From: Octopus vulgaris
Taxonomy: Eukaryota
DNA: 64,000 nucleotides
Reading direction: 5' to 3'
Assembly: GCA_951406725.2 (NCBI GenBank)
Contig: OX597831.1
Span: 65,100,001-65,164,000, forward strand
Shown one piece after another: positions 1 through 64,000 of the stretch. The translations under genes and the position numbers were made by a program. Under the pieces are notes generated by a model that was not told where the DNA came from, ran no database searches, and was given only the letters and a program-made list of their open reading frames with translations. Position 1 is the first letter of the stretch. Each line of letters opens with the position of its first letter.

Positions 1-1228
1 AGCTGTTCACATGCAGGTATCATACAGTCTGCCTTTGCAGAGGCCCTTTGTTGCCAACAGAGGCAGGAGCTCTCTGAACTTTGCCCAGCCTATTCTTATT
101 CTCTCAGCTACACTCTCAAAGCATCCCCCCCCACTACTGACTTGGTCACCTAGATAACAGAAGCTATCAACTACCTCTAGGTTACCCACCTGACATTTGA
201 TGGGGTCTATTTTCTATACATTTTTAGTGTTTATTGTACCTGTGCACCTTCCACACACAAAAACTATTTTCCCAGTTAACCTTCCTCTGATATTGCTGCA
301 CCTCTTATGTGTCCATAGCTTGCACTGGGTATATCTTATGGAATGTCTACCTATGCCTTTCCTATAGATCAAGTAGGGCCATCCATCTAAATGAAGGGAT
401 TTGTGATTTGTCTGCTTTCCTACTTATTAAGACTTTGGTTTTTGCTAGGTTAACTCTAAGACCCTTTGATTCTAGATCTTGCTTCCACACCTGAAATTAC
501 TTCTTTAGTTCTCGTAGTGATTCAGCTCTAAGAACAAGGTCATCAGCATAAAGGAACTCCCAGGTGCAACCCTTCTTAAATTCTTCTGTTATTGCCTGGA
601 GGACCATGATGAACAACAGGGGGCTGAGGACTGATTCTTGGTGAACTCCTACTTATACCCTGAATTCATCGCTATTGCCTCATCTTACTGACTGCATCTC
701 TGTACATGACTTGTACAGCTCTCACAAACCTCTCATCTATCCCTAGTTTCTGCATTGACCATCAGATAAGAGATCAGGAGACCCTGTCAAAGGCTTTCTC
801 CATGTTAACAAAAGTCAAGTACAGAGATTTATTTTTGGCTAAGTACTTTCCTGCAGCTTCCTTACAAGAAATACAGCATCAATGGTGCTTCTCCCTGGCA
901 CAGAACCAAACTGCAGCTCATCTAGACTAACTCTCTCCCTAATTAGTTGGGCTATGACCCTCTCCATGACTTTCATCACCTGATCCAACAATTTGTTACC
1001 TCTGTAATTAGTTCTATCTAAAGTATCATCTTTACCTTTGTAGCAGTTGACTATGGTGCTGTTACCCCAGTTATTGGGTATGACTCATTTGTGTACCACC
1101 TGATTAACTATACAGGTAACTAGACCATAACCCACACTGCCAGACATCTTAAGCATCTCAGTGGTTATTCCTGAGGAGCTGGGGGACTTTCCCCATCTTC
1201 ATATCCTTCATGGCTTTGTCTACAACAC
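1..1228 (-). mobile_element. LINE (RTE-like) reverse transcriptase fragment, decayed
   Basis: [29 protein letters not shown] and LSPLLF motifs on -. Confidence 0.8.
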
Positions 1229-1662
1229 GGATCTTTACGGTTTGAACGGCAGTTTTTAACATAATTTCCACGTAACTAAACACTTTTAAACTTCGTATAC
1301 TGGTAGAATGTGTTTATAAAACATCTTTTTTTCTTGGCTTTATTGAGAAAATTCTATAGTTAGTAAGATATTTGTTGTTGTTTTTTTCTTCAATTTCTGC
1401 AATTTCAACCAATCACTGACATCCATTGAGGTAAACAATATTCTGTGCCGTATGAATATGTCCCTCATTTAAGAAACAGATTGGGTTTATTTACATTTCT
1501 GAAGAAAAAAGATACCCTTCCTGCCACCCCTAACCCTAACCCTAACCAAACCTAACCCTAAAGCAGATTGAAATGCAATAGATCAATTTTAGGGTCATAA
1601 TTATGGGTGACAATTTCATAAGACACCGCTAGAAAAAACTGCCGTTCAAACCGAAAAGATCC
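1229..1662 (+). mobile_element. MITE (Merlin-like), copy 1, with internal (CCCTAA)n
   Basis: TIR GGATCTTT(T/A)CGGTTTGAACGGCAGTTTTT; 9-bp TSD ctacaacac. Confidence 0.85.
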
Positions 1663-1795
1663 CTACAACACTACTGTCTATTCGACTTTGTCTACAATGC
1701 TACTGTCAATTCTTCTGCCTAACACTTGAAGATAACAGTTAATGAATAGCTATTGTTTGATTCTGTAATAAATGTTGATTTTCTTTAACCTACAG

Positions 1796-1948
1796 ATGCT
1801 GGAGAGTATGACCATACATCCTCGACCTACCCGTGCTGAAGCAGGAGATGTCGCTAATTCTGTCTTAGATGGCATTGATTGTGTTATGTTGTCATCTGAA
1901 ACTGCTAAAGGAAAATATGTAATACAAAGCATCAAAACTTTAGTGCAG
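1796..1948 (+). CDS. PK paralog exon: [51 protein letters not shown]
   Basis: tacag/gtaagg junctions; PTRAE motif. Confidence 0.93.
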
Positions 1949-4351
1949 GTAAGGCTACAAGGTTATACTGCAATAATTTTATAGCTTAAAAGATAGTAAT
2001 TTATTGTACTACTAATCTACTCCTTTGAGAACTCTAAATGCAGCTAACATCATTGTCATCATCATCATCATCATCGTTTAACGTCCATTTTCCATGCTAG
2101 CATGGGTTGGACGGTTCGACTGGGATCTGGGAAGCCAGGAGGCTGCACCAGGCCCAGTCTGATCTGGCAGTGTTTCTACAGCTGGATGCCCTTCCTAATG
2201 TCAACCACTCCATGAGTGTAGTGGGTGCTTTTTACGTGCCACCGGCACAGGTGCCAGGTGAGGCTGGCAACGGCCACGATCGGTTGGTGCTTTTTACATG
2301 CCACCGGCATGGAAGCCAGTCAAGGCGGCACTGGTAAAGAAAACCCTCAACCTAAAACTCTCATGTATTCCATTAATTCCTTCTCTAATATAAGCACCAG
2401 AGGAACAATCTACTTGGCAAATTTCTCTTTCTTCTTGGCTATACTAAGAGATATATATCAAGGCGGCGAGCTGGCAGAAACGTTAGCATGCCGGGCGAAA
2501 TGCTTAGCGGTATTTCGTCTGCCATTATGTTCTGAGTTCAAATTCCGCCGAGGTCGACTTTGCCTTTCATCCTTTCGGGGTCGATAAATTAAGTACCAGT
2601 TGTGCACTGGGGTCGATGTAATCGACTTAATCCGTTTGTCTGTCCTTGTTTGTCCCCTCTATGTTTAGCCCCTTGTGGACAATAAAGAAATAAGAGATTT
2701 ATATCAAACAGTAGTTGCAAATATCCTCAAAATCTTTGCAAGAAGTTTAACTGTCTACTCTGGTAGTGCAGTTGTGTTGTCGACAGAACCATTCAGTCAC
2801 TTTATCTTTCCTTCTTTTGCTGTGTGTCTGATTAGCTTACAGCTATTAATACTGCAGCGATTACATGTACATGGCAAAAAGTAAGAGGTAAACTTTTCAC
2901 ACTTCACTTTATCCATGCAACTATTGCTCTTAAGAAAAGTAAAAACATCACATAGATCAATTCTCTCTTAACCCTTTTGATGTCAACCTGCCCAAGGCCA
3001 CCACTCTTGAGTTCTATAACACAAACATTTTGCTTTAAAACCTTCCATCAAAATTTAATGTTTATTTATGTTCCAAACACTAACTTAATGATAACATTTT
3101 ATTTTACTAAATTCTTTATTATTTTCAACATAAATTGAACAAAGAGTGTTTTAATAGAAATATGATAACAAAAGCATTAAAATGTAGAGTCTTTATGTTT
3201 AGTCAAAATGAAACAAAATTATAAGGTGATCTTGATTCCAAATCTTTTCTAAAAATTCTGTGTTTTAAAACGTCTGAAGTCAAACTAAAAAGTAGATGTT
3301 AGTGATGGTTTTAATAAATTCCATATTTTACTGTGGATTAACCACAAAGAATTGTGTTTTGACTTAGCACTTCTAACAGTGTGTAAAAAAAAATAGGTAA
3401 TGAATGGTGAGCCAAAAAATAAAGTTAGCATGCTCCAGTGGGTGTGTAATATTATCGTGCATGAATGCCTGAGTACAAATGAGAAAGGATTCAGACCATG
3501 ACAAGCCTTCCAGTTCATACCAGCATGGAAGGTGGACTTAAAATGATTATGACAATTAACCCTAGTAGTACACACCCTGGTGCATTGTATCAGACTAAAG
3601 AAGTTATTAATGCTACAGTTATTTATGTGTGTATATGTGCTGTTGTGTTTGAACTAAGTGTGAGAGATAGTGTTTATAGATCATTTAACATATAAGTAAG
3701 ATAGACTGTGTTGATTACAGCTTGCTGTTTTAACAATCTGTTTTAACAATCTGTGTCCTTCACATATCAAGATGGTTTTTGTTTTTTGTTTGAGTATTTG
3801 AATAGCCAAACAGTCAATAATGACAGCAGGTGTTTTAACTAAACTTTGTGATAATTACATTTTGGTCTGTATACATGAATATTTGATTTTTCAAATTGGT
3901 GGTATTGTTGAAAAATCTACATGGTGAAAGTTACTACTGAGAATATGATGATGTAAATAAAAATGCCAGAATAACAGGAAAATAACTGGAAAATAAGAAA
4001 ATCATATTTCTCACTCCACAAATATTATTTTGCTTGAAATACTATACTCTACGTTGTTTTAACATTTCAATTGCTATTTTAATTTTTTCCCACACATCTC
4101 TGTTATTTGGTCTGTTCTATTTGTCTATATTTTCCTAATCAAAAGCATTCATCCTAGTGAAATCAACACATCAGGAAATCTACCCTAAATATTCTTGGAA
4201 AGTTTCATACCACCTTACTCTAATGCAGTGTTTCTCAACCTTTTTACCCTAGCGTAACCCTTAAAATAAATTACATGTCTCAAGGAACCCTTGTACAAAA
4301 AAAAATGATATACCATATCTTTCATATTTTTTCTTCGTAGTTCATGCGGTA

Positions 4352-4388
<37 letters not shown>

Positions 4389-6511
4389 TTATATATATGT
4401 ATGGCGCTGGCAACGGCAACATCCGAACGTAGCCGTTGCCAGCACCGCCCCAACTGGCCTCGTGCCAGTGGCACATAAAAAGCACCATCCGTTTGTGGCC
4501 ATTGCCAGCCTCGCCTGGCCCCCGTGCCGGTGGCACATAAAAAGCACCATCTGATCGTGGCCGTTTGCCAGACTCGTCTGGCACCTGTGCCAGTGGCACG
4601 TAAAAAGCACCCACTACACTCATGGAGTGGTTGGCGTTAGGAAGGGCATCCACCTGTAGAAACACTGCCAGATCAGACTGGGCCTGGTGCAGCCTTCTGG
4701 CTTCCCAGACCCCAGTTGAACCGTCCAACCCATGCTAGCATGGAAAGCGGATGCTAAACGATGATGATGATATATATTTATTTAATATTATAATATTACA
4801 TTAATCAATAATATGTTGTGCATGTATAGTAATATTACGATCATGAAATTAGCATTAGCTTATCTCACACTTTCTCGGGGAACCCCTAGGAATGTATTGC
4901 GGAACCCTAGGGTTCCGTGGAACCCCGGTTGGGAAATGCTGCTCTAATGAAAAACTCTGTGAAAACTGGACTTTCATCATGACATCAAACAAGTTTCAAA
5001 CTGATGTGGGACAAATAAAAAAAATGTCTTTAATAATTATTTCTTTTTGTGAATTGCTTTGCAGATCTGTCGTGAAGCTGAAGGGGCTATGTTCGCTTAC
5101 CAATTTATGAAAGATTTGAGCACAATCAGTGATTTTTGTTTGAGCAAAGAGGAGGCCACAGCTCTTGCAGCCGTGAAGGGAGCAATCAGCTGTGAAGCAA
5201 AAGCTATTGTAGTAGTAACTTCTTCAGGAAAGTAAGTAACTGTTTCTACTGGCTTGGAAACAAAATTTGCTTAGTGGGTGCAAACCCAGGGTCAAAATTT
5301 TTTACAAGCAAGGTCTTATTGTTTGTTTTTTACTTATTTTTATTCTTTGATTTTTTAAAATTTTTTTGGAGAAGAAAACTAATTTCAAGCTACTTTTTGT
5401 GCACTGTTTTCTAAACCTGAGAAAAGTAAGTAGGGGTGCAAATTTTGATTTTGTACCCACCAGGAACTTTAGGTGTACTTTCACCCCATATTCCCAAGCC
5501 CATAGCTGTTTTTTATTCCTTTTTCTATTTCTGTTTAATGAGTTCAACATTAGTACAAAGGAAAGGGTATAGTAGGAAAGGGTATAGTGTAGTTGATTAA
5601 ATCAACTCTGGTACTTTATTTTATTAACCCTGGAAGGGTTAATAAAAGCAAATTTGATTTTCACAAGATTTGAACTCAGAATGTAAAGAGTAGTAATTTA
5701 GATACTGTAAAGCAATTTATTCAACACTAACCATTCCACCATTCACAAATAAGTTGGATGGGTTACAAAAGTAAGATCCATAAAAGTCTTTGAAGATATC
5801 TACTATCATTCTAATATGAAATGGAATTAATAATTTGTCTTCTAATCAAATGAAGTTGAGATGAGTTATGTATTTTTTATTAAGTGTTTCAGTGTTTGTA
5901 GCATATGAAGCAAGTGATTCTCTCAAACCCCACAAACTTACTCTGCACTTTTACATAATGAGGCCTGCAATTACAAGGATTGCAAATCAAAAAAGTTCAT
6001 AATAAATGTTCCAACCTCGTGTAAATGGCTGATCAGTCTTTAGATGGTGGTGGTCGTTATTGAGCCTCGTACATACATAATGGAACGACAAACAGAATGG
6101 TTGGCATGTAAGGGCTATGGTCTTCTGTGCTGTGTTCCTATCCGCTAGCTGGCCTGAAGCCTAAGATAGAGCCAGTCAAGTTGCGTCCTCATAGCTTGCG
6201 TGTCTATGCAGAAAAGAAGAGATGAGGTCACGTGCTGAACCTCAATGTTGTGTAGCGCCCTCTCTCTGTATAGCCAGCTTGTTTACCCGCTGTCAAGGGT
6301 GGTAATGCACCTACAAGTCCGTACTCACTTTAATTGCAATATAATAGGCACAGGAGTGGCTGTGTGGTAAGTAGCTTGCTTACCAACCACATGGTTCCGG
6401 GTTCAGTCCCACTGCGTGACATCTTGGGCAAGTGTCTTCTACTATATCCTCGGGCCGACCAAACCCTTGAGAGTGGATTTGGTAGACAGAAACTGAAAGA
6501 AGCCCATCGAA

Positions 6512-6551
<40 letters not shown>

Positions 6552-7153
6552 TTTGTGTGTCTGTGTTTGTCCCCCTAGCATTGCTTGACAACCAATGCTG
6601 GTGTGTTTATGTCCCCGTCACTTAGCAGTTCAGCAAAAGAGACCAATAGAATAAGCACTGGGTTTACAAAGAATAAGTGCTGGGGTCGAGTTGCTCGATT
6701 AAAGGCGGTGCTCCAGCATGGCCGCAGTCAAAGGACTGAAACAAGTAAAAGAGAGTAAAGAAGGTATAATCCCCAGACAGAATCAGCATCACACAGCTTG
6801 CATTTTGTGTTAGAAGTTCAGTCCATCACCCCAGGCCCAAGGTTATGGCAGAAGAGAACTTACCCAGAGTGTCACAGCAACATTGAGTCTGTGACCTAAT
6901 GATTGCAAGGAAAACTTAATTGTTTAACAATATCTTTACTGGCATAAATGTTTGATATAATGAATATGTGTTGGGCTTGATAGGCGCAGGAGTGGCTGTG
7001 TGGTAAGTAGCTTGCTTACCAACCACATGGTTCCAGGTTCAGTCCCACTGCATGGCATCTTGGGCAAGTGTCTTCTGCCATAGCCCCGGGCCGACCAATG
7101 CCTTGTGAGTGGATTTGGTAGACGGAAACTGAAAGAAGCCTGTCGTATATATG

Positions 7154-7192
<39 letters not shown>

Positions 7193-9787
7193 TTGTGTGT
7201 CTGTGTTTGTCCCCCTAGCATTGCTTGACATCCGATGCTGGTGTGTTTACGTCACCGTCACTTAGCGGTTCAGCAAAAGAGACCGATAGAATAAGTACTG
7301 GGCTTACAAAGAATAAGTCCTTGGGTCGATTTGTTCGACTAAAGGCGGTGCTCCAGCATGGTCGCAGTCAAATGACTGAAACAAGTAAAAGAGTATATGT
7401 ATGTATATTGTATTTAGCAATGATTTAATGGACTTAGGAATGTATGATTTGCATCAACCAGATATCAGCAGTCTTAAGTTCATACAAATTTGATGAAGTA
7501 GTGAAATGTGAGTATGCTTACAATTGCATTTTAAGGGAAAACCGAAGAAACTGACACTTTTTTCACCATTTTTTGCAGAAATTTAAAACAAAATTACAAA
7601 AAAAAATTTATTAATTTAGTCAACACAAATGTTACAAGTTTTTAACATTTGCATTTGAAACAAAACATATGAAGATACAGTAGCAAATAATGAAGTCCTA
7701 GTGGCAAGTTTCAGATTTTGGCACAAGGCCAGTAATTTCGGGGAAGAGATTAAATTAATTATATCAATCCCAGTGCATGTTCTATCAACCCCGAAAGGAT
7801 GAAAGGCAAAGTCAACCTTGGCAGAATTTGAACACAGGACCTAAAGACTGACAAAATGCCACTAAGCATTTAGCCCAGTGTACTAACTATTCTGCCAAAC
7901 TTTTTAATTATTAACAATGAGTTCAGTACCTTAATTGCTCCATTGTTGTACATAGCATTGAAAACAGAGTTCTTTATACTAAATTACAACAAAAATTATA
8001 TAACTATGTATTACAAAATTCATTTCGTGGATTATAATCTTTGACATGACTAAATTGAGCAATTGATAATATTTAAGTGTAATGTTACATGGACATTTTA
8101 CATATCAATTTACAGATCTGCTGCTCTCATCTCTCGTTATCGACCACGTTGCATAGTGATTGCAGTCACAAGGTCACCAATCACAGCAAGGCAGCTCCAT
8201 CTCTATCGTGGAGTTCTTCCAGTCATTGACCAAAGTAAGATATCTATATTTTATTTTGAAACTTAAAATCATATTACAGTCATTGAGTATTTCTTCTATG
8301 AAAATAGTCCCTCTGAACGATCCTTTTTTAAATTACTTTATAAATCAATGTAAACAATTCTGCTTCCCAGAGATTAATCTTTTAATGTCCTATGTTTTTC
8401 ATATGCAAAAATTCTTATAACATTGATCAGTAAACAGTTTATACTTCTCAATCTGGTATAAAAAAATATTTTTACATTGGAAATTTAAAGAAAATTCAAA
8501 GAGAATTTGGAAAGGAAATAAAATGTTATTGCTATGAATGATATAAAACAAATCCAAGCACCCAGACTTTGGTGATACAAAAGTGCAAGCCACAATTCCA
8601 TTAACCTAAATACTGATCTACCAACCATTATTTCATTATCTCACATACTGCAACGTTGGCCATAGTTCCTTTAGCCTATCATACTGCAGTGTTAGCCTAC
8701 ATAATGTCATGTTATCCATAGTTCCATTAGCCCGGTTACTGGAATGTTAGCCATAGTTCTATTAACCCACAAGTTGAATTGTTGGGCAGAATCTCATACT
8801 GAAACACTAGTCATAATTCCTTTAGCACAGATACTGCAGCCATAGGTGTGTTGCTAACAATTCTGCTCCACAACCATCTGGCTTTGGGTTCAGTTCCTCT
8901 GTGCACCACCACTTTGGGCATGTACCTTTTACTATAACCCTAGGCAGACCAAACCTTTATGAATATATTTGTTAGGTAGAAACTGGAAAGAAGCCTGTCG
9001 TTTATATATGACAGTTGACAAATGAAAGCAAGTGATACTCAGTACATTTGGCAGGAGTTACATATATTATTTAATGACAGTCTAACTCAGCTCCATGGAA
9101 ACTGATATTTCATAGGCTTGTAGATCAAACAACTCATCAGGAATCTAGAGAGAGAGAGAGAGTAATAGAATATAAGACAAATTTAAGATGGCTAAAAATT
9201 AGAAGCCATCTTGAATTATGGCCAGCACTGTATATAGGTCACAGTATTGGCCATAATTCCATTACCCTATACATTTACACTGGACATTATCCCATTAGCC
9301 AATATACATATACACATACCTTTAAATACACACACACACAATGGGCTTCTTTCCATTTCTATCTACCAAAACGTCCATTTTGGAGTTATGGTAAAATAAA
9401 CTTACTCTCAGTGTAGCATAGTGAGTCTGATTACAAACCGTTGTTGCAAAGTAAACTTCATTAGTCCACATTCTGCAGTTTGTGGTCATAATTCCATGGT
9501 TGTTCATATCGCCATTAACTTAAATATTAAACCATTTCCCCTCATTAACCGACACGCTAATAGTCGTTTTTAACATTTTACCTGCAGGCCCAGTTACTGG
9601 TTTTTGGGAAAAAGATTACAACTTAGGAATCAAGAAAGCCTTTGAGAATGCAGTGGAAAGAGGATTCTTGAAAGTCAAAGACCGAGTTATGCTGGTGCGT
9701 GGTTGGACTGAAGGCAGTGGTTCCACTGATACGATGTGTGTGGCTACAGTGCCCGGTGAAAATGATCCGCTTCCGATGACATATTAG
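1796..9787 (+). CDS. Divergent pyruvate kinase paralog, 3' part: join(1796-1948,5065-5231,8116-8234,9588-9787); 5' exons lie upstream of the window
   Basis: Exon lengths 153/167/119 and phases identical to the minus-strand PK; GT-AG introns; no stops; AATAAA at 9968-9973. Confidence 0.9.
2057..2335 (-). mobile_element. Abundant (GAT)n-tailed retroposon family 3; copies at about 4400-4771, 13843-14201, 19055-19335, 40574-40990, 44040-44220, 49609-49785, 59215-59465, 62325-62495
   Basis: Shared catcatcatcgtttaacgtcc...catgctagcatgggttggacgg...ctggatgcccttcctaa. Confidence 0.8.
2462..2693 (+). mobile_element. tRNA-derived SINE family 2; other copies at 10827-11056 (-) and 26993-27222 (-), partial copies at about 7700-7880 and 5590-5740
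   Basis: ggcggcgagctggcagaa...gagttcaaattcc box A/B-like head; core gcctttcatcctttcggggtcgataaattaagtacc. Confidence 0.8.
4226..4941. mobile_element. Non-autonomous hAT (Charlie-like) element with a nested retroposon (about 4400-4771)
   Basis: TIRs CAGTGTTTCTCAACC / GGTTGGGAAATGCTG; perfect 8-bp TSD ctctaatg. Confidence 0.8.
5065..5231 (+). CDS. PK paralog exon: [56 protein letters not shown]
   Basis: ttgcag/gtaagt junctions, 167 nt; [15 protein letters not shown] pattern. Confidence 0.9.
6347..6760 (+). mobile_element. tRNA-derived SINE family 1 with internal (TA)n/(TG)n
   Basis: Head ggcgcaggagtggctgtgtggtaag...ggttcagtccc; at least six near-identical copies in the window. Confidence 0.85.
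6983..7394 (+). mobile_element. SINE family 1
   Basis: Near-identical to 6347-6760. Confidence 0.85.
8116..8234 (+). CDS. PK paralog exon: [39 protein letters not shown]
   Basis: tttacag/gtaaga junctions, 119 nt; [18 protein letters not shown]. Confidence 0.93.
8598..8845. repeat. Decayed minisatellite (about 36-38-bp unit), continuing at about 9240-9300 and 9460-9550
   Basis: Recurring catactg..gttagccatagttcc(a/t)ttagcc. Confidence 0.6.
9588..9787 (+). CDS. PK paralog terminal exon: (S)[65 protein letters not shown]
   Basis: cctgcag acceptor, phase 1; GWxxGSGxT motif; TAG at 9785-9787. Confidence 0.88.
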
Positions 9788-11744
9788 ATCATTTTTTTTT
9801 CTTTAAAGCTTGTCGAGAGAAAATTTATTTCATTGATTATTAAAGCTATTTCTTCTTAAAATGATATTGGAATGTATAAGTTCAAGGGACCAACTTCCTT
9901 TAGTTAGCATACTTGTTTGAGGAACAAGCAAATATGCTAATTTACTAACTCTAGTAAGATTGATGTAAATAAAACTTAATACTATACTCAAACCAGACTA
10001 TGTTTAAATTATAAATTAATATAAGTATCATTGTGAAACTGCTGTGCTGACCACTTAGTAGGACACTAAATTTAATTCTACAATTTTGAACTTTACTATA
10101 AGTGTATTAACATTTTAACTACCAACAAAAAAAAAATCCATTTAAATATGAAAGTAGTACTAATTAAAAAGATATGGTATTCAAAGCTGGGATCCTTAAC
10201 CATAGCTCTGCTCAAACAGATTTGATATGAATGATTTCTAATTTAGGCACAATGCTAACGATTTAGAGGGAGGGGATTAATTGAAATGATTGATCTCAAT
10301 GCCTGACTGTTTTTGAGGTCAATAAAATAAAATTAAAAAAAAAAAATGAAGGTAAAGTTGACTTTAGTAGGATTTGAACTCAGAACATAGAGTTGGAACA
10401 AACACTGTTTGGTATTTTCTCTAGTGCTCTAATAATTCTGCCAGCTTGTAATACAACTTTTTCAACCAAAGCTGGTGGCATAAATCTTATTTCTAAAACT
10501 AACAAGGACAATTCAAAGCTTCTTGGAGTGTCACTTCAGATTTGCACTGTGAAAGTACATATCCTTGTCCAACTGGACACATTTGCGCTCATGTTGTTTG
10601 TATAATAACCTTTCACAAAGACAGCTTTATAATCTACAACTAAATGATTCTTGGGGTTTGAAAATTTATGACACATTTTTGAAACATTGTGTACAGTATT
10701 TGAGAGGCATTGGAGAAAGATCACCACATAAAGGTGGCAGGGCTTATCTGCTAGAGACAGTTGATACAGTAAAATCTGGAGCAAAGAAGATCCATCCTGT
10801 AAGTAGTGTGGAGTGACATTTTATACCTATTTCTTTACCTCCCACAGGGGCTAAACACAGATGGGGACAAGAACAGACAAACGGATTAAGTCGATTATAT
10901 CGACCCCCAGTGCGTAACTGGTACTTAATTTATTGACCCCGAAAGAATGAAAGGTAAAGTCGACCTCGGCGGAATTTAAACTCAGAACGTAACGGCAGAC
11001 GAAATACCGCAAAGCATTTTGCCCGGCGTGCTAATGGTTCTGCCAGCTCGCCGCCATACCCTGAACACATTTTAACTGGATGCCCCAGGGTACCAGGAGA
11101 AGATGGATACAAATGGAAATTCAGTAACGTCCTTAGAAAAGTTGCCAAGTGAAAAGACTTGCAGAGAATTAAGACCAACAAACAATAGGCATCACCCACA
11201 AAGGTATTAGATTCCTAAGGAAAGGTAATAAAACTTCAAAAAGCAAAAATAGTTTAGAGACACTTTCTATAAGACTATGACTGAAGGATGAAAGCAGATC
11301 TGAAAGGAAGACTCTTCCTTCCAAAAGAGGTGGTAATACCAATACTCCATCATGTACAGCTTGTCTAAGAGCACAAAAGCAATTACCATGGCCAAACTCA
11401 TGGTGTCTTGAGAGGACAGACTTAACATTTCTCACTAACTGAAGAAATCCAAATACCAGAATGTGGTTGATGAGGCTCTTTTCAAAGAATGGGATGCAGT
11501 GCCATTCCGCTATTAATGTTAATTGTTACAGTTTCCCAGTATGATTACTGCACTATATTCTTGCAGAAGATTTGTTTAGGACCCAGATAACTTCATAGGG
11601 AACTAAGGAGATAGCTATGGCAGCTGAAATCAGTTTAAGGTGGTTGACAAAAGTACAGATAGAAACACTTTTATAAATGAAGGTTAATAATTTACTCTTT
11701 GTTGTTCCACTCAGGTGAAGCAAATGAGCTAAAGGGCAAAACAC

Positions 11745-12163
11745 GGATCTTTTCGGTTTGAACGGCAGTTTTTAAAAATAATTTCCACATAACTAAACAC
11801 TTTTAAACTTCGTATACTTGTAGAATGTGTTTATAAAACATCTTTTTCTTTTGGCTTTATTGAGAAAATTCTACAGCTTGTAAGATATTTGTTGATTTTT
11901 TTTCTTCAATTTCTGCAATTTCAACCAATCAATGACGTCTGTTGAGGTAAAAAAAAAACATTCTGTGCCGTATGAATATGTCCCTCATTTAAGAAATAGA
12001 TTGGGTTTATTTAGATTTCTGAAGAAAAAAGAAACCCTTCCCCCACCCCTAACTATCCATAAAACAGATTGAAATGCAATAGATCAATACTAGTGTCATA
12101 ATTATGGGTGACAATTTCATATAACACCGCTAGAAAAAACTGCCGTTCAAACTGAAAAGATCC
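11745..12163 (+). mobile_element. MITE (Merlin-like), copy 2
   Basis: Same TIRs and interior as copy 1; 8-bp TSD caaaacac. Confidence 0.85.
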
Positions 12164-12422
12164 CAAAACACTTGTGACAGGTCAAAATACAGACTAAAGC
12201 CATTGCATCAGTACAAAAGCTTGAGTCCCCATCAAGAGGAGCCAGTAATATCTTTTAGTTCCTACAGTTTTTGCCTAGGGAAAAAAAAAAAACACCTGAC
12301 GTTTATTTAACCAATATTCTATGCAAACTAAAGAATAAAATTTTTTAAAAATTAAAAAAAAAGAGAAGAAAATGGTTCCAGTAAGAGATCTAGGATTTGA
12401 AATGTAAATAATACACATATTA

Positions 12423-12579
12423 GGCGCAGGAGTGGCTGTGTGGTAAGTAGCTTGCTTACCAACCACAGTCCCATTGTGTGGCATCTTGGGCAAGTGTCTT
12501 CTGCTATAGCCCCAGGCCGACCAATGCCTTGTGAGTGGATTTGGTAGACGGAAACTGAAAGAAGCCTGTCGTATATATG

Positions 12580-12612
<33 letters not shown>

Positions 12613-12814
12613 TTGTGTGTCTGTGTTTGTCCCCCTAGCATTGCTTGACAACCGATGCTGGTGTGTTTACGTCCCCATCACTTAGCGGTTCAGCAAAAGA
12701 GACCGATAGAATAAGTACTGGGCTTGCAAAGAATAAGTCCCGGGGTCGATTTGCTCGACTAAAGGCGGTGCTCCAGCATGGCCGCAGTCAAATGACTGAA
12801 ACAAGTAAAAGAGT
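12423..12814 (+). mobile_element. SINE family 1
   Basis: Near-identical to other copies, with a small head deletion. Confidence 0.85.
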
Positions 12815-13061
12815 AATATACAAGAGTCAAGTCAGATATTGTACAGATTTATATCTGAGATACAGTGTGGCATTGAATGAAGATATTACTAAACATCTGT
12901 TTGCATTAGTTTAGTAACTGCCACAAAATTCATTTTAATGTTTAAAATGTCCGCTTACTCATGAGTGGACAAATGAAAGAAAGTGGCACTCAACACATTT
13001 GGTAGGAGTTACGTATATTATTCAATAAGTCTGACTCAGCCCCATGCAACTTAAAGATTCA

Positions 13062-13480
13062 GGATCTTTTTGGTTTGAACAGCAATTTTTTCTAGCGGTG
13101 TCATATGAAATTGTCACCCATAATTATGACCCTAGTATCGATCTATTGCATTTCAATCTGTTTTAGGGTTAGGGTTAGGGGTGTGGGGGAAGGGTATCTT
13201 TTTTTCTTCACAAATGTAAATAAACCCAATCTGTTTCTTAAACGGGGGACATATTCATACGGCACAATGTTTATTTTACCCCAATAGACGTCAGTAATTG
13301 GTTGAAATTGCAGGAATTGAAGAAAAAAAAACAACAAATATCTTACAAACTATAGAATTTTCACAATAAAGCCAAGAGAAAAATATGTTTTATAAACATA
13401 TTCTACCAGTATACACAGTTTAAAATTTTTTAGTTACCTAGAAATTATGTTAAAAACTGCTGTTCAAACCGAAAAGATCC
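13062..13480 (-). mobile_element. MITE (Merlin-like), copy 3, inverted
   Basis: Same TIRs; TSD aagattca/gagattca; ttagggttagggttaggg inside. Confidence 0.85.
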
Positions 13481-13649
13481 GAGATTCATAGGCTCATAGA
13501 ACAAATGTAACTCATCAGGCATCTCAATATGGCTATCTGACAAGTTCTGTTTGTTATACAAGCCTACAAAACTAAGTTGCACAAAGCTGAGTCAAACTGA
13601 TTAAATAATGCTCATACAATATATATCAAAAAAGTTCTTGGACTACTTG

Positions 13650-14393
13650 GGCGCAGGAGTGGCTGTGTGGTAAGTAGCTTGCTTACCAACCACATGGTTC
13701 CAGGTTCAGTCCCACTGCATGGTACCTTGGGCAAGTGTCTTCTGCTATAGCCTCGGGCTGACCAAAGCCTTGTGAGTGGATTTGGTAGACGGAAACTGAA
13801 AAAAGCCCGTTGAATGTATGTATGTATATATATATATACATTCATCATCATCATTTAACGTCCATTCTCCATGCTAGCATGGGTTGGACGGTTCGACCGG
13901 GTATCTGGGTAGCCAGTCTTATCTGGTAATGCCCTTCCTATATATATATGACTGGCTTCTGTGCTGGTGGCACATAAAAAGCACCAACCGATCGTGGCCG
14001 ATACCAGACCCCTCTGGCACCTGTGCAGGTGGCACGTAAAAAGCACCCACTACACTCGAGGAGTGGTTGGCATTAGGAAGGGAATCCAGCTGTAGAAACA
14101 CTGCCAGATCAGACTGGAGCAGCCCCTGGCTCCCCAGACCCCGGTCGAACCGTCCAACCCGTGCTAGCGCGGAAAACGGACGTTAAACGATGATGATGAT
14201 GTATGTATGTATGTGTGTGTTTGTCCCCCTAGCATTGCTTGACAACCGATGCTGGTGTGTTTATGTCCCCGTCACTTAACTGTTCGGCAAAAGAGACCGA
14301 TAGAATAAGTACTGGGCTTACAAAGTATAAGTCCTGGGGTCGAGTTGCTCCAGCATGGCCGCAGTCAAATGACTGAAACAAGCAAAAGAGAGT
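13650..14393 (+). mobile_element. SINE family 1 with nested inverted retroposon pair (13843-14201)
   Basis: Head and tail of family 1 separated by an insertion in the microsatellite. Confidence 0.8.
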
Positions 14394-14394
14394 A

Positions 14395-15040
14395 CTTATG
14401 TTTAATAACCTTCAAAATAGTCACCTTGTGCTGCAATATACTGGACCCAGCATTTCTTGCCACTTTTTGAATCCAGCCTAGAATTCGACAAAGGTGTTAA
14501 AAATGCAACCTTTGAGCTGCATTTTCATCTTGGGGAAAGAGATGGAAGTCTGCAGGTGTGGAAGCAATACCATGTTTTTGGTGAGAAACTCAAGTGAGGA
14601 GAGCTTGGTAACAGGATGCATTGTTGTTGTGAAGAATCCAATTCTTCACACTCCACAGATCCAGTTGTTTTTGCCAAAAGTCCTTCCTCAGACACTTCTA
14701 AATGTTGATCGTCTTCCAACAACCCTCATACAAAAGCTGATGAATTTTCTCCACATTCCTAGGTGACCTTCATGACAGGCCTTCCAGAGATGTTCTGCTT
14801 CTGAAGAGCCTGTGCCACTTGAAACATTGTGTATGACTCATTGCCTCATTGCTGTAAGCTTGCCAAAGCATGCTCAATGTAGCAAACTCTCCAAATTTAA
14901 TGCAAAATTTCACATTAGCTCCTTGTTCCAACTTCCTGTCCATGACAAAAAATTTTTACAATTTCTCACTAGACACACAATCATAGGCTGCCATCTGTTG
15001 GGATGCTACAGAACTAGTCTGGGAACTTTTTGATACCTTA
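14395..15040 (-). mobile_element. Mariner-like transposon relic
   Basis: End resembles mariner termini (tatcaaaaagttcccagact on -); interior resembles decayed mariner 5' transposase. Confidence 0.5.
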
Positions 15041-15597
15041 TTATATATATATAATTTCAAATGCCCTAACCTCTTAGCATGTTTTTTAAACAAGTCACTA
15101 AGAGAGAGAGAGAGAGGAAGGAAGGAAGGACAAACTGAGACAGAGAGGGAGTGTCTGTCATGTGGGTCTTCTCAAAGCAGAAGTACGAGTTACTGAGAGA
15201 GGAGAAGGGGAGACAAAATATTTCGAAAACAATTGGACGGATTTTCTTTGAAACAAAGTAACTATTTTATCTTAATTTTCCGATCATATGGATAAAAAAA
15301 AATCACAGGGCATGCAACGCATACCTGAGAGTGCACGCTCCTGATATATATATATATAAAACCAAGATAGAGCAGGCTTGAACAACATGCCTAGGACATC
15401 TCAGTATGTCTAGCATGACATCCCCTTCTTTATGTACCTGATATGACAAACTGCATAGGCAGATGCTACACTATTAGATGCACAAAATCCTACCCATAAC
15501 AGACAGTTGCAGGAGGAGTCGGAACGATTGTCATACTGAATAAAGGTGCCAAATGCATCTTCCATTTCCTTCAATCATATTACACATACACACAGAT

Positions 15598-15859
15598 GGT
15601 CTGATCCGGACTGTTGCCATAGTAATGAAGCTAAAGCATGCAGAGTGAGGCTGCTTGGTACAGATTGACCTTGAACCCTGCTGTGCGTGTGCACTAAGTT
15701 TTAACATTCTTGCTCACTTCTGCTGTAAACAGCAGAAGTGAGCTCGAATGTTAAAACTTAATATGCAAGCACAGCAGATTTCAAGGTCAATCTGTGCTTC
15801 ACTTTGCTTGCTTTAACTTTGTTACTATGGCAACAGTTTGGATATTTATTGATCAGACC
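15598..15859. repeat. ~260-bp fold-back inverted repeat
   Basis: Perfect 15-bp core gctcacttctgctgt-aa-acagcagaagtgagc, extending with mismatches to ggtctgatc/gatcagacc. Confidence 0.9.
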
Positions 15860-15870
15860 TCGTATGTATG

Positions 15871-15874
<4 letters not shown>

Positions 15875-15936
<62 letters not shown>
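15875..15936. repeat. (TA)n microsatellite
   Basis: About 30 TA units. Confidence 0.95.
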
Positions 15937-15937
<1 letters not shown>

Positions 15938-16268
15938 CTAGCTATTTGTCAGAAATAAATATTTGCTTTGAGAAAACTAAAAATCAAATAAACATGTTCT
16001 GTACAATTTTATATTCTTTTAGTTTCTATAGACAATGTAATTTATAAATTTTTTTAAAAACTATCCAAGAATCATGTAATTTTTAGTAGGTGGATTTTTC
16101 AAAAATGGAAGAAAAAAAAAATCCAATAATTTTATTTAAGATACTTTATTTCTAAACATACTTTGGCAGAAAAATACAACCTGATATATAAATATTGTTT
16201 ATTGATTTTAAATAAATGAAAAAAATTAGCAATAAATTAGACATTTTAAAATCATTTCCTCTATCTAT

Positions 16269-16504
16269 TTAAAATCCAAGTGTATTTTTTGGTAGGGGCT
16301 TAAAACCAGCAATAGGAGGCATCTCTCCAGAAATAGCTGGACATGCTAGAACCCTTACAGTGTCATTACATTCATTGTTATGACGAACACCACTCATGAT
16401 CACCAAATGATCGCCTTTCTTTATTGTCTTTAATTGTAAGCCAATTCCTATTCCACGATAAATCCTCCTATCCAAATCCACCATAGGATCATCTGCAGCA
16501 GCCT
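16269..16504 (-). CDS. PKM: Putative alternative PK terminal exon B: EAAADDPMVDLDRRIYRGIGIGLQLKTIKKGDHLVIMSGVRHNNECNDTVRVLACPAISGEMPPIAGFKPLPKNTLGF*
   Basis: Acceptor tttttattattgtag, same phase and same first bases (AG) as exon A; aligns to exon A without gaps for 56 aa; intact ORF; AATAAA on - at 16145-16150 and 16131-16136. Confidence 0.75.
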
Positions 16505-19500
16505 CTACAATAATAAAAATCAAATTTTTAATTTTAAAAATAATTAGATCTTTGGAAATACATTCTTAATTCATTTTAATTCTGTCACAATGTCATTTCA
16601 CAAATTCTTCAGAATCCATATAAATAGATTCTACTTTTGTAATTTTTTTTTAACACAAAATTTGTTTACTAAATGTTGAATAAAAACTAAAATCTTTTGA
16701 TATGATTTTCCATTTTTTTTTTTTTTTTTTACCTAATGTAAATACGATTTTGCTACAGAAGTCTATAAACAAATTTATTGAGCTTAACATATAACTACAA
16801 TCAGTGATTAAAAGACATTGCTTTATAAGGCACCAAATTAAAAATTGCTGTAGTCAAGTTTTATAAGAAAAAAAAAAAAAGGCATGTAACAACTTAATAA
16901 ATTTTACATATCAGAGCAGTAAGACTGATTGAGATAGACCATATTCTATACAGTACATGTTAATGCTTTTCTTTGCTCAAATAAAACAAAAAACTAACAG
17001 CAACACTTATTGATTACAGAAGATTGCTTTGTCCAATGATTTTCACCTTATAACAATTTTTTTTAGTCTGTCATTGAGAGTACAAATGTTAACTTAAAAC
17101 CATCTAAGCATGAAAATTAAGATTATACTTTTCAGGAATTAAATGTCATTTCATATGTATTAGAAGAATTCATTTTCCTATCTTAAAATTTTGATTAACA
17201 ATCATTAATCTTAAGACAGTATATAAGTGGTCAATTTTATAGTCAATGGCAGTAACCCTGTCCAATACTGTAAAGAAGCTGTCTTTGTAGAAGGTAACAT
17301 AAGGTCTTCAAAATCATCAAGGAACAAAATAAAGTCATTTTTTTTTTTCTCTAATTTGATATAACTTATATTTAAATATATCAAGGTTAATCATTTGTTG
17401 AAGTATATTGACAGTAAAATAAATTAAAACATTAAAAAGGTGGAAAGTACTACATAAAAAATTTTACATGGTAACATAATACACATGTCAGCTCAAGCAG
17501 CAAAATAGTGACATAAGAGGAACAGGAGAATAACAACCTAACGATACATCAGTCTTAGACAAATTAGATCTTTATAAAAAGGGATTCTTCCTGTAAAAAG
17601 TCCATACCAAATTATATGCATATCAATCTATTTCTCTACTACACCCTTTGGAATTTCTGTTCATAATTTTATTTTTTTCTTCTTAGAACCACTTTTGGTT
17701 TCATTCGTGCCAAGTAGAAAGCTGCTTACTCATAAATATGCTTGCATATAATATATACATGTATACATACACACACAAATCTTAAGTGAATTATATGCAG
17801 AAGTAAACTACCTGAAGTAGTTCTCCAAAAACCACTGAAAGATAAATATAAAAACCAACAAGAACAAGACTAGAAAAAAATAGAAAAGATCCAAGTAAAC
17901 CAGTTTTCTCATAAGAAAATAATGCAACACTTCAATAAGTCTACTGATTGGATGATAACCAACTGTTTATGCAAAATCCAATTAGTAAATGCCCTTGAAA
18001 GAATAAATTCTGAGCTTTTACTAGAGACTGAACCAAGTGTTAACAGGAAAAAAAAAGCTACCAAGGAGTATGGTTCTATAGAGACAGCCACTTAGTATTG
18101 TACTAGGTGAACTTTTCCTTTGAAATTCACATATCTTGATTATGAAACAAAAGTAATAGGTTAGTCTGACTACAAATATTATTCTTAACTATTTCATTTG
18201 TTCTTCATATATGTACTTAATAAGGAGAAAAGTTAAAATTGCTATTCAACTGCACTTTGAAGAAGAGTAAATAAAAATAACTTCAGAAGAGTTTTTGGTA
18301 CAATAACCACCAAAGCTAAATTCTTTTGAAAGGCTCAGTTTTCGAATTTTTGTAATATTGTGTCTGTATCAAACAAAAATAAAAGTTTATTAACTACATA
18401 CAGAATGGAGGTAAGCAAAGACTACAATTAAATTCACCCTAAAAAGTATTAGCATCATCACTTATTTACTACTTTAAAAATATATAAATAAAATACATGT
18501 AATTTTAAAAACAAACATTCTCAATAACTTGTCCAGCCTTTCTACTTCACACCACTTTCATTAAAATGTAAAGCCCTTTCAGTTCTCAAATGAAGAGGCA
18601 AAGAACAAACCACCACTAATGAAACTATTTTCTATCAAAGTCACCGTGTTTTCAGTGTTATAGCTTGAACAATTCTGAAAATGCCATTTCCCAATTTTAC
18701 ATTAACTTACTTTTCTGCTTATTTAACATCAACAATTATTATTATTACTACTATATATGTACACACACACCTGCACATGTGTATTTATATACACACCTGT
18801 GTGGATTACCTTATTCTAGATCCTCACTTAACATGTTCCAAACACCTTTTCAATGAATTCAGCCTAGTTTATTATCATAGAAAGTACCTAATTGAATATA
18901 CTAAAATGGAACTTGTATAGTTAAAGTTCTTTAAAACAATATTGTGTATGTTACAAGATGAAATATTAGTTCACTCATACTTTAAGAATGTGCCTAGCTC
19001 CAACAAGAGTCTACAAGCAACAGCAAAAGCTCAGTTAGAGACATTTTCAATAACATCATCATCATCATCGTTTAACGTCTGCTTTCCATGCTAGCATGGG
19101 TTGGACGGTTTTGACTGAGGGCTGGCAACCAGATGGCTGCACCAGACTCCAGTCTTGATCTGGCAGAGTTTCTACAGCTGGATGCCCTTCCTAATGCCAA
19201 CCACTCCGAGAGTGTAGTGGGTGATTTTTACGTGCCACCTGCACAGGGGCCAGTCAGGCGGTACTGGCAATGACCTTGCTTGAATCTTTTTACACGTGCC
19301 CACCGGCACAGGTGCCAGTGAAGCGACGTTGGTAACCAACAGTACATATATATATATATGAAGATAATTAAAAATTAATGTTTATTAAATATACCTAAAA
19401 CATCAGATATGCATATATTTTAAAAAAATAACCTATAAATAATACATCTTGAAAGACCAATGCCATTAAAAAAAAAACAATTTAAGAAACATTTTGCCAC

Positions 19501-20322
19501 TGTGTCCATGTGTACTACTATCAAAGAAGGATCACCATGAAAGTAAAAATGATAGACAAATGTAAAACAATGATGAATGAGTGAAATGACTTACCAAGAG
19601 ATCCTTACAATAGGTTAGGTATAGATCCAAAACCCAGAACAGCAAAAGATATCTGGTCTTATGAAGTATAATGGAATCAAAAAGATGAGGCAACAAGCAG
19701 AACCTGCTGCATTGTTTTCATTACTTAAACCGGTTTTTCTCATGGAATACAACACTAATAATGGTAGCCATACACGTGGAGCACCAGAAATTGCATACAT
19801 TAGAAATTTTTTAAATATATTAATATTAATAATGAAATTATTGTATACAGTGCTCAGGTGCACCACAACTTGTCAGAAAGTGCATATAAAGTATTAGATT
19901 CAAGCAACAATTTTAATTTGAGAATGTTAATTTTTAGTTTCAAAAGCAATAAAGAAAGAATATTTCCTCGTCTTCAAGAAATATAAAGTAGAGAATTATA
20001 TTAACCAACAGGTAAACATGAAATAATTTACCGTTCTCGAATTCCTTTTTTAAAAGAACTCCATTTACTAACATAAAAAGCCAGAATTTCACACCTGAAG
20101 CTTCAAATTGTCATAAGATTTAATAATCCCACACTACTTTCTTACTCATTGAAAGTCAATAAATAAGAATGTCATAGGTGTATTAGTGAATTTTGAAATA
20201 CAAATACTTGTGTATATATTTCAATTAATTTTTTTTTTAATTAATTCTATAAATCTCAGCTTTTGCACAATGTACATCATAAGTAACATTTGTTAATGAA
20301 TTTCAATTGTATTATCCACACA

Positions 20323-20367
<45 letters not shown>

Positions 20368-22040
20368 TAACTATGTTGAGGAAACACCAACAGACAATTT
20401 ATATCAAGCTTAATTCTAAGTTTAGCATTCATTTTATGTAACAAATAATTGAGGTCCTAATAGCGCCACCATCCATTCCCACTAAGAAACTTACCTCCCC
20501 TTACAAAGTAAAACATCAAAGAATTTCCAAAAGACAAATAAAAAATATACACATAACAGGCATCTGCATAGTTTTTTTCTCCAGAAATTTCCCTCAGACA
20601 CTTGCCCATGGTGCAGCAAAGTGGGATCAAACCCGTTACCATATTGTTGTGAAGAGAATTTAATCTCAGTTATGCTTGCAACCATTTGTTGATGCATTTT
20701 TCCAGTCCACTATATTTACAAAAATTAAAGAAACATTTCAAATTGTTAAAATTTAATTTCTCTTTTACTGACCTAAATAGATGAAGAATAGGTTGGGAAA
20801 AGGAATGTTAGAGACAGCAGAAAATTAAAGCTTTCTGGGTAGACATTGCAGGAAAAAGACCAGTAACCAATTAGTTAACCAAAGTTAAATGTTAGCCAAA
20901 AGCACTTCCAAGCAGAAGGAGGTAGATTTTAAAATGGGATTAAAATTGTCAGTTTCAAAGAGAAAAAAAAAAACGAAATAAATAAGGGATAAATGACAAG
21001 GACGACTAAAAAAGTATTTGCACACATTTATTAACAATTTAACAAACCATTTTAGACACAAACAAATCTACAATTTATTGAAATATTGTATCTCAAAAAT
21101 GAAGATTTCATAAAACAAAGAAAAAATGTCCTAAAACATCAAAATTAAAAACTAAAACAAATAGAAAGTATTCCTACAAGAAAAATCTATGAGTTTTAAA
21201 TATATGAAATAATTAGCTCAACTTATACTTCATATTCAGGAAACGTACTACAATAAATTCTATAACTAAGATATTTTACATTAGATTTGCCAAATATATT
21301 GGGTTATATTTGTCGTATTCAATGAGTATCAACTAAAATATGAAATATTTTTTAGTTTACAAAATTACAAAGGAACCATGTAGCTCAAAATTTCAAAACT
21401 GCATTTTGAAATTTTATAAATTCTGGTCCCAGTTGAAAAAAACAAAAAAAACACAAAAAACAAATGAATCAAACAAATGAAATACTTGCAGGAGTATAAC
21501 ACATTGTAGATTTTGAGTCTTTAAACAGCTTTAAATACAAAATAATTTTGGAAGTTGAACTAATGTTATATTAGAACAAGTTATTCATGTTAACAACTGT
21601 GTTATTTTGCTTCAGATCGTTATTTTTTTCTATTAGACATGATTATTTTTTTTCAAAAATTCTTAGCAATGAAAGTTTCTTGTACAGAAATTTATGTAAA
21701 CCTTCATCTTGAAAGTAAAAACAATGAAATCACCATCGGGATTAGCATAGAAAGAAATGAAAAATTGAGAAACGAAAGCTCCAAGTATTATTATACTTAA
21801 ATATTTTAGATGTTGCTGCAGAAGTAGTCAAAAGGTATTACTAAAATCACTTAATTTTATAGTCACACTTTTCATGGAAAGGATAAGTACATGATTGTAT
21901 TTACTACAAAGTAAGTCCCTATTTAAGACAGGGTAGACATCTGTTATTCTATATAAGAAAAAAAGGTCACTAAATTGAAACAGGAGTTTAGAGTAAGTCT
22001 CTAAAGAACTGGCAACCCAGCATCATCAAAATCACATCGT

Positions 22041-22249
22041 TCAAAAGTGACTGGCCATAATAGGAGTCATTTCATCTCTGCCGGGTGCATTGATAAGTCT
22101 CAGCGTGTTAGTGAAGCCTGAACCAGATTTCCAACCAGTCACAATCACTAGAGGAACTCCCTTGAAGATAAACCCATGGTCATGCCCAGCTTCCAGAGCT
22201 CTCTGAATGCGTTTATCAACATCCTCAGTCCATTGACTGTCTCTTTTCT
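22041..22249 (-). CDS. PKM: PK terminal exon A (canonical FBP site): [69 protein letters not shown]
   Basis: Not in the ORF track; acceptor ttcctacacag, phase 1; WxEDVDxR and GWxxGSGFTNT motifs; TGA at 22043-22041. Confidence 0.93.
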
Positions 22250-24389
22250 CTGTGTAGGAAATTTAAACAGAGCATAAGACCTAGAAATGCTTACAAGTAA
22301 ATGCATTAAGTGTATTTATTTCATAAAATAATCAAATTCATGCAAATATGTATAAAACATCACACAGGCATAAGGAAAAGAAAATAATGGGCAGCACACA
22401 AAGGGTGATGCTAAACAACTGTTTAAGTAGTTGAAACAATATGATATATATAATGTTTCATTAGGTTTTTGTAATTCATCACTTTTCTTTATATTTTCAA
22501 GATTTTAAAGCAAACTTATTTTTTAAAAATCTGGACCTTTTGAAATTGAACTTAAAATTTTATGCAAGATAAATTAAGAATGAAAATAATAATCTTAACT
22601 ATAATAACAGTGATGACAATTGTTGGAATGAAACTAAATGAAGAAATTATAATTATAATTAATTGAAGAAATTATAATTTGCTTTTAGAATAGAAATTTT
22701 ACCAGGAACATGTAGGAGAAATGGAATATCCCCTTACTAATAATATTCTACAAAATAAAAATATATAACTTAAACATTTTTTAAACTGAAATCATTTATT
22801 GAAAATGTTAAAAAGAAAAAACAATGTGAAACAAATATATTACAAACTCTCAAATCAAATGATACACAGCTAATAGCATTTAAATAATATTTTCTCAAAT
22901 TCCTAAAGAATTACCGTGGAAAAAGATAAACATATATTTGGATGTATTAGAAACTGATTTAATGTAACGAAAGTAATAACTTTTCTTTTGAATGTAGCAA
23001 CATTCTACAATGATCAAAATTTAGTTTACTGAACTTGTTAACAATTGATTCAACCAGAACATTAAATGAAACCAAACTTCAAACCTTGTGGTGAAAAGGA
23101 ATTTTTCATGTTAAAGTTCACTTAAGAATGGAAATGAATTGTAATTTTGTAAAGAAATTAAATTCTAAATATATAGTAACCCTTCAACTAATATTACAAC
23201 TCAAGAGAAATGCTAAAATTATGGAGTAATTCCTACAACAAATTGGTTAACTTTTACTTGTTCAAGATTCTTTCCACATTTACTAGCCACTTCCATCATC
23301 CCCTTTACCAATATGAAACTTTATTGAAGCTCATCAATTCGTTTCACCAGCCTAGTGTTATTCAAGTTTCATCACATACCCAAGGTATCCTTACTGATCC
23401 ATGTTGCAATACAAAAAAAGTTCATGATAGGCACTAATAAAAAAAAGTGCCTTTAATGCAATTTGATATTCAAATCTTCCTTCATAAACCAACCAATATT
23501 CCAAGTTCAGACAAGCTAATAAAATACCAAGTTCCAACTAAACATTCTATATTAGGCAGACTGAGGATTCAATAACAAATTGAGTGAACTCAGGTTTTCA
23601 GCCTTCCATGGTGAGCAAGTCTTGCTTGTATAATAGAAAAATCGATATCACCAACAAATTTAATTAAGCTTGAAACTTCTAAACTCATATCTAAGGTAAC
23701 CATTTTGTCAGATCTAATGACTTTATAACAAATTAGTTTGCTTTTACTGGCTTCTAAAAGCAATCATCTTAATAGGGAAAATATCTACACTACAAATGTA
23801 TTCATAAACCTATTTGCCATTAATTAATATTTTTTTCTTAATTACTTTGGTATTTTCCCTGTTTAACAAGACGCAGTGCTTTGTTCACATGCATTTTAAC
23901 AATAAGTTCATTGTGTTAGTGGGTTCTAAAAGTAGTAGAATCTCTAAGAATAAACAAAATTATATGTGTATCTTGCATAGTTTAAGCATTCAACTAAGGG
24001 TTAACTTACCTTCATAATAAATTGGAATAATCCCTCTATACATGTGAGCCTGGCGAGCAACCTGTGCAGTTCTAGTAACAGCCAGGATTGGACAACGTGG
24101 ACGATAGGCAGAAATAAGATGAGCTGACCTAAAAAATGCAAAAAAAATATATAACAAAACTTACAACTGCTACTGATTTTCAAGACACATTTGAATGAAA
24201 AGTTATTGCAGTTCATAAATATATATAGGCGTAGGAGTGGCTGTGTGGTAAGTAGCTTGCTTACCAACCACATGGTTCCGGGTTCAGTCCCACTGCGTGG
24301 CATCTTGGGCAAGTGTCTTCTGCTATAGTCCCGGGCCGACCAATGCCTTGTGAGTGGGTTTGGTAGACGGAAACTGAAAGAAGCCTGTC

Positions 24390-24441
<52 letters not shown>

Positions 24442-27400
24442 ATATGTTTGTGTGTCCGTGTTTGTTCCCCTAGCATTGCTTGACAACCGATGTTGGTGTG
24501 TTTACGTCCCCGTCACTTAGCGGTTCGGCAAAAGAGACCGATAGAATAAGTACTGGGCTTACAAAGAATAAGTCCTTGGGTCGATTTGCTCGACTAAAGG
24601 CGGTGCTCCAGCATGGCCGCAGTCAAATGACTGAAACAAGTAAAAGAGTATATATATATATATATATAGCAGCAATACAAGGGTAGAAGCAATGTAATAG
24701 GTAACATTTTATTTGCAATAGTTAAATCTGAAAATTTTATTTAGTTTACTAAATTAGATCTTTCAGATTTTAACAGTCATTAACCCTTTAGCATTTAAAC
24801 CAGCCAGATCCAGCCCAAATGTTCTACCTGTTTTGTGTTCAAACTGGCTAGATATGGCCTCTCACACCTACCCTACAATGTAATTCTAAAAATAAACATT
24901 CACAACATCAAAATCCCAAAACTATGGGATAATGCATGATAAATTCAAAATGTGAATACATAAGCATTGCATTTGGCAGAATAATTTGAACACTAAAGTT
25001 TTCTCATGCAAAGGAAAAAACAAAATGATCAAAATAATCTGGTAATTGTTTCTAATTAAAAGAAAAGCCATGACTTCAGTTTTCTATAGATGAGTAAGGC
25101 AGTAAACAAAAGTCTATTTACCATCACCAAAGACTAGATTTTAGAACTATCAGCAAAACAGGTCATTTGAAAGGAAAGTATGTTCTGCAGTTTGCTGAGA
25201 AAATACAAGTAGATGCAAATAAATACCTGCAAGGTTTTGAAGCTAAGCAGTAGAAAAATATTTAACAAGTTTCAAATTTTGATGTTAATCACTTCCTAAT
25301 TATTCTCAAAGCCTGTAAAAACTAATTTCTTTTCAAGGAAACTCCTCAGTTTACAGATTAGATTTTATCAGTCGGAGAATTTAAGAACGATATTTGAGAT
25401 TAGTTAAGATAGTTTTAAAAGAACATACATTGTCTGTTGTTGTTCAGTCCACATTTAACAGACCTGTAATCATCCATCTTCTCAGGAAACCTATCTAGAA
25501 CACCATTGTCTAATGTAGTCCTTGTGTTTTTAAGGACAGGATATGACTTGTGAGAGAATTGCCTATTTTTAGCAAAAGAGACTGATAGAATAAGCACCAA
25601 GGTTAAAAAAAAAAAAAAAAAAAAGTACTGTGGTCTATTCATTCAGTTAAAAATTCAAAACAGTGCCCCAGCATGGCCACAGTCTATAGACTGAAAAAGT
25701 AAAGAGCAAAGGTTTATATATATATATATAAAATCATTATCAGTTAGCATCTGCTTTCCATGTTGGCATGGGTTAGATGGTTTAACTGGAACTGGTAAAC
25801 CAGAGAGCTGTACCCGCTTCTACAGCTGGATGCCCTTCCGAACACAGAGTTTATGTGCCACCAGTACAGGTGCCTGTTGCATTACACCGGCATTGGCCGT
25901 GACTGATTTCACATGGCTTGACAAGTCTTAAGCACAACACATCAAAGTTCTCCATTTATCATCACCTGCATAAGGCCCAACATTCAAAGATCATGCTTCA
26001 CCACCTTATCCTACGTCTTCCTGGGTCTACCTCTATCACAAGTTTCTCCATAGAGATTGGCACATCTTTACACAACTGTACTTGACCATACCAGCACAGC
26101 TGTCTCTTATACCCAATTTTTCTCTCTCGTACATGCACACTGACGTTGCACATCCAGCGAAGCATGCTAACTTTGGTTCTTTCAAGCCTTCACATGTCTC
26201 TGCAGTCACGGCTCCACTTTCACTGCCATATAACATGGCTGTTCTCACTCAAACATCATACAATCTGCCTTTCATTCTGAGGAAGAGGTCCTTTGCTACC
26301 AACAAAGGTAGAAGCTCTCTGAACTTTGCCCAGCCTATTCTTATTCTAGCAGCTACATTCTTGGCGCATCTACCTCCACAGCAGACTTGGTCACCCAGAC
26401 AACAGAAGCTTTCAACTACTTCTAGGTGTCACTTCTGGCATTTGATAGAATCAATCTTCTGTATGTTTATAGTGTTTATTGCACCTTTTCCAAGTTAGTT
26501 GGGCTATGACCCTCTCAATCACTTTCATCACCTGATCCTCTGTATTTATGTCTGTCTAAAGTGTCACCTTTACCTTTGTACCAATCAACTATGGTGCTGC
26601 TACAGTCATTGGGATGATTCCCTCGTGTACAACTCAATTAACTATATGGGTGACTAGACCATAACCCACACTGCCTGATGGGCTGGGAGCTTTCCTGGTC
26701 TTCATGGCCTTATCTACCATGCTACTTCTATTCAGATTCTCCTTCTCCCATGAGTTCACCACATTTAGTAGCCTTTCATAGTGACTCTGCAAAGAAAGAG
26801 GCTTGGAAGTTCTACTAACTGCAAATGAATCATCATCCATGCAAATACTTCTCTCCAACATCACAAGTTTCCCTGGCACACTATCTTGCAAACCAAAACA
26901 CTTGAAATTGCTGGTCCTCACTCCACAGAACATGGCAAACTTCTTCCTTTCTGCTTCACCCCTAGCTAAGTATACCTGCCTCCTAGATTCCCTTATTTCT
27001 TTATTGCCCACAAGGGGCTAAACAGAGGGGACAAACAAGGATAGAGAAAGGGATTAAGTCGATCATATCGCCCCAGTGCGTAACTGGTAATTATTTAATC
27101 GATCCCAAAAGGATGGAAGGCAAAGTCAACCTTGGTGGAATTTGAATCCAGAACGTAGCAGCAGACGAAATACTGCTAATCATTTCGCACAGCGTGCTAA
27201 CGATTCTGCCAGTTCGCCACCCTTTCTAGATTCCCTTCTAGCTGCCTTCTTGCTACTGCCACACTAACAGTCCTTCCAAGCATGTTTCTTTGCTTTAATG
27301 TTCCTGTCAACCACACAGTTCCATCACCACGTCACCCTAGGTTTGGTTGGGGCTAACCACAAACTTGGTCTGTGGCTTTCAGTAAGTTGTCTTGTAGGAA

Positions 27401-30400
27401 CATCCAGTTATCCTCGATGTTACAAATCAGTAACTCCTCCTCCTCCTCCTCATTAAATGCTTCAGTTAGGATGTCTCTTCAAAAGAGACTGAAGCTTCCG
27501 GATAATCCTTTTCCAAATTGGCTTGCTTCTTAGAATCCTTTGTGCCTGTAGTTTGAAGTCACTAATGTGTAACCTATGCTGAAGGTGGGGTGGGGAGAGA
27601 GAAAGAGAGAGAGCCAATATATTTTCATTCATCATTCAAAGCTACAAAACTTTTTGATATTACTGACCTTCCAGTTGTTGTAATAACAATGATAGCAGCA
27701 GCATGACACTTGAATGAAGCTTCAACAGCTGCAATTGCAACGGTGTGGGTAGCATCTGTTGGAGTTGGTGTCTGACGTCTGAGTTCTTCAAACAGTTGAC
27801 TATGAAACACAGCAGATTCAGCTTCACGAGCAATCTTTGAAAAATACATAGAACAACAACAGTATTAATCATATTGGAAGATAAAAATTCTTTAAATTTA
27901 CATAACTGAGAATAATACAGTTACACTGCTAAGGTTTTCTATAATGAAAATTTTAATGTACATTAAGTCTATATTTAAAAAGGAACAAATCTGAGACTGA
28001 GGAACATGTCAAAGGAAAAAAAAGCAGTGCATCATAATATGAAGTTATTCTCAGACTAGAAACCTGCTCTGAATGTTTGCAGTAGTGTGAACCATTAAAA
28101 GATACCCAAGGGGCAGGTGATAGTTTAAACCAAGAGAAAGGTTAAGTGGAACTGCAGATATACCAACGATCATAGCTCCCGGCTCACGGCCTGTATGACA
28201 TGATATGCACTCCTCCAGCTCCTAAAAGTCTAGCACTGGCCAGATTTTATTCTTTTTCAGCCTGACTATTGCCAACATAATCTTCTTCACTTCTTTCTAT
28301 AAAATAGAAATACTCTCCTCTATCCATTTGGCCACCTTTCTCTCAAACTCATTCCTAGCCTCTCCTTTCAGGAATGTTTTCATAGCAGCTCACTGTTTCT
28401 CAACATGGAGGGTTCTTCCTTCCAAAAGTACTCCATCAGCCATTGTTTGCCATCAAACTCAGCCCAGAAGTCCTTATCTTCAACCCTTTTGTTACTGTAT
28501 TTATTTTGAGATGCTCTGTGTTTCCTTCAATTATTTTAAATATGACAAAGAATTTAGTAAAATAACTTAGTTATCATTAAGCTAGTGTTAGGAACATAAG
28601 TTGTGACTAAGGTTTCGTGGAAGATTTTAATTCAAAATCTATGAAAACAAGACATTTGTATTCAGAGCCAGAGCCGGTTTCAGTCGGGTTGGTAACGAAA
28701 GGGTTAATCTTGTTTGCAGTATTTCTTCCCCCAAGAATAGGATGCTCAAAGCATTGCTTGGTGAACTCAAGCCAGACGAATGTTATTATAACTTGAATTC
28801 GTCAGCTAAACAATTATGCCTGAACCAAAACACATGTAGACAATGAGGAAAGAATTTACTGAATGACTAAGTAGATGTAGAGAGACAAAATAATATTAAG
28901 CTTCATTATAGCAGGGGAGAGAAATTTGAAATATAAAAATTAAATAAGGCATCCATTGTGGAGCAAGTGACCGTTGTTAAGTTTGTCTTGATAGACCTCC
29001 ATGAACCATAGCCTTAGCAGTGCTTACTACATCCTAGATGACAGCAGCAAAGATTTTGAATGAATAAACAGGCTATGGATAACGTCTACAGTGACCACAA
29101 TTTACAATGTTAACCAATTTTGATAAACTCATTTTCATCATTAGCGTTTCAACATTTCTTTTCCCATGCTTGCACAAGTCACATGAGACTACATGGAGGC
29201 AGAATTTTCTATGGCTTGATGCTTGAACTATCACCGACTGTCACCCAAGTAAGGTAATATTAACCACGGTCTAACCAAACAATAAACAGCCCAGGCATGC
29301 TTCCACATAAGATTGCAAACAAATAATACCATATGTATGAAGGGTAGTGTTTTCTTTAGAATAAGCATGTACTTATCAAGATAAAGGAAATACACAGTAA
29401 CACAAACACATACATAATGGGGTTTTTTCCAGTTTCTACCTACTAAATTTCACTCACAAGCTATTAGTCAATGTGTGGCTACAGCAATGGATACCTGCCA
29501 ACAGTGTCCATACAGTTAGAGCAAATCCCAAATCATGTGGTTTTAAAGTCAACTTCTTAACCACACAGCCAGGTTAGCACCCTATAACAGCCCTGCTTGT
29601 GCCCAAAAGCGTAGCTTTAAGGGAGGAAGTTACTCTCTGACCTAGCCCAAATGTTTGCAACAAAGACAGCTGCTAAAACAAAGGTTATGTTTAACTAGGA
29701 AACAGATTATGTCTATCACCTAACATGGTTAAAAAAAAAAAATTTTTAAAAACGTACAAAATTTGGCAAATTTATTAAAATTGTAAAAAGACTAATCAAC
29801 AAAAATACTAATAACAAATCATAAAATAGCTTTGAACATTATCAATCAACACCTACTTTAGCCATCATACGAACAGCGTCCAAAGGATAGGAGCCTTTGG
29901 CAGTTTCTCCTGACAACATAACACAGTCTGCACCATCCAGAACAGCATTTGCAACATCACCAGCTTCAGCTCGAGTTGGACGTGGTTTCTTCACCATACT
30001 TTCCAACATCTGATAAAATAAATTGATCATCTCTGTGAAATGTAAGCAACCTCAATAACGAAAAAAAATAAAATATTTACTTTATATATAAGCTTTTCTA
30101 ACTTGGATGCATACACAGATCTGCCTGAATGCTTGCTACAGAGTGAACTTTGTGAAAGACCTGAATACAAGGGCTAACTGGCAGTGTTAAACCAGGTAAG
30201 AATAGAGACGGATCTCTTCAACAGGCAGCTTCCGTCAAACAAATTTCATTCACAAAGCTTTGGTTAATTCCTGGCAATAACAACCTAAAGTATTTCCTCG
30301 AAACAATATTATAATTAGAAATATTGAATTTCTAAATGTCTCAAAGAGACATGAGTGGTGGTGGAGCGATAGTGGTTGTATACTGTCAACATAACGTGAC

Positions 30401-33400
30401 AGTCCCGTAAAGGGAATAACACCACTCCTATATAGCCTTAGGAAGCATCGACGCTTCCTGTCGGCTTTGACACATTTCCTGTGTCCTTATATTTGCGAAG
30501 GATATAATCGATACTGGAACTGAAAGGCATATATTCAGTACAAATTAAATGTATCAACAATACAATTCGTTTTGATAGCAAAATAAATAACAGATATGGA
30601 ATTTTCAAAGCCTATAAAACTACACTTGGTGTGATAACTTGTGACAAATTAAGTTTAAATAGTTAACAGCTAATGTCCAAGAAAATATATAGATGTGAGC
30701 AAGAAAACAAAAATTTACTGAAACTAAATTGAAAGGCTGACAAATGTCAGGTAAAACATTTGATTTAAGAATTATCAGATAATTATAGAATTGTCTGCAT
30801 TAAGAGAAATAAACAAAAGAGACTAAATAAGCTAAAAGTAAATAAGATTGATAAAGCTGGCTGAATGAGTTTTCTAAATTGAAGATAATTTTAAGAGCTT
30901 CCTGGAGTTAAATGAACCGTTAATTGCAACTAGTATTTATTTTCTATCCCAATAGGCTGAAATATTCATCATCATTGTTCGACCATGGTCGAGACAATGG
31001 AATTTACTATGTTACGCTAGACTTCACGGTCCATCATAGCATTACGGAGGTCCTGTTTCTGAATGCCTGTATCCTGGAGATTACATCAGGGTAGGACAGT
31101 GAAATATTACATTTAATGTCTATGGAACATTCTGAACTGATGACTTTTGATCTGCAAACAAAACAATTTTAGTGGTTATATAATGAAAGACACCAAACAA
31201 TTATGTACATACATACCTGAGTGGCACAAATAACAGGTTTACCAGCTTTGTTGCATTTAGCTATCATCATCTTCTGGGCTAAAAACACTTTTTCAGGAGG
31301 AATCTCAATACCCAAATCACCACGCGCAACCATGACCCCATCAGTTTCCTTCAAAATTTCATCAAAGCTGAAACAGAAGAAATAAAATTGTCAAAGATGT
31401 TCAACAAACTGATGGGGAAGCAAAAAATTTAATTTGAAATAATTACTTTTTCACGCCTTGGTGGTTTTCAATTTTCACAAAAATTTTAATGTCTTTTCCT
31501 TTCTCTCCAAGAATTTTTCTGATTTCTCGAACACCATCAGCACTTCTTATAAAAGAAGCAAACACCATATCAACCTAAATAACAAACGAATTAAATTTTG
31601 AGAAAGTGTCAAGATTTTGTAAAATAAACCAATATTCAATATTAAATTCTGGAAGAAAAAAAAAAAAGAAAAAAAAAAAAATTACATACGTCTTGTTCTA
31701 CACCGAATAGCAAATCTTGTTTATCTTTTTCTGATACAGCAGGCAAATCAACAGGAACTCCAGGTAAATTGCAGCCTTTCTTACTACCAAGGTCACCACC
31801 ATTTTCAATTTCACAATCCATATAGTCAGAACCTACAATTTAAAGATACCAAGTTTAACCAGGGCCTACATCTCACTACCATATACAACCTTCCCTTCAC
31901 TTGGAGAGGAAGACTTTTGGTAAAAGCTCTCTGAACTTTTTTCATCCTATTTTTATTCTATCAATTACATTTTCTGTACAACCTCCTCCACTGCTAGGTT
32001 ACCTGGGTAGCAAAAATTATCTAAAACTTCCAGAAAGTCACCGGGATATTTAAGGATATCAGTTTCCCGTGTATCTGTGGTCTTTATGTCTCCCATACGT
32101 CTTCCAAGTATGAACAGTTTCTCCGTTAATCTTCCAACTATTCCACTGCACCTTTTGCGTGTCCACGGCTTGCACTGGGTATACCAAAAGGAATTTCTGC
32201 GTACACCCTTCCTATATACCAAGCCAGGCCATTTACCTGATGGGTGAAAGGTCCTCTCTGATTTTTGCTCACTAGGACCTTAGTTTTTGCTAAGTTTACT
32301 AAGATGCTTAGATTGCAAGTTCTGTTTCCACATCTGGAATTTCTTTTCTAATTCTGTTACAAATTCAGCTACAAGGGCAAGATCAGCAATATAGGCGTTG
32401 CCATGGGCTTCCAATCTTAAATTCCTCTGTTATGGCCTAGAGGAAGATGAATAGGAGGGGGCTGAGAACTGACCCTTGGTGAACACTGACCTGTACATTA
32501 AATTCCTTAGTGTACCCATGGCCAACTCTTAACTTACTACCAGCATTCCTGTACTATAGAGCTTTCACAAGCCATTCATCTATCCCTAGCTTTCTCAAGG
32601 ACCACTATATCACAGAGTGGGGTACACTGTCAAAGGTTTTCTCTAGATCAACAAATGCCAAGTACAACAGTTTGTTCTTAACTAAATACTTCTTTTGCAG
32701 TTGCCTGACTGAGGAAAAACAAATGCAAATTAAAAAAAAATATACTTTGTTTAATGTTATCAAGCTGGAAATAAGTGCTGTTCCTATTTTGAACTGATAA
32801 GGAATAACCAGCTGTAAAAGCAGTTAATGGTCAATAGCATAGTGAGACCCTGGTAAATATAAAATCCTCCAGTGGACCAGAACAAAGGAACCAAAATCAA
32901 GTTAAAGGTTCATTGATCTTAAACCAGTGAACTTCAGAGAAACTTATGAAAATAAAATACTTCAAAGTATTCTACGAGAATAATTACCCATCAATATTTA
33001 TATGCTGATGTTAAAAACATTTGTTTTTTATTAATGTTTTGCATTCTTTTTTTTATAATTACACTCATAGTATTTCCATCTTTCTATTCTTCTCACTTTA
33101 GATATAAAAAAAAAGCCATTTTCTTTCAATGCTGATAAATGCTAATTTATTTCACCTTCAATTAACCAAACTCTTCCACAACCATTTCCCATTATATATC
33201 ATTCGTCTCTTTTCTCTATCACAGCTTTATTTTTGATCAATATATTCTAACACAAATCAATCCAATGTGTTTATGAAGATTAGAAGCACTGACAAATAAA
33301 TCTTTCAAGTTTTATGGCACTTATATAAGAAACATCAAAATAACGTTTTGTTTTTAAGAGTACTACAGATTCTTGGATTTCTAAATATGATAGAATATAA

Positions 33401-36400
33401 AAATCAAGTAAAAATATTACCCATGTTTTTAACAATAACAGAAATTAAGCCATCATCAATGTACATTCGAGATCCTACTTTCATGACTTTGGTAATGTTT
33501 TTGTAATCAACATACAAAGTATTTTCATCACAAGCCTCCATAGCACTCTCATTTGTTGTAATCTTTATTTTTGCTCCCGTTTTCAAAGACACTTCAGCTG
33601 AGGGACCCTGAAAACAATTTTAAGTCATTAATAAGTATTTAAAAACATCAAAACAATCATCAATGAAAAACAAAACTGTATATACTTTCATTATCTATAG
33701 TCAATATTTACAACTAATATTCTGAAAATATCTGAGAAATTTAAGTATTCATCAAGTGATAAGGAACTTAATCAAGGGACATTCAAACATCATAAGTGGA
33801 AAGTGTAACCTCTCGAAAGAGCTGTTCTTCACTCCTGCTCCAGAGCATGGGCTGCGGGGTCACTCCGCAAAGGTCTATCTACAACGATTTCATCTCAATC
33901 GAAGGAGAGGGGCTTTCTCCGTCCGGGTTGTGGATTCGTGGAATAAGCTGCCGGACGAGATAGTGAAGATGCCGACGACCGCTCGGTTCAAAGTCTCTCT
34001 TGACCAGAAATGGCCTGAACTCTTTGTATGACCACCCTCCCTGTACATAACTCCCTGTACCCCTACATGGCTTTTGCTTTTTGAGCCAATAAAAATTGAA
34101 TTGAATTGAAAAAAAAAAAAATTAAAATAAATCAAAACTACCTGCTCACATTCCTGATGGAAAAGGCAGAATCCTAGATTTTCCAACTATGCTAAACTGG
34201 AAATAACGTTGTTAGATAGTTTTTTTTTTTTCGTTCTTTTTTTTTCAAAATATTAGAGAATTAATTATGGTATATGCAAAATTCTTAATATAATAGCTAC
34301 CTAATGCAGTAAATGTCAATTCAGATTTAGGCTATAACTACATACCCAGTAGGGCATGTAGTTATAGCCACTCACTACCTTAAGAGCATGCTATCATAAG
34401 AGCTACTGATAGTTTCATGCTTTTATGTAACCTTAAATAGGCATATTTATAAAACACACCATGTCAGGCTCAGTTTATGTGTTAAATATATTTTAAAAAA
34501 TTAGGGCACTGGACAGGGAGAAAATAAGAAAAACATGAAGGCTGATGCAAAAAGATGGAACAAGAAGAAAGAAAGAAAGAAAACTAAGTTCCCCATCCTC
34601 TCTAATTGCAGAAACCACAATGCGGCTGGTACAGAACAAATAACAGAAAATATGTCAAAGTCTGCAAGACAGCAAATCGATCTGAAGCAGGGGTATCCTT
34701 CAGTTTGACAAGAGCACTGTATACAATAATTTCATTATTATTATTATTATAATAATCATCCGAAAAATGCCAATCAAGAATGCTTAATACTGATGCATCA
34801 GTTTCAGCAATTTCCTGTTGCCTCATCAGTTAAGCCAGCTTGCCTTTGGCCCCTTCTGGACTCGCTTCACCATTAGCATTTATGTTTTTGTCATCCAAAT
34901 AATTGGATGATTTAGCAATTTGCTAATGTGTATATATAAAATTAATGCGTGGTGTGGTGTATATTTCAGCCATGTATCCAGAATTTAATGTCTGTGGAAG
35001 GGTTAAGGGAAGAGCTATTTTTGTATCATCAGAATGTATTGTGCACACTGAAGTTTCCTCAATAATGCTGTTTGGAAGTCTTAAGATTGTTGTTTAGCCC
35101 CAAGTTAGCCCTGATCAAGCAGCTTTACGATCAAGAGCATTGTCATCATTGCTTTTTTTCATGTGTAGGGTACCTAGGCCCATGTTATGCAATGTGTCCT
35201 TTTCAAAGACAAGCATGATTTGATGGAAATTTGGTTGCTATTTCTAGCAGATAGAACAACCACAGAAATTCCCTTGTTGGTTCACAATACTCTGCAGCCT
35301 AAATAGAATGATTGATTGTGATACCTGCATGTATATTATGTCTTTTCAGACAAACACAATAACAAAATTATCAACCCATGCCAGCAAAATTATCAAACAA
35401 AATTAAACATCCTAAAAGCTGTGTTGATATGCACACCAATGATGATGGGGGCAAAAGAACCATTGCACTACAATCAAATCCACTCAACTGTCCTGCTATG
35501 GTCACGACCACATCCTACAGTAAAGCAAATGAGCCAGTAAAAGAGTATTAGGGATCACTAGACTTGTTACGAATAGTAACCAAATCCCATCAAATCACAA
35601 CCATTTTAAAGGAAAAAATGGTCACAGTGAATAGTGTAGTCCATGTACTACATCTAAAAAGGATCTTATGTGCATGACTGAAAAGGTCATGAAGATCAGA
35701 CTTTGAGGATCTTATTGAGTCTCAAAAGTCTGCAAAAACATACCAAAATAATGCAACATTAATTGCTTTCATTGGCTCAATCTCTCGGTTGTTAACCGCC
35801 TACAATAAACCAAGAAATTAATTGTCACACCAAATCAACATTGCACATTTTCACATAAGCTACTCATTTTTAATTTTCGTAAATGAAGCCTTATCAGTCC
35901 TACAAATTCGGCTGGAAAATGGTTTACATTTCTCGTGTTCTCAATAATTTTAAACTCAACTTACACCCTTGAGAAGGCCTGTTCTTATCTCGGGTCCTTT
36001 TGTATCCAGTGCAACAGCAATTATCTTCGGTTTATCAAACTTCTGGGTAGCTTCTCTCACATTCTTAATAGTTTCACCATGGTACTGAAACAAACAATTT
36101 TTAACAGTAAAATATATCTTTCCATGAAATGTAATTGTTTTACATATTAGCGTATTTATGGTGAAATTAACAGATATAAAGGGAAACATGAAGATACCTT
36201 TCCAATATTCTTATGTTTAGAAAAATAAAAAAATAAAGAGCAAAACACATTAGGAGTTAACCACTATTTTACAGACTAAAAATTAGATTCATAATATAAA
36301 AGTTCTAACTTGTAAAAACTTAAAATTATTTTATATATTTGCTTAAAAATAAAATTAGAAGAAATAGGTTTTACAAGGGATGTTCAAAAAGTAAGACTAA

Positions 36401-39400
36401 AATATTTAAGGACACAACAGCAGGAAAAGAAAATACCTATTTTTATTTCGTTATCAGACTCAAAACATTTGAAACACCCTGCATGTGTGATTAAAATTAT
36501 CGCAATAATTTTATCATTGAAATGAATATTTAAAAGGTTAAAAACAGAACCGATATTTACTTCATATGATCCATGAGAAAAATTAAGTCTGGCAACATCC
36601 ATTCCTTCAATCATCATCTTCTTTAGAGAATCAACATCTTTGCAAGCTGGGCCTGAAAGTGAAATAAAATGTGTAATATGCATATACTATTATAAATTTT
36701 AAGATTCATTTTTTGTTATCTACCAAACATTTAAAGCAGTGGTTCCCAAGGTGGGCAGTACTGCCCCTTTGCAGGGGAAAGATCCAAGGGGAGCATTGAA
36801 GAAAGTGGGGTGATAATGGGATTGTCAAAAGTGGCGAAGGATGTAAACGAAAATGAATAATGGGTTAATTAGGTTCAATTTTTATTTATGAAATACAGTG
36901 GTTTTGAATCTGCTACAGAAAGTGGTCTATGTTTGTGGTGGTGAGTGGAGGAAGCACTTGGAATGCAGCCTAGGTGCCAAAGGGGCAGCAGCCTGAAAAA
37001 GTTTGGGAACCACTGATTTAAGGCTTCACTTGCAAGAGAAATCCTAGATTTTTTCCCACCTGTGTCTGCTACATACTACTCCAATAAGATCCATTGGCGA
37101 TTGTTACAACATGTGTGAGTTATGTAGAGTCTAAGTAGCTCTTTATAACATTTTCAACAATGTAAGAAATGAGGAACTTAACAAGCCGAAAAGCAATGGT
37201 ACATCAGATTAATCATCACTAGAAATTTGAAGTCAAATTTGAAAAATTTCAGGGTTATTCTTAACATTAGAGGTACATACTGCTAATGATGAAAAGCCTA
37301 ATAAAAAAAAAATAAAATAAAAATAAAAAAAAAGTTGATAATGTGTATGCTGTTTCTAAGGTAAATATTTTACAGCCAACTGTATTCCATTTTCCCTCCC
37401 AAATGCAGCAAATGAAAATTCATGCATTTACTTGTATCGGCAGATAAATACTTCTGCTTGATCAATTAATCTAGGATTAGCATCATTTTTTTTTTAAGAC
37501 AATGAATAGATTTAGCAAACTAATTTATACCAAGCTTTTGATACCAACTACCAACCCACCCAAAATTTCCCCAGGTTCTATCTTTCAAACTTGCTGTTTT
37601 AACCTTTAGTATTCAAATTACTCTGTGAAAGGTAATACTTGATTCACATTGCTTTGAATCAATTATATATCTTTTAACTTTGAGATTTTGATTATGTGAT
37701 TGTTTATTTTTAGAATAAACTTGTAGGGTAGGTGTGATAAGCTAGATTTGGCCAGTTTAAACAGAAAACCAGTAGAATCTTAGGGCTCGATATGACTGGT
37801 TTAGCCATGCCAAAGGATTAAATTTATCTAAGTTAATACGTATCAAAATTTAATGTTAATTTGTTCCAAATAAAGTTATTTTACTAAATTCTTCATTATT
37901 TAAAAAATTAATTGAAACACAATATATGACAAATACAGTAACAAAAGGGTTAAAGACAGTCTAAGCTCAAGTTTTTTACAGTAATCCCTTGCCATATTGT
38001 GGTTCACCTTTCACGGTTTATTATTTAAGCATAGACTCCTCTGTAGCGTTTTACATTTATAATAAAATATATACAAATTATAAAAATAATTTTTTTTAAA
38101 TCTACAGTACAGTACAGTACTGTTTCTACTTTGTGGATTTTTACCTATCGCAGGGGTTTTGGAATGTAACACCTGCCATAGTCGAGGGATTACTGTACTA
38201 CAAAGCTTTTCAAAGAAGCCAATCAAGTTATTCAGCAAAACCTATTGAATAAAATAAACAGAACTGAACAGTAGATTGCTAAAAGTCAAAACATCTCTCT
38301 AACCAATATGCTTGCTAGTTTGCAACATATGACAAAACTTCACAGCCAGCACTTAAAATGGTTGGCACAGTTGGTTGATTCAGTTAACTGCCTCACAACT
38401 AATCATTACTGTTATAGTAGGATCTCATTTTTATTATAGTAAGATGTAAAACTTCAATTATCAGACAAAAATTCCCTCAAGGAGGGCTTAAAAATCTGAA
38501 AATAAGAGAGAACTAACATCAATTGAAGTTTTTTTGGAGATATAGAAAATGTAGTGAATGTATTTAACAAAACATGTTTAAGACGTAGAATTGAATTTGT
38601 TTTTTTTTTTAACATTTTAAGCATTCTTAGTGAGAATTTCTTTAATTGCCCAAACTTTCCCAACTCACTATGTAACAAAACTATTAAACTATTTGTATTT
38701 TGTTTGCAAACTGCTCCCATAAGATATTTCCCATCTCCAGCCACACTGCTCATTCCAGCACATATCAAGCAATAACTATTTACCCATGGTTCATCGCATT
38801 ATTAAAGTTCAGCTTCAGAAACTTTATGATTCAATCAAACAACACTAGAGTTATAAACTCAATCTAGATGTTCATGGTTCTACTTAATATAATTGGTGTT
38901 TTCCTGTAATCTCAGTTTTTTTTTTATCATTGCAAAATTGTTCATATTTAAGTCGACCCAGAAGATAAAGTCATGCTGGAAATCTATAGTAGAACACACT
39001 AAGACTGGTCAACAAAAGTGAATCACTATCATAGTGGTTAAGTCCATTCAATATTGGAGCCAAAATCTGCAACTGGCTCACCTAAGGTGAACTACATTTA
39101 ATATCAGACACATTACTGCTAAATGACCCAAATATGATCTTGCCATGCAAGTCCTACCTACTACTAGAGAATGTATATGAGCTGAAGCTCCCTTATTCCT
39201 CCAGTGACCTACTTATCTTTTCAGCATTTGGAACAGCTTGATCAATATCTATTGAAAGATGCAAAATCTCCAAACATCAGATTCTAACACTAAATATTCC
39301 AAAAATATTCCTAATGTCATGTATCAGAACCTTTTTCTAAAACTCTCAACCCATACTGACAATTTGATTAGATAAAGAAAAGCTGAGCTCATCTTGAACA

Positions 39401-42400
39401 CAAGATTTCCCACCTTAGAGAAAAACGAAACTAAGTTATAAAAAAAATCTACACCCTTCAAACTGGGTCTCATCCCATCAAAGTAGCCTGCCTCAATCAC
39501 CTAGCGTTTGTTTGACTAATAGAAATAACATCCAAATTCCCTTCAAATCCTGTCCTACTTTAAAAAAACTTCCACATAGCATAATGTCCTAGATGTAACA
39601 TGCATGAAATAAAAGATGGGATGGTAACAGCAGGAACACTTCACCAGAACATCTGTTATGCTAAAATTTAGCTGAAAAGCATGAAAGTATAATTAACAGA
39701 CTAAATGCAAAAGTAGTATTGGTAGAAAAGTAACATGTTCTCTTTGTTTCATTAAGGGTCAACAATATATTTCCTAAGTAACCACAACAATATATCTTTC
39801 ATAATGAACTAGCAAGGCATTTGAATAGATACTCGTTACATTCAACTTCAAGTGATGCCTATAATTCCAGCAAATATTTCTTAGGTGTGTCTTTCGGAAA
39901 CTTAGTACAATTCAACTTCCAAGACTATTGTAATTGGACAACCTTCCTCAGTCAGACAATTGTTTCACTGATCTTTGTGATTGAGCTAAACAACAATTCA
40001 GAGTCGAGAAATCACAACAGTCCATCCTGTAACCATAGCAACAATTACTGAAGAAATAGAATCCAATCACAAATCTACTATCCTTTACAGACTAAATCTG
40101 CAAGTCAATATGACATCCACTACATAGTCACTTGACCATTTAGAAATGACCAAATTTTCCTCAAATCACAATAGCAATCTTATAGGGATATACTGAACAA
40201 TGCAGAGTTAGATTTATAAAAACAGAATTATCTCAGCTGGAATGCCTCGGATCCAGTGTGCTGACAAGTTAAACAACTAAATTTGGTAAAATTAATTTTA
40301 ATGAAAAGACATGTTCTTAGAATTATTTCGCCATCACAGCAACTAGTTCTCTCTGCTCCACAGAGCCCTGAAATCCATTTTTCACATAAGGACTACTGTG
40401 AACAACAAATATCCAATTTTCTTTCTCCATCAAATAAAATAATTCCTAAACTTGATATTAGGAAAGCTTTCTACCAAATCCCTTTCACAATAAACAAAAA
40501 AATTTCATTTGCATGTATTTGAGATTACCGTTTAATTAGAGAGATGCAGTGAAAAGATTTTAATGCTTCAGGGATCATCATCATCATCGTTTAACGTCCG
40601 TTCTCCATGCTAGCATGGGTTGGACAGTTCGACCGGGATCTGGGGAGCCAGAAGGCTGCACCAGGCTCCAGTCTGATATGGCAGTGTTTCTACAGATGGA
40701 TGCCCTTCCTAATGCCAACCACTACGAGTGTAGTGGGTGCTTTTTACGTGCCAGGTGAGGCTGGCAATGGCCACAATCGGATTGGTGTTTTTTACGTGCC
40801 ACTGGCACAGGGATCACAACTACATTTTCCATTGATTTTTGATGTTGGTGTACTCTACACAATAGGTCTCCTCAAGCACAGGGTCGAAACAGTGTTTCTT
40901 TACTTGCCACCTGCACAGGAGTCAGTCCAGCGGCATTGGCAACTGCCAGGTGCCAGTCATAGGATTGGTTCAATTCCGATTCCAATTTCACTTGCCCCAA
41001 TCAATTTGTCTTTAATCAATTTGTCTGATCTCCATGAAATGCATATGATTACCTATTGATGATCAAAATGCACAGTCAACATCTCATGATAGTTTTCATA
41101 TATAAACTTACAAATCTGGTGCCTTTCTCTAAATTGTAAAGGCATCGGTTATGATGAGGGTTCCAGTTGATCTAATCAATAGAACAGCTTGCTAGTGAAA
41201 TTAATGTGCAAATGGCTGAGCACTCCACAGACACACCTTTAACGTATTTCTGAGGAAGATTCAGTGTGACACAATGTGATAAGGCTGGCCCTTTGAAACA
41301 CAGGTACTGCTCCTTTTTACCAGCTGACTGAACTGGAGCAACAGGAAATAAACTGTCGTATTCAAAGGCACACTGCACAGCAGGGAATCAAACTCACAAC
41401 CTTATGATGAGCCAAATACCCTAACCACTAAGCCATGCACCTTCCACAACTCTCAGACACGATGAAAACCATCATGGAATTTCAGTGTTTTCCCAAGTTT
41501 CCACTATTTCTATATTCAAGGAACAGCCCCAGGAGTTTATCAGTATACTAAACCATTGCTATTATCTCTTCAGGGGTAAAGGGGGGGGGAACTACCACCT
41601 GTGTCATCTCTTGTGAAAGGTAGGAGGGTCCAGTTTGCTAGACATTGTTGTAGAGCTGAAAACAAGGCAATTTCTACTCTTCTCCTCTGGAAGCCATCTG
41701 CTCGCGATACCAGAAGGCGCACACTCTCCTACCCTGATGTAATCTCCAGGGATACAGGCATCCAGCAACAGGACCTCCATAATGCTATGATGGACCGTGA
41801 AGTCTGGTGTAGCATGGTAAATTCCATTGTCTCGACCACGGTCGAACAATGATGATGATTATCTCTAATTGCACCAAAGAAATGAGCCATTTAACAGAAT
41901 TTCTAAAATCAAAGTTTAAAGATTTACCACCCTCCACTATAAACACTGGATCAAGTGAAACCATTGCTACACTGCTCAACAACAATTCCATAGTGACGTG
42001 CATCAACCCATTGCAATTATTCTGACATGTTTGCAAGCAATGGCTAAAGCAATTCTGTTGACAATTCAAAGCATATTACTGACATCTGATGCAAACATGC
42101 TTCCCTGGGCATGGACACATTGAAACTCCAACGTCTGGCAGCTGACTTGGCAGACACCCATAAAATTATTAACCATCTTACAAACAATAACTCTGAGCAC
42201 CTTTTCAAACTCCACCCGTCTAACACCCGTGGACATATTTACAAAGTCAGAAAACAGCACAGCTCCCATGACTTTAGGAAACATTTTTTCACGCTGTGAG
42301 TTGCCGAAGCATGGAACAGACTGCCAGCATCAGTTGTTAGTTGTCGGAGCACTGCATCCTTCAAAACTTCCATGCTTTCTGAGATTCGGCAACACTACAC

Positions 42401-42768
42401 CCGATTTTCTCTCCTCCATACACACACACACACACACACACAGGCATGTATCTGACTCATACATTGTTCGCTTTCCAGACATTTGTACATTACTGCATAC
42501 ACTTTATACACACTTTCTGACAAGTTGTGGTGCACCTGAGCACTGTATACAATAATTTCATTATTATTATACTAACAAATACTAGTAATTGTCATCAACC
42601 AAATTAATTGAAAAGAAACATACCTATAGTACAGACAATTCCACTCATACGCACATGACAAGGCTCAGAATCAATATCCAAAGCAACCATGTGTTCCAGT
42701 TGTGATCTGGCACAAGCTGCCTGAAGTTGTTGTGAAAGGCCAACATTTGTCTGAGTACCAGAACCAGG
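22041..42768 (-). CDS. PKM: Pyruvate kinase (PKM-like), spliced CDS, isoform A: join(42768-42624,36652-36561,36084-35965,33607-33421,31832-31690,31574-31447,31367-31217,30009-29857,27834-27668,24128-24010,22249-22041); 537 aa without the unlocated start exon
   Basis: All introns are GT-AG and phases are consistent (1614 nt, divisible by 3). Hallmark PK motifs: [104 protein letters not shown]. Confidence 0.95.
24010..24128 (-). CDS. PKM: PK penultimate exon: [39 protein letters not shown]
   Basis: [21 protein letters not shown] motif; tag/gtaagt junctions, 119 nt, ends in phase 1. Confidence 0.95.
24228..24649 (+). mobile_element. SINE family 1
   Basis: Near-identical copy, 100 bp from a PK acceptor site. 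Confidence 0.85.
25735..27590 (-). mobile_element. LINE fragment of the same family as 1-1228, with a SINE inserted at about 26993-27222
   Basis: Shared sequence (ctctctgaactttgcccagcctattcttatt); RTAMLYGSE motif. Confidence 0.75.
27668..27834 (-). CDS. PKM: PK exon homologous to vertebrate PKM exon 9/10: [56 protein letters not shown]
   Basis: 167 nt, aag/gtcagt junctions; M2-like QLFEELRR and EASFKC. Confidence 0.95.
29857..30009 (-). CDS. PKM: PK exon: [51 protein letters not shown]
   Basis: PTRAE and LSGETAKG motifs; cag/gtaggt junctions, 153 nt. Confidence 0.96.
30312..30501 (-). mobile_element. Truncated copy of the element at 56888-57136
   Basis: High identity to the reverse complement of about 56945-57136. 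Confidence 0.8.
31217..31367 (-). CDS. PKM: PK exon: (N)[50 protein letters not shown]
   Basis: MVARGDLG motif; cag/gtatgt junctions, 151 nt. Confidence 0.96.
31447..31574 (-). CDS. PKM: PK exon: [42 protein letters not shown]
   Basis: FASFIR and KIENHQG (catalytic K270/E272 equivalents); tag/gtaatt junctions, 128 nt. Confidence 0.95.
31690..31832 (-). CDS. PKM: PK exon: (G)[47 protein letters not shown]
   Basis: Not in the ORF track; translated by hand; tag/gtatgt junctions, 143 nt. Confidence 0.95.
31865..32710 (-). mobile_element. LINE RT fragment of the same family
   Basis: LEVLDNFCY and [12 protein letters not shown]-like sequence. Confidence 0.7.
33421..33607 (-). CDS. PKM: PK exon (B domain): [18 protein letters not shown]...[31 protein letters not shown]
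   Basis: DYKNITKV and IDDGLI motifs, cag/gtaata junctions, 187 nt. Confidence 0.95.
33765..34110 (+). mobile_element. CR1-type LINE 3' end
   Basis: [36 protein letters not shown]; (ATTGA)n tail. Confidence 0.75.
34769..34850 (-). ncRNA. Type-I hammerhead ribozyme motif (intronic, sense to PK pre-mRNA)
   Basis: Minus strand reads GCUUAA-CUGAUGA-GGCAAcaggaaaUUGCU-GAAA-CUGAUGCAUCAG-UA-UUAAGC; perfect 6-bp stem I, extended by CAAG/CUUG and GCCAA/UUGGC. Confidence 0.8.
35965..36084 (-). CDS. PKM: PK exon: [40 protein letters not shown]
   Basis: [10 protein letters not shown] motif, cag/gtaagt junctions, 120 nt. Confidence 0.95.
36561..36652 (-). CDS. PKM: PK exon: (G)[30 protein letters not shown]
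   Basis: ARLNFSHG motif, cag/gtaaat junctions, 92 nt. Confidence 0.95.
36737..37015. mobile_element. hAT-type MITE
   Basis: TIRs CAGTGGTTCCCAA / TTGGGAACCACTG; 8-bp TSD atttaaag/atttaagg. Confidence 0.8.
37979..38195. mobile_element. Tc1/pogo(Tigger)-type MITE
   Basis: TIRs CAGTAATCCCT / AGGGATTACTG with TA flanks. Confidence 0.7.
41598..41860 (+). mobile_element. RTE-type LINE 3' end; truncated copy at about 30965-31102 (-)
   Basis: RRVQFARHC...MMDREVW; (GAT)n tail; two copies. Confidence 0.7.
42050..42570 (+). mobile_element. CR1/L2-type LINE 3' end
   Basis: [30 protein letters not shown]; (ATT)n tail. Confidence 0.75.
42624..42768 (-). CDS. PKM: PK exon (N-terminal): [49 protein letters not shown]
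   Basis: tttcag acceptor, gtatgt donor; resembles human QQLHAAMADTFLEHMCRLDIDS..IICTIG. Confidence 0.93.
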
Positions 42769-43104
42769 CTGAAAAAGAAAAAAAAATAATTCTTTCATGG
42801 CAAAATATCCCATTAATAAATTAGGATCATATTGTGTCTTACCTTTACAACATAAAGTCCTGGATAGCAAGATTGACAGCAATTCATATACTAAGATGAA
42901 TTTACAACATTTTAACCATTAGATCAGCAGGTTACAAAGTGATTGATAGAGTTTCCCGGGGTTTGACCAACTTATGTAGAAGAGTGAAATATGGTTAGGA
43001 GTCAATGGAGAAAGACAATGAAATTCCAGATGGTTATAATGTTCAAGTCCAAGAAATTAAAATTTTAAAATATCAATTATACTCTGTCCCTCCATGATGT
43101 TGAA

Positions 43105-43643
43105 AATTTCCCAATTAGGAATGTAATTTCTGGTATAAAACTGAAGTTATGTTAACATCTGCTGCCAAGCAGATAATGTCTTATCATTATTTTTTGCAAT
43201 GGTCAGTTTTAATAACTGAAGTCAAAGCAGTTTTCTTAGCATTACAAAGACAGCAGAGAATATTTGTATAATTTCCTCCTTGTATAAAAAAAGAATATCT
43301 ATGGATGTTCTGGCTTTATTTTCTAACTTCTCACCAAGAGCTACTTTCAAATATAAAAAATTCTTTCATGTTAATTCAAACAATTATGCAGTCATTTATT
43401 CACATACTTTCACACATGAATATGCCTGTCAGGGCACATCCGATTTGTAGGTTTGGACTTCTATAAATGTTCGCATGTCTAAGTGTGCTAAACTCAGATT
43501 TTCACACTTCTATTACTTACTTGTAATTTCCCAGTTAAGAATGTAATTTCTGGTATAAAACTGAAGTTATGTTAACATCTGCTGCCAAGCAGATAATGTT
43601 TTATTATTATCATTATTTTTTGCAATGGTCAGTTTTAATAACT
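43105..43643. repeat. Local direct duplication of about 115 bp (43105-43217 and 43525-43643)
   Basis: Two near-identical copies 420 bp apart. Confidence 0.85.
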
Positions 43644-46613
43644 AAAATCTGTAAAGCAGAAAGAGTACTTAGTTGTGAGTGTTGATAGTTTGTATATTCC
43701 CATCTCTAAAATGCTTTTCTAGTATAATTAGTTTCAATCAGTTACATACAACAGGAATGTTCTTTGCTTTTGCCTAAACGTTTAAGTCATGTTTTGTGCA
43801 AATTGGTAACTAGAAAAGGAAATAATTTAAATTTGAAGATATTAATTATGCATTATTGTGTTCATAGTAACACAGTAGTTTCAGACAAAAACAATACCCA
43901 ACCAGCTCGACAGAAACCATATCCAACCAGCTTAACGATACCTAGATACCGAAGTAGCTAGATAGAAAGTAGAATGGTCAGGTTCATATAACCTAGAGAA
44001 ACAGTTTAAGTAGTTTAATATTCTGTTGATAATAGCATTATCATCATTTAATGTCCGTTTCCATACTGGCATGGGTGGGACAGTTTGACGGGAGCTGGCA
44101 AGCCAGAGGGTTGCACCAGGCTCCAGTCTATTTTGGCATGCTTTCTACAGCTTGATGCCCTTCCTAATGCCATCAATTTTACAGAGTGCACTGGTTGAGT
44201 TTTTTACATGGTAGCAGCATAAAACAAAAAGCTTTATTTTTTTTCTAGAAAAACCAGACAAATCAAGAACTCAGTGGAGTGTAGCTAAGAGTGGCCAACT
44301 GTAGAGATCAATTTTATGATGATGCCTAAAGCAATTAAGTTTACAAAAAGAAAAGATACAAGTCGTTACCTTCTAATAAGATGTGGAAAGTAAACAGAAT
44401 AGTGTAATTAGGCACACACACTATCACATACCAGTGACAGTGGCTAAGTAGTTCCGCTTAGAAATGGATTGAGAAAGAATGGTATATACCAATGAAACGA
44501 CCAGTCAATATGAAGAAATTAAAGTGAATAGAGAGAACTAACTGAAGTTTCTGTATTGAATATGGAATGTTAATTTACGAGTTAATTTTATGAAAACAAA
44601 TGAAATGAGAAAAAATGGAGGGTAGAAGGAGATGCTCATGTAGAGAACAGAGATGATTGCAATGGTTTAAACATTATCCATACAATAACATGGAGTAAAA
44701 AGGTAACAGTGGTTGATTGCAGGGAGCACAAGACTAAGGTTAGAATTCAAGTCCGAAAGGACCCCAAAAACAAGATTCAAACCCAAGTTGCATAAAAATG
44801 TGATGTACTCCAAAATCCATGCCATTATAGAAATACAGTAACAGATATGGTAGCTTACAGAAAGTAAATTTAATAAAGTTTACATCTTTACAATTAAGAC
44901 CAGAAACCTGTCCATTCAAAGGTATCGTTATTAATTACTTTATGCAAAAAATAAAAAGTGTGAAGGAGAATTTTTATTCAATATATAAGACAGCCGATGA
45001 TGATGATGATTATATAAATACTAACCAATCCAAAGGGAGAGGAATGAATTCTCTGCAATTCCCCAGCACCTGGTTGGGCAAGAAGTTGAGCCATCTGAGA
45101 AAATATAAATTAAGATTAATAAAAATTATTGAAATTATCTGTATAGAAAAAGAAAAAAATATGTACATTGTATTTCATTAAGTGACATCTTACTTTCAAA
45201 ATAACAATAAAGGAGCAGAGAAAAATGGACAACATACAGCAAATCCAGACAAAACTCACTATCAGGGCATTAAGGTATTCAAATTCCAAAACCTGCACTC
45301 GACTACTTGATCTTCATAGGATGGTAACTAATGATCTTTTAAAGTGTCTATAGATTAACTGGATAGGTGTAAAAAGCTTTCAATAGTTCCCTTCAAATTA
45401 TCTGTTTTCACTTTAATAATCACTAATACAAATAGTACACCAACAACTACTACAGTCTACTTTAGCAAGTTATACACGTGCAGCTGTATTTTTATACCTT
45501 TGTTGTAAAAGGTGTATTACATAATACGTGTCAGTGTTTCAACTAACTATATTTTACTCTTAGCAGCTAAAAATATCTCCATAAAACCTGTTGCTACAGA
45601 AAGGTCACTGAGAATAAAATTCCTAGGAAACTGAAAATGAATAATCAGAGACTTTGGAATAATACTGGAAATAGCTTCAGACAACTTTAAGTTAAACATT
45701 TAATCTGGATAATCACTCTCAGAAATAAACAGCAAAACATATTTGTCAATTGTATTAAAAAAAAAATATATATATATATAAAAAAAATGGAAACATTTGA
45801 GTTATGTCTGTCTCCAACTGAAAGAGAGAACTTGACCAAACCAGTTGAATAATGCCATCACCAACAAGAATTTATTTTATCATTCCTTAAGCCAATCATA
45901 GTTTCAAGATTTTATTTATTTATCAAATTAAATGAACCAAAGCTGGTGAATTGGTATTTAATTGACTTCAAATGATAAAAGCAGAATAAGTCCCCCATCT
46001 GAAAGATTAGTTTGGCTTAATGTATTTGCTCAATATTTTCAGTAACATTAGATGTTTTTTTTCTGCTGAAAAAAAAAAAGGGGGGGGGGGGGCTATAACA
46101 AAATTATATTTCAAAAGTAACATTGATAACATTAAAAGGAAAAACAAAAAAACAGCTGAAAGATTTAATAATGCACAGCCTGAAAGGAAAGGAATATTAT
46201 GAAAAGGAAACCAAATTCCAAAACTGACAAACTAAATCAACATTTGAGTATTAGTTTAATAAATAAACTAAAGTTGACTCATTAAAGTCTTGAACATTGC
46301 AACACAATTTAAAAGAATTTAAACCAAATTATAAAATGAAAAAGAACTAAGCAAAAAAGTAAATGGGGGGAAAAAAAAAAGGGAATGCTTGAAAATTTTA
46401 ATAAAAATTGAATTTACATGTTTGACAATGGAAGATTTAAACAAAATCTGAAAGGGAATTTGTCAGATTAGTGGAAAGGGAATTTCCACTAATCTAAGCG
46501 TTCAGCTTTGGCAAATTATAGTAATTAAATAAAACTCATAATCTAAGTAAGTCTCATTGTAAAGTTGCCAGACAAGTTAACATGACTTTTGGTAACAGTG
46601 TATTTATTGATTA

Positions 46614-47938
46614 CACTGGTCAACAAAATAAAACCATGTTCTGGCATAAAATATTAGAGCTGTTTTAGACTAATTTTTTGGTGCTGATTTTAAAACTGAC
46701 TTCAGATTTACTCAATCACATCACATTTTTGTGCCATCAACATATACCTTTATTTACCTGGAGTTAACTTTACACCACTATTTGTGGGAATTTTGGCTGG
46801 ATTGTCATGCTAATCTTGAATAATGTTCAAGTTGAGTTTTGCTTTAAAATCCTTCCCTTTCTTTTCAGGTGTGAACTGGGTCATTGTAATCTAGTAATGG
46901 ATACAACATCAAAAAGAAGGATATGCTGTAATGACTCAGATATCTTCTGTTACATCTGTGGAAACTTCACTCCAGAGGCTCAAAGTCACATTAATAACTT
47001 TGTCAAGATTGTGTATCTTGCTTTAAAGTAACACTTGGAGACCAGGACAAAACCTGGGCTCCCCAAAAACTTTGCAAAACCCGTGTAGAAATGGTGTGAT
47101 GAAGCAATTGAAAGCCCTAGTGGAGACTGCATCAGATATATATGTACCTTTCTCAATAACAAGAAGAAAGCAGGAATATTTGCTGGACCTCAAATAAGAA
47201 CACTGCTCAGGGATGCACAGTTTGTTTTAACAATGAGTATGGCAGAGGCTAGAGCTTGGAATGTCTTCTCTGGTATGGTGCAGAATTTCCTTGGGAATAG
47301 GAAGGCTGGCAACTTTCATGAGTTTGTGGAGGAGCTGCTCTTGAGATTGCAAGCACTTGGATATAGAATGACCATTTAAATTGCATTGCTTACACAATCA
47401 CTTGGGTGAGTTTCCAGGGAACGTGAGTGATATGAGTGAAGGAGAATGCTTTCATCAAGACAAACATATTGGAAGAATGCTCCCAAAGCCGATGGGACTC
47501 AAATATGATGGCAACTTACTGTTGGAGCTGATGAGACATTCCAGAAGCTAGGCACAAGAGATCATCAAAAACAAAAAGAGGAAGTTCTTGTAGTAATAAG
47601 ATGATCGGAATGAATGACCTCAATGAATAGAGGTTTTGCATTCATATCTTGTTATCATCAAACTTAATTCTTACATGCTAATGTGCATTTACTCATACAA
47701 CTTTGTGCTTTGATTTATTAGATTAAAAAAAAAAAGTCTATTAAAAATTATATCTATGTACGTTTAATTCTTCCTTTATGAGCATTAAATAGCTGATCCT
47801 AGCAAAGCTAAATGGATATATATATCTCAAAAATCTGATGTGATAGATAAAATCTAATGCCAGATTTGGATTCAGCATCCTAAAATTAGCCAAAAGCAAT
47901 TGATAAACCTTGTGCCAGAAAATATGCATTGACTAGTG
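46614..47938 (+). mobile_element. Chapaev3-like (CMC) DNA transposon relic with decayed, internally deleted transposase
   Basis: CAC...GTG termini (CACTGGTCAA/TTGACTAGTG), 3-bp TTA TSD; frameshifted motifs DIFCYICG, LGDQDKTWAP, GIFAGPQIR, QNFLGN, FHQD, YCWS. Confidence 0.75.
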
Positions 47939-50900
47939 TTATGCAATAAAAGTATTGGGGAGAAAAATTGCTTCGCGAGTCAAGAGCAAAAACTAACAAT
48001 TACATAAGTTACACAGGAATAAGTTCCAAATCTAATATATTCTATACACTCAACAAGGACCCAAAACAAGGGTCTATAAAGAGACCAGCAGCGAAAAACT
48101 ATTTTTCTTTATTTTAATTTGTAAAATGAAATTAAAGACTAGTTTTGCAGATTTTCTTTACAAAAGATAATTAGTTACTTTATCCATATATGCAAACTAA
48201 AATAAGAACCATAAGTGAAATTCAAAAGTTGTTTTAATCTAAATAATATACTTGAAATTTTATCTGCCCACCTCTTACAGTGATAAAGCTAAGTTAACCC
48301 TATCATTACAATATTTCTGATTGAAATACACTGTATTTCAATTAAATTCTAAAATAATTGTGAATTTAAACTAACTTCATAAAGCAAAATATTAATTATA
48401 TGTAGGAAGAAATAAAACCGGTTTCAAAGCTAAAATAGTTTGAATACATTTTCAATTATAACTTCCGAGTACTGTTCATGTCCAAGACAGTTTAGCTAAG
48501 ATTTGGAAATTTTTCCAAGTCAATGAAAACATTTTCTGTTTGTTTTTCAAACAGTAATTTCCTTGTGGCTGTTGACATATTTTATGAATTTTCTTTGCAT
48601 GTATTTTCATGACTTAGTGGAGAATGGTAATTGTTGTTTGTCATTGATGATCAGAAATTTAAATCAGGTTTTAGAAACAATACATACATTTCTTGATAAG
48701 CAAAAAAAAAAAAAAAATGCATATGAACTCCTCTTGAAGGGATTTTTAGAAATGTAAGTACAATTGCTTATGATGGTAAACAGAGAGGAACTGTCAAATG
48801 ACTGGAGAATCAAAACCAATTAGAACATATGCAAGAATGTTTCATTAACTAAAAAAAGTCAACAAAAAGATCTAAAGACCTAAAGAAAATATGTAAAAAC
48901 TGAAGAAAATTATCTCAAACTAGATTAAAACTTGATTAAAAACAGAAAAATAGAAATCAAAACAGAATACCAAGTCAAATACATTTATAATGATCAAAAT
49001 AACATTACAGACACTACAATTTTACAGAATATAAAAAACAGTAAAAACCCGAGACAAATAGAAAAGCAACTGGATGTACACCAACAAGATATACTTGGTA
49101 CACAATTACAAATAACATTACAAAATGTTCAAGTAATAACATAAAAAACTTCAAAGCTATAATTTAAAGAATATCCAGGCAAAGTTCTTGAAATTCTAAA
49201 CATTCTCAACAAAAAGCAACAGGCCACATGTTGCAGCAAGTAAAGTATTTCCCAAATTCTTATTTCTCTATATTACACAAGTTTATTTTCATTGTTTATG
49301 TATTAATATAACTTTGTATTTTTGACCCAGGAAAACCTGGGACGAGGTGGTGAAGCACGACCTTCGAACATTAGGTCTCACCAAGGCAATGACTAGTGAC
49401 CGAGACCTTTGGAAGTATGCTGTGCATGAGAAGACCCGGCAGAACAAGTGAGACCATAACCCATGGCCTCTACCTCCAGAGCAACACCCTTTCCATTTTG
49501 TCTACTGGAACCACATGGCAGTTTGAATAACAGGAAATCAAGAGAATGTAAGAATTTCATAGCTTACTACATAGTTTACTTAGTTGGTCTTTATAAAATA
49601 CACACACATCATCATCATCGTTTAGTGTCCGCTTTCCATGCTAGCATGGGTTGGACGGGTCAACTGGGGTCTGTGAAGCTGGAAGGCTTCGTCAGGCCCA
49701 GTCAGATCTGGCAGTGTTTCTACGGCTGGATGCCCTTCCTAACGCCAACCACTCCGCGAGTGTAGTGGGTGTTTTTTACGTGCCACACACATCTATAACT
49801 GAAATCACATATGGCCTAATCAGTAGCTTTTGTATCAAGCAAAGAAATAATTGCCAGTGCCAAAAGAACATGTTTTCAAAACACACAAAAGCCCTAATCT
49901 TTTATAAAGTGCTAACTACAGATTCCTGTGTTGTAAATAATGTTGTGCTGTGGGAAAAGGTGGTAAAAGTATGTGTGAGAGAGACACCCATGCTACCAAC
50001 ACATACTCAAACTGTTTGTGTACACACACAATAACAATTTAATATTTGGTGGCCATTTCTAATGAAGCTGTGAAATACCCACAGTGCCAACTAACATCTT
50101 TATAGACCAATTCCGGAACAGTCACCGGCTGACGATACATCGAAGAGGCCAGGGAACAGAAGAAAGAAGACATGCACCCAACACCAGAGCTGAAGACACC
50201 TCCGAAAGAAAAGGCCCCGCCACGTCAAAATGGTAGAGGAGTAGGGGCTGAAACCGGACGTGGTTCCTCCTGATGATGTCTTGAGCTAACTGGATCCTAT
50301 AAAGGAGCAGACCACGAAACACGGTTGTAATTCCTTCCATATGGCAATTGCTAACTAAAGGAAATAATTCTATAACTTTTTAAAGAGCAAATCATTCTTG
50401 AAATTAAATTTATCAATATTTCCTAAATAAGAATTTCCCATTTAACGATAGAGAGTAAGTAGAGAGGAAGCATTTTAAATGCTGAAACTAAGAACTGAAA
50501 TCTCACAATCAAAAGTTTATTTAAATAATGACCACATGCATGCACACACACATGCACACAAAGAGATCAGAGAAATTGAGTTCATGCCGTTTCTCAAGGC
50601 TAACAAGGTCTCGATAATTATAGGTTTCATCAATGTAAATTGAAATGAAGTTTTGGCATTCAAGTCTTTTCAAGAGTGAATAAATTCCAAAAAAAAGTGT
50701 TATTCCTAGCTCTTTCAAAAGTTTGTTAACTCTTATGACATCAGCTTTATAAATGGGAACTGAATTCAATTTGTCAAGAGTTTACCATTGACATAATTTA
50801 ACATTAGCACAAGGCCAAATGCATAGAAGAAAAGAGTCAATTCTATTGACTACTCAACTTATTCCATTGACCTGGAATTATGAAAGGCAAATTCAACAAC

Positions 50901-50997
50901 TAAAGGCATTGAACTGTACCTGGTTTGCCATTCACTAAATGATAGTGACTTACGTGAATAAAAAATACTTTTGATGTAATCTATAAAATACAAAGTG

Positions 50998-51335
50998 AAG
51001 GCACATGGCTTAGTGGTTAGAGCGTCGAGCTTATGATCGTGAGGTTGTGAGCTCGAATCCTGGACCGGGCTGCGTGTTGTGTTCTTGAGCAAGACACTTT
51101 ATTTCACGTTGCTCCAGTTCACTCAGCTGTAGAAATGAGTCGTGATGTCACAGGTGCCAAGCTGTATCAGCCCCTTTGCCTTTCCCTTGGATAACACTGG
51201 TGGTATGGAGAGTGGAGGCAGGTATACATGGGTGACTGCTGGTCTTCCATAAACAACCTTACCCGGACTTGTGCCTGGGAGGGTGACTTTCTAGGTGCAA
51301 TCCCATGGTCTGTGTCGTGACCGAAGGGGGTCTCA
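50998..51335 (+). mobile_element. tRNA-derived SINE family 4
   Basis: tggcttagtggttagagcg...ctcgaatcc head; inverted copy at 52237-52573. Confidence 0.8.
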
Positions 51336-52236
51336 GATAAAATACAAAAACAAAAATGTGACAAAATGTAGCTGACAGATTCATGATTGCGGTGATGAGA
51401 AATTAAGTATAACAGAAAACCTTTAATAATTACTTCAACAATACAGATGAAGGCACATCAATGTAGTTGCTCAAAAAATAGCAACCAAATCTTACTCCTT
51501 CAATAAGGATATTGGATAATGTAAGCTCAGATATAGTATACGTGGTGGGGGAGATGGAATGGTCACAGATGGAACACCTGTGATCGTAGTCTTTCCTACT
51601 TGATTAAAGTTAAACTAAGGATAAACAAAAACAGAGTCAACGTACTCAAGAACTTTTTTTTCTACAATTCAAACAGATCTTAAAAGAGGTTATTTTTCAA
51701 ACAATATAAACAAACTAAGGTTTCAACCCTTTCAATGCGCATATATTACAGTTAGTATCGAAACACTTGTTCTGATAAGTTATTGCTAACAAAAAATTCA
51801 GTACTTTTCTAGCATCACTGCCAAAATGATCAAAATATTCTATAACTAAAGATGTCAGCATAGTTTCATCGAAGTTTAAATACTTCAGTGATATAATGGT
51901 ATAAAAAGTTTTGAAAAAAAATTCAGATTGTATCTTTTCCAAAAATTAGAGCATAATTGAAAATTTTCTAATAAAAGGGAAAAAAAAGTAGCTTTTAAAA
52001 AAAAAAAAAAAAACACCATGACAGCCAGATTAGCTCCCTTGGATTTACATACATTCTCAATTTGCATCTCTAGAGTAGATAAAAACAAGTAACCAGACAA
52101 ATATTAAAACTGGGAATATCAAATTGTACCTATGTTAAAAATCAAATTTCTTTATTATTATTCATGAAGCCATAGCAGAGTTTGAACTTATAGGTCTATC
52201 ATTTAAAGCTAAAAACTAGCATAATTTCAACTCTGG

Positions 52237-52573
52237 TGGGGACTCCTTCGGTCATGACTGACCATGGGATTGCACCTAGAAAGTTACCCTCCCAGGCACA
52301 AGTCTGGGCAAGATTGTTTATGGAAAAACCAGCAGTCGCCCATGCATACTGGCCTCCCCTCTCCACGCCACCAGTGTTATCCAAGGGAAAGGCAAAGGGG
52401 TCGATACAGCTTGGCACCTGTGACGTCGCAACTCATTTCTACAGCTGAGTGAACTGGAGCAACGTGAAATAAAGTGTCTTGCTCAAGAACACAACACGTA
52501 GCCCGGTCTGGGATTCAAACTCACAAACTCACGATCATAAGCTCGACGCTCTAACCACTAAGCCATGTGCTTT
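52237..52573 (-). mobile_element. tRNA-derived SINE family 4
   Basis: Reverse complement of 50998-51335. Confidence 0.8.
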
Positions 52574-53082
52574 CAACTCTGGTACCAAACATATAACGCA
52601 ATTCTTTGCTATCTGTGCAACTATCACTCATATTGTGAAATTTTAATAGATTATTTAACCTTTTACAAATGATAAAACAATGTGACATCTAGCATCAAAA
52701 TCAAAACATGCAATGTTAGTATTTCTTGTTTCTTTAGAGACCATTTCCTAGAATGTTACAGTCATTATGCTTTTGAAAAAGCAAGTTGCAATGAAAGGGT
52801 TAAAATGTTGAGGTTATTTTTTAATCTGTTAAACAAAACATCAAGTAAAATAGATGCACCTTAACTGCAGTTAGACCTTTACAACAGGCACTACCCATTA
52901 AACACTGAAATAAAAGTTGTGAGAAATAAGCGTTAGAATCAATAAAGGGAACAAAGTGTTTCTCACTTTTGTCTAAGCCTATGGAAATCGGAAAAAACAG
53001 AAAAGCCAATATTTAAGTTTGCCTATTCATCTCTAATTCACTAAATTTCCATACTGGTAGCATGAAGGGAGCTGATCCACTG

Positions 53083-53272
53083 GGTGAGCGAGTGAGTGAG
53101 AGTGTGTGTGGGCGAGCGAGTGAGTGAGAGCGAGTGGGCGAGCAAGTGAGAGTGTGTGGGCGAGAGAGTGAGTGAGAGTGTGGGTGGGCGAGCGAGTGAG
53201 TGAGAGTGTGTGGGCAAGCAGGTGAGTGTGTGGCCGAGCGAGTGAGCGAGGGCGAGTAAGTGAGAGTGAGTC
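53083..53272. repeat. Low-complexity GAGT/GAGC/GTGG tandem repeat
   Basis: Visible gagtgagtgagagtgtgtgggcga units. Confidence 0.85.
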
Positions 53273-53704
53273 CCACCCAATTTGTCATGTGTATATCTAT
53301 AAATGCAGTACTGCTAAATGAACTCCACCAACATCCCCATTTCATAAAGAATAGATAAACTTGTATGCATCAGTACTATACTTTTTTTTTTGCTGGCTAT
53401 CATACTCAAAGTGTGAATGCTAACCTCTGGACAAATTACTCTCAAAACATTGTCACATCCAATTTTATTCTGATGTTGCTACACCAAATAGTGCTTTCAC
53501 ATAACCAATGGAAGACTAAAATGTTATACAAGTTATAAAAAAAAAAAAGAATTTTCCTTAAAAAATGTAATCCACATGAAAAAAATTAGCAAATGTCAAT
53601 CATAGTAATTTCAAATTTGCTAAAACTTAGGGGGGGAAAAAAAAAAATTGTATTCAACTAGGTGGGAAATATGAATTAAATATTAAAGATGACAATGTAT
53701 ATTA

Positions 53705-54455
53705 AAGACTAGCAGTATAGCCCAGCTTTGCTCGAGATTAAGGTAGGATTATTAAACTAATCAAGCTCTTTATTTCAAACCAAACTAAGTAACAACAATG
53801 TCAAATTTGAGCGAAATCCATTGAAATTGGTAAACTTTCAGCTGAAAATGAGTTGCTGACAATTAGATTGGGAGATCCCATAAGGAATCGGTTTATCGAT
53901 TTTTTTCCACTCATCGATTTTCTTTTTCGTTTTTTGAGAACTTAGAGCATTCAAAGATCCCATGAGTCCTAAGTAATGCTGGCATCAAGTTTGAACAAAA
54001 TACATCAAAACTGCTAAATACATCAAAATTGTTGAAAATGGGGTGTAGCCAATTTTATTGGTTAGTCCTATAAGGAATCAGTTTATCAATTTTCTTTTTA
54101 TCCTGATTAAATAGAAAACCCAATAAGGAATCAGGTTATTGATTTTTCACTCCAAATAGGACTTAACCGAACACAACATTGCTGATTCAAAAACATCAAT
54201 ATTTATACTTTAAAGTTGGTTTTCATACCCAACCCAGCTCTGCAGAATCAGTGTCGCGACAGGAACACATGGGTTGGGAGTTTGATCGGCAGAGGTGATC
54301 AGGTTCCATATGCCAACCCTTTTGAAAACACCACCCCCATCATGTAACCCCACTTTGCCCATGGGTTGGGAACCCTTCCAGCAAGGAAAATAGAATGCCC
54401 AAAAGGTCCCCCCGATCCTCTGTGTGAGAAGCTGTTATGTTCAGATCACAACTAA

Positions 54456-54489
<34 letters not shown>

Positions 54490-55097
54490 GGGCAACACAC
54501 AAACATATACGTACATACGCCTATTGCATACGTTTTTTTGTACGCCCTTGCCCCTGCCCCTCCCCTACACAAGTAATACCATAAATTGAAGCAAATTTGG
54601 CACCAGGACGTAAGTTTTGTAAGAGGAATAGAGAGACCTACCTTCTCCCACAGAAATGTAAGAGTCAGATCTCTCCTTTTGAAAACACAGTTTCGAAACA
54701 TTGTTTACAAAATAATAGTTGATTGTTTGCGAAAAAGCGTGTCTCGGGCAGCACACACTGCATACCTGTGTTTTGTACGCATACATGTTCGTTCACACAT
54801 AACCCCAATCTGTGTTTTTGCCTCTCAGTCACTCACTAACAAGACAAAAAAAAATCTCTCATTGCTAGAAGGGGACTTAACTCATATTTGCAAATAGTGT
54901 ATTTCTCTGGCTTGAAATTTGTTAGAAGTTATTTTTACCGCCATTCACTGGTGCCTTGGGGAAAAATAATTTGACGAAAATACAGCTAGGATTGTGACAA
55001 AGGTCCTCCTAAAATTTGAGCGACAGGTGTGCTAATTTGTGGATTTGCATAAACTACATTCACGTACACACATCCTGCCTTTTATATATACAGATTT
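53705..55097 (+). mobile_element. Possible non-autonomous Helentron/DINE-like element
   Basis: Begins actagcagtatagcccagctttgctcg and ends ttttatatatacagatt; three internal taaggaatc(g/a)g(t/g)ttat subrepeats. Confidence 0.45.
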
Positions 55098-55448
55098 GTT
55101 TGAAGAAATTAAAACTTATCTACATTTATAAATCGATAATACATTGATTAAATTCATTGCTGGTACCACTAAAACTTTAGATTTGAAAAGATATAAAATA
55201 ATCTGATCTTCACCATTAAAATAGATTTTGAAAAAGATAAATGCTAATTGCAATAAAGGCATTCTACTGCAAAAAAGAAAAAAAAAAAAAAGACTGTCAA
55301 ATTGTAAATAACCAACCACAAAATTTAGAAGCCATTGTGAAAAGGTTTCAAATCTATTTTGAAGGAATTGAATGAAAGCATTTAAAATGTCAGTGACACC
55401 TGTGCTCTGGAATACAGATATGGTTAATAAATGTTGATAATTTAAGAT

Positions 55449-55666
55449 TTAACCCATTAGCAATTAAACCGGCCATAAGTATTCTGCCTGTTCTATGTCC
55501 AAACTGGCCAGATCTGGTCTCTCAGACCAACCCTACAATATTGTTTTAAAAATTAATAGCTACCTCATCAAAATCTCATAGCTACAAGATAATGTATGAT
55601 TAGTTCAAAACAATGTGGATGAAAAGCATTAATTTGGGCAGAATAATGCGAACACTAAAGGCTTAA
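55449..55666 (+). mobile_element. piggyBac-like MITE; related copies at 24780-24998 and about 37600-37820 (-)
   Basis: TTAA-CCC...GG(C)-TTAA ends; shared interior. Confidence 0.5.
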
Positions 55667-55834
55667 ATATTAAAATTAATTTTTTTAAATCGCTTTATGT
55701 GTTAATTATTCCAAAGTATTTTCAGCCACTGAAAAAAAAACTGGCCCTTTACTTTAAAAACACTGGCCAAAAAATAGACCCCTCGGTGAAAAACTGATTT
55801 ATCAAAAGGTCATTTCACCAACATTTTTAAAACC

Positions 55835-56010
55835 AAATTGGTAAAAGAGTTGGATCGTAAAGTAGTGAACGGCACATTAGAACCAATTAATCACAGAATT
55901 GGGGCTGTGCCATCTGTCACTATTTGGAAACCAAATGGCAGAGTTCACATCTGTTCCATTTTAAGCTCACTATCAAACAGGCTGAAGAAGATAGCCACCC
56001 AATGCCTAGA
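55835..56010 (+). mobile_element. Ty3/Gypsy RT relic; similar relic at about 40250-40490
   Basis: VKELDR..NGTLEPINH..AVPSVTIWKPNGRVHIC and [12 protein letters not shown] resemble Gypsy RT motifs. Confidence 0.5.
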
Positions 56011-56644
56011 TGTGTTTGACTATTCCATAAACGGTACAGTAAAAAATCCCAATTTTACAGAAAAATTAAAAATTACTGATGATACATAAACTTATTGGGC
56101 TTTATAAGTAGAAAATGTCATTTGGAATTCCTAGTGCATATCTTGTTAATCAAATCTTGTTTAGAATGAATCATTGTCAGGCATGTCTGGGCAATATCAT
56201 CACGATGACAATATCGCCCAGATATCATTTTAGTGATGAATAAAGAATACTTAATCAGTTAACAACATTATGGTTTACAGTATCAAAGAAAAATTCAACT
56301 TTTTGCACAAGGTTAATCATTTTAGTTATATTAGTGCATTTGGTAAAAAAAAATTACCAATTCCAAAAATGCATATTAAGTATTGGCAATCATTTCAACA
56401 GAATAGTTAGTGTACTGTTTTGTAATTTAATGGAAAGTAACTTAGCACTGAAACAATAAGTGAAATGAAATTTTAGCACAAGAGATGTGTGAGCAGTTGG
56501 TGTTTAGGGTGGGGCTGTTAGATGAATAAAGAGTTAAATGTACATTGGCACACTCATCTAAAACATTGGATGTACATGCATGGCGATATTCACAAATAGA
56601 AGGATTATATAAATTTAATCAATTCTTCTATAGTTACTTTGAGT

Positions 56645-57136
56645 TAGAGTGGCTGTATACTGTCAACATAACGTGACAGTCCTGTAAAGGGAATTACACC
56701 ACCACTATTTAGCCCTAGGAAGCATCAACGCTTCCTGTCGGCTTTGACACATTTCCTGTGTCCTTATATTTGCAAAGGGGAGGCAAGCACCCCCACCAGC
56801 TAGAACTAGCAACCTGAAGACATGCATGTTTCTGGCAGGTATCTCAACTAGCAGGACTTGCTACCCTGGACTGATGACAGGCAAGACCCAGAAACATGCA
56901 TGTCTTCAGGTTGCTAGTTCTAGCTGGTGGAGGTGCTTGCCTCCCCTTTACGAATATAAGGACACAGGAAATGTGTCAAAGCCGACAGGAAGCGTCAATG
57001 CTTCCTAGGGCTAAATAGTGGTGGTATAATTCCCTTTACGGGACTGTCACGTTATGTTGACTTTATACAACCACTCTATCGCTCCACCACCGCTCATGTC
57101 TCTTTGAGACATTTAGAAATTCAATATTTCTAATTA
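56645..57136. mobile_element. Penelope-like/retrozyme-like element with ~190-bp inverted arms (56645-56835 and 56888-57078)
   Basis: Arms are near-perfect reverse complements; hammerhead motif spans the spacer and right arm; a further copy lies at 30312-30501. Confidence 0.6.
56846..56919 (+). ncRNA. Type-I hammerhead ribozyme motif with weak stem II, inside an inverted repeat
   Basis: CCUGGA-CUGAUGA-caggcaagaccca-GAAA-CAUGCAUG-UC-UUCAGG; distal stem I AACUAGCA/UGCUAGUU. Confidence 0.65.
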
Positions 57137-57983
57137 CTTTGAATTAATCATTAAAGAAATCCCTAATAAACATTCTCAAATAAAGATCTACCAGTACATA
57201 AGAGATCTCAATGATTGCAACATTTGGCATCCTCAAGACTGCTGACTGGTCCTGACTACAAGTTTGATGTAAATCATAATCAGTCTATCTAGAGTCAAAA
57301 CATTAAATTGTTAAAAGTCAATAGAATGCGAGAAAAAACTGATTTAGCCTTGAAATCTGATATCAATATGGCTTTTTATTAATTCATTAAATGATAGGCC
57401 AAAAAGCTAAATACTGATGATAAACATCAAAGAGAAAAATTGAATAAAATGTGACGTCATTACACAGGAATTTATTAATCTGCAGTTCAATTTTCATGGG
57501 TAATTATTCCAAAAATTTTACAAAATAAAAATTCAATTGAGTTGTATGAAGGGTATTTGAGCATGGTTTAATTGAAACAAATGAGTTGCAGATGCTGCTG
57601 CTGAGGAAAAAAAATAGATGCAATAGTCATGTTATGTTGCTGATATGACAAAGAATGGTTAAAAAAAAAAAAATTCTGCACCATGGCAATGAATACTATT
57701 AACTATAGTGGACCAAACCATTTAATGATAAAATGTGGTTTATTATCATAGATTTGTTTTCAGAATTTCCATACATTACACTGTCAATAAGTAATGAAAT
57801 ATTGAGAATGGTCCATAAAACTTCACCATTGCTGGACTACTCAAAAAAACAAAACGAACAATTATATCTAGGCACAGCCATAGGTGTATGGTAAAAAGTT
57901 TGGTTCCCAACTATATATCTTCAGATTCAGTTGTGGGCAAGTTGCTTTTTTTAACCCCAGGTAGACAGGAACTGAAAGAAGCT

Positions 57984-58014
<31 letters not shown>

Positions 58015-60003
58015 GAAGCATGCGTGTGTGCGTGTTTGTTTTACTGTCTCCTTGCCTTGGCACTATGTGACAGTGGCAAATTAGTGTCACCCTCATACAA
58101 GTGATGTCAGTTTCCAATCTTCCATGGAAAACATGCCTGGTCATGGGAAGGTATTATCTTGCTTGAAAACAAGAGAGAGTTGGCAACAGGAAGAACAATT
58201 GACAGTATAGAAAATTCATCTCAGCAAAATTCCATCCTATCCATGTGAGCATGGAGATGTAGATGTTAAAACAGAAGATGGTGACCTATAACCGACCCAC
58301 ATAAGCATGGAAAAATTAAGTGTAAAATTATGAAACTAAAATTACATCATGTGAAAACAATTTTGCAGAGTCCTTTATTTGAAAAAGGAATTCAAAAAGC
58401 ATGGCATGAAAATCCTTCATTAGTGGAAAGACAATCAGATTAATCTCATACTATTCTGCCCTACATCTAGCACTGAAAGAAGAGAGAAAAGAAAAATTAC
58501 TAGCAGTGTGCTGCACAGCCAACAGCTAAAGACAATTATATCGTTATTACTGTAACTAACCTATGATCAAATGAAGGCCAGACAATAGCAATAAGTTAAA
58601 CATTTGGTGTGGATTATTGAAAAGTAAATGGATTTGTGAAAATTAAGAAATTTGGCTCAATAGCAGACTTGATTAAAATAGACAGATTCTGGTTACAGGA
58701 TTGCCCAGTGTCATTGCTGACACTGACTAAGTACACAGACGAATTCAATGACTGGTTGTTGCATGAAGCAGATTGAATAATCACCACCATTGCCACTTGC
58801 TGATTACGATTTATAACCAGTGTCACATTTGCCACAATTACACGGATGCATTAAGTGGTGACAAGTGTATACTTGCCATCATCAATTAAACATCAAGATA
58901 AAGTATTGCTATCTAGATTGTGCATTGAAATTTGAACCATTTATCAACACATTGAGTATGAAATTCATAACGCATGGTTTTTGTGCAGCCATGATTGGAG
59001 CTTCTGTTTTCCTCCTCCAAAACCATGATCAAGACCCTGAAGCAGGTCAGTGGTGCTGCAACTCCTGATGAACTCAGGAACTCTGATGATGCAACATTGG
59101 TATAAGGTACATCTATCATTGTACTCAACTCAAATTACATCAATATATGTAATTTCAGTCTTCATACCAGACAGAGTGTAAGTACCTTGAGAGAAAAGTT
59201 GGACCTAAGAAGCATCAGATGCGGTGGCATGTAAAAGAACCATCCGAGCATGGCCGTTCGCCAGCCTCGTCTGGCACCTGTGTTGGTGGTACGTAAAAAG
59301 CACCCACTACACTCACAGGGTGGTTGGTGTTAGGAAGGGCATCCAGCTGTAGAAACACTGCCAGATCTGACTGGCCTGGTGCAGCCTTCAGGCTTCCCAG
59401 ACCCCAGTTGAACCGTCCAACCCATGCTAGCATGGAGAACGGACGTTAAATGATGATGATGATGATATGATGAGAAGATAGTTGAAAGACATAAAAAAAA
59501 ATAAAGTGGTCATCACTAAGGCCATCCTTTCCAACCATGACTTCATGCATGATATATTACCTTCACATCCATGGTTCTGGTTTTCCACCCAGTTTTCTTT
59601 TTACCACGTTTAATATCTTTTCTCATTTAAGTATTTACTACTGATATTTCTGGTTGCACATCTAAGCTCTTCACTTACCTAAAATACTTTTCTAATCTCA
59701 TTATTCCTAGGTAACTTGATCCGTTATGCAGAGTACTCTGTACCTTGTTCTTTTCTCGGCAGTCAGCTGAGTAGGATTAGTTGTCTTGTTTTTATAATTA
59801 TCCTGTATTACTAGTACAGTTTGTTGAGAAGAGAATTATTACATTTTGTATAATGTATTTTGTCCACACACAATGTATGCATTATCATCATTTTAACATT
59901 CATTTCTCTATGCTTGCATGTATCAGACAAATTCACTGAGGAAGTTTCTCTTAGCCAACCCTCACCTGTTTCTAAGAAACTTATTTCCCTATGACCACAC
60001 ATA

Positions 60004-60868
60004 CAGGGTGTAATGGGCCGATTATCACCTTTTTATATTTTTAATTTGGCACATGTGCATTGTTTTTGATTTTGTCAACTACACAGTATTACTATACTGT
60101 GTAGTTGGGCACCATCTGTGAGAACAACAGCACCATGATGCAATGCACTGCCAGAAATTTGAAAACGACATGGTACTGCTCAGTATTCATACCAAAAGGT
60201 CCAATATGAACAGATAGTGAACACACAGAACAACCATTGGTTTGCCATGTCCCCAAAACATCGAAAATGATAAAAATCGAACATCCAGTCAACATCATGG
60301 TATTTGCAATGATCACTAGTGTTGTTGATGTTATGCCTCCATTCATCTTCCCACATGGCCTCACACTCAACACAGACCTACATCAAGTGCCTAAAAGAGG
60401 TACTGCTGCCCTGGATCAAGAGGGTGGCTGCTGGAAGACCCTATGTCTGGCAACAGGACTCTGCACCATGCCACACAAGCAGGAGAACCCAGTTATGGCT
60501 GTCAAACAATTTCTACTACCACATCACCCTTAACAACTGGCCACCTAACTCCCCAGACTGCAACCCCCTTGATTATTATGCGTAGGGCACAGTTGAGCAA
60601 GAGACCAACAAAACTCCTCGTAACACCAAAGATGAACTGAAGGCAAGGATTATGGCAGCATTCACCAACTTAAACAAGGAGACCATCCAGAACAGGAGAT
60701 TCTGAAGTCATCTGGAGGCCATGGCTGAAGCTGAAGACAAATTTTATTGAATAAATTTACTCTTTAGTATTTCAAGATATGTAATTTTGGTAAATATTTC
60801 TGTTAAAATGAGATGTCAGTGTTATTTTCATCTTTGTGTAATTTAGACAAAATATTCACTGTACCCTG
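60004..60868 (+). mobile_element. maT/DD37D (Tc1-mariner superfamily) transposon relic
   Basis: TA-CAGGGT...ACCCTG-TA ends; WQQDSAPCH...WPPNSPDCNPLDY with 37 residues between the two Asp; frameshift and stop present. Confidence 0.8.
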
Positions 60869-63084
60869 TATTTTTGAAAGACTTGAAACAAACAACATTG
60901 CTCATATGAGGGTGGTGCTTGTTTACAACTAATAAACATCAAGGATACACGTATTATACAATGAGCTTCTTTCAGTTTCTGCTTACCAAATCCATCCACA
61001 AGACTTTAGTTGGCCTGGAAGTAGAAGACACTTGCCCAAGGTACAGCACAGTGGGACTCAACACAAAACTACACAATTCAGAAGCAAGCTTCTTAACACA
61101 CAGATTTGTAACAGGCATTTCATTTGCATCTTTGGTACAAGTGATGAAGGTGCCATGCAACTAAATGATCCCAACTGAATGAAGATGAAGAACAGCTTTT
61201 AGGTATACAACAGTTGTATAAATTTTATTTTATTTTTGTGGTTATCAATCCAAGTGAAAATACTGACTTCTGGAAGAATTCTTGAATGAAACCTCAACAC
61301 TTATATCTAATGATTATGAAAGTGTTACAAACTGGAACTTATTTCTATGTTGATACAACAAAATGCAAGTTATGTCTTGGCAAGTGACACAATACCTTGC
61401 TGCAATTGTAGTGCAGTACCTTGAGATACATTTATAAAGCAAACTAATCTAAGAACGAGCAGTTTAGTGGCTACATCACTAAGCAACAGTAAACCTAAAG
61501 TGCTAGTGATGACAGCATTAAGTATTGTATATTAAAAGAAAACGGTATAAATTATCAGTGGTTCACAGGAAATGAAAAGAATCAGTACATCAGAGCACAA
61601 GCCAAAAGCTCTGCTTTCTCCTCAAGCACGCATTCTGATGTCTCACTAAATATCACCAGCTACTTCAGATATGCTCACTGATCAACTTTCCACATACTTT
61701 AATGGTACCACTCCTTTGTTAATATATATCTTGCATTTTTGGTATTGCTCAGCTCATGGTTTAAATAACATCTCAGGTATTAATTTTGAACAGTAGGCCT
61801 CATAATTAGCACATTCTAATCAAAATCATCAACTATATGCTCCTTAGCAGCTGCCATATAATCACATTCCATAAAAAACTTCATTACCACAAAAATATAT
61901 TTTTATGAAGAGGGCATAACTTAGCACCCTTTAAATTCAAGTCTTTCTACATCATCCCAGACTAATAAAGAAAAATGATTTGGTATCACTTAGGTTCCTT
62001 TGAATACTAACCAGACAGTGAGATGCCACCACCTTCCTGTTCAGCCACATGGTCCAAGAAATTCTAGTTTGGAATCTATTTCAATGGATTTGATGCTGCT
62101 CAAATTTCAATATTTCCTATGACACCATTTGATCTACCTTGACCAATAGCTGCCCAGTTTCCAGTAGCTATCTTGAACTTTCTATATCTCTCCATTCACC
62201 CACCTGAGCCCAACAAGCTAGGTTCCTGTAATGAGCCTATGAAACTAAGTTGCATGGGATTAAACCAAATTGTTTAAAATTATATACATATGTATACATA
62301 CACATGTATACATACATATGTATCTCATCCTTTAACATCTGCTCTCCATGCTGGTATGGGTTGGACAGTTTGACCAAAGTTGGCAAGCCAGAAAGCAGCA
62401 CCAGGTTTCAGTCCTATTTGGCTGTGTTCCTATGATTGGATGCCTTTTCTAACACCAACTACTTTACAATATGCTGGGTGCTTTTAACATGGCACACACA
62501 CTAAATATATACACTAGAAATACCCTAATAATGGGCTTCTTTCAGTTTCCATCTACCAAATCCATTCACACAAATTTTTTTATAGAAGACACTTGTTCAA
62601 AGTGTCACACAATGGAACTGAATTTGAAATCAGATGTAATGTGAACTTTTAACCACAGCCAAGTCTGCACCTAATGTGTGGATGTATATTATCATTTCAC
62701 ATTGCATTTGATGCCAGTACAAGTCGGCCAAGGGGTTATGAAGAAATTGGTTACCGACTGCACTGCAAAACAGGCGAAGAGAACAACATCTCACTCACAT
62801 TCTATTATTGGTATGGTTTCTCTGCTTGCATTCCCTTGCTGGAACCATATATACATAACCATGTATATACAGAAAATGCTAATTTGGTGGGGTTGTTCTG
62901 TATCCAGTAGGGGATGTATTTTAAAGAAGTTTCAAGGATAACAAAATATTTACTAACTGGGCAGGGTGGATTCAATACTAATAGAGTCAAATTTCCTATA
63001 AACTTAGTTCTAACAAAGATATCAAGTCTTGCTTGATGGCTTATTCAACCAGACTTATGCCACCAGAACAAACATTACTCCTTT

Positions 63085-63452
63085 ATTGGTTTCAGTCATT
63101 TGACTGGCCATGCTGGAGCACCGCCTTTAGTTGAGGAAATCGACCCCCAGGACTTATTCTTTGTAAGCCTTGTACTTATTCTATCGGTCTTGTTTGCCGA
63201 ACCGCTAAGTTACGGGGACGAAAACACACCACCATCGGTTGTCAAGCGATGTTGGAGGGGACAAACACAGACACACAAACACTTATATATACATATATAC
63301 GACGGGCTTCTTTCAGTTTCCGTCTACCAAATCCACTCACAAGGCTTTGGTCGGCCCAAGGCTATAGAAGACACTTGCCCAAGGTGCCACGCAGTGGGAC
63401 TGAACCCAGAACCATGTGGTTGGTAAGCAAGCTACTTACCACACACAGCCAC
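63085..63452 (-). mobile_element. SINE family 1
   Basis: Reverse-complement copy. Confidence 0.8.
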
Positions 63453-64000
63453 TACTGTACCTTTAAAAAAAAAAAAAAATTCACATAATTTTACTTGCAA
63501 GGATTTTCTCCACTGACTTCACCTAAAAAACTGAATCACCAAAACTACATCTAAATTTATTTTGATATAATTTTTCATTCGAAACTAAGAATTTGGTCTG
63601 AACTAACTTCTAATTTTCTCTAGAGTACAGAAGTTCCCTATAAAATACCACTCCCATATCTAAATTATTACACTCATATTAATATCTAAAAGGATACTGA
63701 GAAGTCATACACGTGATCTCTGCTCTCCTATGTTCAGAATCTCACTTCTAGGCTTTCCTCTGCACCTATTGTAAAACTTTTACTTCTGAACATACCAGCT
63801 AGAGTTCATCTTCGCAAAAATTGCCCCACTGCACCTACTTCCTCGCTGCCTTTTCTGACGTTTTCTCCATATACTGAATCAAACATCACCTGTAAATCCT
63901 TTGTTTTGTATCTTTTCTTTCCACACAAATGTGTCTTCGTACAGTAGCCACCCAACATCTTTGGCCTAACAACTAAACCCCTATCAATTCTTACTCATGC

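Follow-up and report, generated by a model that had tools for sequence, protein, structure and literature searches.

The pyruvate kinase gene PK1, located on the reverse strand of the window (the whole 64,000-nucleotide stretch of Octopus vulgaris DNA analysed here), contains two true alternative last exons, A and B. One donor is followed by two acceptors, and each exon has its own stop codon. The choice of last exon gives two isoforms, of which the cephalopod B isoform is, on balance, likely to be catalytically intact, unresponsive to FBP, and nearer the active state.

Two last exons joined to one donor

The features are listed in Table 1. Every catalytic motif lies within exons 2–10 of PK1, as does most of the TTTGRS phosphate loop, and the PF00224 exons score above the cut-off. 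The frame is open through the donor at 24010 into either last exon, and the two isoforms share a 491-aa core with all catalytic motifs (7/7).

Table 1. Features of PK1 and PK2 in the window.
Feature	Position	Strand	Description
PK1 first coding exon	45026..45094	-	ATG at 45094; tblastn with P0019 100% over 23 aa; AG/GT borders
PK1 shared coding exons 2–10	27668..42768 (42768-42624, 36652-36561, 36084-35965, 33607-33421, 31832-31690, 31574-31447, 31367-31217, 30009-29857, 27834-27668)	-	all AG..GT; single open frame; motifs found
PK1 penultimate exon	24128-24010	-	phase-1 donor 24010 before GTAAG, common to both last exons
Exon A, proximal last exon (coding part)	22249-22041	-	helix alpha18, canonical FBP-activation motif, final beta strand; 560-aa isoform
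Isoform A 3' UTR (likely)	21015..22040	-	AATAAA at 21079 and 21032, the first past exon A; contigs 22249-21478 and 21433-21017; cleavage site inferred
Exon B, distal last exon (coding part)	16504-16269	-	W482P, W515V, altered loop, R489 kept; 569-aa isoform
Isoform B 3' UTR	15960..16268	-	AATAAA at 16203, 16150, and 16136; X1 contig 16504-15960 and beyond; end not fixed
PK2, second divergent PK gene, last four exons	1793..9787	+	tail-to-tail with PK1; outside the switch

The acceptor sequence is ACACAG before exon A and TTGTAG before exon B. Both exons begin with AG, which completes a Glu codon, and continue without stops for 68 aa (exon A) and 77 aa (exon B). They can be aligned without gaps over 56 aa, 16 of which are identical, and at the DNA level they are 42% identical over 170 nt. 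The local alignment score is 72 against a mean of 21.8 for shuffled sequences, and none of the 5000 shuffles reaches it. The initial annotation had described the two joints from donor 24010, the acceptors, the AG start, the absence of stops, and the gapless 56-aa alignment; its coordinates are exact and all these features are reproduced, while the two AATAAA signals that it placed after exon B are in fact three. With Pfam PK_C (PF02887), exon A scores above the cut-off (29.8 bits) and exon B below it (15.5 bits, E 0.019).

Both joints are found with GT..AG borders in contigs of public runs, which are only guessed to be RNA. Splicing to 16504, proposed earlier as a check, is seen as the joint 24010->16504 in two of the four runs (X1 and X10), with a shorter side of 28 letters, which is under the 31-letter bar for bridging. 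The joint 24010->22249 is seen in three of the four (X1, X2, and X22), with shorter sides of 28, 106, and 30 letters. According to the run index, exon B is present in 14 runs from five studies, which are only guessed to be RNA (no run holding exon B is recorded as such), and it is next to absent, judged by words, in four listed runs.

The two joints vary among the four runs, for which tissues are not given and contigs indicate presence only. X22 gives no cover of exon B, and the coding part of exon A is almost uncovered in X10; uncovered parts are excluded as evidence, and the isoforms are not ranked by contig depth. One X10 contig, however, falls within the distal part of the isoform A 3' UTR (20963-21427), so the exclusive use of exon B cannot be claimed for this run. 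X2 has an exon B contig and no listed B joint. The X1 contig containing exon B extends past all three nearest AATAAA signals, and contigs cannot show ends. Use of isoform B would require skipping of exon A and read-through of its poly(A) signals, and each isoform would thus have its own 3' UTR.

The presence of PK2 next door raises the question of whether exon B could be a remnant of another PK gene, adjacent or separate, or a product of misassembly. This is hardly credible. PK2 lies on the other strand and ends in a last exon of its own, no copies of upstream exons precede exon B, and the contigs link exon B to the PK1 donor, as do two full-length B-type proteins, P0019 (Argonauta) and P0121 (another cephalopod). 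The genome contains a single copy of exon B, and the search of the locus finds no copy of the penultimate exon between exons A and B. These facts also speak against a third gene as the source of exon B, and its origin as a stray tail or artefact is largely refuted.

The FBP site and the predicted behaviour of isoform B

Residue numbers are those of PKM2, in which the FBP-activation motif (FAM) corresponds to residues 514–522. The last exon encodes helix alpha18 and the FAM, together with the strand that completes the C-C' interface of the tetramer. Exon A is aligned without gaps to PKM 481–531 and keeps W482, R489, and the canonical FAM, with Ser at P517; isoform A also has the phosphate loop. 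Exon B contains W482P, W515V, G518N, G520E, F521C, and T522N, and its loop at 518–523 is changed from GSGFTN to NNECND. Isoform A thus has W482 and the canonical FAM of an FBP-activated PKM2-type enzyme, and isoform B lacks them, as the initial annotation had stated. Its further claim that the last exon swaps the FBP site is only partly right. R489, D487, G514, and R516 are retained in exon B, and the TTTGRS loop is encoded by shared exons.

In PKM2, W482 and W515 latch the T state across the C-C' interface, and the capture of the FAM by FBP releases this latch; the accessible text of PMC4383751 describes the W482/W515 latch and the need for the FAM in the FBP-driven R state. In octopod B, both tryptophans and the glycine-rich loop are gone, and Glu520 adjoins the position equivalent to S531E of liver PK, a change reported as an FBP mimic in the available part of PMC6588628. 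By alignment, residue 531 of L-PYK is residue 519 of PKM2, one residue off from Glu520. Based on these replacements, octopod B can be predicted with reasonable confidence to be FBP-insensitive. It is less surely PKM1-like and constitutively active, a prediction with about even prospects.

Some retained residues count against this mechanism. Since R489 is kept in exon B and the phosphate loop is common to both isoforms, FBP binding may persist. D487 and R516, which take part in the T-state hydrogen bonds, are also kept. The loss of R489 in PKM2 weakens FBP binding from nM to mM, as far as the accessible text of PMC6636998 goes.

It is rather unlikely that isoform B is an FBP-insensitive damper of low activity, either locked in the T state or poorly tetramerising, which acts alone or in A/B heterotetramers and diverts PEP to other routes. 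The FAM, which FBP requires to drive the R state, is absent in B, and the C-C' interface also has an altered final strand, both consistent with such a damper. Against it, the loss of the latch residues W482 and W515 should weaken the T state rather than lock it, and the fold of the C-domain of B is predicted to be intact. For the C-terminal part of P0019, AlphaFold predicts an intact helix and two intact strands, with a block pLDDT of 82–91 outside the loop, and the model matches PKM with a TM of 0.86; canonical tails are abundant in the alignment on which the A and B models drew. The FAM has low confidence in both models, and the modelling thus gives no distinction between A and B. Low pLDDT of the B loop was dropped as evidence, since the A control is identical in this respect.

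Another reading, judged improbable, is that R489 and the shared loop still allow isoform B to bind a sugar phosphate, or else a new effector, and that the octopod N-E-x-N-D loop represents a new specificity instead of a loss. The retention of R489, D487, and the TTTGRS loop could be explained in this way. The residues N519-E520-x-N522-D523 are common to the B exons of the window and Argonauta, despite an exon identity of only 54%. However, the octopod loop is unlike those of the two other cephalopod B exons, where Glu520 is absent (G and K there), and an acidic loop would be expected to disfavour a bisphosphate. FBP insensitivity with a weakened T state is the preferred reading for octopod B.

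Distribution and history of the exon pair

The core residues of P0121 (B type) and P0028 (A type) are identical (400/400). Pairs of A and B tails on the same core, again 400/400, are found in Saccostrea echinata, Mytilus trossulus, and Pecten maximus, and both tails are also present in Mercenaria, Ruditapes, Haliotis rufescens, and Littorina. The initial annotation had proposed a search for exon B at other cephalopod and mollusc loci. Both last exons are conserved in other cephalopods, and the duplication is not octopus-specific, being shared by bivalves and gastropods with a canonical loop.

The canonical FBP loop is kept in all ten bivalve and gastropod B tails and lost in all four cephalopod B exons. 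Likewise, W515, G518, and T522 are replaced in 4/4 of the cephalopod exons and 0/10 of the others. It is the loss of the loop in B, not the duplication, that appears from these sequences to be cephalopod-specific and to have come later.

The first tree (45 rows, mixture model) does not resolve the placement of cephalopod B. Later trees use subsets of 25 and 30 tails and the first 85–88 residues, with vertebrate, crustacean, and PK2 rows and the mixture model left out. In the maximum likelihood tree, cephalopod B groups with gastropod and bivalve B (82/93). The AU test rejects separate origins class by class (p 0.0009 and 0.001) but does not reject a duplication restricted to cephalopods (p 0.18). 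When exon B is scored against profiles of the bivalve tails, the two come out level, at 43.1 bits for A and 41.3 bits for B. A single duplication before the split of bivalves and gastropods can be inferred, and it quite probably predates the split of cephalopods as well. Exon B would then have diverged fast in cephalopods only.

This fast divergence could also mean that exon B is minor or decaying under relaxed selection, or that it serves through its 3' UTR or C-terminal tail, in localisation or stability, without allostery. Compared with the JGI cephalopod pair, exon B of the window is 36% identical, far below the 78% of exon A, and P0132, a cephalopod B sequence, lacks R489. This explanation is nevertheless very unlikely. 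All four cephalopod B exons have an open frame, near-constant length, and a common tail pattern, the A/B pair is kept across three mollusc classes, and exon B is present in the runs described above.

Further searches add few B tails. The protein search with exon B alone against longer proteins gives none among 19 candidates, and the profile of four B tails matches only one of 30 near-length proteins, P0132 again. The representative search gives four matches, three unrelated repeat proteins and one B fragment. The PDB search with exon B gives only weak PK matches and chance haemagglutinin matches.

Comparison with known systems

The tails of bivalves and gastropods are one close parallel. In the NCBI gene models of Saccostrea echinata (X1/X5), Pecten maximus (X1/X3), and Haliotis rufescens (X9/X10), which are automatic annotations, two tails are attached to an identical core as in the octopus, and these tails and the octopus pair likely descend from one ancestral duplication. 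Their B tail differs in that W482, R489, and the canonical loop are kept (10/10) and the extension is mostly longer. In Littorina and one further gastropod, it is the A-like tail that is the drifted copy.

Octopod B resembles human liver PK S531E in having a negative charge in the FBP loop, at E520. S531E is, according to the accessible text of PMC6588628, a single engineered substitution one position away, at the equivalent of 519, and the rest of its loop is intact. The available part of the oyster PK paper PMC11269933 makes no mention of the A and B isoforms. No published description of mollusc A/B last-exon isoforms was found in the literature searched, which does not cover older comparative biochemistry in subscription journals.

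It can tentatively be speculated that molluscs independently gained a PKM1/M2-like switch by duplication of the last exon, and that in cephalopods the FBP loop of one of the copies was later rewritten as an acidic mimic, with removal of the T-state latch. The result, on an identical enzyme core, would be a PK that is constitutively active, selected by tissue, and provided with a separate 3' UTR, although this full scenario is somewhat doubtful. If the kinetics hold, it would be the second independent tuning of animal PK allostery via a duplicated exon, on a structural element different from that of PKM1/M2. With the core near-constant, the tails form a natural series: canonical in clams and snails, half-changed in the two non-octopod cephalopod B exons, and fully rewritten in octopods. 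This series offers a direct test of the function of the FBP loop and the T-state latch. Differences of mollusc PK among tissues or under hypoxia are usually explained by phosphorylation; such studies must also consider which last exon is present.

Vertebrate PKM1 and PKM2 are generated by the mutually exclusive exons 9 and 10. The octopus gene is similar in that a single gene contains duplicated homologous exons, the catalytic core is identical, and the swapped segment lies at the C-C' interface and is predicted to change FBP control. A convergent analogue of PKM1/M2 using a different exon had been proposed for the octopus; the different exon is confirmed, and an octopus-only origin is not, since bivalves and gastropods share the pair. 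In PK1, the internal exon for alpha14/alpha15 (27834-27668) is present as a single copy, and the terminal exon is swapped instead, with alpha18, the FAM, and the last strand (PKM 481–531). The choice in the octopus also carries separate stop codons and 3' UTRs. Finally, the FBP loop itself is replaced in octopus B, whereas PKM1 keeps it, based on the alignment with rabbit muscle PK.

PK1 and its two last exons

PK1, the pyruvate kinase (PK) gene on the minus strand, has two spliced last exons joined to a common catalytic core. Exon A encodes the canonical fructose-1,6-bisphosphate (FBP) loop, whereas exon B encodes a rewritten one. The exon coordinates of the initial annotation are exact, and its phase-1 donor, YAG acceptors, AG starts and open frames all hold on re-checking.

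Exons at the 3' end of PK1 (window positions)
Feature	Position	Strand	Observation
Penultimate exon	24128–24010	minus	ends in phase 1, followed by GTAAG
Exon A	22249–22041	minus	preceded by YAG, starts with AG, open to stop
Exon B	16504–16269	minus	preceded by YAG, starts with AG, open to stop

The predicted protein is 560 aa long with exon A and 569 aa with exon B; eleven exons are common to both, each between AG and GT. The shared 491-aa core contains 7/7 checked motifs and is identical to Argonauta hians PK at 458 of 491 residues, which points to an octopod as the source of the window. Exons A and B align without gaps, with 16 identities in 56 positions, and none of 5000 shuffles reached this alignment score. 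Exon B is followed by AATAAA as first described, in three copies rather than two; the nearest AATAAA after exon A is ~1 kb downstream. Isoform B would arise when transcription continues past the poly(A) signals of exon A and that exon is skipped.

Exon B has one match in the whole genome. PK barrel exons occur at two loci only, both in this region, and no copy of any upstream exon was found between exons A and B. The other locus, on the plus strand, is PK2, a divergent PK gene that has its own last exon and ends tail-to-tail with PK1 near 9787. It covers 1793–9787 of the window and loci L002–L004 (G000:C18:65074600-65109787), and its exon layout matches that of PK1. PK2 is highly diverged at conserved motifs (NFSHG to VMAYG, DTKG to DIAG, RGD to RGN, CATQ to CASQ), has Gly at the R489 position (PKM2 numbering), and may be catalytically impaired or specialised.

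Splicing and distribution in molluscs

At least half of the exon B words are present in 20 of 24 listed public sequencing runs; 14 of the 20 are guessed to be RNA, from five studies. Contigs of four of these runs were examined. The joint 24010–16504, with canonical intron ends, is seen in runs X1 and X10, which come from two studies and carry two organism codes, and 24010–22249 in X1, X2 and X22; contigs indicate presence only, not tissue specificity. The shorter side of the B joints is 28 letters, below the 31-letter bar for bridging; among the three A joints, two have comparably short sides (28 and 30), as would be expected at an assembly-graph fork. High-copy interspersed intronic repeats lie at 19050–19330 and 24220–24385, where contig cover is very deep and heterogeneous, and similar text recurs across the window.

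Protein records corroborate the splicing independently of contigs. Argonauta isoform X1 (P0019) ends with an exon B orthologue, and the JGI cephalopod proteins P0028 (A end) and P0121 (B end) are identical at 400/400 core residues. P0132 is an additional exon B fragment.

Paired A and B tails are common across molluscs. A/B pairs on one core (400/400 each) are seen in Saccostrea echinata, Mytilus trossulus and Pecten maximus. Among nine opened mollusc clusters, five contain both tails (Haliotis, Littorina, Mercenaria/Ruditapes, another gastropod, and Patella across two species) and four the B tail alone. The bivalve and gastropod isoforms from NCBI are automatic gene models, and exon order is seen in the window only. 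In the brachiopod Lingula, 9/11 members have a single A-like tail and the remaining two are truncated.

In the 30-tail tree, cephalopod B is monophyletic (99/98), with gastropod and bivalve B as its sister (82/93, not starred). Topology tests reject a separate duplication for gastropods (p 0.0009) and bivalves (p 0.001); for cephalopods it is not rejected (p 0.18), and profile scores do not settle the origin of cephalopod B. A single duplication is the likely source of the mollusc A/B tails.

Other variation is seen near this site. Lingula anatina PK (P0110, P0133–P0142) has at least six versions of the penultimate-exon segment on one last exon, which suggests that duplicated, mutually exclusive exons form an array there, one exon upstream of where molluscs switch tails. 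Drifted FBP loops on A-like, not B, tails of Littorina saxatilis (P0161/P0166/P0167; W515S, N523S) and a gastropod (P0200; G520N) hint at parallel loop loss on the other exon in snails. Gastropods P0067, P0094, P0083 and P0163 have optional short inserts directly before the B tail, and in 6/7 isoforms of Mya (P0058) the FBP loop is interrupted by a long insert.

The FBP loop and the putative function of isoform B

The ungapped alignment of exon A with PKM 481–531 fixes the residue numbering. According to excerpts of PMC4383751, this stretch of PKM2 holds alpha18, the FBP-activation motif G514–T522 and beta20. W482, W515 and P517 are packed across the C-C' interface in the T state, where D487 is bonded to W515 and R516; FBP captures the activation motif and the R state is freed. 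Judged by its sequence, isoform A would be activated by FBP.

Among the 30 tails tabulated, W482, R489, W515, G518, G520 and T522 are all present in the B tails of bivalves and gastropods (10/10). Cephalopod B tails have W515, G518 and T522 replaced (4/4), and R489 is kept in 3/4. Both octopod B tails have Pro for W482 and share N519-E520-x-N522-D523. The TTTGRS loop (PKM2 432–437) is encoded in the shared exons. Since this loop and R489 are unswapped, the proposed swap of the FBP site is only partial: the activation loop is rewritten in B. The new loop could instead confer a new effector specificity.

Compared with the JGI pair, the window's exon B is 36% identical and its exon A 78%. Exon B diverges faster, and could alternatively be an exon under relaxed selection. 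In AlphaFold models of P0019 (B) and P0028 (A), the helix and both strands are kept and the loop is low-confidence in each. The modelled B fold looks intact, and the models do not tell the two isoforms apart.

The functional change in isoform B is a sequence-based proposal. Isoform B is probably FBP-insensitive. It would sit nearer the active than the inactive state, at about even odds overall, because both latch tryptophans (W482 and W515, holding the T state) are lost and a Glu lies beside the position of human liver PK S531E, placed through the exon A/PKM alignment. S531E mimics FBP (PMC6588628, excerpt). Against the mimic reading, the Glu is offset by one residue and is found in octopod B only. 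Against an active, FBP-insensitive B, R489, D487 and R516 are still present, and R489 is critical for FBP binding (PMC6636998, excerpt); B could alternatively be a low-activity damper.

Comparison with PKM1/PKM2

The two-tail PK1 system is real and conserved. A/B isoforms are already in automatic annotations of several molluscs; no published description of them was found in the openly accessible literature searched, by listings, abstract openings and some excerpts. The proposed PK1 switch is similar in logic to PKM1/PKM2, but it is not a member of that system: another exon is used, it is terminal rather than internal, each last exon would have its own UTR, and the FBP loop itself is replaced.
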